The notes: generated from the letters alone by a model not told the origin. Positions 1-64,000 are shown, counted from the stretch's first letter. The stretch: DNA of 64,000 nt from Pocillopora damicornis (GCF_003704095.1 NW_020844115.1:186001-250000), one strand, 5' to 3'. Numbers and translations are program-made.

Positions 1-1
1 G

Positions 2-73
2 GGATTTATCTTCAAACGCCCTAAGCTCTCTTCCGGAAGGAGTATTCGCCAAGCTAACTAGGCTACAGAAGCT
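2..73 (+). CDS. LRR cassette exon (DLSSNALSSLPEGVFAKLTRLQK)
   Basis: 72 nt with a GTACGT donor; identical to the exon at 6502-6573. Confidence 0.9.
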
Positions 74-3000
74 GTACGTAAAATTTGATAAAACTTAGTA
101 CTTTCGACAAACAGTTTCTGTGCAGGTGTATTTTCCTTTTCTGTAAGCCAAAGGCAGAATTGTGATCTGAGTTGGACTCACGAGACGAGAAGAGGTGAAA
201 GAGAAGACAAGTGTTTATAGGCAAGGAAGGGGGAGGGAATGTTGGAAAGCCTGCTGCTGAGTCTAGAGAGTTTACCAAATGCCCCTAGATGAATAACTAT
301 TCTCTGCTCGTCACCTCTCACTTTAAATATAAAGGTGAGTAAATATTACCCTCCAACGGTAAAAAGTGAATCCCCAAAACAGATGTCAAAGGGACAAAGT
401 GTTGTCGCTGAAGAAATTCATTTCAATTACCGTAGCATCGTAAGCCCATTTAGATCGTGTTCAAAAGATCTGAGTTTTGGGTAATTTCTATGTACTACCT
501 TTCAAACGATGACAAGCTTGAATGCAATGCTGTTTTTATCTGTTTTTTTGTCACAAAGTACTCATTATTGTAAAGCTTTACTTTTCTTCTTGACTAAGCA
601 ATTTGATATTTCCATAGGGATTTATATTCAAACGCCCTAAGCTCTCTTCCGGAAGGACTATTCGCCAAGCTGACTCGGCTGTGGGAGCTGTACGTAAAAT
701 TTGACGGAGCCTAGTACTTCCAAAAAACAGTTTCTGTGTCAGCGTACACAGGCGTCTTTTCCTTCATTTTTAAGTAAAAGAGAAAAGTTTGAGCAAAGAT
801 GGACTCGCAACTACTAAAGGCGAAAGAGAACATTAGTATTCATAGCTAGGAAAGGGGGAGGAAAGGTTAGGAAAGTCCACTGCTTAGTCTAGGGAGTTTA
901 AGGATATGTTATAAAAGTTCATAATGAAGGAAAATGGAAACGAATCTTCAAGTGGACTGCTTCACGAGTGAAAATAGCCGACCTATGGGTTTTATGGCTC
1001 GTCGTTAGAACTTTCCGGTGGAATTGTTTTTAACAGTGGCTCTTAAAGACAAACGGCTAACTACCCTCATTGACTTCCGTCTTGCCCGGAAACAGAAGGA
1101 GTAATCTGTAAACTTTGCGTCAAACCTTTCTTTTCCTCCCCTTAATGTGCATTTTACTTCGGGGAACAATTTCTTAGTGACATTTTTTAGTTTTATTGGA
1201 TGACGATATAAGAATTGTACACATTTATAATCTTTTTCCTTATAAAACTGAGAATGGCTCTGTACCTAGTCTCTGATACATTTCCTCAATAAATTAAGTA
1301 CTTAAACGGTAAGTAGCTTGAATGTGCATTGCTGTTTATGTGTGTTTCTTATCATAAGATATTGTTGTAAAGCTTTCCATTTTCTCTTAGTTAAGTTATT
1401 TGATTATTTTCATAGGAATTTATCTTCAAACGCCCTAAGCTCTCTTCCGGAAGGAGTATTCGCCAAGCTAANNNNNNNNNNNNNNNNNNNNNNNNNNNNN
1501 NNNNNNNNNNNNNNNNNNNNNNNNNNNNNNNNNNNNNNNNNNNNNNNNNNNNNNNNNNNNNNNNNNNNNNNNNNNNNNNNNNNNNNNNNNNNNNNNNNNN
1601 NNNNNNNNNNNNNNNNNNNNNNNNNNNNNNNNNNNNNNNNNNNNNNNNNNNNNNNNNNNNNNNNNNNNNNNNNNNNNNNNNNNNNNNNNNNNNNNNNNNN
1701 NNNNNNNNNNNNNNNNNNNNNNNNNNNNNNNNNNNNNNNNNNNNNNNNNNNNNNNNNNNNNNNNNNNNNNNNNNNNNNNNNNNNNNNNNNNNNNNNNNNN
1801 NNNNNNNNNNNNNNNNNNNNNNNNNNNNNNNNNNNNNNNNNTTTTTGTCACAAAGTACTCATTATTGTAAAGCTTTACTTTTCTTCTTGACTAAGTAATT
1901 TGATATTTCAATCGAGATTTTTATTCAAACGCTCTAAGCTCCTTCCGGAAGGACTATTCGCCAAGCTGACTCGGCTGTGGCAGCTGTACGTAAAATCTGA
2001 TAAAGTCTAGTACTTCCAAAAAACAGTTTCTGTGTCAGCGTACGCAGGCGTCTTTTCCTTCATTTTTAAGTAAAAGAGAAAAGTTTGAGCAAAGATGGAC
2101 TCGCAACTACTAAAGGCGAAAGAGAACATTAGTATTCATAGCTAGGAAAGGGGGAGGAAAGGTTAGGAAAGTCCGTTGCTTAGTCTAGGGAGTTTACCAA
2201 ATACTCCTACATGCTTTAATCTCTCTCCGTTTGTCATTTGTTACTTCAAAATGAGAAATGAGAAATAACCAATACCTCTTTCCGGTACAAAGTGAATCCT
2301 TCAAAGAAATATCAACGGGACAAAGTGTTGCTCTGTAAAAGATGAATATCAATTGTCATAGTATAATAAACTTATCACGATGGCATCCAAATTTACAGTG
2401 TCAGAAAATCTGAGATTTGGATATTTACCATGTACTTTGATGCTTAGGATATGTTATAAAAGTTCATAATGAAGGAAAATGGAAACGAATCTTCAAGTGG
2501 ACTGCTTCACGAGTGAAAATAGCCGACCTATGGGTTTTACGGCTCGTTGTTAAAACTTTCCGGTGGAATTGTTTTTAACAGTGGCTCTTAAAGAAAAACG
2601 ATTAACTACCCACATTGACTCCCGTCTTGCACGGAAACAGAAGGAGTAATCTGTGAACTTTGCGTCAAACCTTTCTTTTCCTCCCCTTAATGTGCATTTT
2701 ACTTCGGGGAACAATTTCTTGGTAACATTTTTTAATTTATTGGATGAAGACATGAGAATTGTACACGTTTATAACCTGTTTCCTTATAAAACTGCGAAAA
2801 GCTCTGTACCTAGTCTCTGATACATTTTTATAATAAATTAATTACCTTTTAAAAGGTTATTAACTTGAATGCATTGTTGTTTTCTTCTGTTTCGGATTAC
2901 AAAATACTTAATATTGTAAAGCTTTACTTTTCCTCTAAGTTAAGTTATTTGATCTTTTTATAGGGATTTATCTTCAAACGCCCTAAGCTCTCTTCCGGAA

Positions 3001-6000
3001 AGAATATTCGCCAAGCTGATTGCGCTGTGGGAGCTGTACGTAAAATTTGATATAACTTAGTATTTCCAACAAACAGTTTCTGTGTTAGCGTATGCAGGCG
3101 TATTTTCCTTTCTCTATAAGCCGAAGGAAGAAGTGTGAACTGAGGTGGACTCACAAGACGTGAAAAGGTGAAATTTATAGGCAGGGAAAGGGGAGAGAGA
3201 TTAACAAATACCCCTACATGAATAATTACTCCTCGCTTGTTACCTCTCGCTAAAAACATAAATGGGAAATAAATACTACCCCTTACCGGTAAAAAGCTTT
3301 AATTTTACTCTTAGGCAAGTTATTTTTTATTTCTATAGGGATTTATCCTCCAACGCCCTAAGCTCTCTTCCGGAAGAAGTATTCGCCAAGCTGACCAAGC
3401 TGCGGTTTCTGTGCGTAAAATTTGATACAACTTAGTATTTCCAACAAACAGTTTCTGTACCAGCGTACACAATTTTTTTCCTTCTTTTTCTATAAACCGA
3501 AGGAAGAAGTTTGAACTGAGTTGGAATCACGGGACGAGAAAGAGAAGAAAAGTATATATAGCCAAGAAAGGGGAGGGAATGTTGGAAAGCCTGCTGCTGG
3601 GTCTAGAGAGTTTACCACACGCCCCTAAATGAATAATTACTCCCCTGCTCGTCACCTCTCGCTTGAAACATAAATGGGAAATAAATACTTCTTTGAACCA
3701 GTAAGATGCTGTGCTTTTCCTCTTAGCTAACTTATCTGTTATTTCTATAGGTACTTATCGTCAAACGCCCTAAGCTCTCTTCCGGAAGTAGTATTCGCCA
3801 AGCTGATTGGGCTGTGGAGGCTGTACGTAAAATTTGATAACTTAGTATTTCCGACAAACAGTTTCTGTGTCAGCGTATGCAGGTGCATTTCCTTTTTTCT
3901 ATAAGCCAACTGGAGAAGTGTGAACCGAGGTGGACTCACGAGGAGAAAAAAGGTGAAAGAGAAAAAAAGCATTAATGGGCAGGGAAATGGGGAGGGAATG
4001 TTGGAAAGCCTGCTGCTGTCTAGAGAGTTTACCAAATGCCCTTCAATGAATGATTACTCCCTGCTCGTCACCTCTCGCATAAAGTAGAAATGGGAAATAA
4101 ATACTACTCCGTACCGGTAAAAAGCTTTACTTTTCCTTTAAGCTAAGTTATTTGTTATTTTTATAGAAATATATCTTCAAACGCCCTAACCTCTCTTCCC
4201 GAAGGAGTATTTGCTAAGCACGCTGAGCTGCATTGGCTGTACGTAAAATTTGACATAACTTAGTATTTACAAGAAACAGTTTCTGTGTCAGGGTGCGTAG
4301 GCGTTTTTCCCTCATAATTAAGCCAAAGGAGAGAAGTGTGAGAAAAGGTGGACTCGCGACGACAAAAGGTGAAAGAGAACTTAAGTGTTCATGGCCAGGA
4401 AAAGGGTAGGGAAGGTGGAGAGCCTGCTGCTGAGTCTAGGGAGTTTACCAAACGCTTCTACATGCTTTAATCTGTCCTCGTTTGTCAATTATCACTTCAA
4501 ACAAGGAATGAGAAATAAATAATACCTCCTTCTGGTACAAAGTTAATCCCTTAGTGAGAAATCAACGGGACAAAGTATTGCTGCCTAAAGATTAATTTCA
4601 ATTGTCATAGCATAATAAACTTATTACGATCGCATCCGAAATCAGATAATCTGGGACTAGGGTATTTACCATGTAGTTCTATGCGAAAGATATTTTATCA
4701 AGGTACAGAATAAAGATAAAAGGAAACTAATCCCTAAATTGACCACTTGGTGGATGAACATATCTGATCTATGGGTTTCAAGGCTCGCTGTGAAGATTGT
4801 CCGTTCGAATTACCTCGGCTTCATTTAAATCCCTGTCCTATGTTGATACCAATACTATTCTATACTGATATGGTAGCAAATATTCAGAAAAAAACATGAC
4901 AAAGTCTTTTGGACAAGTTTTAAAGTTTTCCGAGAGTGAATTGACTGCTGATCAATTTGTTTATAATAGTGGCTCTTAATAGACAAACGATAAAACTACC
5001 CACAATGCCTCCGCCTTGGAAGGAAACAGACGGAGAAATCTGTGGAATTTCGACAAACCTTTCTTTTCCTTCCCTTCATGTCTATTTACTTCGGGATACA
5101 ATTTCTTTGTGACAAGATATAATAGTTCTACACATTTAATTACCTGTTTTTATACAAAACTGTAAAATACATAGTTTTTGATACATTTCTTTTAGACATT
5201 GAGTACCTTTCAAACAATAACAAGCTCGAATGCAATACTGTCTTTGTCTGTTGTTTATAAAAAAATACACATTATTGTGACCTGTTGACTAAATAATTTG
5301 TTATTTCCATAGGGATTTATCTTCAAACGCCCTAAGGTCTCTTCCGGAAGGAGTATTCGCCAAGCTGAGTGGGCTGTCCTGGCTGTACGTAAAATTTGAC
5401 AGAGCCTAGTATTTCCAAAAAACAGTTTCTGTGTTAGCGTATGCAGGCGTCTTTTCCTTCATTTTTAAGTAAAGAGAAAAGTGTGAGCAAAGGTGGACTC
5501 GCGACGAACAAAGGCGAAAGGGTACATAAGTATTCATAACCAGGAAAAGGGGGAGGAAAGGTTAGGAAAGCCTGCTGCTGAGTTTAGGGGTTTACCAAAC
5601 GTTCCTACATGCTTCAATCTCTCCCCGTTCATCATTTTTCACTTCTAATGAAAAATGAGAAAAAACTAATACCTCCTCCCGCTACAAAGTGAATCCTTCA
5701 AAGATATAGCAAGTGTTGCTGCCTAAAAGATTAATTTCAATTGTTGTAGCATAATAAACTTATCACGGTCGCGTCCGAAATCACGGTGTGAGACAATCTG
5801 ATATTAGGGTATTTACCATGTAATTTGATGCGAAAGATATGTTATCAAGGTACAGAATAAAGATAAAAGGAAACAAATTCCTAAATGGACCGCTTTTCCC
5901 ATGAAAACAGGTGATCTATGGGTTTTAAGGCTCGCTGTGAAGGCTGTTTGGTGAAATTACCTCAGCGTCATAGAAACCCCTGTCCTATATTGATACCAAT

Positions 6001-9000
6001 ACTATTCTTAGCTGAGATGGTGGCAAATCTTGAGAAAAAAACCTAACAAAGTCTGAGTTGGACAAGTTTTAAATTTTTTCATGGAGTGAATTGATATCTG
6101 ACCGATTTGCCTATAACAGTGGCTCTGATTGACAAACGATTTATTACCCACGATACTTCCCGCCTTGGACGGAAACAGACGAGGAAATCTGTGGACTTTA
6201 CACCAAACCATTCTTTTACTTCCCTCCACGTCATTTTACCTAATGAAACAATTTCTGTTACCATGTTTAAGTTCACTGGAACTAGATATAATGTTTGGAC
6301 ATATTCAATTATCCGTTTTCTTATAAGGCTGTGTAAAGCTCTGTAACTAGTCTCTGTTACATTTAGTTAAAACGCTAAGTACCTCTCAAACGGTAACAAG
6401 CTTGAATGCATTGCAGTTTATGTCTGTTTCTCATCACAAAATACTCATTATTGTAAAGCTTTCCATTTTCTCTTAGTAAAGTTATTTGATTCTTTTCATA
6501 GGGATTTATCTTCAAACGCCCTAAGCTCTCTTCCGGAAGGAGTATTCGCCAAGCTAACTAGGCTACAGAAGCTGTACGTAAAATTTGATATAACTTAGTA
6601 CTTTCGACAAACAGTTTCTGTGCAGGTGTATTTTCCTTTTCTGTAAGCCAAAGGCAGAATTGTGATCTGAGTTGGACTCACGAGACGAGAAAAGGTGAAA
6701 AAGAAGACAAGTGTTTATAGGCAAGGAAGGGGGAGGGAATGTTGGAAAGCCTGCTGCTGAGTCTAGAGAGTTAACCAAATGCCCCTAAATACTATCATAT
6801 CTCCCCGTTCGTCACCTTCCTCTTAAAATTAGAAATGAGAGATAACTACTTCCCTCTTCGATAAAAGGTGAATTCCTCAAATAGATGTCAACGGGACAAA
6901 GTGTTGCCGCCTAAGAAATTATTTTCATTTATCAAAGCATTGTAAACCTATTTAGATCGTGGCTGAAGTATGATTGATCAGAAAATAGGAGATTTGGGTA
7001 ATATAATCTTTATGTACTTTGATGCGAAAGATATACTATCAAAGTCCAGAACAAATGAAAAGGAAACAAATCCCTAAATTGACCACTTGGCGGATGAAAA
7101 TAACTAATGTATGGGTTCAAGGCTCGCTGTGAAGAATGTCCGGTGGAATTACGTCAATCATTTAAATCCCTGTCGCATTTCGAAACCAATACTTTTTTAA
7201 GCTGAGATGGTAGTAAATCTTCAGACAAGTTTTAAAGTTTTCCGAGAGTGAATTGACAGCTGATCAATTTGTTTATAATAGTGGCTCTTACAGACAAACG
7301 ATAAAACTTCCCACAATGCCTCCGCCTTGGAAGGAAACAGACGGAGAAATTAGTGGACTTTTCGACAAACCTTTCTTTTCCTTCCATTCATGTCATTTTA
7401 CTCCGGGATAAAATTTCTTTGTGACATCTTTTAAGTTCCACTGGAATATAATAGTTCTACACATTGAATTATCCGTTTTTGTACAAAACTGTGAAGTACT
7501 TAGTTTCTGATGCATTTTTTTAGACATAGAGTACCTTTCAAACAATAACAAGCTCGGATGCATTACTGTCTTTGTCTGTTGCTTAAGAAATAGTGCCCAT
7601 TATTTTAAAGCTTTACTTTTCCCGTTTACTAAGTTATTGAATATTTCTATAGGTATTTATTTTCAAACGACCTGAGCTCCCTTCCGGAAGGAGTATTCGT
7701 CAAGCTGACTGGGCTACAGGATCTGTACGTAAAATTTGATACAGCCTAGGATTTCCTAGCCTAAGAAATCATTTCAAATATTAAAGGATTGCAAACCTAT
7801 TAAAATCGTGCCTGAAGTAAAATTGACCAGAAAATGGGAGATTTCGGTAATCTTTATGTACTTTGATGCGAAAGATATACTATTAAAGTCCAGAATAAAG
7901 GAAAAAATTAAAGAATCTCTAAATGGACCAATAAGCGTGTGAAAAAAGGCCGATCCACAGGTTTAGACGCTCGGTGTGTAAACTTTCCGTGGTGGATTAC
8001 CTCAACGTCGAAGAAGCCCTGTCCTCTGTCGATACAAATAGATTTCTAAGCTGAGATGGTAGCAAATCTTCAGAACTAAACGTAAGAAACCGTGTATTAA
8101 ACAAGGTTATAAAATTTTTCGAGAACGAATTGACATCTGATCCATTTGTTTATAACAGTGGCTCCTATAGACAAACGACAAAATTACTCACAATGCCTCC
8201 GCCTTGTGCGGAAACAGAAGGAGTAATCTGTGGACTTGGCGCCAAACCTTTCTTTTCCTTCCTTTTGTTCATTTTGCCTGGTGAAAAAAATTTATTTTAC
8301 CATCTTTAACTTCATTGGAACTAGATATAATCTTTGTACTTGTAAGGCTGTGCAAAGCTCTGTACCTAGTCTCTGTTAAGCTAGAATGCATTGCTGTTTT
8401 TGTCTGTTTCGTATCATAACATATTCATTATTGTAAGGCTCTACTTTTCCTCTCGGTTAAGTCATTTGATTTTTTCATAGGGATTTATCTTTAAACGCCT
8501 TAGACTCTCTTCCAGGAGGAGTATTTTCCAAGCTGACTCAACTGGGGAGCCTGTATGTAAAATCTGACATACCAAAGCTTATTCTGCAAAACATTTTTTT
8601 TTGTCTCAGCGTACACATTAATGTTTTTTTCTTCCTTGAGCCTAAAGGAAGACGTACGAGCTGAGTCGGAACTATCCTTAATACTTTTGCTTCCTCGGAG
8701 GGTCACCTTTTTACGCCAACACCCATTGAAATCCTTGAATTGTTAAAGATTGAAGTCCTTCGTTGGTCAGAGCATGTCAGAATTAACTCCACGGCATGTA
8801 TCTTCAATGGAGTTATACGCGCTTCCGCTTGCGTTTGAGAAGTCAATCAGCACATAAACCGTGTGGCCGATAGTCGATTGACGTCTTATTTAAAAATTAT
8901 TATCTCAACAAAATATCTCGAAAATCAAAATTTGGGCAGACGGTTTTTATCTTTAACTGCTGATCTTACTCTTTGTCAATTTTCAAGGGAATCGGTTTAA

Positions 9001-12000
9001 TTCTGTGAGCCCCGAATTCAAAAAAATGTTTGGGCAATTGATTCGAAAATAAGAGCAGAGAAAAATGCATCCAAAGTTTCTTAAGACGATTTCTTTACTT
9101 TACTCCGAATTTAATCCTTAAGTGGTGAATTTCGATCCTTAAGCTTAAATATTTAAGAGCGTGTCCACGAGAAAACATGGAAGGGGGCAATAGAAACATG
9201 GCATGGGCCAATAATGCTCAAATCACCGATATGGCTCAAACTTGACGCAATGCTGAGTAGTATGAGTTAACAAACGCGTGAAAATGATGGGTCAAAATTT
9301 TTATTTACCCCGGAGATATGGGGTTCCCTTAGGCAAACCCCAATTTCTTGCTTTTTTCAATGATTAGATCACTGAGGGTGTCTAGCTGCTGTTTCTCATT
9401 AAGGGCTCAATTTGCGTGATTCAAACATTCTCTCTTCTTCAGGAGATATATGTTTTTCACCAACCGAGAGGTCCGTATTGCAAAAAATTGTGCCCGAAAT
9501 GTTGGGCACCAGTATTTAAGACGTGATGATTTAGGGTTTTAATTTCGGTAAGATCCTCAATAAACGGAACAATTTTTGAACGAATAGATGGTAGAAGAAA
9601 CGAAGGTAAAGTAAATTAAAAAGAGATGCTTCACAGAAACATTTTCATCGACACTGATAATGGTGATTTAAAAGTCTCCTTAGCAAACTTTTTTATGAAA
9701 CATTTTTTAATAAGAATCTATCAAGACCTGACACCTGTCAATTAAATAGCGCTTGAGAAAAAAGGCCCACGTACACTTTAAAAAAAACAACAGCACTGGT
9801 TTGGCAAGCAAACTCGAGTTCAATGTCTATCACGATGAATTTTTTTCCTAACTGACCTTACATACAGTATATTCTTGTCCAACGACGATTAATCTACGAA
9901 AAATGACCTCTTGTCAGTTTTAAATATCAAGGAAAGTCAAATTGTAAATAAATTCAAATGGATTTTGTGGAGTTTTGAGAGTCTGCTTGTTTGTTTCCTG
10001 CAATGGCGTGTAAATCTTGTCTTTCTGCTGTGAAATGTGTGGTCGAAATATTACATTTCATGAGACAAAAATTTATTAGTATAGGTAATGAAATGATTTC
10101 GAGTGCAATTTGGAATAAATAGGCAAGCGTAAATTTTTTTCAAAGACTAACAAAATTTCACGAGCCCGTTGGGCGAGTACATTTTGTTTTCTATGAAAAA
10201 AATTAACAAGTGCTTATTTATTCCGAACTGCACGAGAAAAATCATGTGATAACGTGCTAATATTATACATGAAAAAATACAAGATAGCTTATCACAATCA
10301 TGCAGAAACAAAGCGCGCGCATCAAGTGCAAAAATAATTTTTTCAAACCTGCAAGAGACTTTGTGCGTTCGGTCAAAACAATCGCGTACGATCAAAACAA
10401 TAATATAAAATGATATTTTCACATCTTTAAGGCGCAAAAAAGTTCAAAGTGCGGCTAACAGTTCAAGGAATTATTCAGTCTGTGTCCGAATCACTTTCGA
10501 TGAAATGGAATCGTCGTTTGCGAAGTTTAACCATGTTTGTTTTTAATTTTGGCGTACAATCGCGTGAGTAAAGTGTTAAGTCGGTTCGTCTTTTGGAGAT
10601 ACTGATCCTCTATTAACACATAATGACGATGATGACTAGAACGAAGGAGATACAACAACACCTTTTCAACCTGAATATAATTCACCTCCTAGTCCTTCAA
10701 ATAAAGGTACTGAAATGACGACAATGAACAGAGGGGAAGAGTGAGGAGCAAAAACTGCTAAAACTCCTTTGATCAATGAAAGTGAATCACTTGATAACAT
10801 TGCACTCAAGACTTAAGTGCTCGTGAAAAACTTGATATGGAATATTCAGACAGGAAACCTACTATGCTTCCAAGTTGGAAAGGAAAGAGTTTATGCAGCT
10901 TCCAATGCTTTTGGTAAGAGAGCTCCCAGTAAATATGTCACCACCAAGATATGATTCTGAAGTTGCTGATGGTCCAACATTAGTAATATAAGTGAAAACA
11001 GATCCGAGACCGTGATTGTTTCCCTCTGTGAAGTGGAAATCTGTGCTTGGTGAAATTCCAAATTCTGCACGCGACCTTTTGAAAGATGGCGTGTCACAGT
11101 TATAATTTATTTGGTTGAACGTTGAGTCGTCAGGAAGAGCTGATTTACCCTGATTTCCTTCCATCTAAAAGGAATCCTTCTGAAGATGAGGTAGATGTGA
11201 AACATCAGAAGTGACTTGATCTGTTCTGGAAGAACATATAAATATCGAGTACAGAAAAAAACTTGGATCACTGCTTACACTCGGAAAGAGTTAAGAGTTG
11301 AATTCGACAAAAGACCGAATGGGTTTTGTTTGATAGTATCAAAGGTTGAATCCTTAAGATATGCGAATGTCTTCAGAATGTTTTTGACAAAAATGAAAAG
11401 AAAATTCTGTGAAAGTCTCACGATTGTGAATGATAATTTGAAAGTTTTACAGTTGTGAACGATATGGTGAAATTTCCACAATTTTGATCAATTTTGTGTA
11501 ATCAAACGATTGGCTTGTTGATTCGCAGGTGATTGAATATTTCGTTGTGGTGAGTTTGTATACCTGGAAAAAAACACCTACTAACTTATATTTATTCAAG
11601 GCTCAAAAATACAAAGAGGTTTTCAAATTATTTTAACAAAATTTTGAAGATTAACATTTTTCTCTATGAATTTTATTTGATGTAAGTCGCAACGTCATGT
11701 TTCAGTAAAGATGCAAAAGAAGCTTAAGTCAAGAATAAGCTTCTCCTTATCGACGGCTTCAATTTCATAACTTCCTTATTCCATACACTGGTCTCAAACT
11801 TGAGTCATTTTCTGAAAAACCAAAGTGATTTGAGAGAAGGAGAAGAGAGAATTAATAATTTATCTATTGGCTTGAGGTAGTGAACGAAATCTTTGTTAGT
11901 TCATTCTGCCCAGCCGGCAAAACAAGTAGTATACTTTTTTAATATTTGCAACGAAGCGAAGGATGTTCTAGGCGACTTAACACGCAAAGGACAGGATACC

Positions 12001-15000
12001 GCACGCTATGAGCGGGCCAGATGGGAGTATACCTCCCGCTCTCGGGATCAATCAGGTAACAGAATTTTTAGAATACCACCCGCTCACGTATCGAGAAAAA
12101 ATAATAAAGTGTGCTCTTCAAATAGGGGTTACTGGATTTTGATAAAATAGACCAAAAGCGGTTGTTTGGATGTAAATTTCACGTCAGCACGGAGTATGAA
12201 ATAAGTTGCTCAAGAATGTTATTACAGTTCTTGGAAGTCGAGTAATTTCTTTCAGGAATTATGCTCAGAAGTGGTTGGTCATCGTGGCCATTAGGCCTTA
12301 CAATACCCTTAATTTGGACTTTGTCCAAACCAGAAAAAATGAACAAGTGGATCCTTTCTGCGAATCTCCCATGGGAACACAAGCTGCAGAGGTCGCTCAG
12401 TGGTGTGTCCGTTGTGCGGACAGTACTACACCCTTTACAATTCTTTCCTCGCCTTGAAGGAGGCGCAGCAGTGTCCCTTTCCTCCATTCTCCACGGTTCT
12501 TTCCGTCACTGACAATAAGAACAAGCCTCCCTTACTGTAGGTGTGGCTCCCACCTTCTAGTTTAGACGTTGCTTTCCATTAGGCCATGGATATACTCTCT
12601 CTTCCATCGCTTCCATGCTTTAGCAGTTTCTGATCTCTGCTTCATCTTCGTCATCTTCGTCATCTTCTCTTGATCGTTCTCAATGTCTTCTTATGGATAG
12701 GCATCTCGCCCCCATATGATTACATTCGGCGTAAGAACCTCTTCGTCTCCCCCATCTCAACGTGTGTCTGGGGACAATTATTTAGATTTCACTCACTCTC
12801 AATGGGAAATGATTTAAAGGCTTTGTAGGAAAGGTGGGACATTCCATGGGTCTTGTGAAGGGCCCTTTAACCTCCCCGCCGAGGGGATCTCGCCTGATTG
12901 AATTTGCAACAAACTTCGAGACTTGCCAGATAGTTCTACCACTTCTCGATTTTCTGTATAGTTTTGATCCAACCTGATGTAGTCTTGAAAACTGCAGCAT
13001 TGTCTGAGATAATGACGAGGCGCTTCGTTCTACGCGAGATGAAAGCTTTAAGCTTCCTCTGGAACTTGTCTGCTTTCTGAGACTGTTCTCTGGCAGGTCA
13101 CTTGTTGGTGGCGTTCCATACGGTCTTGTGGAGAATACTTTTAAACATAGTGCATCTCTTGATCGTCTTCTTGACTTTTGCTCTCAACCTCGTAATCCAC
13201 CAGCTCTCCGTTACACTTTCTGTGGTACTAGAAATGCATTATCTAATTATGTACATGGCCAATTAGCTTGCCAGCAAAAAGTCCCCCTGGAAGGTACGTT
13301 GGCTTGTACTTCTTGTTTCTCCCTTCACACTTGATGATGTCTGTCTGTTAATCTTCTACTAATTTCCACCCTCGAGATTGCAAACTCGCTTGGTCTGCAT
13401 TCTGGACTCGCCTCACCCATCAGTTTTGTACCGCAGCTATTTCATCGGTTACCAATGGACCTGAGCTCCTCTTCAGCTTGTTTCTCCTCAAGTTACTGAT
13501 TACCATCGACGTCCAGGCTGTCATCTTCATGGTTCTCCAGGAAGCGCCCCTCTCCAAAAATGCATCCCATTATCTGGCTTTCGCTCTTGTATGTGAGGGT
13601 TCTCCTCTAGGATAGATTTGCACTCTTTAAGGCCGCTCTGGTGCCTTTTAACTCAGGTTTATTTAACCACTTTGTTCCATTCAACAACCAATCAGTGCTG
13701 GTGAACCAGTCCTCTCTCTCCATTTATTCAGTTTTTTCTCCTCTGATTGCAAAGTCAGTCAGATTCATGTCTGTTGGAAAGCACTTTCAGTTAACTTAGA
13801 GCTCACCAGTTGTTGCCTCGATCTTCTTCCCTCTGTTGACCACAAACACCTTCCAACGCTTTGCACTATTGCTCATCCGATATAAGGCAACCATGCTGTC
13901 CATAGTGAAGACTTGATGTGCCAACGCAGCAGTGCACCACGCTGGTTCTTTGCCATATTCGCTGCCATATGACCGCTGACAAGTTCCGGTCTTGGCATAG
14001 AAGTATTCTTTCAAGATATTCGTGACTTCGAAGACAGAAGACACTTAACTACAGCCTTTTCAACAAAGAGAAAAAGGCTTTCACTTGCAGGTTGTTTACA
14101 AGGAGTGTGAATTTTTTTCAGTTGGGTTGTACTATGTCGTAAAATTTAGGTTGTTCACTTGAAAATGTTATTTAATCTGGGAAAGCACGGTTAATAGTGA
14201 CAAGTAAACACGCAATTTAATCTTCTGTTGCACAGTACTTCAAGGACGTAAACGGAATTTTTCCCTATCGAAATCAAATGTATCGGTTTTCCCACTTTTC
14301 GGGGCGCCGCAGCTCGCCAAAGTGAAAGTGAATTCTAGAAACGTTTGCTGCTTGACCGCAATCATGGCTCCTAGGTCTGCAGATATCAATTCAGTCGAAG
14401 AATTTATAGAGGATTATGCAACGAAAACACAAAAAAGAAAATTCTACAAAATGTTGCTTCGCTTAATGTACATGGCAAGACTCAAAGAAGAAATTCCCAA
14501 AAAAATTTCAAAGCAGAGCCAATCATTTCGTAGTATCTGAACAACAGCAGAATTTCCCTTATTTTGAGTGGACTGACGACAGGGAGCTAAAAAAATACAA
14601 TACCTTTCGAGTTGCAGAATGCTGGACTGAAATTCATTCACCTCGCTCAAAGGCAGATAATCAACACAGCTGTCGTTTTTTGAGGGCGCACTCATCGAGG
14701 GGCAGCTAAGCTCATTAACTAACAACCTGAGTCAAGCCTCGACGCTGCAAATCCAGCGAACTAAAGAGGAATCTTTCCTAAAACGCTAAAAAAGACTTAA
14801 ATCTAACTCTTATTGGGAAGCATCTTGATCGTATTTGCGATTTGTGATACGTACGCGTTCAAAAAAATTGTTATTAAAAAATAAAGCTGATAATTAACTT
14901 TAGCTTCTTCTGAACTTTCAGCGGCTTCCAAAATGGAAATTTCCAGTGCGTGCCATTTTTGTATCATTCTAAAAGAATAATTGTTTAACGTAAGTTTGAA

Positions 15001-18000
15001 TAAAACTTTAGTGTTGATTCAGTTTGTTTGAAATAACGGCGTCCATCATGTATCTTGATGTGGTGTGTTGATTTCGCTAAACGATATTCATGATCAAATT
15101 TTTGCATTTTGTTTTATAATAAATTTCGGATGTAACTAGTGTTCTCATTGTTGAAAGAGCGTTTTTTATCAGAGTACAAAACACGGAGCTAAAGCTGTCA
15201 CGCCATCTTCCAATTTGTACAATTTCCGACCATTGCCCGGATTCCTCTCTGTTTTTTTTTTCGTTAATTGAACCACAAGTCTGACATGACTTGTAAAAGC
15301 AATATGAGAGCAAGCTCTTGGCCTCAACGGATACAGAAAAACCTGTAGGTAACAGAACAAATTTCATGGAGATAGGAAGTGAAATTTTGGAACAAGCTGA
15401 CCAGCAATTAGCAAGAGAAGATAGGTTTTAAACATGCGAAATTACAACGTGAGCAGAGACAATAATCACCAAAATGGATAAAATGGACTGTCCGAGTTTT
15501 GAAGGAAGTAATGCAAGATAATTAAACGGATTCTTTATAAAAAAAAAACAAATGAAGAAGTCTTGACTGTGCTCTGTTCTGTTGTAAGACTTTTAAAGCA
15601 AAAAGGAGGCAGCTAGAGCACTCAAAAAGTTGGGAGAAAAACTGTATTGCGTCTCGTGTTTTCCCCTACACTTCTTTCGTGCTCTAGCTGCTTCCTGTGT
15701 ACTTTACAACAAAACAGAGCACATATAGAAAAAAAAATTACTTCATGCTAAGTTTGCTTGTACCACATTATTCACTCGTTGCAAAGAAGAAAACACACTC
15801 GCTCGTTCCTCCCTCGTTCGTTTTTTCTTCACAAATCGTGGGTATAAATCATCGACGCGAACTAACCATTAAGTAATTTATAAATGGCTAAGCCCCACCG
15901 ACGCCAGCAAATTTAGTTTTCATTTCAGAGCCATAATTCGTACCGCGTTTAAGTATTCGGAAAGAACTTTATGCTTTTTTATTTATTTCTTTTTTTTTTT
16001 GTTTTTTTTCTTTCATTTCAATAATTCTTGCTTAAAGAGTCTCTCTCCATTCATTTTATCACAGTTCTCAGCTATGTCAAAGTAATAGGTCTTTTTAGCT
16101 ATGTGGTCACGTGGTTTGAAACGAGTAAGCAAAAGAATGCAAAATGACTGTTAGGTATATAACGCAGGTGACACCTTATGGACGAAATTCCTTCCTCTCT
16201 TTTTAATAAAAAATTCATATTCACAGAAAGATCAGCAGCACTCAAAAGACTGCGGTTATATAGAAATCGGCGATAACCGAAATGGAATCATTAACTAAGA
16301 TCATAAACAACCTCGAGTTGGATAAACAAACTTGTGAGCACATGATCTTTAAAGATCGCAAAAATACACGAAACGGGCACAAAAGGGAAGCAATTGTATC
16401 ACACCAAGAAATTTTTGACGATTTTGTGATTTCAAGTCAGAATGAAGTTATATTTTGTCGAAAACTATACAGTTTTTTTGTTTTGCGCTAATTAGTTCGC
16501 TCTTGATCGGCAGCCGGTCAAGATTCTCAAACGACTGAATAATCGGCAATCGGATATTTTTTTGAAAATTTAACAAATTTATAGAAGCTACACCATCCAA
16601 AGAATTACATGTTAATGAAGAACCGATAAGCAATCTCGAAGTAATTTTATCTCATGTCTTCAATCTCGAGCCCAGGGTCATTTTGGCTCCTTGTCAGCGG
16701 TATTGTCGCCAAATAATGTCCTCTGGGATAATCAAATTTTTATCCCAGAAATCGCAGGATTCCGGTTTTAACTGCGCATGTCTACACTGTTCAGTTTTTG
16801 CTTCCGGTTGACTTCTGTGCGTGCTCAAAATAGAGCACACGGTCCGCTACGCCAGCGGAAGAAGAAAAGAACGTAAATTACCTTTGTGCACGTGAACTAA
16901 CATTAACAGCTGAAAACTGTTTGAAACACTATTTCATTTTGAAATAGCTTTTTACGGACCATAAAAACATGAATAGGTGCCATCCGCTTTCAATCTCCGA
17001 GTTCGTTTTTCTGCAAACTTGAAATCCTCGTCTTCGAAATGTTCAGACCACACTTTGCTACCAAATATTACACTTAGGTCTTTATTTGATCTTATTTCAT
17101 TCTAAAAGTCGATATCTGTTTTAAAATACATTAAAAAACCATAACGACATTCAAAAATCAAGATTAGACGAAATTTTGTTTTTAACCATTTACTAATGCT
17201 ATTTACTGTGTTTCTATTGTTCCGGTCAGACTCCTTCATGGAAACAACCTACAACTTATTCCTTATCGAGCCTTCTTTGCCATGGATGCCTTGAGGATAA
17301 TGTAGGTACACTCTAATACACACACTTTTCGAATGATTTATTGTAAGAGACTGGTGCAATCGACTTTGTGTAATTTTTTTTTATTCCTTCGATTTTATGC
17401 CTTGACGCTTCTTTAGACGAAGCACATAGACAGGATCTGAGAATACAAGCTACATTCAATTGTAAATAGCCGGCCGTTGTGGCTCACTCACCTCTGATAA
17501 TTGCACACAACTTACCACTTTGGCCAATTCCCAATATTTTTCACACTATTTTTATTAATTGGCGCATGAACAACTTAATCAACCGGTTTTTGTTTGAATA
17601 TTTTGAAAATGTTCTATCAGGTAAGAGTGCCGTAATTTGAAGTGCACGATGATATAGCTACTATGACGGGAATGATACGACAAACACGACGATATCAACG
17701 TTGGTGAATACGAATTAACTATGCTAATAGTGAGGATGATTATTATAATGCGGATAACATTGATGATAACTTCGATGACGACGAAGATAATGATGCTGAC
17801 GATGATACTGATAACGACGATGACGACAATGATGACGTCAATAACGATGACATTTTATCTTTCTATCTTTTACTTACAGAACACTAACTGATAACCCAAT
17901 AGAGACAATTGAGTCGGAGGCATTCAAGTTTTATGGACCTAGTATCACAAATTTGTAAGGGATCTTATCTATTTACTCACCGAGTAAAACCTTGACACCT

Positions 18001-21000
18001 CTCCTCTCTCAGAAATGGTACCCCCGAGTAAAGCTACCGGTAAAATGGTAAAGGATGTCGCATCTGTGGTTTTAAACACATTCTTTAATGTTTGAAAACA
18101 TACGCAAGGGAGGGGGGACAGTCAACCTCTCACGGGAGATCTGCTAATACTGGAAGTCAGTGGAGCTATATATCAGAGAATTTACGGAGTCTGCAGCCGA
18201 ACTCAGGTGATGTGCTGTTGTTCGTGTGGCGGAGGAAGCTATCAACAGTATACAAATCTGTGTTGCAGTGTATATTGTTCGACAATCTGTGCACCAATTA
18301 TCGATCAAATCATTGAATCTACCCGAGCAACCTATTGGTATTTTGTTAGTGGAAGTGTTATTCATGGTCCAGAATCAGGTCCTATTCACCTGTGGAAGTT
18401 CCACTGCCAGGACAAGAAGACTCCACAGTTAATCGTTCTGAAACTCATGTACCGGAGATCTCGAACTGTGCCCTAGAAGAAAGACATTACTCACCTGAAA
18501 GGGAAATCACGCAATTATCGGACTTAGAAACTCCGGGAATAAAGAATGACGAGCCAACAGTCTGTGAGAACTTCGTTGAAGTTATCATGGACAACTTTCA
18601 GTTGAGTAGGATGAGACTGGAATAATTGTTGCGACGGCTGAGGTCAAAACCAGAAGTCATCAAGCGCTATGATGACGTCATTCACGAGCAACTTCACACG
18701 GGCAAAATTAAGCCAGTGAGCATGGAGGAACAGCCAGAAGTAAGAAAGGTCCGCCATCTTCCCTACAGAGAAATTACCAGACTTGAAAAAGACACTGCAA
18801 AGCTTCGTGCAGTCTATGATGCATCTGATAAAAAATTTGGATTAATCCTCAATGATAAGGTTCGATGTATGCTGTGAAAAGCAGGCAAACTATATGAAAT
18901 GTCATCTCTCACTGCGCTATATGCAAGGAGCTTGAAGGAAGACCATACAGTACTCCGGATCTCCGCAGCCTCAGCTCCCAGATTTCACAGTTTCCGACGA
19001 ACTAGTTTTCACTCAAGTTGGTCTCGATTTTGCTGGTCCAGTCTATTTTAGAAATATGTATTCTAACAAAAGCAGAGTCTTCAAAGCATTCATTGCAATA
19101 TTTACCCGTGCATCTCCTCGGATGGTGCATCTCGAGCTCGGTCCCGACCGGTCAACAGAAACTCCCCTTGAGTGCCTATGGTGTTCCATTTCAGGAGGGG
19201 AGTTACCACCTATGATCTCCGATAGTGGGAAAACATTCAGAGGTTCAAGTTCAAAGGCTTTTCTTTTCTGACATATTCCATAAGTTCAACGTCCCTTGCG
19301 CGGTTGGTACGCTCTGTGAAACGCTACCTCAAGAAAAACCTTGGTAAACACGTGTCATTTACGAAGAATTTTTTTATTTCTCCATAAGTGACACTTACGT
19401 TTGTAAGTACGTAGGCTAAAAGACGCTTATGGTTCAAGATAAAGGAATACTCGACCCTCCACCTGTCTTCTATCAATGAGGAACTTAGGGTATCTTTCTG
19501 AACTTTTTTATTATAATTTGGGCAAGAAGACAACTCAATCTCTTGTGATTAAGCAAGGAGGCGTTTGTATCGTCTTCGATAACTCGGAGAAACACAAGAA
19601 GGCCAAACGAAACGACGAAAATAAGCCTAATATCACACTCGAACTGATTTTAATCAAAGATAAATCGAACACACTAAACAACTCATTTATATACACACGA
19701 AGTATTCTTATAACTCATTTAGCTCACACGAAATATCGTTACATCCTCCTTAACGAAAACATTTTGCAACCGTCGTCAAGTCATTTAGTCAGTTCATTAA
19801 GAGTCACATCTGCCCGGTCTCTTTTCCACTCGTTCACTTCTGGTGACAGTAACAGGGGCTGCTGGTGCACTGCGAAAGACTTCAGTAGCAGGGGCTGAAA
19901 CTTTGTTACTAGACTTTTCAGGTACTCGTGATCTTGGTTGTATAGCTTCCTAGCTAGGTCATTCTTGAAATGTCGACGGAGGCTCTGGATGTGGTGTCAC
20001 TGTGGAACCTCAAAATAGGGCTTAGGGGAATCATTGAAAATCTCAACGGGGGGTACTGTCCGGAATAGCTCTCGAGACAACCTCAAATGTCTTCGGTTCC
20101 TGCTGTAGATGCGTCCATCCTTTGTTTGAACTTCCCATGACCTTATTCCAACCTTTTTTATCAACAGCTGCTTTAGCCCATCCAGCTGACATAATAATCT
20201 CTCATTGGTTGGAAGCACGTTCACCGTTGCTCCACTGTCCAACTGAAACTGGCTATCATGCCCATTGGCAACCATCTTTGCAGACAACTTTCAACAACTT
20301 GAATTCCCAATGTCTCGGAACTCTACGCTCACGGTCAAAAGGTATTCTTCAGAAGAGGAATCTCCCTGCATTACATTTACAGACTTTTTCTACTTTCTGT
20401 TCCTCAAAGGTTTGGATGGTTTTGTACACTGTTTTGCACACTTGACTGCAAAGTGACTTTCCTCGCCACACTTCTTGCAACTGTTTCCCTTAGCAGGACA
20501 CTCCAGATTACTTCTCCCGTGTTTACTTCCATAGAAATTAGAAAGTATTACAGATCTAGATTTACCAGCCTTTGATGGGTTTTCTCCTCTGAGAATTTGC
20601 CAGTTTGCTTGCGATCTGCAACAAACTTGAGGTCCTCCTGTTTGCCCATCGCCTGTGGCTGAACTGAAGTCGCTTCGCTGGAAAGACAAATATCGATGCA
20701 TTTGTTAAGTGTGAGTTTCGATTCTTGTAACAGCCGCTTACGTGTGCCATTGTCCTTTGTTCCGACTACAATTCTGTCGCGAATAAGACCATCCACGAAT
20801 GAACCGTAATTACATGTTTCTGCCAAAATACGAAGTGCTGCAACATATGAATCAATCGAAATCTTGTCTGTTTCTCCAAAACAAAACGCGCCTTTATTTT
20901 TCGCAGTACCACATCAATTTCCTTGCTTTCCTCTTCATTTTCCAAATTCAAACCAACGAAAATTTCGGACGCGTCCGCCCCCAAACACTTAAGTAACGAA

Positions 21001-24000
21001 GCATTCCTCTCCTCCTTTGGTTGCTTTATTGGAAGAGATGCAATTTCCTAATTAGACCATACGCGCCGAAAGCGTTTTCAATTCCATGCCAAGCTTCGCT
21101 TACTTTCGAGTTTCGAAGGGAACGATATATTCTGCAAAACAGCCGTGCTTACCTCAGCCAACCCTCCCTCGCCGCCCAGCATACTCCTCCACGTGGAACT
21201 TCGGACAACCAATTCGAAGAATAAATGAACACGCACCGACCAGCAGGCTACTAATACGCAGGTCACAACCATTCCTGACACCATGGAGAAACACCAAAGA
21301 TGACTCGAACACACTAAAAACTCATTTATATATACACAAAATATCTTTATACCTCATTTAGCTTATACAAAATATCGTAACAGCGTTGATAATGCGCCTC
21401 GAAAAAAGGGAAGTCGGGTACAGTTCAAGAATTGATCCATGGAAGAGATCACCTTGTCCGTGCAGCCATTGTTGGGTTGATTTCTAAAGGAGAGGAGACT
21501 GAAATCAAACGTCCAGTACTGAGGCTTTATCCAGTCGAAGTCTCAAATGAGCAACACGATGGGGGGTCACAAGGAAGTTGCGGGTTCCGCTCAGTCAGCC
21601 GTCAGATTTGTTCCCGACGATCAAGTTGAAATCGTTTGTTCTCAGCGAATTATGTCATTAAAAATTGAACTTTGTCATTCATGGGTTTATCCAGAGGTAT
21701 TTAATTGACTAGGTAAATCAAAGGGGTGGGGTAGAGTGTCATAATAGGATTTTGGACGCAATTTGTTCTCTTCTTTCATCGTATCATGTGAATTCTCAGA
21801 TTGTAATCTCGCAATTTACACCTGTTTCTTGTATCTGTCGTCCAGAATAAAGTCTAAATACAGCTCGAAAAAAGTGTTAACTCTCTATCGCACAGAAGAA
21901 TAAGTTTTGGAAGTTCTAGGAATATTCTAACTTCTTACAGCAATAACACATGAAATTAAAGAGGTGGAAGAAGAGCGAAATCGTGATTAAAATGGCATGT
22001 CTTACAGCCAACTGGTAACTATTGTGCAAAGAGCCCTTAGCTGTTATGAAAGTTACCAGATGTTCATGTTGGGGTCGTTTGTCTATTGCTCACTCACTCT
22101 TAGGGGTCATGGCCCTCTTCTCTTTTCGTTTGATCCTCCAGTACTTCCTGTCGTTCCCTATTGACTTAATACCTTCATTGAAATTAACACTATACATTAA
22201 GGTTGACCAAAATGATTTGGTAGGTGACATGTACATTTTCCCTTGGGGGCAAATTGATTATTTTTTTCATCACGCCTATGAGTCTTAAAGCACACGTAGC
22301 TTTCCCTTAGAATTTTCAGGACCTATCGACCAGCTCTCACCAATTTTTTTTAGCTAAAAAAGATTACGTTGGGAATGAAAAGCATGTTTAGCTACAATTT
22401 TCTTGAAAAAATGCGTCGTCATAATGGCCCCTTTTGTACGATCTAAGGTTCTAAAATTTGTTTCCACCAACCTACTCATCTTTTTCGTTGTGTTGTTGCA
22501 GATTTCTTCTCCGAACGAATTTGAAAACATTCCTCTCTGCCTCCCTCGCGAATTTCAGGGCTACCAATTTTGAGCTGTAAAGTATCCAATTAATTCATGT
22601 ATCAGTCGTGATGAACCCATACTTTAAGATGTCGGCCGGTTAGAACTAATAAACCACTTAAAATCAATATGTCATTCAAAGTGATTTTCAAGCACAGTCA
22701 TCCTCCAAATGTCTTTTGTGAATTAACCCGAAATGTAACAGGGGTGATCATATTGTTAATCTACCTTCTATTGCATATCTGTTTTAGTAATTTGTGGCAA
22801 AGAACTCCTCGGATTGTAACTTACCACCGTGAAAACAGGATCGTCCTGAAAGTACATATGTTAGTATTTCCCTTTTTCGATTATAAAAATGAGGCTAAAA
22901 AGCATTTGTACGAGAAATCAATATGTCCAATGCTTTCAATGAATTTTTTGAGAGCGTTTCATTTAAAACGCGACCGCTCAAATATAGCGTAGCTCAAAAA
23001 AAAATTCACTAGTGATACGTTTTGTAAATTGAAAGTCAAAGGTGCGTGCATTATGTGGATGAAAGGTTTTTGAAATATTCTGGAGAATGTTTTTTTTCTC
23101 CCAGCAATTGCTTATCAAGTTATGTTTGTGATGTGTAGTTAAATAACCTTGACGTTAAAATCCTTGGAGTCTACATTAAAGTGAGTAAAACTATCGACTT
23201 GGTGAGTCATGAAAGCAAAAGTTATCTGATCACTCTGACCACTCTTTAGTGATTCAACTGTTCCTTAATTATGCAGTAGGAAGGGGTGCACGTAAGGGCT
23301 CCTTATGCACTCGCATCTCTCGATCGCATTGTTTTCTTAGCGGTTTTGGACTAATTAACTTTGATGGTCAATTTCATTCTAAGGAATCCCTTGGACTCAA
23401 ACCGAGAAGTTATTAAGTTTTCCGATAAAGATGATAAAGTCCTGGGGGTTGCTTTGCTACGCATGGGTTACACAAGAACTTCCAGTTACCCTGACTATGT
23501 ATATCGAACGTGTCCTCTGGGAACGTTCTCAGAAGGAAATGGGAAGTGCATGGAATGTCCTCCAGGTTTGTTATCTTGTGCCTCTTTGTTATTCAGTGAT
23601 GAATTTACAAAATAGCTCTTTAAGATCAATCCCTATCCTTAGGAAACTTTGCTACAATAGCAAGAAAGATTATTGTTAGAATAATACGTAGTAAGCACAG
23701 AATCATTGGGGACAAAATACCTCATGTCATTGAGGAAAAGATGGAATTGCCCAATTATATCCTCAACCGGTCAAGTGTTTAAAATGAGTTTTTGTTTTAC
23801 CTGAGACTTAAAATAACCTTTTCTTGGCCGAAAAAAAAGAAGAGTTGCTATTTTTAGGGTGGTAAAAAATTCCTTTACAGTTTGATTTTCAATAGCCTCA
23901 GTGTTTAACCAGTACTTTGAAGACTGGTCTATAAATCTTGCAAGACGCACATATAACCCTAAGTAGCCTTCCGCTACACTTTATACAAATGATAGTGTAA

Positions 24001-27000
24001 CGAAGACAATGGAAGCCTAAATGAATCACGTGGAAACTAGCTGCTCCTACGTTGTCACACGAACACATCAAATAATAATAATAATAATAATAAGTTCTTA
24101 TATAGCGCATTAAAATTGAACTCTATGCGCTTAAAAAAGATTATCAAAGATTAAGAAATCCACCTCCACAAATCACATTAACTAATACGTGACTTTGGCA
24201 AATTTTACAACATTCGTTGATCACATAAAGAATCTTTGATTGTTGGGTGGGGCATTTGAACACAATCTTGGCCCGAGGGATGGGAATTTGAACGAGCCAA
24301 TCTCCTAAATGTCAAATGCCCTATGAATTGCCCGGGAGGGGGATTTTGAAGCTTCGAATTTATCGACGCATTACCTTGCATTCCCTCAGCCGTCCCTTAC
24401 CTTACAACTTATTTCGTTTTTTACCAGGCGGTTTCTACGTTGATTCGCGTGGCTACGTTGCAGAAAGCTGTAAAAAATGTCCAAACGGATCTTATGTCTC
24501 ATTCGACAAAAAACCTGGAAAATCAATTCTAGACTGCAAGGCGTGCCCAATAGGTAAGTAATTAACACGACCACATGATGTGTTTAATCTCAATACTTAC
24601 TGTTTACTAAAATTTGTATGCAAAGAGTCGTTTCAAAAGTAGCGCTTGAAAAAATTTAAAAAACCTATGAAGCGGCTGAAGACTACTTTGAGAAAACAAA
24701 TATCATTTTGGGTATGATATCCATATACACCGCGCTTTTGCGCATAGATTTTGGGTTGTTACGGAAGGGGGAACTCCGGGTGCCTCCTTATAACTTCAAC
24801 CTTCGTAACGTTACGGTCACCAAATTCGCCTACAGTGGAGGAACGAATGAATAAATTGTATTTATCCTCATAAATGATTTCAATTTACAGTTAGTTTTAA
24901 AACTAGCTGTGTATTTAATTCACCTTATTTTCATCACACTAAACAAAAGGTAACTACTTAGCAAGTACCGAAACCTATTTTTTACCCTTGCCGGGGAACT
25001 TGCTTTAAATCAGAATAGCAATATAAAAATTTTCCGCGTTAAGCGTACCATGGTAGAGTTTCTCATTGAACATTTTTCTTTTTTATGATGTCAGCTGCCA
25101 AACTGGATCTCGAATTTTGAATAACTGAATGTGTTTCCTGTGCATTAAGTCTACGGTAACACATCTTTTCAGTGTAATGAATGCGTCTATGAGGAATTTT
25201 GTAAAAGGGAAAATAATTTGCCCGAAATAAACATCAGCGATAAGCGGAAATAGTAGTCATTTGAATAAAAATCTTCAAATCTTGCATCATACCCAGACGA
25301 AACCTAAAAGAAGGGTATGAAGGGGAAAATTCAAAATATTGGCAAAAATCCCTTCGCAATTTCGGTTATCAGGGAACGATATCATTATCGTGCATGCCTC
25401 AACAGCTTAATATGTCCACGAAAAGATTTTGAAAGGAGTCCTTAAGTTTCGATATCAAAGCCTAAATTTTAAGTCTTGAGTATGCCTCGTATTCCCCCTG
25501 TTGAGAAAAGAATAGATTTAAAACTTGCCGAACGTGCAGAGGGCAAGAGAGGAAATGAGAAGCCTTTACTATTCATTCTCTTTTCAAGTTTAGAGAAGGA
25601 GGAGACATTCTTCGTGTGAAAACAAAATCATTTTGCAGGGAATCAAGCGCCCATATAACACTTTTTTTCAGGAAGAAATTTGAATCAGAAATATAATCTC
25701 AACAACACTGACAGTTTTCTCAATTTTAACAGGAACGGAAAGTGACTTTGTTGCTGGATATCGAGCATGTCCATGTTTGGAAGGATTTTACCGAACCCAT
25801 CGATTCGCTAAATGTCTAAGATGCAAAGTAGGACTGATATGCCAAGATGACTATGCCTCATTGAAATCTGGATATTGGTGGCGGTGGCGTAACGATTCAT
25901 ACAAACATCGCTACCAGGATTTCATACAAAATCTTTTGGCGACTTCTCCAGTACTGGACAATTCTTCCATACAATACCCTTATTCGATGCCGACACCTTA
26001 CAGGTGCCAGGTAGAGAAATCTTGCAAAGGTGGCTTGGATTCACCATGTGCAAAAGGTTACGAAGGTCCAATTTGTGCCGTTTGTAGCTCAGGATATCAT
26101 AAGCAACTGGAGTTCTGCGAAAAATGTCCCTCGAAGGTTTGGATTGTGGCACAGCTTTCAATTGTTCTCGTCATTCTATCCCTACTATTCGCAATTTTGA
26201 TGCGGAAGAGAAAAACAAAGTTGGTAAAGGACGAAGGTCACTATCTGATAGACATGTTTTTTTCCAAGCTCAAAATACTAATTGGCTTTTATCAGGTCAC
26301 GCATGGCTTACTAGATGTGTTCTCGTACATCGAATGGCCAGATTCTCTGCAAGCTGTCCCCACGTACTCTGGAATACTTCAGTTGAATTTCTTTCAGATC
26401 GCACCTGTCCACTGTCTATTTTTAGGGTTGCACGTGAATGCCTTTGGAGAATTGCTCCTGATATTAACTTTGAATTTGAGTGTCATTGGCGCCTCTGGTG
26501 TATGTTACCTTATATATAAGACGGTAATCTTGAAGAGTCATAACCTTGAAGAAGACGAAAAGTCCAGGAAAATCAATCAAACAAAACAGTTGGTTTACAG
26601 AAATCTGTTTTTCTTCTTGTATGTAACGTATCTGAGTACATTTTCCAAAACAGCCAGCGTTCTATCTTTTGCTTGCCGCAAACTCTGCAGAGATGAAAAG
26701 GATGAGATGTGTGAGGAATACGCTAAAGCAGATTACAGCATAAAATGCCAAGGATCCTTATATAACCATTGGCTGATCCTGGCATACATTTCGACCGCAT
26801 ACGTCTTTGCCCTGCCTGCCGCTTCAGTTATCGTACTTTGGAGGCAACGGAGAATGTTATTTTCTTCGACAGACAGTAATAAAGACACTGGCACAGGGGT
26901 CGTTGGAGGTTTGAGATTCCTCTTTGAAAACTATAAACCCACTTTCTGGTACTGGGAACTGGTGGAGATGTCTCGCAAAGCTGTTCTAACATCTGGTCTT

Positions 27001-30000
27001 ATTCTTGTGGGAGAAGAGACCAGGTCTTACATCGGTTTGGCATGGGTCGTTGCCGGTATGTATGGAGTACTTTTCTCTTGGAATAAACCCATAAAAGTCG
27101 CTTCGGAAAACAGGTTGATGTCGACGTCCCTTGCTGTTACTATTTTGAACTTGGGTATTGGCGCCGTGAGCAGAATCCCCGCAGAGAATATATCAGATGA
27201 AGTGGATAAACACAAAGACGAAATGGCGATGAAAATACTCATACTGGCCGCAAATACTTTGGTAATTGGCCTGCTTGTCGGTAAGAATGGCTAAGACGAA
27301 CAACATATTTGTGACAATACATGTGCAAACGTTAGTTAATTCTTTTCCGTGAAACACGTGACAAAATAACAGAATACTGACCGACGATTAAGGTGATGCA
27401 TATCGTTGTAACATTTTATGCTCTAAACCGCATTTTTAACTCGTGAATTGCGCGCATGCGCAAGAGCGAGTTGTAGGTACGATGTGGGAAATAGCACTCG
27501 CTCGCTCGCTCGCTCGATTGGTCGATTCCTGTAAACTTTTTTGCGATTTTAGGCTTTTGAGTGCATTTGATAGTTTTTGGCGAGCAATAAACAAACGAAA
27601 TGGCGACCTCTGTTGCTAAGAATAGTGGTGGGGTGAAAAAGAAGCCAATGATAATTTTAAAAGAGTCTTTTTTTTTCGTTTTAGTTTCAACAAGCGGCGC
27701 CAGCGACTGGCAGGCATGCAAGGAGTCACACTGAAATAACAGAACAACCTTCGTTTTTCATAAAATTGTAATTTACAATCCTTAAACTTGAAAACAATCC
27801 GAAGATTCATTGAAAATATCTCTTACTGCGAAGCGCTCGGAGTTTACAGATATTCAAAAGCCTTTTCTGTTATGGCGTGAGATTGAGGACAAAATCGATC
27901 ATTACGTTTCGTATCGTGTGTTTTTCTGTGTGAAGCAACAAAAGATGCCGGCGACTGACGAAATTGCAAGTTAACACGAAAATCAAATAACACCTAAACA
28001 AACAATTTTAGCTACCGATTTTCAGTGAATTTTTAAAAAACAATTTTCTTTTAAGTTTCAAGACAATTTGAAGATTCAAAATACATATTACGTACTAAAA
28101 TGCGAAAGTTATACACAACAAAATTGATAAATAGGCCTGAAATGAAATTCTATCTTGTTGTTGATTATACGTTGCCTAGCACGTGACTAAATCTACCCAG
28201 GCGGAGATCCAAAATGACGGTGGCAGCCTTGGCTTAGATATCTCACTCAAAACTCGTTCCCGTTTGTCTCACTTGATAAAGAGGGAATCGTTAATTTTTT
28301 CATTAAGACAGTATTGCCTTGATTTTCTAATATTTACAATGATAGACAGTAAATTTTACTTTTCACCCACATTTACTTCCAACCTTTTCTTTTGAACCAG
28401 AAACAAAAATGATATACGTTTAAAACACATTACATCATCCACCCTTGTCAAATGTAATAGCATGATCATTTCAATTGTAATGCCTTCTTATCCCAACGTT
28501 ACTTTGTTTCTTTGCTACATTAGCGAACACTGAACTACTGCTCGTACTCTAGATATGACAATCAACCACAAAATTCCCTAAACCAGATAACATTAAACAT
28601 AATCCAAAAAATCGTGTGTCAATTCACGAGTTTGCTCACAGAGCACTTTGATTTCCCCTGCCATTGAGACAGCTTTACCAAAACACAACAACCAATCAAA
28701 TTTGTTTAAAGAAATTAATCAAATTGCAGGAAAACGAGAGACAAATTTTGCATTTGTTTTGAGACCAGCTCAATATACCGAATCAATGTAACATTTGTAC
28801 AGACTAACACAAGTTGTATTGAGCGAAACCGAAGCCCCTGAATAAAATTCTCCAGGAGTTTTATAGAAAAGTTCGTAGGAAAGACGGGGAAGATTACGAG
28901 CGTGATAGATTTCGTGTAATGGTTACGGCTGTCGACTGATGCCTAACAGAGAAAGAATACAAACGCTAAACTACTCTTTAGAGAGGTTTTAAAAGTTTGA
29001 AGAAAGTTCTTGAGGGAAAAGCCCAAAAACTCCGGCAACAAGGCAGAGGCAGGCTGCCGAACTGGTGAGCCATGACATGAAATAAAAAAAAATAAATAGG
29101 AAAAAATAGTTATATTTTTGCTTGTATATCAATAACTAATAATCATATGATTTTCTCGTGCAATTTAAGATAAATCAGCACTTGCAAATCTTTCAAAGAC
29201 TACAAATTGCAAAATTTACACAATTAAAAATTTTACTAACCTTTGAAAAATTTACTCGTGCTGATTCATCCCAAACTGCACGAGAAATATCTTATGACCA
29301 CTTATACAGATTGTACGCCACTCACTTCAGGTACCATAATTAATGCTCTGAACACCTGCGTGAGAGCATTTCAAGCCGGGTTGGGAATGAATGGATTAGG
29401 AAGCGTGTCTGATGCTAAAAACATCCGAATATAAACGATACACTCAAACGAGTGAAGCGACAAAAATTGATGTTTTCATACCGGAGGAGATATTAAGAGA
29501 AGCCTCATTCGTTCGTGGATACAGATTTGAGTGTAATTTTTGGTATCCTTTGCCTGACGACTTCGACGGAAGTAGCCTTTCGGGTTATGGACAAACATTG
29601 AAGCCACGCTGAGTTTTGTATAAAAGATGGTCGCATTTATCGTTTTTAAATACAATGCTATCACAAGTCTGTTCTTATTTTTTCTTTTTTGTTACTGATA
29701 TGAGGTCTTTAGAGAAGCAAGAGAATCGACCGTTTGCCTTACCGCACATAAAAAAACGGAAATAATTGTTTGGCGCGTTTTGCTCGCTTAAGTTCAGACC
29801 TATTTGTACTTATCAATCAAGAAATGAGGTAACCAATGTTCTTAATCTTGAGAGCGCTTCTGGTAATCCCTAACTCTTAGCCAGCATTACGTCGCCGGCT
29901 TTTTCTCTAGGGTATCCTTAACAGCAAGGGGACCCACTTCCCAAGCCAAGGTTTAAAACATGATTTAAAGTGATTACTCACGTGACATTGCTCAGCAGCT

Positions 30001-32682
30001 TACATTAAATAAGGCATTCGTTATGCTGCGTCCTATCCTGGAGAGCGATATAAGTATCGTAACCATAACGTCACTTGCTATTTAACGTTTATCAATTTTT
30101 CGCAAAATTTTATTGATAGTCTACCGCCTATAATGTCTATAAAGTAGAACCTTACGGAATTTTAAATCTACACTCTTTAAACTTTCATAAAGAAATCACA
30201 TAGAAATATTCTTATATGTAATTATCCAGATTTTAGCTTTGAAGGGTTCAGGTTTGCATTGCTATTAGATGGCTTACTCATTAGTTATTACTTTTTACTC
30301 ATTATCAGTGAGCGCACTGATATAAATTGGAGAAACGTGCTACATTTCAAATTGAAGGGGCAAATACATTAAAAATAGATGAAAAGAAATAATAGCAAGG
30401 CTTCTCTTGATTATTTCCTTCGACGGAAAATGTTTGCTTTATCCAAAAAAAAATTAAACAAATAACAATTTTGAATTTTATCTCTGCCTCAGGTCAGTAC
30501 GTGATGTTTTTGTACGAATATTTAAAAGAGTGGCGCAAAAACCCACAATGCTCCTCTTCATGCTGTCTGGCTTTGCTCCTTCCTCTGAACGACTTGCAAG
30601 GAGAAATTCGAGGTATGGTTGGCAAAAACTTGATGAAAACTCAGCTTGACACAGGTATGTTGGCGAAACCGTCCATTGCTGCCACTGCAAAGGACAGTGG
30701 AGCTATGAGCTTTACTCTTTGTGGTGAAGACGTCGAACCCGAAAAGGAAGACAAACGAAAAGATGAAGTTGTCAAAGACAGCAACAGAAAACGTCATCGC
30801 TGGACACAGACAGAAGTTGTAATGCCACCTTTTGCTTCAACCGTGGAATCTGGATCAATGAGAGGGCAGCAGCGAATAAACAGGTGAGTGTAATAAGTAC
30901 TTTCAGTATTTTTATCAAAGATACAGAAAACCTTGTGTGTAGCATTTAAACAACCTTTTGCGAATATAATGAGCCATCGTCCGGTTGAGTGTAGTCCTGA
31001 GAAGGACTCTTGTCGGTAGTGGTGACTGACGTTTCGACAATCTTAGCGGAAGTCATCTTCAGTCAAGTGAATAGTTGTTGTCAATCGAATGTTCTTAGTC
31101 CGGTAAGTATAAAGTATCAATCAGTATAAATCAGTATATATATAAAATCTGGTACCAATCAGTATAAACTGATTGGTCAGTTTTGCCGTGATGTTATTGG
31201 CTGTAAGACTCAAGTGGACTATTAAATTATCAGAACGCTGAAGTTTGTGATGGAAAAATAACCGTACCTTCTATCTCTTTTCTATGTTCCGTTGATAGGT
31301 AAATATGCTCTTTTTCTTCCATACCAAAATCCAGACTTTCCATTCTCAGCACATTATATTACATATTTAATCACTTGGCTGTGACTTTCTCCGTTTTGTG
31401 ATAATTATTGTCGATTTTCTTTGTCTTATAGCCTTAGCTTTTCTTACTGTCATCTCAAAGTCAGGTTTTGTAACCCTTTGGTTATTTTAAATTATTTTTT
31501 AGTTCTGTTTCTTAAAATGGTGGAAAAAGGAGTGAAAATACATGACCAAATCGCATTTGTAAAGGAATAGATTGATTTGACACAATGCCCATTTCGCCAG
31601 AGCTACTTACCTGGCTTGAAGCCAAGAGTCCATGTGCGGGCGAGAAAGCAGAATTTAAAATTTTTCCTGCATTGCAATTACGCAAATGATATCTAGTAGT
31701 GACAAACTCGTCAACGTGTTTCTTTTAATGTTGTCTTTTTGCAAGCAGTATGAAACAGAATGACTGAGTAAAACCTATGCTAAAATTCCAGGAGGATTCA
31801 GCTCCTCCAAAAATTGTACTATCGATACCTTTTTTTTCTAGACTTCAGCCTTTAATGCATGAGATGCATACCTCTGGAGAAAACTGTGATGCATCAGAAA
31901 TACTGAAGACATTCATAAAGAATGAAGCAGAGGGTAATGCACCAGAGAAGCAGAAGGAAGGCTTAAAGATTGTACCTAAGGGCAATATACCACCAAAGCA
32001 AAATGAAGGCATGAAGATTGAAGCAGAGTGGAATGCACAAGCAAAGCAGAAGGAAGGCATGAAGATTTTAGTAGAGTGCGACGCACCAACAAGGCAGAAG
32101 GAACGCGTGGAAATTGTATCAGAGTGCAATGCATCGGCAAAGCAGAAAGCACTCATGAAGAGAGAAGTAGAGAGTACTGTATTGGCAAATCAAGCGGAAG
32201 ACATGAAAATTGTACCAGAGTGCAATGCACCAACAAAGCAGAGGAAAGGCGTGAAGATTATGGAAGAGGGTAATAGAGTGGCAAAGCTGAAGGCATTGAT
32301 AAAAAGTGAAGCAGAAGGTAATGCACCGGCAAATCAAAAAGAAGACATGAAGATTGTAGCAGAGTGCAAGCCACCAGCAAAGCAAAAGGAAGATATGGAG
32401 ATTGGAGCAGTTTGCAATGCACCAGCAAAGCAGGAGGAAGGCATGAAGAATGAGACAGGGGGCAATGCACCAGCAAAGCAGAAGGAAGGCATTAAGATTG
32501 TGGCAGAGGATAATGCATTAGCAAAGCAGAAGGAAGGCATGAAGAATGAAGCAGAGGGCAATACACGGGCAAACCAAAAGGAAAGCATGAAGATTGTAGC
32601 GAAGGGTAATACAGTCGCAAGGCAGAAGGCATTCATGAAAAATGAAACAGAGAGCAATCCACCTGAAAAGCCGAAGACATAA
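2..32682 (+). CDS. Multi-exon LRR + Cys-rich (CxxC/TNFR- or ephrin-receptor-like) + multi-pass membrane receptor, 5'-incomplete. Exons: LRR cassettes 2-73, 618-689, 1416-(gap), 2964-3035, 3339-3410, 3751-3822, 4167-4238, 5313-5384, 6502-6573, 7653-7724, 8481-8552; then 17230-17301, 17880-17954, 22502-22576, 22788-22859, 23384-23565, 24428-24553, 25733-27280, 30493-30883, 31842-32682
   Basis: The exons were traced by hand. Each has AG/GT boundaries except the gap-truncated cassette (donor unseen), the first cassette (window edge) and the last exon (ends at the stop). Intron phases are compatible: phase 2 through the LRR part, phase 1 around the Cys-rich and TM exons, phase 2 before the last exon. 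The spliced frame is open to the TAA at 32680-32682. Confidence 0.8.
618..689 (+). CDS. LRR cassette exon (DLYSNALSSLPEGLFAKLTRLWE)
   Basis: ccatag acceptor, GTACGT donor, 72 nt. Confidence 0.9.
1416..1471 (+). CDS. LRR cassette exon truncated by assembly gap (NLSSNALSSLPEGVFAKL...)
   Basis: catag acceptor; runs into Ns at 1472. Confidence 0.8.
1915..1985 (+). pseudogene. Degenerate LRR cassette (pseudo-exon)
   Basis: The acceptor AG is changed to CG (tcaatcg) and there is a 1-nt deletion (AGCTCCTTCCG vs AGCTCTCTTCCG). The donor is intact. Confidence 0.75.
2964..3035 (+). CDS. LRR cassette exon (DLSSNALSSLPERIFAKLIALWE)
   Basis: AG/GT, 72 nt. Confidence 0.9.
3339..3410 (+). CDS. LRR cassette exon (DLSSNALSSLPEEVFAKLTKLRF)
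   Basis: AG/GTGCGT, 72 nt. Confidence 0.9.
3751..3822 (+). CDS. LRR cassette exon (YLSSNALSSLPEVVFAKLIGLWR)
   Basis: AG/GT, 72 nt. Confidence 0.9.
4167..4238 (+). CDS. LRR cassette exon (NISSNALTSLPEGVFAKHAELHW)
   Basis: AG/GT, 72 nt. Confidence 0.9.
5313..5384 (+). CDS. LRR cassette exon (DLSSNALRSLPEGVFAKLSGLSW)
   Basis: AG/GT, 72 nt. Confidence 0.9.
6502..6573 (+). CDS. LRR cassette exon (DLSSNALSSLPEGVFAKLTRLQK)
   Basis: AG/GT, 72 nt; duplicate of 2-73. Confidence 0.9.
7653..7724 (+). CDS. LRR cassette exon (YLFSNDLSSLPEGVFVKLTGLQD)
   Basis: AG/GT, 72 nt. Confidence 0.9.
8481..8552 (+). CDS. LRR cassette exon (DLSLNALDSLPGGVFSKLTQLGS)
   Basis: AG/GTATGT, 72 nt; last copy of the homogeneous array. 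Confidence 0.9.
10085..10290. repeat. Imperfect palindromic (hairpin) interspersed repeat end
   Basis: gtgcaatttggaataaatagg...gagccc-gtt-gggcga...cttatttattccgaactgcac; a related copy lies at about 29130-29310. Confidence 0.6.
12180..14050 (-). mobile_element. Degenerate BEL/Pao LTR retrotransposon pol fragment
   Basis: Minus-strand fragments DSMVALY..KRWKVFVVNRGKKI (Pao RNaseH/peptidase region) and LVLIVSDGKNRGEWRKG (C-terminal integrase region), with stops and frameshifts. Confidence 0.7.
14380..15880 (+). mobile_element. Degenerate Crypton-like (DUF3504-type) element relic with palindromic repeat at 15567-15723
   Basis: A decayed SVEEFIED..NENTKKK-like segment, plus the inverted repeat tgtgctctgttctgttgtaa...ttacaacaaaacagagcaca. 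Confidence 0.4.
17230..17301 (+). CDS. Divergent LRR exon (LLHGNNLQLIPYRAFFAMDALRI)
   Basis: tcag acceptor, GTAGGT donor, 72 nt, phase 2-2, LRR consensus. Confidence 0.8.
17640..17852 (+). repeat. Decayed (GAY)n microsatellite
   Basis: gatgacgacgaagataatgatgctgacgatgat... run. Confidence 0.7.
17880..17954 (+). CDS. Divergent LRR exon (TLTDNPIETIESEAFKFYGPSITN)
   Basis: Polypyrimidine tract with tacag acceptor, GTAAGG donor, 75 nt, phase 2-2. Confidence 0.8.
18000..21894 (+). mobile_element. Degenerate BEL/Pao LTR retrotransposon, interrupted by a nested Gypsy element
   Basis: RT N-terminus (YDDVIHEQL..HLPYREI..KLRAVYDAS), integrase (FAGPVY..AIFTRASPRMVHLEL..ISDSGKTF) and C-terminus (GRDHLVRAA..KRPVLRLYPVEV). 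A purine tract at about 21721-21736 precedes a TG..CA LTR-like segment at 21737-21894. Confidence 0.75.
19645..21382 (-). mobile_element. Internally deleted Gypsy (Mag-like) LTR element with two 99-bp LTRs
   Basis: Direct repeats at 19645-19743 and 21284-21382 (TG..CA). A PBS (TGGTGTCAGGAATGG) sits next to the 5' LTR and a PPT (AAGGAGGA) next to the 3' LTR. Internal: gag (LIRDRIVVG..RKRLLQE), CCHC knuckle (CKKCGEESHFAVKC), and protease LDSGA fused to the integrase tail RNRRHLR. Confidence 0.85.
22502..22576 (+). CDS. LRR-like exon (FLLRTNLKTFLSASLANFRATNFE)
   Basis: ttgcag acceptor, GT donor, 75 nt, phase 2-2. Confidence 0.65.
22788..22859 (+). CDS. Linker exon (NLWQRTPRIVTYHRENRIVLKVH)
   Basis: ttttag acceptor, GTTAGT donor, 72 nt, phase 2-2. 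Confidence 0.6.
23384..24553 (+). CDS. Cys-rich exons 23384-23565 and 24428-24553 (CPLGTF..CMECPPG|GFYVD..CKKCPNGSY..DCKACPIG)
   Basis: CxxCPxG repeats typical of ephrin-receptor-like/TNFR-like modules; splice sites are in phase. Confidence 0.85.
25733..27280 (+). CDS. Large exon: Cys-rich stalk plus about 8-9 hydrophobic segments
   Basis: ORF 25777-27294 with motifs CAKGYEGPICAVC, SKLKILIGFYQV, ADYSIKC, FLFENYKPTFWYWELVEMSRK and ENRL. Confidence 0.92.
27400..29310 (+). mobile_element. Degenerate Crypton-like (DUF3504/QRICH1-type tyrosine-recombinase-related) element in intron
   Basis: At about 28870-29065 the sequence reads VRRKDG..YERDRFRVMVTAVD*CLTEK...VLEGKAQKLRQQGRGRLPN. It ends in a hairpin repeat related to 10085-10290. 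The left boundary is approximate. Confidence 0.5.
30493..30883 (+). CDS. Receptor exon: end of last TM and juxtamembrane cytoplasmic region (EWRKNPQCSSSCCLALLLPLNDLQ)
   Basis: ctcag acceptor (phase 1), GTGAGT donor (phase 2). Confidence 0.85.
30972..31220 (-). mobile_element. Penelope-associated repeat fragment with degenerate minimal hammerhead motif (31023-31066)
   Basis: Minus strand reads CTGAAGA-TGAC..TGTC-GAAACGTC-AGTCA. Confidence 0.45.
31842..32682 (+). CDS. Terminal exon: cytoplasmic tail of about 16 x 16-aa repeats (K[IN]xxExNAPAKQKEGM)
   Basis: ttctag acceptor in phase 2; 48-bp periodic ORF to TAA. Confidence 0.8.
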
Positions 32683-34199
32683 CTGAAATTAAAACCCGAG
32701 GCCATAAACTTTAATCAATCAGTGGAATGTTTGCTATCGCATAACGTGCTAAACCATACATTTAAAAACAAGTGTAGCGAAATTATTGTATCCCTCATTC
32801 AGATAGGTTTTAGTTAATGTAGAAGAGATATCTTTTATAGAAGGGGCTTTGTTTATAGACAAAAGAATCCCTTAGACTATGTATTTGTATCAAGCATAAG
32901 TGCCGTGATATATTTCAGTATCTAAATTCCATTTCTTTACTTTTATCGCCTTTAAAATCCTATACTCGATATCGTTAGCTTGTGTACTATTGTGAAGCTA
33001 ATATGTAATTGTAGGCGAGTAAAACCATCGTCAAGTCAGTTACTCTTTTTTTGCAATAGCTTGGAGGACGGATTTGTTTCAACTAACGTGGAGTATAATA
33101 AAAATTTGTAATCACTAGATGGCTGCTTAGCGGGTAAAAACCGCAGGAAAAATACAACACCAATGACGAAAACAAAAGATCTAGACAAAGAAAGCAATAA
33201 GTGATATTTTGGGCTACACGATCCAAACAAATAATGGCATCTGATTCACCAGGTGACCATCAGAATTACTTTGGGCCTGACAACGGTGAGATGAATGCAC
33301 CTGGTGCTCCAGCTGGTAATTTTTTCATAAGAGTTGAATGATATGTCAAGATATCTTAAATTCCTTGCCGTCCTTATAAAGCAAAGAGATGTCCGAAAAG
33401 TCCTCAGCGGTAGCGTTCACATCGACCCGGAATTTGTACTGAGATAGTCTTATTGAAAAACTAACGGAACAATACAACCCAATATGCTGGTTACATGATG
33501 CGATACATATACCACTTTCAATTTAAGGAATTAATTTAGAATAACGACGTATGCATGTTATTTTGTAGTAAGTGGATATTTAGATGCAAAGCTCTCAAAG
33601 AATCGACATTTATTGGAACTCAACGGCACGCTTTGTTACCATCATGAAGAATGGTGATTTACTATTCGGATGTTCTGTAACTGTAAAGCGTTCAAGAGTC
33701 AACATAAATACTTTTACCTTGCCATTTATAAAAATTCGAATTAGAGAGCACATGAATATCTAACGAATCTTGCTATATTTATTAAAGCTGTTGCACATCG
33801 ATAACTATGTTTACAGTTTTGTTAGGTTATTTTTACCAGCTTTTAATGTGAAAGTAAATACGAGGTTCTCGGAGGAAATGCCGATATAAGTATAAAGTCC
33901 CTACTGTAGAGAAACGTGTTTTTAATTCATAATTAAAATTGCAAATTACACGAGCATTTAGATTTCCAAACCACTGGGAAATGAGGCAAACGAAAATGGA
34001 ACAAGACAACGGCAGCGGAAGCAAACGGTTTTACAAACTTTAACGCAAAAATACATCACAAAAGTGAACTTGTTTCACGTTTCAAAAACGGGAACAGATG
34101 TCGCCAAAGGGAATATCAGAGTGGTACAAAAACAATCAAGTTCTTTGATAAAATAGATAAAAAATGTTTCATAAGGAAATTTGTTGCCCTGCCATTTGT

Positions 34200-34335
34200 A
34201 GCCAACTGTGGTCCGGGTTCGATTCCCGGACCTGTCCCATGTGGGTCGAGTCTGTAGTTGGTTCTCGTCCTCACTCCGAGGGTTTTTATTCAGGTTCTCC
34301 GGTTTTCCTCCCCCTTCAAAAACCAGCATTCCAAA
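34200..34335 (+). mobile_element. tRNA-derived SINE fragment
   Basis: B-box GGTTCGATTCCCGG followed by the core ggttctccggttttcctccc. Confidence 0.65.
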
Positions 34336-37300
34336 TTCCTTTTATGATCAAACAAGAGGTCATAATTTATCATATCTTGGATCAATCTCTTCGTTATATA
34401 TTGTTTCCCCAACGATATGTGAAGCTCTACGCTTGGCTATAATTATCATTAATAGTGCTAATAGTGTACAAAGTTATGATAGAAACTCTTCTTTTCAGCG
34501 TCACGAGTAAATACATTGATTAATTGATTCTTTCGTTCATTTAATACGATTCAGGCGTACTTTTGTTCAAGTATTCATTCAATTCATTCGTTCTGCGTTA
34601 TGCTGACTTACTCGTTAATTCTTAGCAACTTTTCCTTCGTTGATTCCTACGCTCTAAAAGTTCGTTGTTTTCTGATGTTTCTATTGATCTTTCATTCGTT
34701 TGCCAGTCTATTCTCTCTTTCCCTTGTTTAGTGTTTTATTAGTCACTAGTTGTTCCCTTGGATCATTCATAGGTTTGCTGGCCTGTTCCTCAACTTCAAT
34801 ATCTCCTCAAAGTTCACACTGGTTATCAACAGCAGAAGGGTACTGCTACATATGATTTTCGGCAACATGATCACTAAATAAACTAAATCAAAACTGCCGA
34901 AAATGTTGTTAAATATATTACAATTAAGGTCATCCTCTTTCTGGAATTGCTCAGACAGACGAAATGAATCCTACTTTAAGCTGATATCTTACTAATAGTT
35001 GTGCAACCGACTCTAAGTCGCGTTATGAAATATTCGGCGCAATGGGATTTTCCTGTTAAAATGATTGTCCCTTTGATATTAGGATTAAGGTCTAATAATA
35101 AAGATTGTTATTGCTTTAACACCAATTGCAATGTGATATATTACTGATTTGAAAACTCAAAAGATACCGGTAATTCTGCTAAAGTTTGTTTATCCTTGGA
35201 GATATTTTTCATGTTGATGAAGTGAAAAACAGACAACAAACATATCACGATCAAAATTATCCTCTTTCAAAAATATATGAAAAGCGTGCTTGGGTAAAAT
35301 AAACAGAAGCTTTTAAGGTCTTTTGTTTTAAGTTTTTGTTTTATTTTTGTCACCAAAATAGTTTTCAAAACGGTTGCCCAGAAGTAAATCGTCAAAAAAG
35401 ATGTTCAATCGATTTCATAGCCATTGTCCAAAAACTTTTGTTTACTCGTAGTCGTCCTTTTTTGTTTTTTGTTTTTGTTTTTGTTTATACGTTTTTTTCC
35501 TGTTCATTAGCCCAGTCATTCTCTTGTTCAATTCTTTCGTTTTTCCTTCGCTCACTCGTTTCCAGTACGTGATCCTTCAGTGCGGAGAGGAGCAGGGGTT
35601 TAATTTCCAAAGGGTGACTAACAATCGAGCTAACTTGCCTCTCGAATTAAATTCCTGCTCAAAACTTATCATTTCCTTTTCACTTCGAAAGGGTATTACC
35701 AATACAATTTTTAACAATTATTACCAACGTAACCAACAAAATCTATCTTCTATATAGAATGGCCTTCTTATATTTTCTCAATTGCGGTCTCACCGACTTA
35801 CAGGCGCGTTCTTAATTTTCACGATGAGATTTTCCAGATAAAAGAGATTCCCCAAGATATTAAGATCAAAGCAAAATAATTAGCGGTTCAAGATCCTTTG
35901 TATTATAGTGAAGTGCAAAGTTGCAGATATCATATGTTTAAAATTACGGTTAACCTCGAAGTTTCGATATCAGCAACAAACAACTCTCCACGTCATGGCA
36001 TTACACTGCTCACGGAAACAAACAACAAATCACGATGGATCGGGAGTTGGGTTATCTTCCTACAACTTTTACAAGTAACAGAGATTCAGAAACGGATGCA
36101 TTGCTCGGATAAAGTAAATACAAATGATTGAATTTAAAAATAACAAAATTCACACTGTGCTTTGTATTTGTGTTTTCCTCTACCATAACCGGATTTACCA
36201 AGAGAAAGTTACATATGCAACACATCACATTCACTGGATTGGTAACATTGAAAAACACTCATTCTCTCCAAAAGTTAGTGATTACTTTAATTGAGAGAGA
36301 CTGTAAATACTGAACAAGGATGAGATAATAATGATTTAATGCTTTAAAATCAAGTAGTTATTCTCTCTTTCAACTGCTGTCGGGTTGAATATATTGGTAG
36401 ATGTTTATAAAAAAAAAAAAAAGATCTAAACGCTATTTCCGATTATTTACATTTTTTTTACACTGCTTCTAAAAGCACATAATGTCCTTTCAATGTCGTA
36501 TTTCAAGCTTCATGAAAATATACGCTTTCTTTGTATCACTCAGGAGTACTTGAGAAGCATCACCATTTCGACCGATTCAGACAGTTATTTCATTCACACT
36601 GTTTACAACGAAAACAGCTGTTATCTATTTAACTCGTCTGGAAGATTTTCAGTTTTTAAATATTAACTTTTTTATAATTTCATACCACAATTTTATGGAC
36701 CTTGTCTATGCGGTGAAGATCTTTAAGCAATCACAAGAGACTAAAAAAGGAAAACTCGGTCTGTTGTCCGTCACAGAAATACAATCACGATGTTTGAAGT
36801 ATTTTGGGGTTGACTGGCTACTTCAGGAGTATGTTTTCTAACATTGCGAACAAAGTGGAATAATAGATGATTTGGCGACGTGGAATATCTTCTGAGATAT
36901 TCTAAGTACCAAAGTTTTGGCTCTTATAACTTCTCAATATCATGAGATGCGAAAAAACAACTTGAACGTTCTGATTGTACGATGGAGTAACACTTTAAGT
37001 AGTTCAACATTTGAAACGTGCGTTGGATGAAGAAAACGTCTTCAATATTAACAGCGAAAATAAGAACCAAAGCCGGTCCATTAAGGTTTCCAAGTGCTGT
37101 AGCAGCTCTCTTGTAATGGTCACGCAATGCCGGGGAGAGAAGGGATTGCGTGACCAGACCAAGGGAAGTGACAAACAATTTTTACATTATCAAACATGAA
37201 TTTGTCATTTTTCTGGTATATAACACCAAGTTTTCCCCAAGTAAATAACCATCTTGCTTTTCTTTTCATACACGCAGACAATGAGATATGGCGATGTAAA

Positions 37301-39147
37301 ATCGAGTTTTTATGAAACGACGCAAGATCGTGGTAGGACTCCTCCTTTGATCATTTAAACTGCATGAGACTCCGTGTAATTGAGAATCTAGAGTAAATGT
37401 GTAGTTTGGTTCTCTTAAGACTTAAAAAACGCTAGAAGACATTGTTTTTTTAAAAAACAGGATAATCCTGTTACGCCCAATGAATCATTTTTCTGCAGCA
37501 CATATACTACATTTGCTTCCACCCTTAGATATTGCTTCTCGCCGCCCATGCGGAAATATTCTAATCGCTCTTTCTGTAAAGCCAACATTTATGATGCGTG
37601 GTAATTTTCGGGAAAATATTCACCCCATGATTCGATTCTCCCAAATTACAACAATACTCGTTGAGTTAAAACAGCATCTATTTTTTTAAATTTGTTAACA
37701 ACATGAAATTTCGGCCGAGTGTTGCTTGCCAACTATCATAATCGCAAATCTGCAATATCTGAAAGAATCTTTTGAGCAATTACGTATACGTAAACAGCTC
37801 TCTAAACGTTCTCAATTGATATCAAGAAATATTATTTCTATTTGAGCTGAATTAGCCGTGAAACCTTTGTTGCGTTTCAGTACAAATCAGTCATCCCTCA
37901 ATTTCACGATTAACAACTCAACGTAATTAAGGTTGACTCGGATAGGAAAAAATCGTTTGTTTTCGTGTGATAACTTTGAGGATTTTTTCTATCGGGAGGT
38001 CTTAAATTGGCTTAAAAAAATTACGTTAAATCTGTAATTAGTTTTGAGGTTGTCACTTTAAACTTTGACCACTCGAACCCCACATTTCCGCAAACGAATG
38101 AAAAAATCAATTTGAAACTTGAAAGTTCGCGTGTCTTAACAATTTCGTGGTTTTAATTCTCTCCAGCAGATTTTTCGGTTTCTCTCGAACCTGTGAGAAA
38201 CTGACATTGCGTTGGGTCACAGGTTTCTCTTAAAGCGAGGAAAACAAAATGGGGAAAAGTCGAGTCGAAACTGTTTCCTTTTTTTAATTGAAAATTTAGA
38301 CAAAACTAGACTTTGATATTATCTGAACGTCACTATACCACCTAAATCACGCGAGTTCTACCATAACTAATATTTGGGCCGGAAAAGCAACAGCAGATTC
38401 CAACAAACGGTATCTTTCATTTTCGCCACCAACCCCGCGTTGAAACCACCACATTACCACGATACGTATTTTTTTCATTCCATAATTATATGGTCCCTGT
38501 TCGTCTGCTTGCATTACGCGAGTTGTGATATGAGCCTGCTCAAGCTATATTCATCTCTTAATAGTGACGTACATTCTTTTAAACTTCAAAATAATTCTTT
38601 ATGAACATCAGATCAAGTGGTCAGAGTGTTGGAATAGAAATCTTTTCAAGAAAGCAATTAATCGTTTCGCTTGGTAGATTTTTCCGGAAATTTCAAGGTT
38701 TTGCTGTTAAAGCAAACGGTTTCTACACCACTGTTATGGGAGAGACAGCCAGACTGGACGTTTTGTGGATGATTTTTGAGCCAATAACAGACTGAAGAAT
38801 TTCCATGGTAAGTTTTTGAGTAAATATCGAGTAGAAATCCTCTCTCACAGAGATGTCTCGGAGCATTCAGTTTGCACAAGTTCCCTGATAGTTCAAAGAT
38901 CGTAGCTGCCCTGTACTCTTCTTAAACTCGCTTATTTAGCGATATGACTTAGAAGTGAAAGAGGTATTTTTCCGTCGCTAACCGCAAAAACCTTGAGAAT
39001 GAAAACAGTAATGAATAGCCACAAATCATAGTTTTCGCTGTTTTGCCGTCATACAGGGAGAGTTAACCTTGTCGAACGCAGAATGATAACTCTTTTCAAA
39101 GACTGTTATTTAAAATGTTTCTTCTTTTCTGTTTAGAAACCAGCACT

Positions 39148-42100
39148 ATGAGAATAGCTGACAACTTCCCGCCATCAAAAAGTTCTGTTGCGACAGTTGA
39201 CGCCGAAAACTCGACGTTCCATTTACAATGGGGTAAGCGATAGCGATGTGTGCTTTAACTTCGTAACCAAAAGAAAACTCAAATCAATTATTGTTAAGTT
39301 GAGCGTTCGGGAAACAAAGTTAAGTTCGAAACGAGAACGTGATAGTCGAAATGAAAAGAAAAAAACCGAGTATTTTTAGCTTCTGATGGGTGAATTTTGA
39401 GAGCTTATTTACGTAAATGGAGTCGGTAGAAATGGCGGGAGTTTGAAGAACAATACTCAACCAAAATCCGGAATTTTTAAGGAAGTACGGATGTCTATAG
39501 ACGCTCGCGATCTAGTAGCGGAATGAATAAGTTCTATTTCTGTTTTCCGTAAGAAGTTAACACCGATAAATAAAATCAACCAGAATTTAACGAGTTATTT
39601 TTATGTCTCACTTGAAAACTTGATCCTAGACCTCGTTAACGTTTCCGTGATTTTTTTGTTTTGTTTCGTTCTCTTACAAGTACTGTCACGATTTAAGTGT
39701 TAGAGTCCGAATCTGCAAGAGAACAATCTCTTCTGTATGTTTTTTTTTTGCTTTGATTTTCGTCGGGGAAATGGTCTAGCTAATATCAATGCTCAGAAAT
39801 GTCCAATATTCCAATATTAAACTTAAAATCTCTTATCATCAAAGCGAAAGAAAAAAGACAAATCCCTTACACGACTTAATTTTGTTCTTATATCCGGTGA
39901 ACAGAGAATAACAGCATTTTATAGCGGGTTCAATTCTTCTGAAGGTGTTAAAAGTACTTCGAACAGTGTTTCCGATATTGATGGAACTGAAAACCTTAAT
40001 GTGGAAGTATCACGTTTAAAAGATAGCCTAAATTTCATTATTTGAATGACTGAAAGATAGGGGTACATGATAATAAGCGCAGATAATGTCTTTAATGAGA
40101 AGCGAAACGGAAAGCGCGGCCTAACATCTTTGCGTCTGACTCTGTATGAGCAGCATTAAGGTGCTGCTCGAGATAAAACAATGGCTTGATAAAATCATTA
40201 AGAACATCACAGCTAAACCAATAATCAAACTAATATTTTTCGAAACTATTTTTAGTCTTACATGACCCTTAGCGTTCGTACGGGACTATGCTTGGGAAAA
40301 AGTATCAGTCGTTATTTGGGTGACGAAGATATACCCTCTTTTCTCCATCTCTGAAACGAGTAAAAGTCTGAGGACGCCTTGACGCCAGTTGATATTCAAC
40401 TCTTGTCTAATGGAGCGAAAGAATTTCCTCTGATCTCCTCACTATGTAACGAAAATGTAGAAAAATAAACCTTATAATGGAAAACCTTGTAACATTTTTA
40501 TAATTTTCCTTTTATAAAGTTTCCTCATTTTGTCAGTTAAGAATATATACGTCTGTGTCTTCCTCATTTTTTATCTCACACATCAAGAATTTTGAGAAGA
40601 CAACAAATTTGTGGTACTCTTCTAATTGGTTTTGATATGGCTGGTNNNNNNNNNNNNNNNNNNNNNNNNNNNNNNNNNNNNNNNNNNNNNNNNNNNNNNN
40701 NNNNNNNNNNNNNNNNNNNNNNNNNNNNNNNNNNNNNNNNNNNNNAGTTATCTCACGTTGTTGCTATGCCAGGACGTATCCAAGGAGGCTCGATGTAGTT
40801 TCATCATCATTCACGACACTTTTCTTTTTATATTTCATTTTTTACGGAACAATATAACCGTGACTCTTCGGTAAAGTCACCAGAGTAACACTAAATCCTT
40901 TCAGAAACGTATCCACTTTTTTATTAGAAACACCTGCATCGTAGGATGATTAAAAAATACCCCGCATCTTAACTGTTGTTTTTTTTTTTAACTTGACTTC
41001 AAGACAAACTTTTTTTTGCTGATTCGAGAATTTTTTGAGAACGTTTGATGTTGCTATAGTATATTTCACTTAGAAACGTTTATCACAAATTCTTATGTAA
41101 TGATAAAGAAAGAAAGGGAAGTGAAAAAAGGGAAATATAGAATGACTGGGATAGCTCAAATACATAAAAAAAAAATCGGTGTTAAAAGAAATGAAACCCT
41201 TTTGAGCAACCTAAATACATTTTGGCAATGCCTCATTCTCTCACTGGATATTATATAAAAATATATATGTGCTTTTAGGGAAAAAGTGTAATTTTGGAGG
41301 CCGGATCCGCCCGTCGATTATATTAGTCACGGGTATTAATTAAAGCTGCCGACAAATTTTAATCTTTGTCATATATTTTTTCTTCACAGCTTTCATTGTC
41401 GCAGCTGTTTGCGGTGGGTTGCTGTTTAGCATGCTCGTGGTTCTTCTTGTGTGGCGATCGCGTGTCCGGTGTAAAAGTTGCCCTAATGAAAACAACAACC
41501 TGCCCGAGAGAACAATATCACGCGTGTCTTTTAAAATCCCACAGCCTAAAATCGAACCGATCCTCATTCCCACGCAGTCACGATATCCACAGAAAGAAAA
41601 TGACGAGTTTGAACCATTCCTAGATCCTGAGATTTACAGGTAATAATTGCAGACCATTATGAAAAAAACATTCTCTGTAACAGTCGACGATATGAACTCA
41701 AGTGGTTCTCGTGATATCCAGAATTATCAAAGTCTTTAAGGTCAATATCAGCCTGTGTCTCGGACCTATTCATTTGGGCAAAACGTGTCACGTCATTTTG
41801 CCAAGTTGTGCACAAGCCGTGTCACGATAAGTTTCCTGTGTAATGTCATGTTACAATCAAGTCGCGTGACGCAATGTCACCTGATGCTGTACATTGCCGT
41901 GGATTGTGTCCCCTTTGTTGTCATATAATGATCCTTGAACTAAAAATTAGAGGTACTGCCTTTTTTAAATATTTTTATGTGTGTATCGGAAGCACAATTT
42001 TAATCAGCGAGATAAAGTGTGGTGTCGTATTGTATCATCGTGTGTCATATCATATCTTATTAATTGGACTGGAGTGTTTTACCGTGAACTAAAACACTTG

Positions 42101-44378
42101 CAGAATCAATTCGACCCCCACATCCGGGAACTGAGCGGCGTATTTCTTGTATTTGAAACGAGTGGTCATATCGAGCGACGACGTCACGATTCCCGCCTTT
42201 GGGCAGCAGGCATCTAGTTTGTATTAATACCCTGTATTTGTGTTAAAGCCAGCTTTTCAATCTTTACCATGTATATTTATTGTCCATAATAAATAGAAAC
42301 TGTGATCACTCGCTAGCTCTAGATATGAATTTTATGTTCCCGTGGCTAGAACAATATTTCACCAGGTCGCTGCGCTCACTCGTGAGATATTGTTTTTGCC
42401 ACTCAAACATTAAATTCATATCTTCTCGTCACCTTGTAATATCCTCTACATTTGTTATCGCATTAGTTATTTCATGGTATCATGTTATTTCTTACATTTC
42501 ATATCAACCTCCTGTAAGCCTTTCGTTATTGATTTTTCTTGTTTTCAGAGAAGAAGTGACAGGGGAAGGATCGCCATTCCAAGGCTCAGCTAGACTCTGT
42601 TTCTCTTTATCTTACGACAAATTCAGCGAGGAGCTCAAAGTCTGTCTCATTCGAGCCACTCGTTTAACACCAATCGGAGAAAACGTCACGGTTACACCAT
42701 ACGTAAAGATATTTCTTCTTCCAGACAAAAAGCGAAAAGCTCAGTCAAGAGTGCTGCGCAGAACATCCAATCCACAGTTCCATGAAGACTTTGTTTTTAT
42801 GGTTTCACCGGTAGATCTACCAAACAGAACTCTTGAATTTACAGTCTGTGAATTCGATCGATTTTCCCGTCAGCAGGTTATCGGTCACGTGAGATATCCT
42901 TTAAGAGATGTGAATGATTTGAACTCAGTACAAGGGACAGGAGAGATCTGGGTTGATATCAACAATGAGGATCTAAAGGTTTGTGAGTGCTGACACCGAA
43001 CCGACTGAGCTCATAATGCGTCGACTAATTCTAAGTTTCAACATCCTTATCTAAGGTACCACCCCCACCCCCGGGGCATCTGAACTTTTGAAGATTGGTT
43101 CATTCATCTTCCCGCCCCTTGGGCCCAAATTGTGTTCTTACGCCCCACCCAAGTGCCGGATTTGACGATCAATTTTTTTTTTATGAAAGTAAAGATCAGT
43201 GAAATAGAATTTATATTCAATTACTTCACCAGCAATTGATTTGACTATGCAAGCTTTAAAGCCTAGACCATATAGACCTTTTCTTCTGAGCCATACGCTC
43301 GCGAAAGTAAACTATTTATCTTTAAACACTTTCTTATCAAAATATAAAACACGCATGTTCCGCTGGAAAGACTTGGCACTCCCGGGCAAGGTTGAAATTC
43401 CCCAAATGCCAGTGGAAGGATGTCTAAGCTTCAAATTGATTGGCCCATAGATGACGATTTTTCCACCTGTGATGACTATAACAAAGAAGTATCAATTTGG
43501 AATTCTGACCGTCTTTGGCAAACGCTTCAGATCTTCCAGTTTTTAGCAAAATAAGAACCATTTTAGTTTGAACAAGTTTTTTTACCTCTGAGAAAAGAAA
43601 GAAATACGAATTTTACGATTCATAGTCTAACCTCGCGCCTTGGTCTCGCTCGTGTTTTTGAAATTGCCAAGGGAGGTGTGGGTAAGGTACTTGACATTGT
43701 TAGCCTTTTTCATCCTAACATTAGAATGCATATTCTTCATACTGTTCTCTATACATTTCCTAAGATGTTGACAAGGAGAATTTGTGTCACAATCAAGAGT
43801 TTCTTAAATTGGTGATCATTTACTTTAATCCATGACCTAAACATATGATTGAAGGGTTATACTGTAAGGGAAAATCCAGAGCAAGATTCTCTTATGGGTT
43901 AAAGGGTTAATACGTTGGTTATCGGTTTCATTTTCAATCATTTTGTGAACAGAGGGTGCAGTGCGCTTCAAACATTTGTTCCTCGACTAATCTGGCATTT
44001 CACCCTACGTTAATGAAGAAATTACATCTCGTGAAAGAATAAAAATAAATTGTGCATGCATAGCGCAATGCAGTCACTCAGGGCATTTTGAAGGGAAAGT
44101 GTTTTCTGAAGGGAAAGTGTTTTCTGAAATAAAAAACCTCTCGGTCAACTATTATCAGTTCCTAACGAATAATAAATATACATGAACTTCCCATAGATTA
44201 AAAACTAGTTTGTTTATGATGTGAGAATTCATTTCGTACTTTTTGTTTCTCTTACAGAGTGGAGTAGACAAAGGGGAACTACTGTTTTCTCTGCAGTATC
44301 TACCTACCTCATGTAGACTTACAGTAGCTGTCCTCAAAGCTAAAGAATTAAAATTGAACGGAGAAGACACAGATTTGG
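39148..44378 (+). CDS. Synaptotagmin-like protein (N-terminal TM, C2A, start of C2B), 3'-incomplete. Exons 39148-39232, 41390-41639, 42549-42978, 44258-44378
   Basis: TM AFIVAAVCGGLLFSMLVVLLVW; C2A PYVKIFLLPDKKRK..NPQFHEDFVF..FDRFSR; C2B start KGELLFSLQYLPT..LTVAVLKAKEL. Phases are compatible. The remainder is presumably in the gap at 44855-44954. Confidence 0.85.
42320..42448. repeat. Palindromic interspersed repeat
   Basis: agatatgaattttatgtt..gtggc..aacaatat / atattgtt..gccac..aacattaaattcatatct. Confidence 0.7.
43700..43910 (+). mobile_element. About 210-bp MITE-like repeat (TTAACCCTTT..AAAGGGTTAA ends). Further copies at 44955-45158(-), 49489-49590 and 50030-50115 (partial), 52864-53082(-), 62194-62397(+)
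   Basis: Shared core atgcatattctccatactgttctctatacatttcc...gacaaggagaatttg in six places in this window. Confidence 0.75.
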
Positions 44379-44489
44379 GTAAGTTCTGTGACGAAGATCC
44401 GAAAATGTGGGTGAAAACCGGCTGGCAGTCAAAGCTTTCTTTAATTTCTTCCTCTAATATCTTAATGCATGCATCAAATTTGAGCAAAT

Positions 44490-44854
44490 ATATGACTGTA
44501 AATAAATGAAAATCATATATGTGAACTGCGGTTGAAGAAATGAATATGGAAACGATCCTCGCAGCTATGAGCCATGAACGTACGGGATTTGAACACATGC
44601 GATAATGGTGCAGCGTTCTACCAACTAAGCTAGTAAGCCAACTGGGAGCTGGTCGTTATATTGGTTCCAAATAGACCCTAGAGGTGAATAAATGACTGTA
44701 AATGTATGAGAATCATATATGCGAACTGCGGTTGAAGAAACGAATGAACACTACTTAAGTAATAATAAAAAAAGGCCTGAAAAAAAATGAGGCTCGTATG
44801 GGATTTGCACCTATGACCTTTGCGATACTGATGCATAACTGCGAGGATAGCTTC
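44490..44854 (-). repeat. Tandem tRNA-derived (SINE-like) repeat, about 2 copies; a related copy lies at 61790-61900(+)
   Basis: Duplicated atgactgtaaat..aatcatatatg.gaactgcggttgaagaaa, with A/B-box-like remnants on the minus strand. Confidence 0.55.
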
Positions 44855-45588
44855 NNNNNNNNNNNNNNNNNNNNNNNNNNNNNNNNNNNNNNNNNNNNNN
44901 NNNNNNNNNNNNNNNNNNNNNNNNNNNNNNNNNNNNNNNNNNNNNNNNNNNNNNCTTGACCCCTAACAGTGACTTACATCTAATTTCTCCTTACAATATC
45001 ACCCCTGAATCAAACATGAGGGTCACAAGAATAAAGGAACAGATCAGCAACCAAAGAAGCTCTTGACTGTTAGACAAATTCTCTTTGTCAGCACCATGGG
45101 AAATGTATAGAGAACAGTATGGAGAATATGCATACAGATTTTAGGGTGTAAAAAGGTAAAACAAAGTTCCTTCCAAATGTCTTGTCTTACTAAATGTCTC
45201 AACCACTAATACAGTATTTAGTTAATAACCCCCTTCATGCAGCTGATATGATGGCTGATAACATCCGTGGCTGAGATAGTCTAAAAAAGATAAATATTTG
45301 GCCAAGAAGCAAAGTACCACCATTGCCTATAATTCTCACTGTGGATAACTCATGCCAACTAACCCAATATGGTGTAATTTTTTTTCCATTAAAGAAGATA
45401 TTTTCCTCAGTTTTCACATTGTTTATTAAGGTAATTTAAGAGGCATTCAGGAAAAGCAAAATTCAGGGGAAAAGGGGAATACTTTTTGAAAACAAACTGA
45501 ATATTGAAAAACATGTTGTCAGACATCATTCAGGATACAGTTAGGATTTTGAATGTTGTAACAAAGTTTAAAGTTAACCCCTAAGCTT

Positions 45589-46473
45589 TCATAATATGAT
45601 TGCAAAGTTGTTATGGTTTCCACCATTCCGTAAGACCTTCTTTGGGAATGATTTGACCTTAGCATGGCCAGTTTTTCTGAACATGAAGAAACTCAATTTT
45701 CTGCTCTTATGGCGGGCACATGCTTTAAACCCAAGACTTTCCATCATAGATACAAAAAGATCGTCATTTAAGTATCTTGAATTGTTCAAACAAGGAAGAG
45801 GGAGAACAATAAACAGATATCCTTGGTCCATTATGAGCTGTTGACATTTTCGAAGCATCTGCCCTCGTCTACGTACGTCACCTTCAAAGTTGATCACCAA
45901 ACTTAAGACAACAACATCATACAGTTTGTTGCCTTCAAGTTTAAGAAAATCTGCCTTCACAACAGCGTCACTCCGCGGATTTAAATCAATAGATGTACAC
46001 TGAATCCATTTTTGGTGCTTTCTATAGTTATTGTCAAGAGCACCAACATCAAGTAACCTTATTTTTGCCTCTGTGGCTTTAGTTGTGACAGAGTTTACTT
46101 TACAAACATCAAAATCTCTTATCTGCTTCAGTATCCATTTTGCTGAGTTAAAACTCCCATGACGAGCCTCTCCAAGTTTCGATGCCTTTTGGTAAGCATT
46201 TATACCACCAAGCTTTTCTTTCTTCGCTTCGAGATTCGCAATTTGAATTGACCTATCTTTCATTTGAATTGAGGTACTCCTCCGTAGAGAGTCGATTTTC
46301 TTGTTCAAAGCATGGTATTCATTTATAATTCTTCGGTCTTTTCTTGAATTGATCTCCACCACTGGCTTCTTCGGTACCTTCTTCTTTTTCTTAGCTTTTG
46401 ATTTTTTGACCTTCCTCTCTGTTTCACAGCGTTTGCTTGAGGCAAAAGATACAGCACTAGCAACGTCCGCCAT
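45589..46473 (-). CDS. BMT2: Bmt2-family SAM-dependent rRNA adenine-N1 methyltransferase (intronless)
   Basis: Motifs GGINAYQKAS, LLDVGAL, IDLN, DFL, DVVVLSLVINFEGDVRRRGQML, LFIVLPLPCLNNSRY and NNFAI. The likely start is aatATGGCG at 46473; the upstream ATG at 46608 lies in RPS24 intron 1. Confidence 0.88.
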   Translation of the reverse strand: MADVASAVSFASSKRCETERKVKKSKAKKKKKVPKKPVVEINSRKDRRIINEYHALNKKIDSLRRSTSIQMKDRSIQIANLEAKKEKLGGINAYQKASKLGEARHGSFNSAKWILKQIRDFDVCKVNSVTTKATEAKIRLLDVGALDNNYRKHQKWIQCTSIDLNPRSDAVVKADFLKLEGNKLYDVVVLSLVINFEGDVRRRGQMLRKCQQLIMDQGYLFIVLPLPCLNNSRYLNDDLFVSMMESLGFKACARHKSRKLSFFMFRKTGHAKVKSFPKKVLRNGGNHNNFAIIL

Positions 46474-46548
46474 ATTTGATGAGAAAGGCCAGGCTACGAA
46501 GCAAATCGTGGCCTCTCCTTCGTTCTCTTTAATGTCTACCTGAGCAAA
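46474..46548. promoter_or_regulatory. Compact bidirectional promoter with TCT/5'TOP pyrimidine tract (cctctccttcgttctcttt, 46512-46530)
   Basis: Lies between the divergent ATGs of BMT2-like and RPS24; a pyrimidine-tract initiator is typical of ribosomal protein genes. Confidence 0.7.
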
Positions 46549-48895
46549 ATGGTGAGTTTGAAGCGAAGTGAGGAGAGCAATCCTCTCAATACTAATGCAT
46601 CCGTCCATTTCTGAAGTTAAAACGAAATGTAATGAATAAATAAATACTTATATAATAATTCTGGAGGTCTTTTCTGAAATTTCTTGCGGGAAAACGTCAT
46701 TTACAGTGTTGTTGAAGTTCGTTAACATCATTGTGGAAGATGCTGAACACACTAGTAGTGGAGGCCCAGAAGTTGCTCATTTCCTATCAACGTACAATAT
46801 GACTCCATGTTTATTCGTATAAGTCTAAGCAAATTTCGAATAAAATGTATCATAGAGGAAAATACCCTGTTATCGTGAATTAAACCGATGAACAGTTCAT
46901 GTTTTTGTATGTTATAGAGCGACGGTACAGCAACAATCAGAACGAGAAAGTTCCTTACTAACCGCCTGCTTCAACGGAAGCAAATGGTAATTCATACCCT
47001 TAATGTTATATTTTATTGCCTTGTTGTAGCTTTAATGTGGCTCTTTCCTCAGAATCCTTTGATAAGATCCGGGGGAAATATCTCTTCTTCGTGTAAAGGA
47101 GGTCTGTTTTGTACCCGACTTTTCTGTGGCTTTTTAGTGTTGTATCAGTGTGTTAGTGTGCCAATTTTGTCCTATTCCAATACTAATTGTATGTACGTGG
47201 TAGAGCGTAGATGTAGGTAATGTCCTCATAACTCTTCTCTTATTCTATGTTAATGAAAATTTTTTTTGCTAGAATAAGAGCGGAATTTTTGGTTTAAGAT
47301 CTTTGTTTGATATATCCTATAGGGATATTCCTTGTTCTGTAGTCCCGAGTTATTATCAAAGTTCTGCTTCTAAACAAATAGACTCTATGTTGCTGTGCAT
47401 TTGTAATAACATCAAAAAGAGGTAAGTAAAAAAGTGGTACACAAGACAGAGGGGAGTGTGTCACTGATGTTCTTACCAGATTTTGACATCTTCTGTGATC
47501 TAGTTACTTTCTTTCTACATCAAGCTGTTTAAAGCACATGTGTGAACTGATGCAAAACATGCTGATTTGTTTGATTCATAGGTGGTAGATATTCTTCACC
47601 CTGGAAGACCAAATGTCTCAAAGGCTGAAGTCCGTGAAAAGTTGGCCAAAGTGTATAAAACCACCCCAGATGTAATTTTCTGTTTTGGTTTTAAAACTGC
47701 TTATGGCGGTGGCAGGAGTACTGGTTTTGCTTTGATATATGACTCCCTGGATTTTGCTAAGAAGTTTGAACCAAAGTACCGCCTGACTAGAGTGAGTTAA
47801 AGTACATTTACATGAAATTAAGCTCATAATTCATGTCAACTCTAAGAGTAGTTTGTACACTTGTGCAAACATTGTTACTCAGTTAAAGACAGTGTTATAT
47901 TACTGTCAGACTTAAGATCCAAATTTCCAATGACCTGGTATTGTCTAATTGTTAATAAACAAAGAGGGTAAGTTTCTGAAGAAACTGTGGTGCTACGTCT
48001 GTGGGGGAGTATAACAAGATAATGTTGGTTTTATCAACTGAGTTGATAATGTAAATTGCCACTGTAAAGAGTTCCAAAGCTGATGCTTCGAGCATTAGCC
48101 CCTCATTGTTTGCTCTGATGGAGAGCTAACGCTTGAAATGTCAGCTTTGAAAATCTTTATGGTGGCCAATTTACATTAACAACTCAGCTGATAAAACCAG
48201 AATTAGCAAAACTTGTCAGGAAAAAATTGCTGAATGGCAAAAGTACCCTAGGAATATTGTTATACTCTAACCTCTGAAACTTTGAATCAAAATTTTGATT
48301 TGGGCTGTTGTGTTTTGCTGACCATTTTATTTTTTTTCATCACCTGTCCAGCATGGACTTTATGAAAAGCCAAAGTCATCACGCAAACAGCGAAAGGAAA
48401 AGAAGAACAGAATGAAGAAGGTTCGTGGAACAAAGAAGGCTAAAGTTGGTGCTACAGGAAAGAAGGTTAGTCCAGTTGTTTTATTTATTCATTGTCAAAT
48501 TTTTATTTTGTTTCATTCATGGAGGACTGCATTGGCTCTGCTTAATAATATGCCCTGAGAATGATCTTGAGAATTCACTGTACCCTCTCAGCAAATCACC
48601 CTTAAAAGGAAACGGTAAAAAATAAAAGTGATCATGTTTATCTTGGTTCTATTTTTTGGATGTGAGGTTATCTTAGTTCATGAGTAGTGATCAATTGATA
48701 TAAGGAAGGAAAATGGTTCCTTTACTTGTCTTTTTTTTGTTTCTTAATCAAAATGAAAATAATTACAAGGTTGGATAGCTAATACTTTCATGGGGAAGGA
48801 TATTCATGGGATTATTTCATTTCAAACTTAACTGTGTGAGAAAACAATTATACTGTCAGTCATTCATATTTTGTTTCTCTTTTCCTTTTCAGTAA
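46549..48895 (+). CDS. RPS24: 40S ribosomal protein S24 (eS24). Exons 46549-46551, 46918-46986, 47582-47791, 48352-48465, 48893-48895
   Basis: M|[23 protein letters not shown]|[23 protein letters not shown]|[34 protein letters not shown]|stop. Confidence 0.97.
47960..48200. mobile_element. Palindromic Penelope-associated repeat with degenerate hammerhead-like core; a related copy lies at 54400-54605
   Basis: Inverted repeat tggttttatcaactgagttgataatgtaaattg...caatttacattaacaactcagctgataaaacca around ctgatggagagctaacgcttgaaatgtcagc. Confidence 0.55.
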
Positions 48896-51800
48896 AATGG
48901 TCAGCTGTCTTTCAACTTCCAATGCTCAGTAGTTGTATCATTAAAATGTAAAGTGATTCAAACTTGACTCGTCTTTTGTTACTCAACAAAGTAGCTGACT
49001 TTTAAATATACGCAAGATTGACTCATTGCTTGCAAAAAGCAAATCTCTTTTTGGAAAAAGGGGGGGGGGGAGGAAAGTGATGGTGAAGGTAATGAGTAAA
49101 AAATAGAAATTTGCAAAGTTGTCTTTTTATAGACCTAAATGTTTGAAAACTTCTATCCTTTGTCCTTAAAGAACTCTGTAAATGTCCAGTAATTGTTCAA
49201 TTTACACACTATAGACACAACCAGCATGAGCTAAGTTTTAGTCTCTTGCTTAGTGGAAGCAAGAGGAAGAGCTTATGCCTCACTTTCTTTTGCCAGACCT
49301 ATAATGTTGTTTTTGCATTGCCTCTTTTTTGTTCACTTCTGCTTATTAAGACCCTGACAAGCTACACCAGCAAACTTATTAGTAGCCATTTAGTCCCAAT
49401 ACTAGTTGTTGATACTGTGTGACCAGAGAATTGTCTTGTCTTCCTGAAATGTTTGAAAGAGGTCAATTTCTAATCTTTCTTGGAAGAGTTAACCCTTTGA
49501 CCCCTGAGATACTAGTATCTAATTTCTGCTTATAATATAACCCACAATGCACATTAAGTTCATGAGAATAAAAGAAAAGATCATCCTGTTTCCTTACACT
49601 GAACTGGTTAAATCAAATGACCACCACAAACGGCATAATATCAAGCCAAGCTTTAATAACTATTCGATCTAAAAGAAATACATTTATAATTAGAAATCAG
49701 AACAAACGCAAGTCAAGCCTTAATCTCATAGCTAAATTAGAAATCTTTAATGCAAACTTACTTCTGTGGTGGGTTGTTACAACAGTCTCACTTTACAGGT
49801 TAGCAGATTCTCCAGGCGAATTTAGAAACAGAAAAAATTATAACAAAATAACTTCTTTCTCACTTTGATTCCAGTGAAAAACTGACTCGAAACATAATAA
49901 TCTAACACTTTTAAATCAATCCATGGAATTAATGATAATCACGATTCTTGCCATTAAGTAAATCTATCAACAAGAGGCAAAGCCTATTTGATAAATGAAA
50001 CACACCCTTGAAAGAAGCTCTTTATTTTTAAACAAATTCTCCTTGTCAGTATCTTCGGAAATGTATGAAGACCAGTATGGAGAATATGCATACTGATGTT
50101 GGGGTGTAAAGGGGTCGAGGGAATCTGTTAGAAGAGTAGCTGTTGAAAGAGAGAGGCATTCTATTTGTTGGATAATCCATTATCTGCTAGTCTTGTGTAG
50201 TTTATTTTAATTAGTTTCACTTCTTAAATTAGGTTGTGCAAACAATACACCATACCTTGTATTCATAGCGATGCAACAGGCTCATTTGCCTTTTTCTTAC
50301 CCAGACGCTATCAAGGTTTTCGTTGCCCCCTTTTTTGATTACCTTTACTGGCTGGGAGCAAGGTGCAGGCAACCACATGTTCATGTTTCATTTTCCAGTA
50401 CTAGTATCCAAAGTAAAAGCCCAGATTGACTGAGTCTGGTATGCAAAGTTTATGAACTTTGTTTGAAGCAACTGGTCATGCCTCAAAAAAAATTATGGAA
50501 GGACAAATGTGTCTTTTTTTTAGAATAGTTTTTGCACTGAGTCTTGGCATACAGTTAAGAAACACCTGTGGTAGAAACTTAGGAAAAAAAGTCAAATGTA
50601 AGCAATCAAACCTGCAAATTAATGTTTATGCCCTTCTCAATTATTATGCTATGAGCTATACCTGTACACTTGAAGTTGAAGCACTTAGTCCACTTTGGTT
50701 ATTCATTACCAAACATATATTTGGAAATAGTTTAAGTGTAAACCTTGTTCAAGCCTNNNNNNNNNNNNNNNNNNNNNNNNNNNNNNNNNNNNNNNNNNNN
50801 NNNNNNNNNNNNNNNNNNNNNNNNNNNNNNNNNNNNNNNNNNNNNNNNNNNNNNNNNNNNNNNNNNNNNNNNNNNNNNNNNNNNNNNNNNNNNNNNNNNN
50901 NNNNNNNNNNNNNNNNNNNNNNNNNNNNNNNNNNNNNNNNNNNNNNNNNNNNNNNNNNNNNNNNNNNNNNNNNNNNNNNNNNNNNNNNNNNNNNNNNNNN
51001 NNNNNNNNNNNNNNNNNNNNNNNNNNNNNNNNNNNNNNNNNNNNNNNNNNNNNNNNNNNNNNNNNNNNNNNNNNNNNNNNNNNNNNNNNNNNNNNNNNNN
51101 NNNNNNNNNNNNNNNNNNNNNNNNNNNNNNNNNNNNNNNNNNNNNNNNNTGTCAAAGCCTGGCATCAGAATGTTATATCTTTTTATTTGTCTTTCTCTTC
51201 CTTTCTTTAAAAACTACATTTTCAATTAGCAGTGTCATTAGTAGTTACTTGACCAAGCAAAATTATGATTCAACTTCTTCCCTTTAAGAGGGCTGACTAA
51301 GTGTGCAGATAAGTGGATTTGCCTTGAACACCATGGATTGGGAATATGCATGAAATAAAATTTAACAGATTTGCGGGTATTAAAATCACAAAGGATTGCA
51401 GAGACTGAAAACTTTTCGCCTAAATTCAAAATTATGATAATATGGGTCCAAGATTAAGTATTAAATTACCACAGTTGGTGGATATACATACTCTTTTCAC
51501 CCTCCTTTAAAGCAGGTCTTAAGCAAACTTGTGTTATTTTTTATTGTTCTGATTCTAAGTATTTCTGTGTATTTTTTTACTTAATACCAATAACAGTAAA
51601 AAAGAAAACAACAAAAGCACAACCTCAGCTGCAAAGAGAAGGTACAAATTAAAAAAGGTTAAGGAGAACAATAACTCTGCTACTAAATTTACAAAATTTA
51701 CTAGATTTCTTAGCTATCATCTAAATTACAATATTAAATTATCAAATTTCTTGCAGTATGAGAACAGCAAATACAACAACAAAATATACAGGTTAAAAAT

Positions 51801-51912
51801 GCTGCCTTCCCATGCTATGTGTATGTTTCATGAAGGGGTCTGTCCTATTCGTGAAATTCTATGATGAACACCAGTTGTAATTTATTCCTAATCATTCATT
51901 CCTCAAACATTT

Positions 51913-54900
51913 TTAAAGATGACTTTTACAGCTCTGCCCAAGATTCTTCATGAAAAACTCCCTTATTTTCTGCCAAGAGTTCTCTTGAGCTTTTGCATGG
52001 TCATGTGTATTTCCTCCCCACACAAAGTTTGCCTTAAGACCCTTGTGGTAGGATGCAAAACAATGTGGTGCATATGGAGGTTCAATTAGGTGACCTGTGC
52101 CCGGATAACTCAACACAGAACACAAATCACCCTTGCTGCAGGAATTCATCCGCGTACAAATTTCTTGTGCCATTTCAACTGCTGCCAAATCTAGATCATC
52201 TTCTCCACAAATGATCAACATGGGACAATCAATTTTCTCCACTGGGATCACGCAGGAAGGTTCAAATTGGTTAAAATCATCAACTGGGATGCAGTCTCGC
52301 AAGATTAATGCCCCATCTGAGGTCATAGTAGCTTTCGAGCTATCATAGTACGTCCCTGATAACTGACCCCTGACCTTAAATGCCGAGGCTGAGATTACTA
52401 AAGAAGTAGAAATTGGCACAATTGCTTTCACAATATCTGTTCTGTTTGCAGCCATCATTAAAGTTATTTCTGCTCCTTTTGACACACCCATGACACCAAT
52501 TCCTTGTTGTACAACAGCAGGATGTTTCACAAGCCAGTCAGCTGCTTCCTCAAAGTATTCCAGCTCACAGAATGGAAGATACTTTGGTAGGTCATCATAT
52601 GCAAAATATGCCAGCGAGAGGACGGCAAACCCATGTGATGCCAGAAGGGAGGCTTTGAATTCTATCAAGCCTCCTGCTGTTCCAAACATATCAATGACTC
52701 CTAATTAACAAAAAACAAAGTAGAGTTAGTGTCTACTCTCCTTGTTCATTTGCAAGTAGCTTAGGATCAGAAAAAATCTGGTTGTTTGAAAAGCTAGCCT
52801 ACAGTCCCATACAAATGAAAATGGGAATATCCCCTATTCCTTTTAAAATAAAGTGGCTTTGACTTAACCTGTGACCCTAAAATCCCTAAGAGTGACTAGC
52901 ATCTTATTTCTCCTCACAAAAGCAGCCTTGAATCACACCTTAAGGCCACAAGAATAAGGAAAATCATCACTAACAGAAGAAATCCCTGAATGTTCGACAG
53001 ATTCACCCTGTTTGCACACTAGCAAATGTATAGAGAACAGTACGGAGAATATGCATACTGATATTGAGGTGTAAAGGATAAACGAGCTGGAATAACAAAG
53101 AGTTTATCTTGTACATAGGCACAACCCCAAATTATAGAAAGAATAGGCAAATAAACATTGAGGATTGTGAGGGATGAGTGCATTTAAAATGGTTGCAAAG
53201 CACTGGCTTAACATTTTTCAAAATGTAAAAGCTATGACAAGACCACTTTTCTTCATCAAAGACACTGACCTGGGAATGTTCCACTTCCTGGAGGTAGGAA
53301 CAAAGTTCCACGTATCCTCCCTTCTCTTACAGGAATTCTCTTTACTCCTTCAGCCATGTACCACTTCTCTAATACTGAGCTCACAATTGGCTGCAAACTG
53401 TTTCTTGCTAAACAATTCACAAATCCATCCTTTGGAGACAGATGTCCATCAAAGCAGTTCAGTTGAATTGAGTAAGGTTTTGTGACATCTTTCTTTGCAA
53501 GTCTCAGTCCTTTTCTCTGACCAGGAGCCTGTGTCATGCTCCACAGGAATCCCATTTGTTCAATGCCAACATAGGAACCACCATGTGAAGCATCAGTTGA
53601 GTTATCAATTTTTCCTTAGGAATAAAATTAAAGTGGTCCAAGAATTTTTAGACAGATAAGTTCTGATGCAATAGTAGAGCTTCAAGTAAGTCAAGATGCC
53701 AGTAAAAAATAGTGCAAAGGAAAAATTAACTGAGTCACATACTGAATACTCTAGATTGGTAATAAACCTTTCATTCTTGTTAAAGTGGCAAACTCACATA
53801 TTACTAATGTACAATTTTCAGTTGAGTGAGACATGATCTAAGGAAGTTTAGTAACCTTGTTTTAACATCAAAACTGAGTTGTTGTGACAGGTAACTGGCT
53901 CTGTTTCCAGTGAAAACGTGTTGTTTGACTTCTTTAAGAGTGCTTTTACATTTGTCAGTTGGTGACTCATGACTCTTCCAGATCAGTTACCACTGGAGAC
54001 GAGTTTTAAGGTCAAAAGCCCATCACCAAACTTTTTCTGCACCTCACTGTACTGATAATTGTAATAGTACATTGTCTTCAGTTAGTTTACATAAAGCAAC
54101 AAACTGCATCTTCCTCTAGTTTATTAACAGAACAACCAACTTCAGATGTTTGTGCAACACTTGAAAGCCAAACTGAAGGCTAGTGATTTACTCCTCTTTG
54201 CAACATCCAGAGAGGGTTTAAGTTGTTGATGCCAAATGGCACTATTCTGAAGCTGTTATTCTTGTAAAACTGAACTTGTTCTCCACATGTCTGGCAAATA
54301 CCTAGNNNNNNNNNNNNAAAAAAATTGTATCAGCTGCCAAAATTTGAAATTTTAATGTAAGGAGAATATAATTCTTTTCAAACATTTAAAGTTTTAAGAA
54401 GGGGATAAGTTTCCAGAGAAACTGTGGTAATGCGCTGGTGTGAAGGACAAGATAATTTGGTTTTATCATCTCAGATGAAAAATGTAAATTGGCCGCCGTA
54501 AAGAGTTTTTAAGCGGACTTTTCGAACGTTCACCCTTCATTACAGCGAATGGATTTGGGTAAAGTTAAGGTTAGGGATTCGCTCTGACGAAGGACTAGCT
54601 GAAGTACACTTACAAAATACCATATATTTGTCATGTTTGTCTGTCAACCACTTGAAAAGGAATCTTTCCCACACTTCAAGTGCATATAGCATATTTCTTA
54701 CCGTCTTTGTCAGCCACATAATGTGCATGAGATTCGAATATTTCATTCGCATCACCCACAACGGAGGCATGTAATGTAACAGCTTGGCCAGCTTCAAGTC
54801 CAGATAAGCATATCTTGACCTTACGGTCCATAAGTGACACACGAGGATTAACGTGGATGTTTGGAGTCACGCCAGGATTCGACATTACCGAAATACAGCG

Positions 54901-54984
54901 TTGAATTACCTTGCTGCAAGTTTTAAACTTCCTAAAGAAAAGAGAATATCCAACGAGCTGTAAATGACCAGGGGAAGAAATCAT
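51913..54984 (-). CDS. Type I acyl-CoA thioesterase / BAAT-family protein (copy A). Exons 54984-54702, 53614-53270, 52700-51913; C-terminal SHL (PTS1)
   Basis: GVSKG nucleophile, GEDD and GTGH triad, RGTLFLPPG and GGLIEFKASLLASHGF; spliced in frame. Confidence 0.93.
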
Positions 54985-55133
54985 CACTTCCCCTTGAATT
55001 TCCTAATGATGGCACTGTCGGCTGTAGCCAGGTGCTGCGGTCAGCAGGCATAGGATGAATAGGAATATGTTGTTTATGCTGCATGGAAATATTTGCTTTC
55101 ATTTTTCTCACAAGTCATTCGCATCACCCACAA

Positions 55134-55810
55134 CGAGGGGGTATTGGGGCTTATTAGAAACCGCAAAACCGCATCCAAAACCTAAATACAAACAAAAAAA
55201 TTCGATCAAAACCGGAAAACCGCATGCAAAACTGTCAAACCGATACATTTTCTCATCCTTGCTATTAAAACCCGGATCGATCCGATACAGCGGTGACAGG
55301 TGAAGCATACAGAGTAAACTACACCAATTTCATTACAGGATTTATGAATGCCATGGACTTGGCATTCGTATCTTCTGTATCTGCTTAAATTAACAGCTGC
55401 TCTTTCGACGACCTCAAGCGTGGTCTCTACGGACTCAGCAGCTGGTAATGGAGCCTAGTCAAATTAAGGAAATTCGCCCTAAAGTCCTCTATAGGATTGC
55501 AATTTTGCAGTCGCAAAAGCTATAGCTCTGGAAAGGTTCATCGAAAATCCATTTGCGAACTAAGACCTGAAATTTTGGAGATTCTATTGGAATATTGAAT
55601 CAATCAGTCACGTGTGGCCTGTACCTTGATCACCAACTTCGTGGTGGCGTTGATGAAGAAACCCTGGCAATGTTCCGTGCTTAGCCCTGCAATATTTCAG
55701 TTGGTTTGTCACGCATTCGTCTCGATAATGTTTGCGTTTAGCTGCTATTCGAGGTCAATGGAGGCGCGTAATTGCCGCTCAGATCGAAGAAAAACCGGAA
55801 CCCGCAAATA
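55134..55810 (+). mobile_element. Non-autonomous DNA-transposon-like repeat (gagggggtattggggcttattagaaaccgcaaaacc...); an inverted related copy lies at about 61300-61665
   Basis: The terminal sequence matches the reverse complement of 61550-61665. Confidence 0.55.
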
Positions 55811-57042
55811 GGTCAAATAGGGAAAAAAATCTTTGGTCTTAATAACGCATCACGGGTCCGCGCCACGTAGAAACCCTTTGCTCCAAGAAGGGAAGTCGCG
55901 CGACACGGTAAGAATATTTGAATTCACGGATGCATCTCATGACAAAAGCTGAAGAGTTATGAGGGTCTCGAAGAGGTTTTTTCGGGATTCGGGATTAGGC
56001 TTATTTAAAATCCGAGATCCGGGAATTTAAAGTAAGAAGGGAGCGAGATGCGGGATTGCTATTATGAACGGGATACGGGAATCGGCGATTGTCCAATAGT
56101 TACAAACTTTGTTAGTCCGCTCCACGAACTTTTTTTCTTGCGCAGGACATAATTGTCCCAATTACGTTCCCTTGGGGTCAAAATCATTTTGTTCATATTC
56201 ATATACTCACGAAGATATTCGAGAGTTTGAAAGTAATCACTCTCTAGAATACTGTCACGAGGTCCGAATTGGGAAACAAATGTGCATGCTAACAAAGTCT
56301 ATTCAGGCGAAGAAAGACAAAAAATGTATATCCGAGCCTGCAAATTGTTCGAGCCACAAGTAAGTAGGCTCCCCGTCTAGGTTTGTAATTTTCATTTATG
56401 ACTTGTTAACTCTATCACTGATCAGACATGAATAACGTTATCACATTTTCCAAAATCTCTTGCACTTAAAGAGTCTGAGCCAGTGATACATGGAGGCGTA
56501 TTGGTCAGCGTTCTGATGCCAAGTGTTCATAAGTGTAGTGGTGTGACGGTGTGTTAGGACATTAATATACCAAAGGTTCCAAACCTCGATATTTTATTAC
56601 AATAAATAACGGATGAAGGTTATGACAAAAACCATGGATATGGATCGGAGATTCGAAATCTGTAAAGTAATGCGTTAACAAATTAGTTTCAGTTCATATC
56701 GATAATATCAAAAGAAATCAAGATAAATATTTACCCATTGGTTCTAGGTGTCCATAGCACTGTCTAGCGATAGAAAATCTTAACAATTATATCTGTTACG
56801 TCATCAAATTATAATGCGCAAAGAAATTAGAATTTTGCGCAATACAAGTGGTTTGCAGCCAATACTTATCGACTGCAGTCTAGTAAATAAAAAAAGACGC
56901 TGATTAATATCAGCGAGTCCGCGATGTGACATGAATATTGGTCGGAGGATTTTTTGGTGCAACAGCTGTCACTTTAACATCTAAATGTGGATGTTCGCTA
57001 TGCAACAATGCACTGGTGGAGTTAAATGATTGCTTTGAAGGC

Positions 57043-57160
57043 TTATTACGTTTAGGACCAAATATTATTACATTTAGGACTTAATTACATCTAGAACCAA
57101 ATGTTATTACATTTAGGACTTTATTACATTTAAGACAGTTATTACATTTAGGCCTTCAAC
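57043..57160 (+). repeat. Minisatellite (ttattacatttaggac)n, about 6 copies
   Basis: Directly visible tandem repeat. Confidence 0.8.
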
Positions 57161-57606
57161 AGGTATGTGGTATGTGCTAAACAGAGTACATCTGCTGATT
57201 CTCTTTTGTACGCCTATTTCTTAATCAGAACAGAAAGTTGCGGTTTAGTACATCCATATTGCCCGATATAATTTTAAACTTTTCCAGAGGGTAGGATGAA
57301 ATGACGAGCCTTGCATTTTAGTTGCTTTTAAATGTTCTAAATCATCAGTTATCGACACCTAATGACTCTACACATTTACGAATTGCTCAACTTTTTTTTC
57401 CTCGAAAAAAGAAACTCTTGTACTGCGTCGGCAGGCGTATGAAACAATAAATCGATAATCGACAAGACATTATAATCTCTTGTTAGCGATCTTTCGTTAA
57501 TTAAACATCGCTACGGCGGTGTAGAGTTGATAATCAATCGAATGAAATCAGGTTTCAGCGTCCATGCAAATTGGCCCAGAATCCACCTAGAGAACTAAAT
57601 GTTGAA

Positions 57607-59008
57607 CTACAAACGACTTTTCTTATTCTTCAATGACAGGTTATTGGCGAAGAAGTTTAAGATATGTTTCCAGGAATCTTCTTGGGCGAATGCTTGTTGT
57701 CGTGGTTCACCGCCCCATTCCACACACATCCCAAACGACTTATGATAGGAAAGATGACACGTGGGTGTGTAAGGAGGCTCAATCAGATGTCCCGTTCCGG
57801 GATAAGTATGGATTGTACAACGCGATCCTTTTCCGTATTTATGCAATCTGAAACGGATTTTGCGTGCCATTTCCTGTGCCCTCCAATTCTGGTCATCAGC
57901 CCCGCATATAAGCAATATATCCCCCTGAATTTTCTCGACTGCGATGGTAGCGGCACGTCTCGGACCATCAGTCGCATCCGGCGGGTATGATTCTTTAAAG
58001 ATCATAGCTCCATTTTCTGACAGCTTGACGAGATCCGGTTCAAATTTAAGGAAGGCCAACGGCTCTCCTTTATATTTCAGCGGAAAAGCTATGAGAGCAT
58101 GCGCAGGAGAGATACCCACAACCGCAGTTACTTCTTTCCGATGTGTTGCTAAAATAAGAGCTAACTCCGAACCTTTAGAAACGCCCATCACTCCCAGACC
58201 ACAGGACATGACGTCAGGATGCGCCAGCATCCAATCACAGGCCTCGAAGAAGTACTCCAACTCAAGTTCTGTTGGTACCTTTGGCAAGTCATCGTACGCG
58301 AAGTAGGCCAGGGCTAGGGCTACAAAGCCATGAGAGGCCAAAAGGGAGGCCTTGAACTCTACTAAACCTCCAATCGTGCCGAACAAGTCAATGATACCTA
58401 GAAAGATAGAGAAAGAGAGAGCAAGAGAGGGTGACAGGGTATTATGGTATCCCCCGCAACCGTTTTCATTATTGCTACACGAACTGGCAGGAGGATGTAT
58501 ACAAAACAATTTCTTGCAACTCCCACTTCCCCTCCCCCCCGCCCTTCTTTCGTGGAAACTTGACTGTTGGAATAAGTCGGTTAAGTCGGGCAGCGAATGT
58601 TTTTTCTGTAACCCGTCAGTCATATTCACTTTTATGAAAGAGCCATCTGCACCGATTAAACATCAGAATTCTTCCTGGTACCACGCAAAATTAAGAAGCA
58701 ATTTCTATCTCTAACATGCGAACAGCGCTATCTCTGTATCATAGGACGATCATTTGTTGGAAGCATAAAATTTACCTGACCCTCTCTTGGTGTAAGTCGT
58801 TGAGACCCGAGTCTTTTTTTCGATTCTGTTTAATTGCCACCTAGTTACGATGACCTTTCGTAACGTAACTTTGTGGGTATGATGTCCTATGAAGCCATCG
58901 TTTTAATATGTCACGCAACGATCCTTTCCCTAAGAGCTGTGTAATGCCCTAAAGAAGGCCTACGCGGGAATTCCTTTTAAAGATCTTTCTTAGAAGATAG
59001 AGAAGGCT

Positions 59009-59043
<35 letters not shown>

Positions 59044-59753
59044 AAAACATAAACAGGCAGTCTCTTCAACTCACCAGGGAACGGTCCTTTTCCAGGAGGT
59101 AAAAACAAAGTACCTCGCAACCTTCCATTCCTAACAGGAATTCTTCGCACACCACATGTCATGTAACACCTCTCAAGTGTCAAGCTACGGATCGGCTGCA
59201 GTTCCTTCACTTCTTTGCAGGCAAAATCCTCAACATGGCCATTAAATAAGTGGAGGTGAACGTAATAAGGTTTTGTGACGTCTTTCTTGCTTAGCCGTTG
59301 CCCTTTCCTCTGTCCAGGTAAAAGTTTCATGCTCCACAGTAGACCCATAGAATCGACACCGGTGTATGTTCCCGATAACGATGGAGTTTCCGCAATACAA
59401 ACCCTTCCTGCTCCATCCGCGATAAAATGGCCGTAAGATTCGAATTCTTCTTTGGAATCTCCAGTTAGTTTTGCCTTCAATGTTATGCGCTGTCTTGGAG
59501 TGAGACCTCTAACGACGATGCTGATCTTTTCATCGATTAAAGATCGCATGGGGTACACAACTAAATCGGGATTGAGTTGCGATTGACAGTCGGTAATGTT
59601 TGAGTCAAAAGCATCCGAATCAACAGTCTGAGTGATAATTTCCGGCTGGTTTGAAGTTTCTAAACTATTCAAGCTTTCCATGACGTTTGGTTCATTCCTT
59701 TGAGATATTAGAGGGTGAAATCGAGGAAAAAATGATTGTGAAAGTTTTGTCAT
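57607..59753 (-). CDS. Type I acyl-CoA thioesterase / BAAT-family protein (copy B). Exons 59753-59075, 58397-57607; C-terminal SRL (PTS1)
   Basis: GVSKG, GADD and GTGH; RGTLFLPPGKGPFP|GIIDLFG splice; paralogous to copy A. Confidence 0.93.
59010..59043 (+). repeat. (AAC)n microsatellite
   Basis: aacaacaac... in the ACOT-B intron. Confidence 0.9.
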
Positions 59754-60837
59754 ATGACTAACACGAGACTTCGAAGTGGATGCAAGTTTTTGCAACTACG
59801 TCACGGTCGATATTGAAACCGAATATCTTCCGATACACAAATGATAGACAGTCGATAATCGGTAATCAATCAATCTTTGAAAAGCGTATCGCTCAAATAT
59901 CGGAAGTTTGAACAATAAGCCGTTTTGTTTCCGTTTATTCAAACGGGAGAAGCGTGACCAAGGAAGGTGTGAGCAGCGTAAGGGCATGGGGCAAAAATAA
60001 AAGCAATAGGCGAAGAAGGAAGAGAAAGGACGAATTATTTGGGACTATTCATTGTTTATGGCGAGGAGGGAAATATTTAGGGGGNNNNNNNNNNNNNNNN
60101 NNNNNNNNNNNNNNNNNNNNNNNNNNNNNNNNNNNNNNNNNNNNNNNNNNNNNNNNNNNNNNNNNNNNNNNNNNNNNNNNNNNNNNNNNNNNNNNNNNNN
60201 NNNNNNNNNNNNNNNNNNNNNNNNNNNNNNNNNNNNNNNNNNNNNNNNNNNNNNNNNNNNNNNNNNNNNNNNNNNNNNNNNNNNNNNNNNNAAAATCCAG
60301 CACCCGGCAGCTAATGGAAATAATATAACGACTGTATATTGAAGAAAGTAACCGAATGTGAAAAGTTATTTATTACTCAAGCACGTGGTACTGAGATGAA
60401 ACGATGAGCCAAAACGAAAAGAAATGAAAACACACACAGATAAACAAAACGGAGATTTCCATTAAGGAATCATTAACTATGTTCAATGTGGCGAAGAGAA
60501 ATGGCAGTTATTTCTTATTTCTAATTTATTTTTATCTCTTTACTTTTGTGGAAAGAACCCGCAAAACTGTCAGAGAGTAACCAGGTGTTGGTGTTTTTAA
60601 ATCTGCCTAAGATGCTCATAACAACTCTCCCTACTGTCTACCATAAGATCCATTAAATGATGCTTGTAAGTATTTATTGAAAAATAAAACAGTTCTACTC
60701 ATCACTTTGTCGTCTGATTCTGTATTGATCGGGATGACTCAGGCCCCTTTGAGAGAATCAGAGGGGCCCTGGGGTCGATGCTGGCGCGCGAGGGTCATCT
60801 TGGTATATTGCAGAATATTCAACATGGCGGCGAAGGC

Positions 60838-62770
60838 ATGCTTCGAGCTGTAGCGACTTTGAGATCAATTTTTTTGACAGTCATGGTAAATCTTACAACT
60901 GTTGCTCGGGCGAGGAAACCTACTATTATTTATGGATTCAAAAGAGGCAAGGTTCCGGCGAAACTTCGTCCAAATATACTTCCCAAACCTCAAGTACCTG
61001 GAGGTATACTTAAGTTGCACAAAGTCAAGCGATGACGATCTTTTTGAGCTGTTTGGAAATTTTTTCACTCTACTAGTGATAATAATTTTCATTATTTGAT
61101 ATTTTTATGTTTTAGAGGGAAGTTGTATGAATGAGATGTACAAGCTTATGGCATGCTGGAAAAGCAACGGATTTATCGACACCCACTGCCAAGAAGAAAT
61201 CAATTTATTTCTCGACTGTGCTTCTAATCAGGTATTTTTAATGACTGTCTTGGTTTTAAAAATGACAACTTGCTTTACAAGCCTTTCAAACTAGTGTTTA
61301 TTGTGGTTTGGGAATTTTCCATTTTTTTTTTGGCATTTGATTTTTGGTTTTCAGATTTGGTTTCGATGTGGTTTTCCGTTTTTCGTATGTGGGTACCACT
61401 TTCTTTTCGATCTGAGCAGCACTGATCTCAAATAGCTGCAAACTGATCTCAAATAGCTGTAAACTGATCTCAAATAGCTGTGGAACCTCTCTATCCTCCA
61501 CTTGTCTCTGCTGGAGATCAAGTAGGAATTTGATAGTTGAGATGTCAAAATTTATTGGTTTTGCATGCGGTTTTTGATATTGATCCAATTTTTTTCCGGT
61601 TTTTCGTTTTTGGATGATTTTTTTTATGGTTTTGTGGTTTCTAATAGACCCCAATACCTCCCTCAACATGTATCCTGACATTTGGATTGCATACTGGTGG
61701 TCATTGTCAGGTGACAAGTTTGACTGGATACAGTTTACATGCAGGCAAGAATGCAATAACCTTCTCACTAGTGCCTCTCTCTAATTGTGTGGCTTAGGAG
61801 CTCAGTTGGTAGTAGAACTTAGCTAGTATCTGGAAGGCACTAGTTCAAATCCGGTTGAAGCCTGAATTTCTCAGGCCTCTTTTCTGCAATTGCTTGCAAC
61901 CACAACAATTTCTTTGCTTGCAATACATGACTGTGGCAACATTTGGTTTCATGCTATGCTTACTTTTCACAGAGGTCAATACAAATGTGTAGGTGGGGCA
62001 TAGACAGGATGTATCAAATTGTATCACAACCAGATTGCATGCATTGATCATTAGAAAAGTTTGCACAGGTATAAATTGGCCCAAGCTATTGTCATGGTCT
62101 GACTTCAACCCTCTCCTTTTCCATATTGATTTGCTAAGCCATCTGATTCAAATAATTGCAAACAATAGAAGAATAACAAGCATTAGAATTCACTGAACAC
62201 TTTACACCCTAACATCAATATTCATTTTCTTCACAATGCTCTCTATACATCTCTTAAGGGACTGATAAATCTGAGTAACAATCAAGTACGTCTTGATTGT
62301 ATTTTTTCCTTTATTCCCCAGACCTTTGCAGTTGTTTCAAAGGTGATAATGTGGGGGGAAATTAGAAGCCAGTCACTCTTAGGGGTTAAAGGGTTGAAAT
62401 AAGAGAGACCTTGGGTTTAAAAATATCAAATAGGTAAGCTAGAGGCCCTCAGTTTTACACTTTTAAAAACTAAAATCTAAACAAACACTTTGACATTTTA
62501 GATTTGAAAGGTTTAAGAATTGAAGCCAGAAGTTTTCATTCTTTAGTGATTTTAACCAGAGAATTCTTTAATTTTAATTGTTGTTGTTAGTTTCTGTATA
62601 GCATTGTATGTTTTAATTTCTGTTTCTGTTGTTTGCAGATGGGCACAAGAAAATCTTCCTCTGCCTGGACCCTAGATGAAATAAATGCTACACTAAAGAG
62701 ACACACTCCCTATGTGAAGAAAAGACAGAGTCATGAGTCGGACTCCTATATTGTGGAAGAAAGACACTAG
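60838..62770 (+). CDS. CHCHD1: Twin-CX9C protein CHCHD1 / mitochondrial ribosomal protein mS37. Exons 60838 (or 60883)-61003, 61116-61231, 62639-62770
   Basis: CMNEMYKLMACWKSNGFIDTHCQEEINLFLDC matches the CHCHD1 pattern CxxEMxxxxACWKxNxFxDxxCxxEIxxFLDC; splice phases are compatible. Confidence 0.85.
61421..61481 (+). repeat. 21-bp tandem repeat x3 (actgatctcaaatagctgyaa)
   Basis: Directly visible, inside an intronic repeat element. Confidence 0.8.
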
Positions 62771-64000
62771 GATAGAAGTGAGCCAACAAGAAGCACTCAG
62801 ATGAGACTGCAACAGTAATCTGGGCATTTCCATGTTCTGTAATTAACAAGCCTATTTTTCAATTAGGACCGATTTTTGATGAAGTGTTATTAATTTATAA
62901 GCAAAACTTAAACTTATTAATCTCGTCAGCCACTCAAAAGTAAGCTAAACATCACAAGGAGATGTAAACTGGCATGATAGTGTAAAAATGGCGGGGAGCA
63001 AGTCACTTTTGATAAGGGTTTTATTAGTGATCAAGAGACTGAGGAGAGGGACAGACTGATGAGACAGTAGAAGTCTTCTAGACCATTGTTGAAAGATCTG
63101 ATCAACTCCATTGTGTCTGTATCAATCACAGAATATAGAAATGCAATCATGCAAAATCATAGAGGCTAGAATAGTTTAAACACTCTTTTGACGGTATTAC
63201 TTTACATGAATTTGTAGTGCTTGTAAGCTATACATATGAGAGTTATGCAATTCTACTTTAAAAGAACCTTTCTGTGTGCACTTAAGAAGCCTGAAGAAGT
63301 TCAAATGTTTAATTAACGAGTTCATATGATATCTGTAAAAATGTGCTGCTGAGTCAAAGTGAAGACATTCAGTGACTGACAGGATACAGTCAAACCTGTT
63401 AAAGTGGTCACCCACGAGTAATGGCTGGGTGAACGCTAAATAAAGGTTCCAAAGAATAGGGATAATCTAAAAAAAAAAAACTGCCATTTTATGCCATAAT
63501 TGACCCCTTAATGTGCAAAAATCGCTTAAGAAGTACAACTAACATTGATTCCGGGAGAGAAACATGGATTAAATTTTGCTTGAAAGATTATTCCCAGTTT
63601 TATTTAAGTGATTCCGCTTCAAGTGACCGTTCAGCACAGATGGAGGACAGTACAAATTCACTTAAAGGTGACTTTGACTGCTAAATAGAGGTGACCGCTG
63701 AACAGAAGTAAAAAATTACAGTAACTAAGGGGAAGAAAATTCGGGACTTTCAGAACCTACCGCTCAACACAGGGTGATCGCCTCATACGGTGCCACTTAG
63801 TACGGGTTACGGTGGACTGATTTTTTTTTTATACAGATCAAAAATAAAGTAAACTTAAAGGACACAAAGGAACAGCCAAATCAATGAATTAAGGAAAAGC
63901 TCGATGACAAGCTACGGTTTGTCTTTTTTTGTTACAGAGAATTGCTTTTAAAGGGAAAAAAACGCTGGCGTAATCGTTTGCTAGTATTTTGTAACACCAC

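Follow-up and report, generated by a model that had tools for sequence, protein, structure and literature searches.

Two codons of a tandem leucine-rich repeat exon array in Pocillopora damicornis change faster than the neighboring intron

Positions 2-8552 of the 64,000-nt Pocillopora damicornis window that we analyzed (NW_020844115.1:186001-250000; all positions are counted within it) hold 12 leucine-rich repeat (LRR) cassettes in which hypervariable codons lie within a near-invariant LRR scaffold, as an earlier note on this DNA had observed. The most variable are codons 22 and 23, the final two complete codons of the exon, which correspond to x2 and x3 of LxxLxLxxN, within the xxLxLxx β-strand motif; the note had placed the variability at concave-face positions. 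The explanation that we favor, and that we consider reasonably probable as a whole, is that a 5′ receptor LRR array was shaped by duplication and conversion, that its scaffold is under purifying selection, and that x2 and x3 have diversified faster than the neighboring intron.

A tandem array of in-phase LRR exons

Each intact cassette is a 72-nt phase-1 exon, preceded by AG and followed by GTACGT, GTGCGT or GTATGT; the exon ends in CT, and the first base of the following exon completes a split Leu codon. Eleven 72-nt phase-1 exons are intact, with AG/GT sites and without stops, and a 13th cassette lies 930 bases upstream of the window array. All intact cassettes share the residue pattern x-L-x-x-N-x-L-x-x-L-P-x-x-x-F-x-x-L-x-x-L-x-x-(L), and with their LxxLxLxxNxL core, 24-residue period and LP...F in the variable segment they fit the 24-residue 'typical' LRR class. 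A single 23-residue cassette scores 13-14 bits against Pfam LRR_8 (E = 0.04-0.08; cutoff 27), and the cassette aligns repeat by repeat with solved LRR solenoids, namely the consensus LRRTM 5a5c (E = 2.6e-36, in seven or more stretches) and the VLRB structure 2o6s (E = 1.3e-20).

Along the plus strand, cassettes 1 (2-73; its acceptor AG straddles the window start) and 2 (618-689) carry the dipeptides QK and WE before the split Leu. Cassette 3 is read for its first 56 nt (1416-1471), up to an assembly gap (1472-1841), and is followed by damaged cassette 4 (1915-1985, WQ) and by cassettes 5 (2964-3035, WE), 6 (3339-3410, RF), 7 (3751-3822, WR), 8 (4167-4238, HW; the most diverged member of the core set), 9 (5313-5384, SW), 10 (6502-6573, QK; an exon identical to that of cassette 1), 11 (7653-7724, QD) and 12 (8481-8552, GS; the last of the array, with donor GTATGT). 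These dipeptides match the list in the earlier note exactly, and the note's other variable sites (D/N/Y, S/Y/F and the TR/IA/TK/IG/AE/SG/TG/TQ pairs) are confirmed as well. In cassette 4, the acceptor AG has become CG and 1 nt is deleted; an AG 2 nt downstream would yield a 69-nt in-frame exon without the Asn motif.

The array would have grown by tandem duplication of exon-plus-intron units and been partially homogenized by gene conversion. At 6452-6752 (plus strand), a stretch of ~350 nt has 4 mismatches to the cassette-1 region, within intron that is 22-30% diverged; the near-identity of cassettes 1 and 10 over this tract demonstrates gene conversion. When the coral's own genome was scanned for the scaffold with up to 3 mismatches, only the window array and one exon at C750:106227 were recovered, and an exact scan of metagenome contigs for the 24-nt scaffold gave no match.

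Codons 22 and 23 exceed an intron baseline

Rates were compared among 8-10 paralogous 23-codon exons of one assembly. Pairwise Nei-Gojobori dN/dS by codon class gave 0.75 at the concave codons, a value that is uninformative because saturated multi-step codons inflate pS, and this comparison was dropped and replaced with tests against an intron baseline. On the intron tree, codons 22-23 require 2.83 Fitch steps per site versus 0.89 for intron (P = 2e-5). Site likelihood in which the intron tree sets the synonymous rate gives omega = 5.5 for x2 (p = 0.001), 8.4 for x3 (p = 3e-5) and 2.1 for the a priori xxLxLxx class (p = 0.007); these tree-based omegas are inflated because, with gene conversion and sub-patches common to cassettes, some sites have a history other than that of the intron tree, and changes across codons 19-23 come as all-or-none bursts that single-step codon models overrate. 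Tree-free measures put codons 22-23 at 1.67 minimum mutations per site versus 0.69 for intron (P = 0.004) and at a pairwise difference of 0.565 versus 0.238 (P = 0.001). Across three independent cassette pairs, 11 of 18 nt differ at these codons, versus 392 of 2629 in introns (P = 9e-6).

The earlier note had read the variability as diversifying selection on a binding surface and had proposed intron divergence as the neutral yardstick. That reading is supported for x2 and x3, which diverge more than the flanking intron in every baseline test that we used, and for the xxLxLxx class; it does not extend to x5 (D/N/Y), x7 (S/Y/F) and x8, which are no faster than intron (site-likelihood omega 0.8, 0.5 and 0), nor to the TR-type pair, which lies outside the xxLxLxx motif. 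The D/N/Y and S/Y/F sites are consistent with neutrality or constraint. Within the TR-type pair, the second codon alone is nominally significant (p = 0.026, picked after the data were seen), a borderline excess over the neutral rate. The residue two positions before the x2/x3 pair has probably diversified above the intron rate as well.

Scaffold codons are under purifying selection (site-likelihood omega = 0.19, p = 4e-8). Their conservation extends to synonymous sites, as had been noted: the synonymous rate is 0.31 times that of intron over all scaffold codons and 0.11 times over the eight codons that the note had named (p = 0.001 for each). Its description of the adjacent intron as conserved has to be narrowed, since the flanks do align but differ by 0.24 on average between pairs and are strongly conserved only in the ~20 nt before the exon.

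We propose that purifying selection maintains the LRR scaffold and that x2 and x3, at the start of each β-strand, have diversified faster than neighboring intron, most likely through selection for, or maintenance of, differing ligand-contact residues between repeats. The xxLxLxx β-strand motif lines the concave face in VLRs and plant R proteins (PMC5395774, PMC3113787); by analogy with these proteins, the coral repeats may bind ligand on that face and be exposed to a corresponding selective agent.

A putative receptor gene with a multi-pass membrane domain

Comparison with paralogs and homologs suggests that the array encodes the LRR ectodomain at the 5′ end of a coral receptor gene with a conventional multi-exon structure. 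Downstream on the plus strand lie a further 72-nt phase-1 LRR exon of NNLQ type (17230-17301), which has a counterpart directly after the array in both paralogs; a Cys-rich exon (24424-24555) with a sub-threshold Ephrin_rec_like/TNFR-like match, collinear with homologs; a large exon (25732-27294) with a multi-pass membrane domain of ~6-7 hydrophobic segments and a sub-threshold DUF7630 match; and a C-terminal exon (30492-30701) matched by coral homologs. The paralogs C790 and C750 (minus strand) have the order array, NNLQ-type exon, Cys-rich exons and membrane ORF; C790 and the window are collinear. Their arrays followed by an NNLQ-type exon, together with the shared strand and the matching phase (CT, then A), suggest that splicing joins the window array to these downstream exons. 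Positions x2 and x3 also rank with the most variable ones in the older array of C790 (entropy 3.17 and 2.32 bits).

A library search with the 505-residue membrane ORF gives 3527 matches at E ≤ 0.001 (59% identity at best); paralogs in its own genome are 75% identical, and family members 42-60% identical by tblastn. Within the window, the DUF7630 match reaches 19.6 bits (cutoff 27) and the Ephrin_rec_like matches 14-17 bits (cutoff 23). Full-length homologs carry matches to LRR_8 (42-293 bits), Ephrin_rec_like and DUF7630; DUF7630 is above its cutoff in 5 of 7, and Ephrin_rec_like in one (P0008, 24.8 bits), being sub-threshold elsewhere. The predicted family architecture is, in order, an LRR array, Cys-rich Ephrin_rec_like repeats, DUF7630 and a multi-pass membrane domain, with homologs in other corals and a sea cucumber. 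The family has at least 40 loci in the coral genome, and its thousands of database relatives are all named 'uncharacterized'; a literature search found no paper containing 'DUF7630' and none on this receptor family in corals. No 5′ end could be identified for the gene, and the first cassette is immediately preceded by a gap. One ORF just upstream of that cassette and two ORFs downstream of the array gave no Pfam match.

Relaxed constraint as an alternative

A possible, though rather doubtful, alternative is relaxed constraint only, with exposed x positions drifting neutrally within a conserved scaffold; the excess would then come from CpG hypermutability, from multi-nucleotide events, and from an intron baseline lowered by conversion or by alignment of its conserved parts. 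The neutral fit of x5, x7 and x8 agrees with this, as do the demonstrated conversion tract and a distal intron that is often unalignable. The x2 codon is CAG, TGG or CGG in 7 of 10 distinct cassettes, states that are separated by one CpG transition and that such transitions can interconvert, and part of the x2 signal (CGG to TGG or CAG) can be produced by CpG decay alone. In the C790 paralog, two cassette pairs of recent origin have 0 of 6 and 1 of 6 changes at codons 22-23, and thus no excess. By contrast, x3 (codon 23) lacks a CpG route and yet gives the strongest signal, with 6 of 9 nt differing in the independent pairs; P values of 0.001-0.004 persist in the tree-free tests; the intron rate as measured would have to understate the true neutral rate more than 2.4-fold; and exonic synonymous sites are slower, not faster, than intron.

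A fixed mutational hotspot at codons 22-23 was also considered and was rejected, as the C790 pairs are unchanged there. In the minus-strand C750 array, where replication was attempted, the introns are not alignable. Relative to the window, two contigs from RNA runs carry 7 changes in exon sequence (6 nonsynonymous), versus 13 in 553 intron nt, a comparison of anecdotal weight.

Expression, combinatorial use and array integrity

If the array were silent or decaying, its cassettes would be relics that no longer belong to an expressed gene, and their variability would be drift. Cassette 4 is damaged, 8.7 kb without recognisable exons separate cassette 12 from the next exon, and just upstream of the first cassette lie a gap and an unrelated minus-strand ORF. 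In addition, no splice joints emerged when three runs of RNA contigs and one run of raw reads were compared with positions 2900-8899: the contigs, at low depth, continue from exon into intron without splicing, and the raw-read run contributed no reads. Drift should spread changes evenly, yet 60 of the 72 exon positions evolve at under half the rate of intron; the scaffold omega is far below neutrality at the value given above, and open frames and both splice sites persist in eleven cassettes. We consider a silent array improbable.

Since all exons are 72 nt and of phase 1-1, any subset would remain in frame, and cassettes might be alternatively spliced, as in Dscam, or somatically rearranged, as in VLRs, to give receptors that differ between cells. 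NCBI isoforms of the Montipora and Apostichopus homologs do differ by exactly one LRR unit, but single-exon skipping in predicted isoforms is ordinary alternative splicing; the RNA data contain no joints of any kind; and the cassettes have ordinary splice sites, one orientation and one gene, unlike VLR donor cassettes. Such a repertoire seems to us quite improbable, and the same holds for its specific form, a cnidarian counterpart of Dscam-type diversification in which cassettes with different putative x2/x3 contact residues would be used combinatorially through regulated exon inclusion or skipping. Were it true, one coral gene would produce many receptor variants, with germline gene conversion and selection supplying the diversity of cassettes.

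The gap begins at nt 56 of cassette 3, so the last 16 nt of this cassette, including its variable codons, are unread; the right edge of the gap is intron homologous to that before cassette 2. Comparison with the cassette 1 to 2 unit predicts ~488 nt of missing sequence, expected to be the remainder of cassette 3 plus intron. Other cassettes are unaffected, because each exon is in phase by itself. That alleles or collapsed repeats were joined in tandem to create false or mosaic cassettes is scarcely credible: the assembly is short-read and scaffolded, with this gap inside the array, and the pattern of cassettes 1 and 2 recurs in cassettes 3 and 4, but 63-75% of sampled words of 1842-9500 are present in six runs (three studies; library type unlisted), misassembly could not produce the distinct dipeptides, and most cassettes have distinct introns.

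Relation to known LRR systems

Corals must distinguish symbionts, pathogens and neighbors without antibodies, and their receptor repertoire is mostly uncharacterised. The gene family described here would join an LRR ectodomain resembling that of VLRs to a multi-pass membrane domain of an unusual kind, and recent site-specific diversification on a predicted binding strand makes this member a candidate recognition receptor, with x2 and x3 as the residues to mutate or to compare among populations. Because its introns are still alignable, exon duplication, gene conversion and selection are separable, and the array offers a compact natural case for doing so.

Among the nearest known systems is the uncharacterised animal family with LRR, Ephrin_rec_like, DUF7630 and a multi-pass membrane domain (for example XP_068730350 of Montipora and XP_071852171 of Apostichopus), whose members share collinear downstream exons and, in full-length members, N-terminal LRRs; some add CUB, MAM or SRCR domains, not found here. 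Paralog synteny and matching phase suggest that the array belongs with this family's downstream exons.

The LRR-ROCO and LRR-kinase arrays of Ectocarpus likewise consist of repetitive LRR exons that have been duplicated and shuffled, and there site models place positively selected residues on the concave face (Zambounis et al., 2012; PMC3341825). Those are cytosolic ROCO GTPases or kinases of a brown alga, whereas the coral gene has Cys-rich repeats and a multi-pass membrane domain; the algal evidence is genome-wide codeml, and ours comes from 8-10 cassettes of one gene against an intron baseline. Plant R proteins (Cf-9, NLR) likewise show Ka/Ks above 1 confined to the x residues of xxLxLxx (PMC3113787) and sequence exchange among tandem-cluster paralogs. 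In plants, however, genes or alleles with many LRRs per exon are compared; the coral comparison sets exons of a single gene against each other, and x2 and x3 alone are conspicuous.

In lampreys and hagfish, VLR genes are built in somatic cells from non-exon donor cassettes at their flanks, whereas the coral units are germline exons with splice sites; because they are ordinary same-strand AG/GT exons of one gene, collinear with paralogs, we rejected their reading as VLR-like donor cassettes. Simple motif scans for VLR-type LRRNT/LRRCT caps and stalk found no Cys-cap motif on the plus strand of 8553-17229 and no LRRNT-like ORF upstream. The likeness to VLRs lies in the repeats: both are of the 24-residue type, the cassette aligns to VLRB and repebody modules, and variable residues fall in the xxLxLxx strand, where aromatics are enriched. 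In the C790 paralog, aromatic residues make up 22-24% of xxLxLxx positions, versus 1-2% elsewhere.

A tandem array of single-repeat LRR exons

Between positions 2 and 8552 of the window lie twelve copies of a 72-nt unit, and a thirteenth, more diverged cassette lies 930 nt 5′ of the window (L017:9070-9141, in the upstream DNA). Intact units are flanked by a polypyrimidine tract and AG on the 5′ side and by GTACGT on the 3′ side (once GTGCGT, once GTATGT). Each intact unit terminates in CT, a partial Leu codon that is filled by the opening base of the unit after it (phase 1-1); translation from the second base yields 23 codons with the pattern x-L-x-x-N-x-L-x-x-L-P-x-x-x-F-x-x-L-x-x-L-x-x. The array unit is a 24-residue LRR, with a single repeat per exon. 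The dipeptides that the earlier note listed before the split Leu, and its remaining variable sites (D/N/Y, S/Y/F and TR-type pairs), match the sequence exactly. An assembly gap (1472-1841) runs from nt 56 of cassette 3 to intron homologous to that before cassette 2, so the variable codons of cassette 3 are unread; judged from the cassette 1 to 2 unit, ~488 nt would be expected in the gap. Cassette 4 (1913-1985, plus strand) is damaged: its acceptor AG has become CG and one nucleotide is deleted. Use of an AG 2 nt further 3′ would, together with the deletion, remove exactly 3 nt and leave an in-frame exon of 69 nt, with its first eight residues scrambled and the Asn motif lost. Long introns hold a common repeated insert of several hundred nt (900-1250, 2450-2800, 4700-5150, 5850-6300, 7020-7450, 7870-8300), absent from the short 416-nt units (3194-4452), which may be an intronic repeat or mobile element.

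A single cassette, too short to reach the Pfam LRR_8 cutoff, scores 13-14 bits against that model; it matches solved structures repeat by repeat, including the LRRTM consensus 5a5c (E = 2.6e-36), designed LRRs, VLRB 2o6s and repebodies. In canonical numbering, the final two full codons of an exon (codons 22-23) correspond to x2 and x3 of LxxLxLxxN and the split Leu to L4, and codons 1-4 of the following exon supply x5, L6, x7 and x8; the xxLxLxx strand is therefore split over two exons. This motif forms the concave binding strand in VLRs (PMC5395774) and is solvent-exposed in plant R proteins (PMC3113787), and motif identity with solved proteins would place x2 and x3 on the predicted concave strand.

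Divergence at x2 and x3 exceeds that of the flanking introns

The adjacent intron, earlier described as conserved, does align across cassettes but shows no strong conservation, with a mean pairwise difference of 0.22-0.26 versus 0.16 in exons. A maximum-likelihood tree of introns only has a length of 1.15 substitutions/site and groups (1,10), (2,4,9), (6,7,8) and 5. Fitch steps per site on this tree are 0.89 for intron, 2.83 for codons 22-23 (P = 2e-5), 1.83 for codons 19-20 (P = 0.02), 1.60 for the a priori xxLxLxx set (P = 0.006) and 0.33 for the scaffold. We then estimated site-wise codon likelihoods, holding the synonymous rate at that of the intron tree and using an HKY matrix from intron; like all our selection tests, these use a small sample, the paralogous cassettes of one assembly (234 Mb, 4393 contigs). 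The resulting omegas, which are upper estimates because the array evolves in concert, are 5.5 at x2 (p = 0.001) and 8.4 at x3 (p = 3e-5), both surviving Bonferroni correction over 23 sites, 3.5 at codon 20 (p = 0.026), 2.1 for the xxLxLxx class (p = 0.007) and 0.19 for the scaffold (p = 4e-8). At x5, x7 and x8 they are 0.8, 0.5 and 0. Diversifying selection, which the earlier note read into all its listed sites, thus finds support at x2 and x3 and perhaps at codon 20, but not at the others.

Because recombination can mislead a tree, we added tree-free tests. Codons 22-23 exceed intron both in minimum mutations (states minus one; 1.67 versus 0.69 per site, P = 0.004) and in pairwise difference (0.565 versus 0.238, P = 0.001), while codons 1, 3 and 4 are no different from intron. 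Among three close pairs that are independent of one another in the phylogeny (2-9, 1-5 and 6-7), with whole introns as the baseline (392/2629 nt differing), codons 22-23 differ at 11/18 nt (P = 9e-6) and codons 19-20 at 9/18 (P = 5e-4); the rest of the exon differs at 12/180 (lower tail, P = 5e-4). The expectation that divergence at these positions would rise above the flanking intron therefore holds at x2 and x3.

Concerted evolution and a probable maintenance of diversity

When the synonymous rate is set free, scaffold codons run at 0.31 times the intron rate, and eight codons singled out by the earlier note at 0.11 times (both p = 0.001), in agreement with its description of a scaffold near-invariant even at synonymous sites. 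One cause of this conservation, gene conversion, is apparent. Cassettes 1 and 10 have identical exons within a common tract of ~350 nt (-50 to +250; window 1-252 plus L017:9950-10000, and 6452-6752) that holds 4 mismatches, with intron 22-30% diverged on either side; it looks like a conversion between units 6.5 kb apart, recent by appearance. Cassettes 1 and 5 have another near-identical block farther upstream, and sub-patches of the variable region cross the intron-tree groups (for example, CTA-CAG in cassettes 1, 10 and 11; CTG-TGG in 2, 4, 5 and 7). The conversion tract and these sub-patches together indicate that the array evolves in concert.

Between pairs, codons 19-23 show either 5-8 of 12 nt changed or none, an all-or-none pattern more easily explained by patch replacement or strong episodic selection than by point mutation at a steady rate. 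Convex A16 and K17 are near-invariant in the window array and highly variable in paralog arrays. Under either history, conversion having homogenised the convex positions yet left x2 and x3 diverse points to selection keeping the latter different. CpG transitions could link CGG, TGG and CAG, which make up the x2 codon in 7 of 10 distinct cassettes; x3 has no such route, yet its signal is the stronger. A fixed mutational hotspot at codons 22-23 is argued against by two recent cassette pairs of the C790 paralog (on another contig of this genome), which show 0/6 and 1/6 changes there at intron differences of 0.145 and 0.216. The same pairs show that the x2/x3 excess is specific to the window array, or episodic. 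On balance we lean, with some reserve, towards diversity-favouring selection at x2 and x3.

Antigen binding by VLRs rests on concave-face hypervariability. Because the window cassettes are ordinary exons, the locus lacks the defining features of the VLR system. In plant R genes, xxLxLxx residues are a classic case of diversifying selection (PMC3113787). The closest precedent for an exon-level array is that of the Ectocarpus ROCO genes, in which LRR exons have undergone duplication and shuffling and the sites under positive selection lie on the concave face (PMC3341825).

A probable downstream multi-pass receptor gene

No recognisable exon follows cassette 12 for 8.7 kb. At 17230-17301 (plus strand) there is a further 72-nt phase-1 LRR exon whose first base is A, so that CT|A again encodes Leu. 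On its 3′ side are Cys-rich exons, whose Ephrin_rec_like or TNFR-like matches are sub-threshold, and then a 505-aa ORF with a sub-threshold DUF7630 match and ~6-7 hydrophobic segments. This ORF has 43 matches within the genome, most open-framed and some with stops, which make up a large, partly decaying family. Two paralogous loci, C790 (110363-135244: array ~110363 to 126469, NNLQ-type LRR exon like that at 17230-17301 at 126729, ORF at 133736) and one on the minus strand of the window's own contig, C750 (117371-131540: array 131469 down to 124970, NNLQ-type exon 124385, ORF 118882-117371), are laid out alike: the LRR exon array is followed by the NNLQ-type exon, the Cys-rich exons and the membrane ORF. 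Cassettes at both loci are older, with variation also at convex positions 16-17. From 17225 on, window and C790 are collinear at the level of single exons.

In a library of 1.84 billion proteins the ORF has 3527 relatives. In the long ones, LRR_8 (in up to 12 stretches), Ephrin_rec_like and DUF7630 precede the membrane domain, in some cases along with CUB, MAM or SRCR; such proteins go under the name 'uncharacterized protein' in Oculina, Montipora, Porites and a sea cucumber, Apostichopus. Given the paralog layout, the collinearity with C790 and this domain order, the array very probably forms the 5′, ectodomain-coding portion of an LRR/Ephrin_rec_like/DUF7630/multi-pass membrane receptor, and we are confident in assigning it to the downstream receptor gene. 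The locus would then be a coral LRR receptor with predicted selected binding-strand residues, within an uncharacterised receptor family.

The 5′ end of the gene was not found in the DNA upstream of the first cassette and may be interrupted or missing. Just 5′ of that cassette are a 100-nt gap (L017:7963-8062) and an unrelated 150-aa ORF (L017:8336-8788, minus strand), which has no Pfam match; a GIY-YIG-like motif seen by eye would suggest a retroelement fragment. The RNA runs containing window sequence are labelled coral metagenome; their contigs are unspliced across exon-intron borders at depth 2-6, and a raw-read run placed zero reads on the array. Two such contigs, spanning exons 6 and 7 plus introns (3181-3915), also unspliced, carry 7 exon changes relative to the window (6 nonsynonymous, some at scaffold residues), as against 13 changes over 553 nt of intron. 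The strong purifying selection seen in the scaffold, together with the intact splice sites, argues that for most of their history the cassettes have been coding exons.

NCBI isoforms of homologs in Montipora (P0008/P0154) and Apostichopus (P0159/P0100/P0160) show clean 23-, 24- or 25-residue deletions in the LRR region, which suggests skipping of one LRR exon. Downstream of the receptor gene, a tandem repeat at 31914-32671 has a period of 48/96/144 nt and ~15 copies at ~70% identity.
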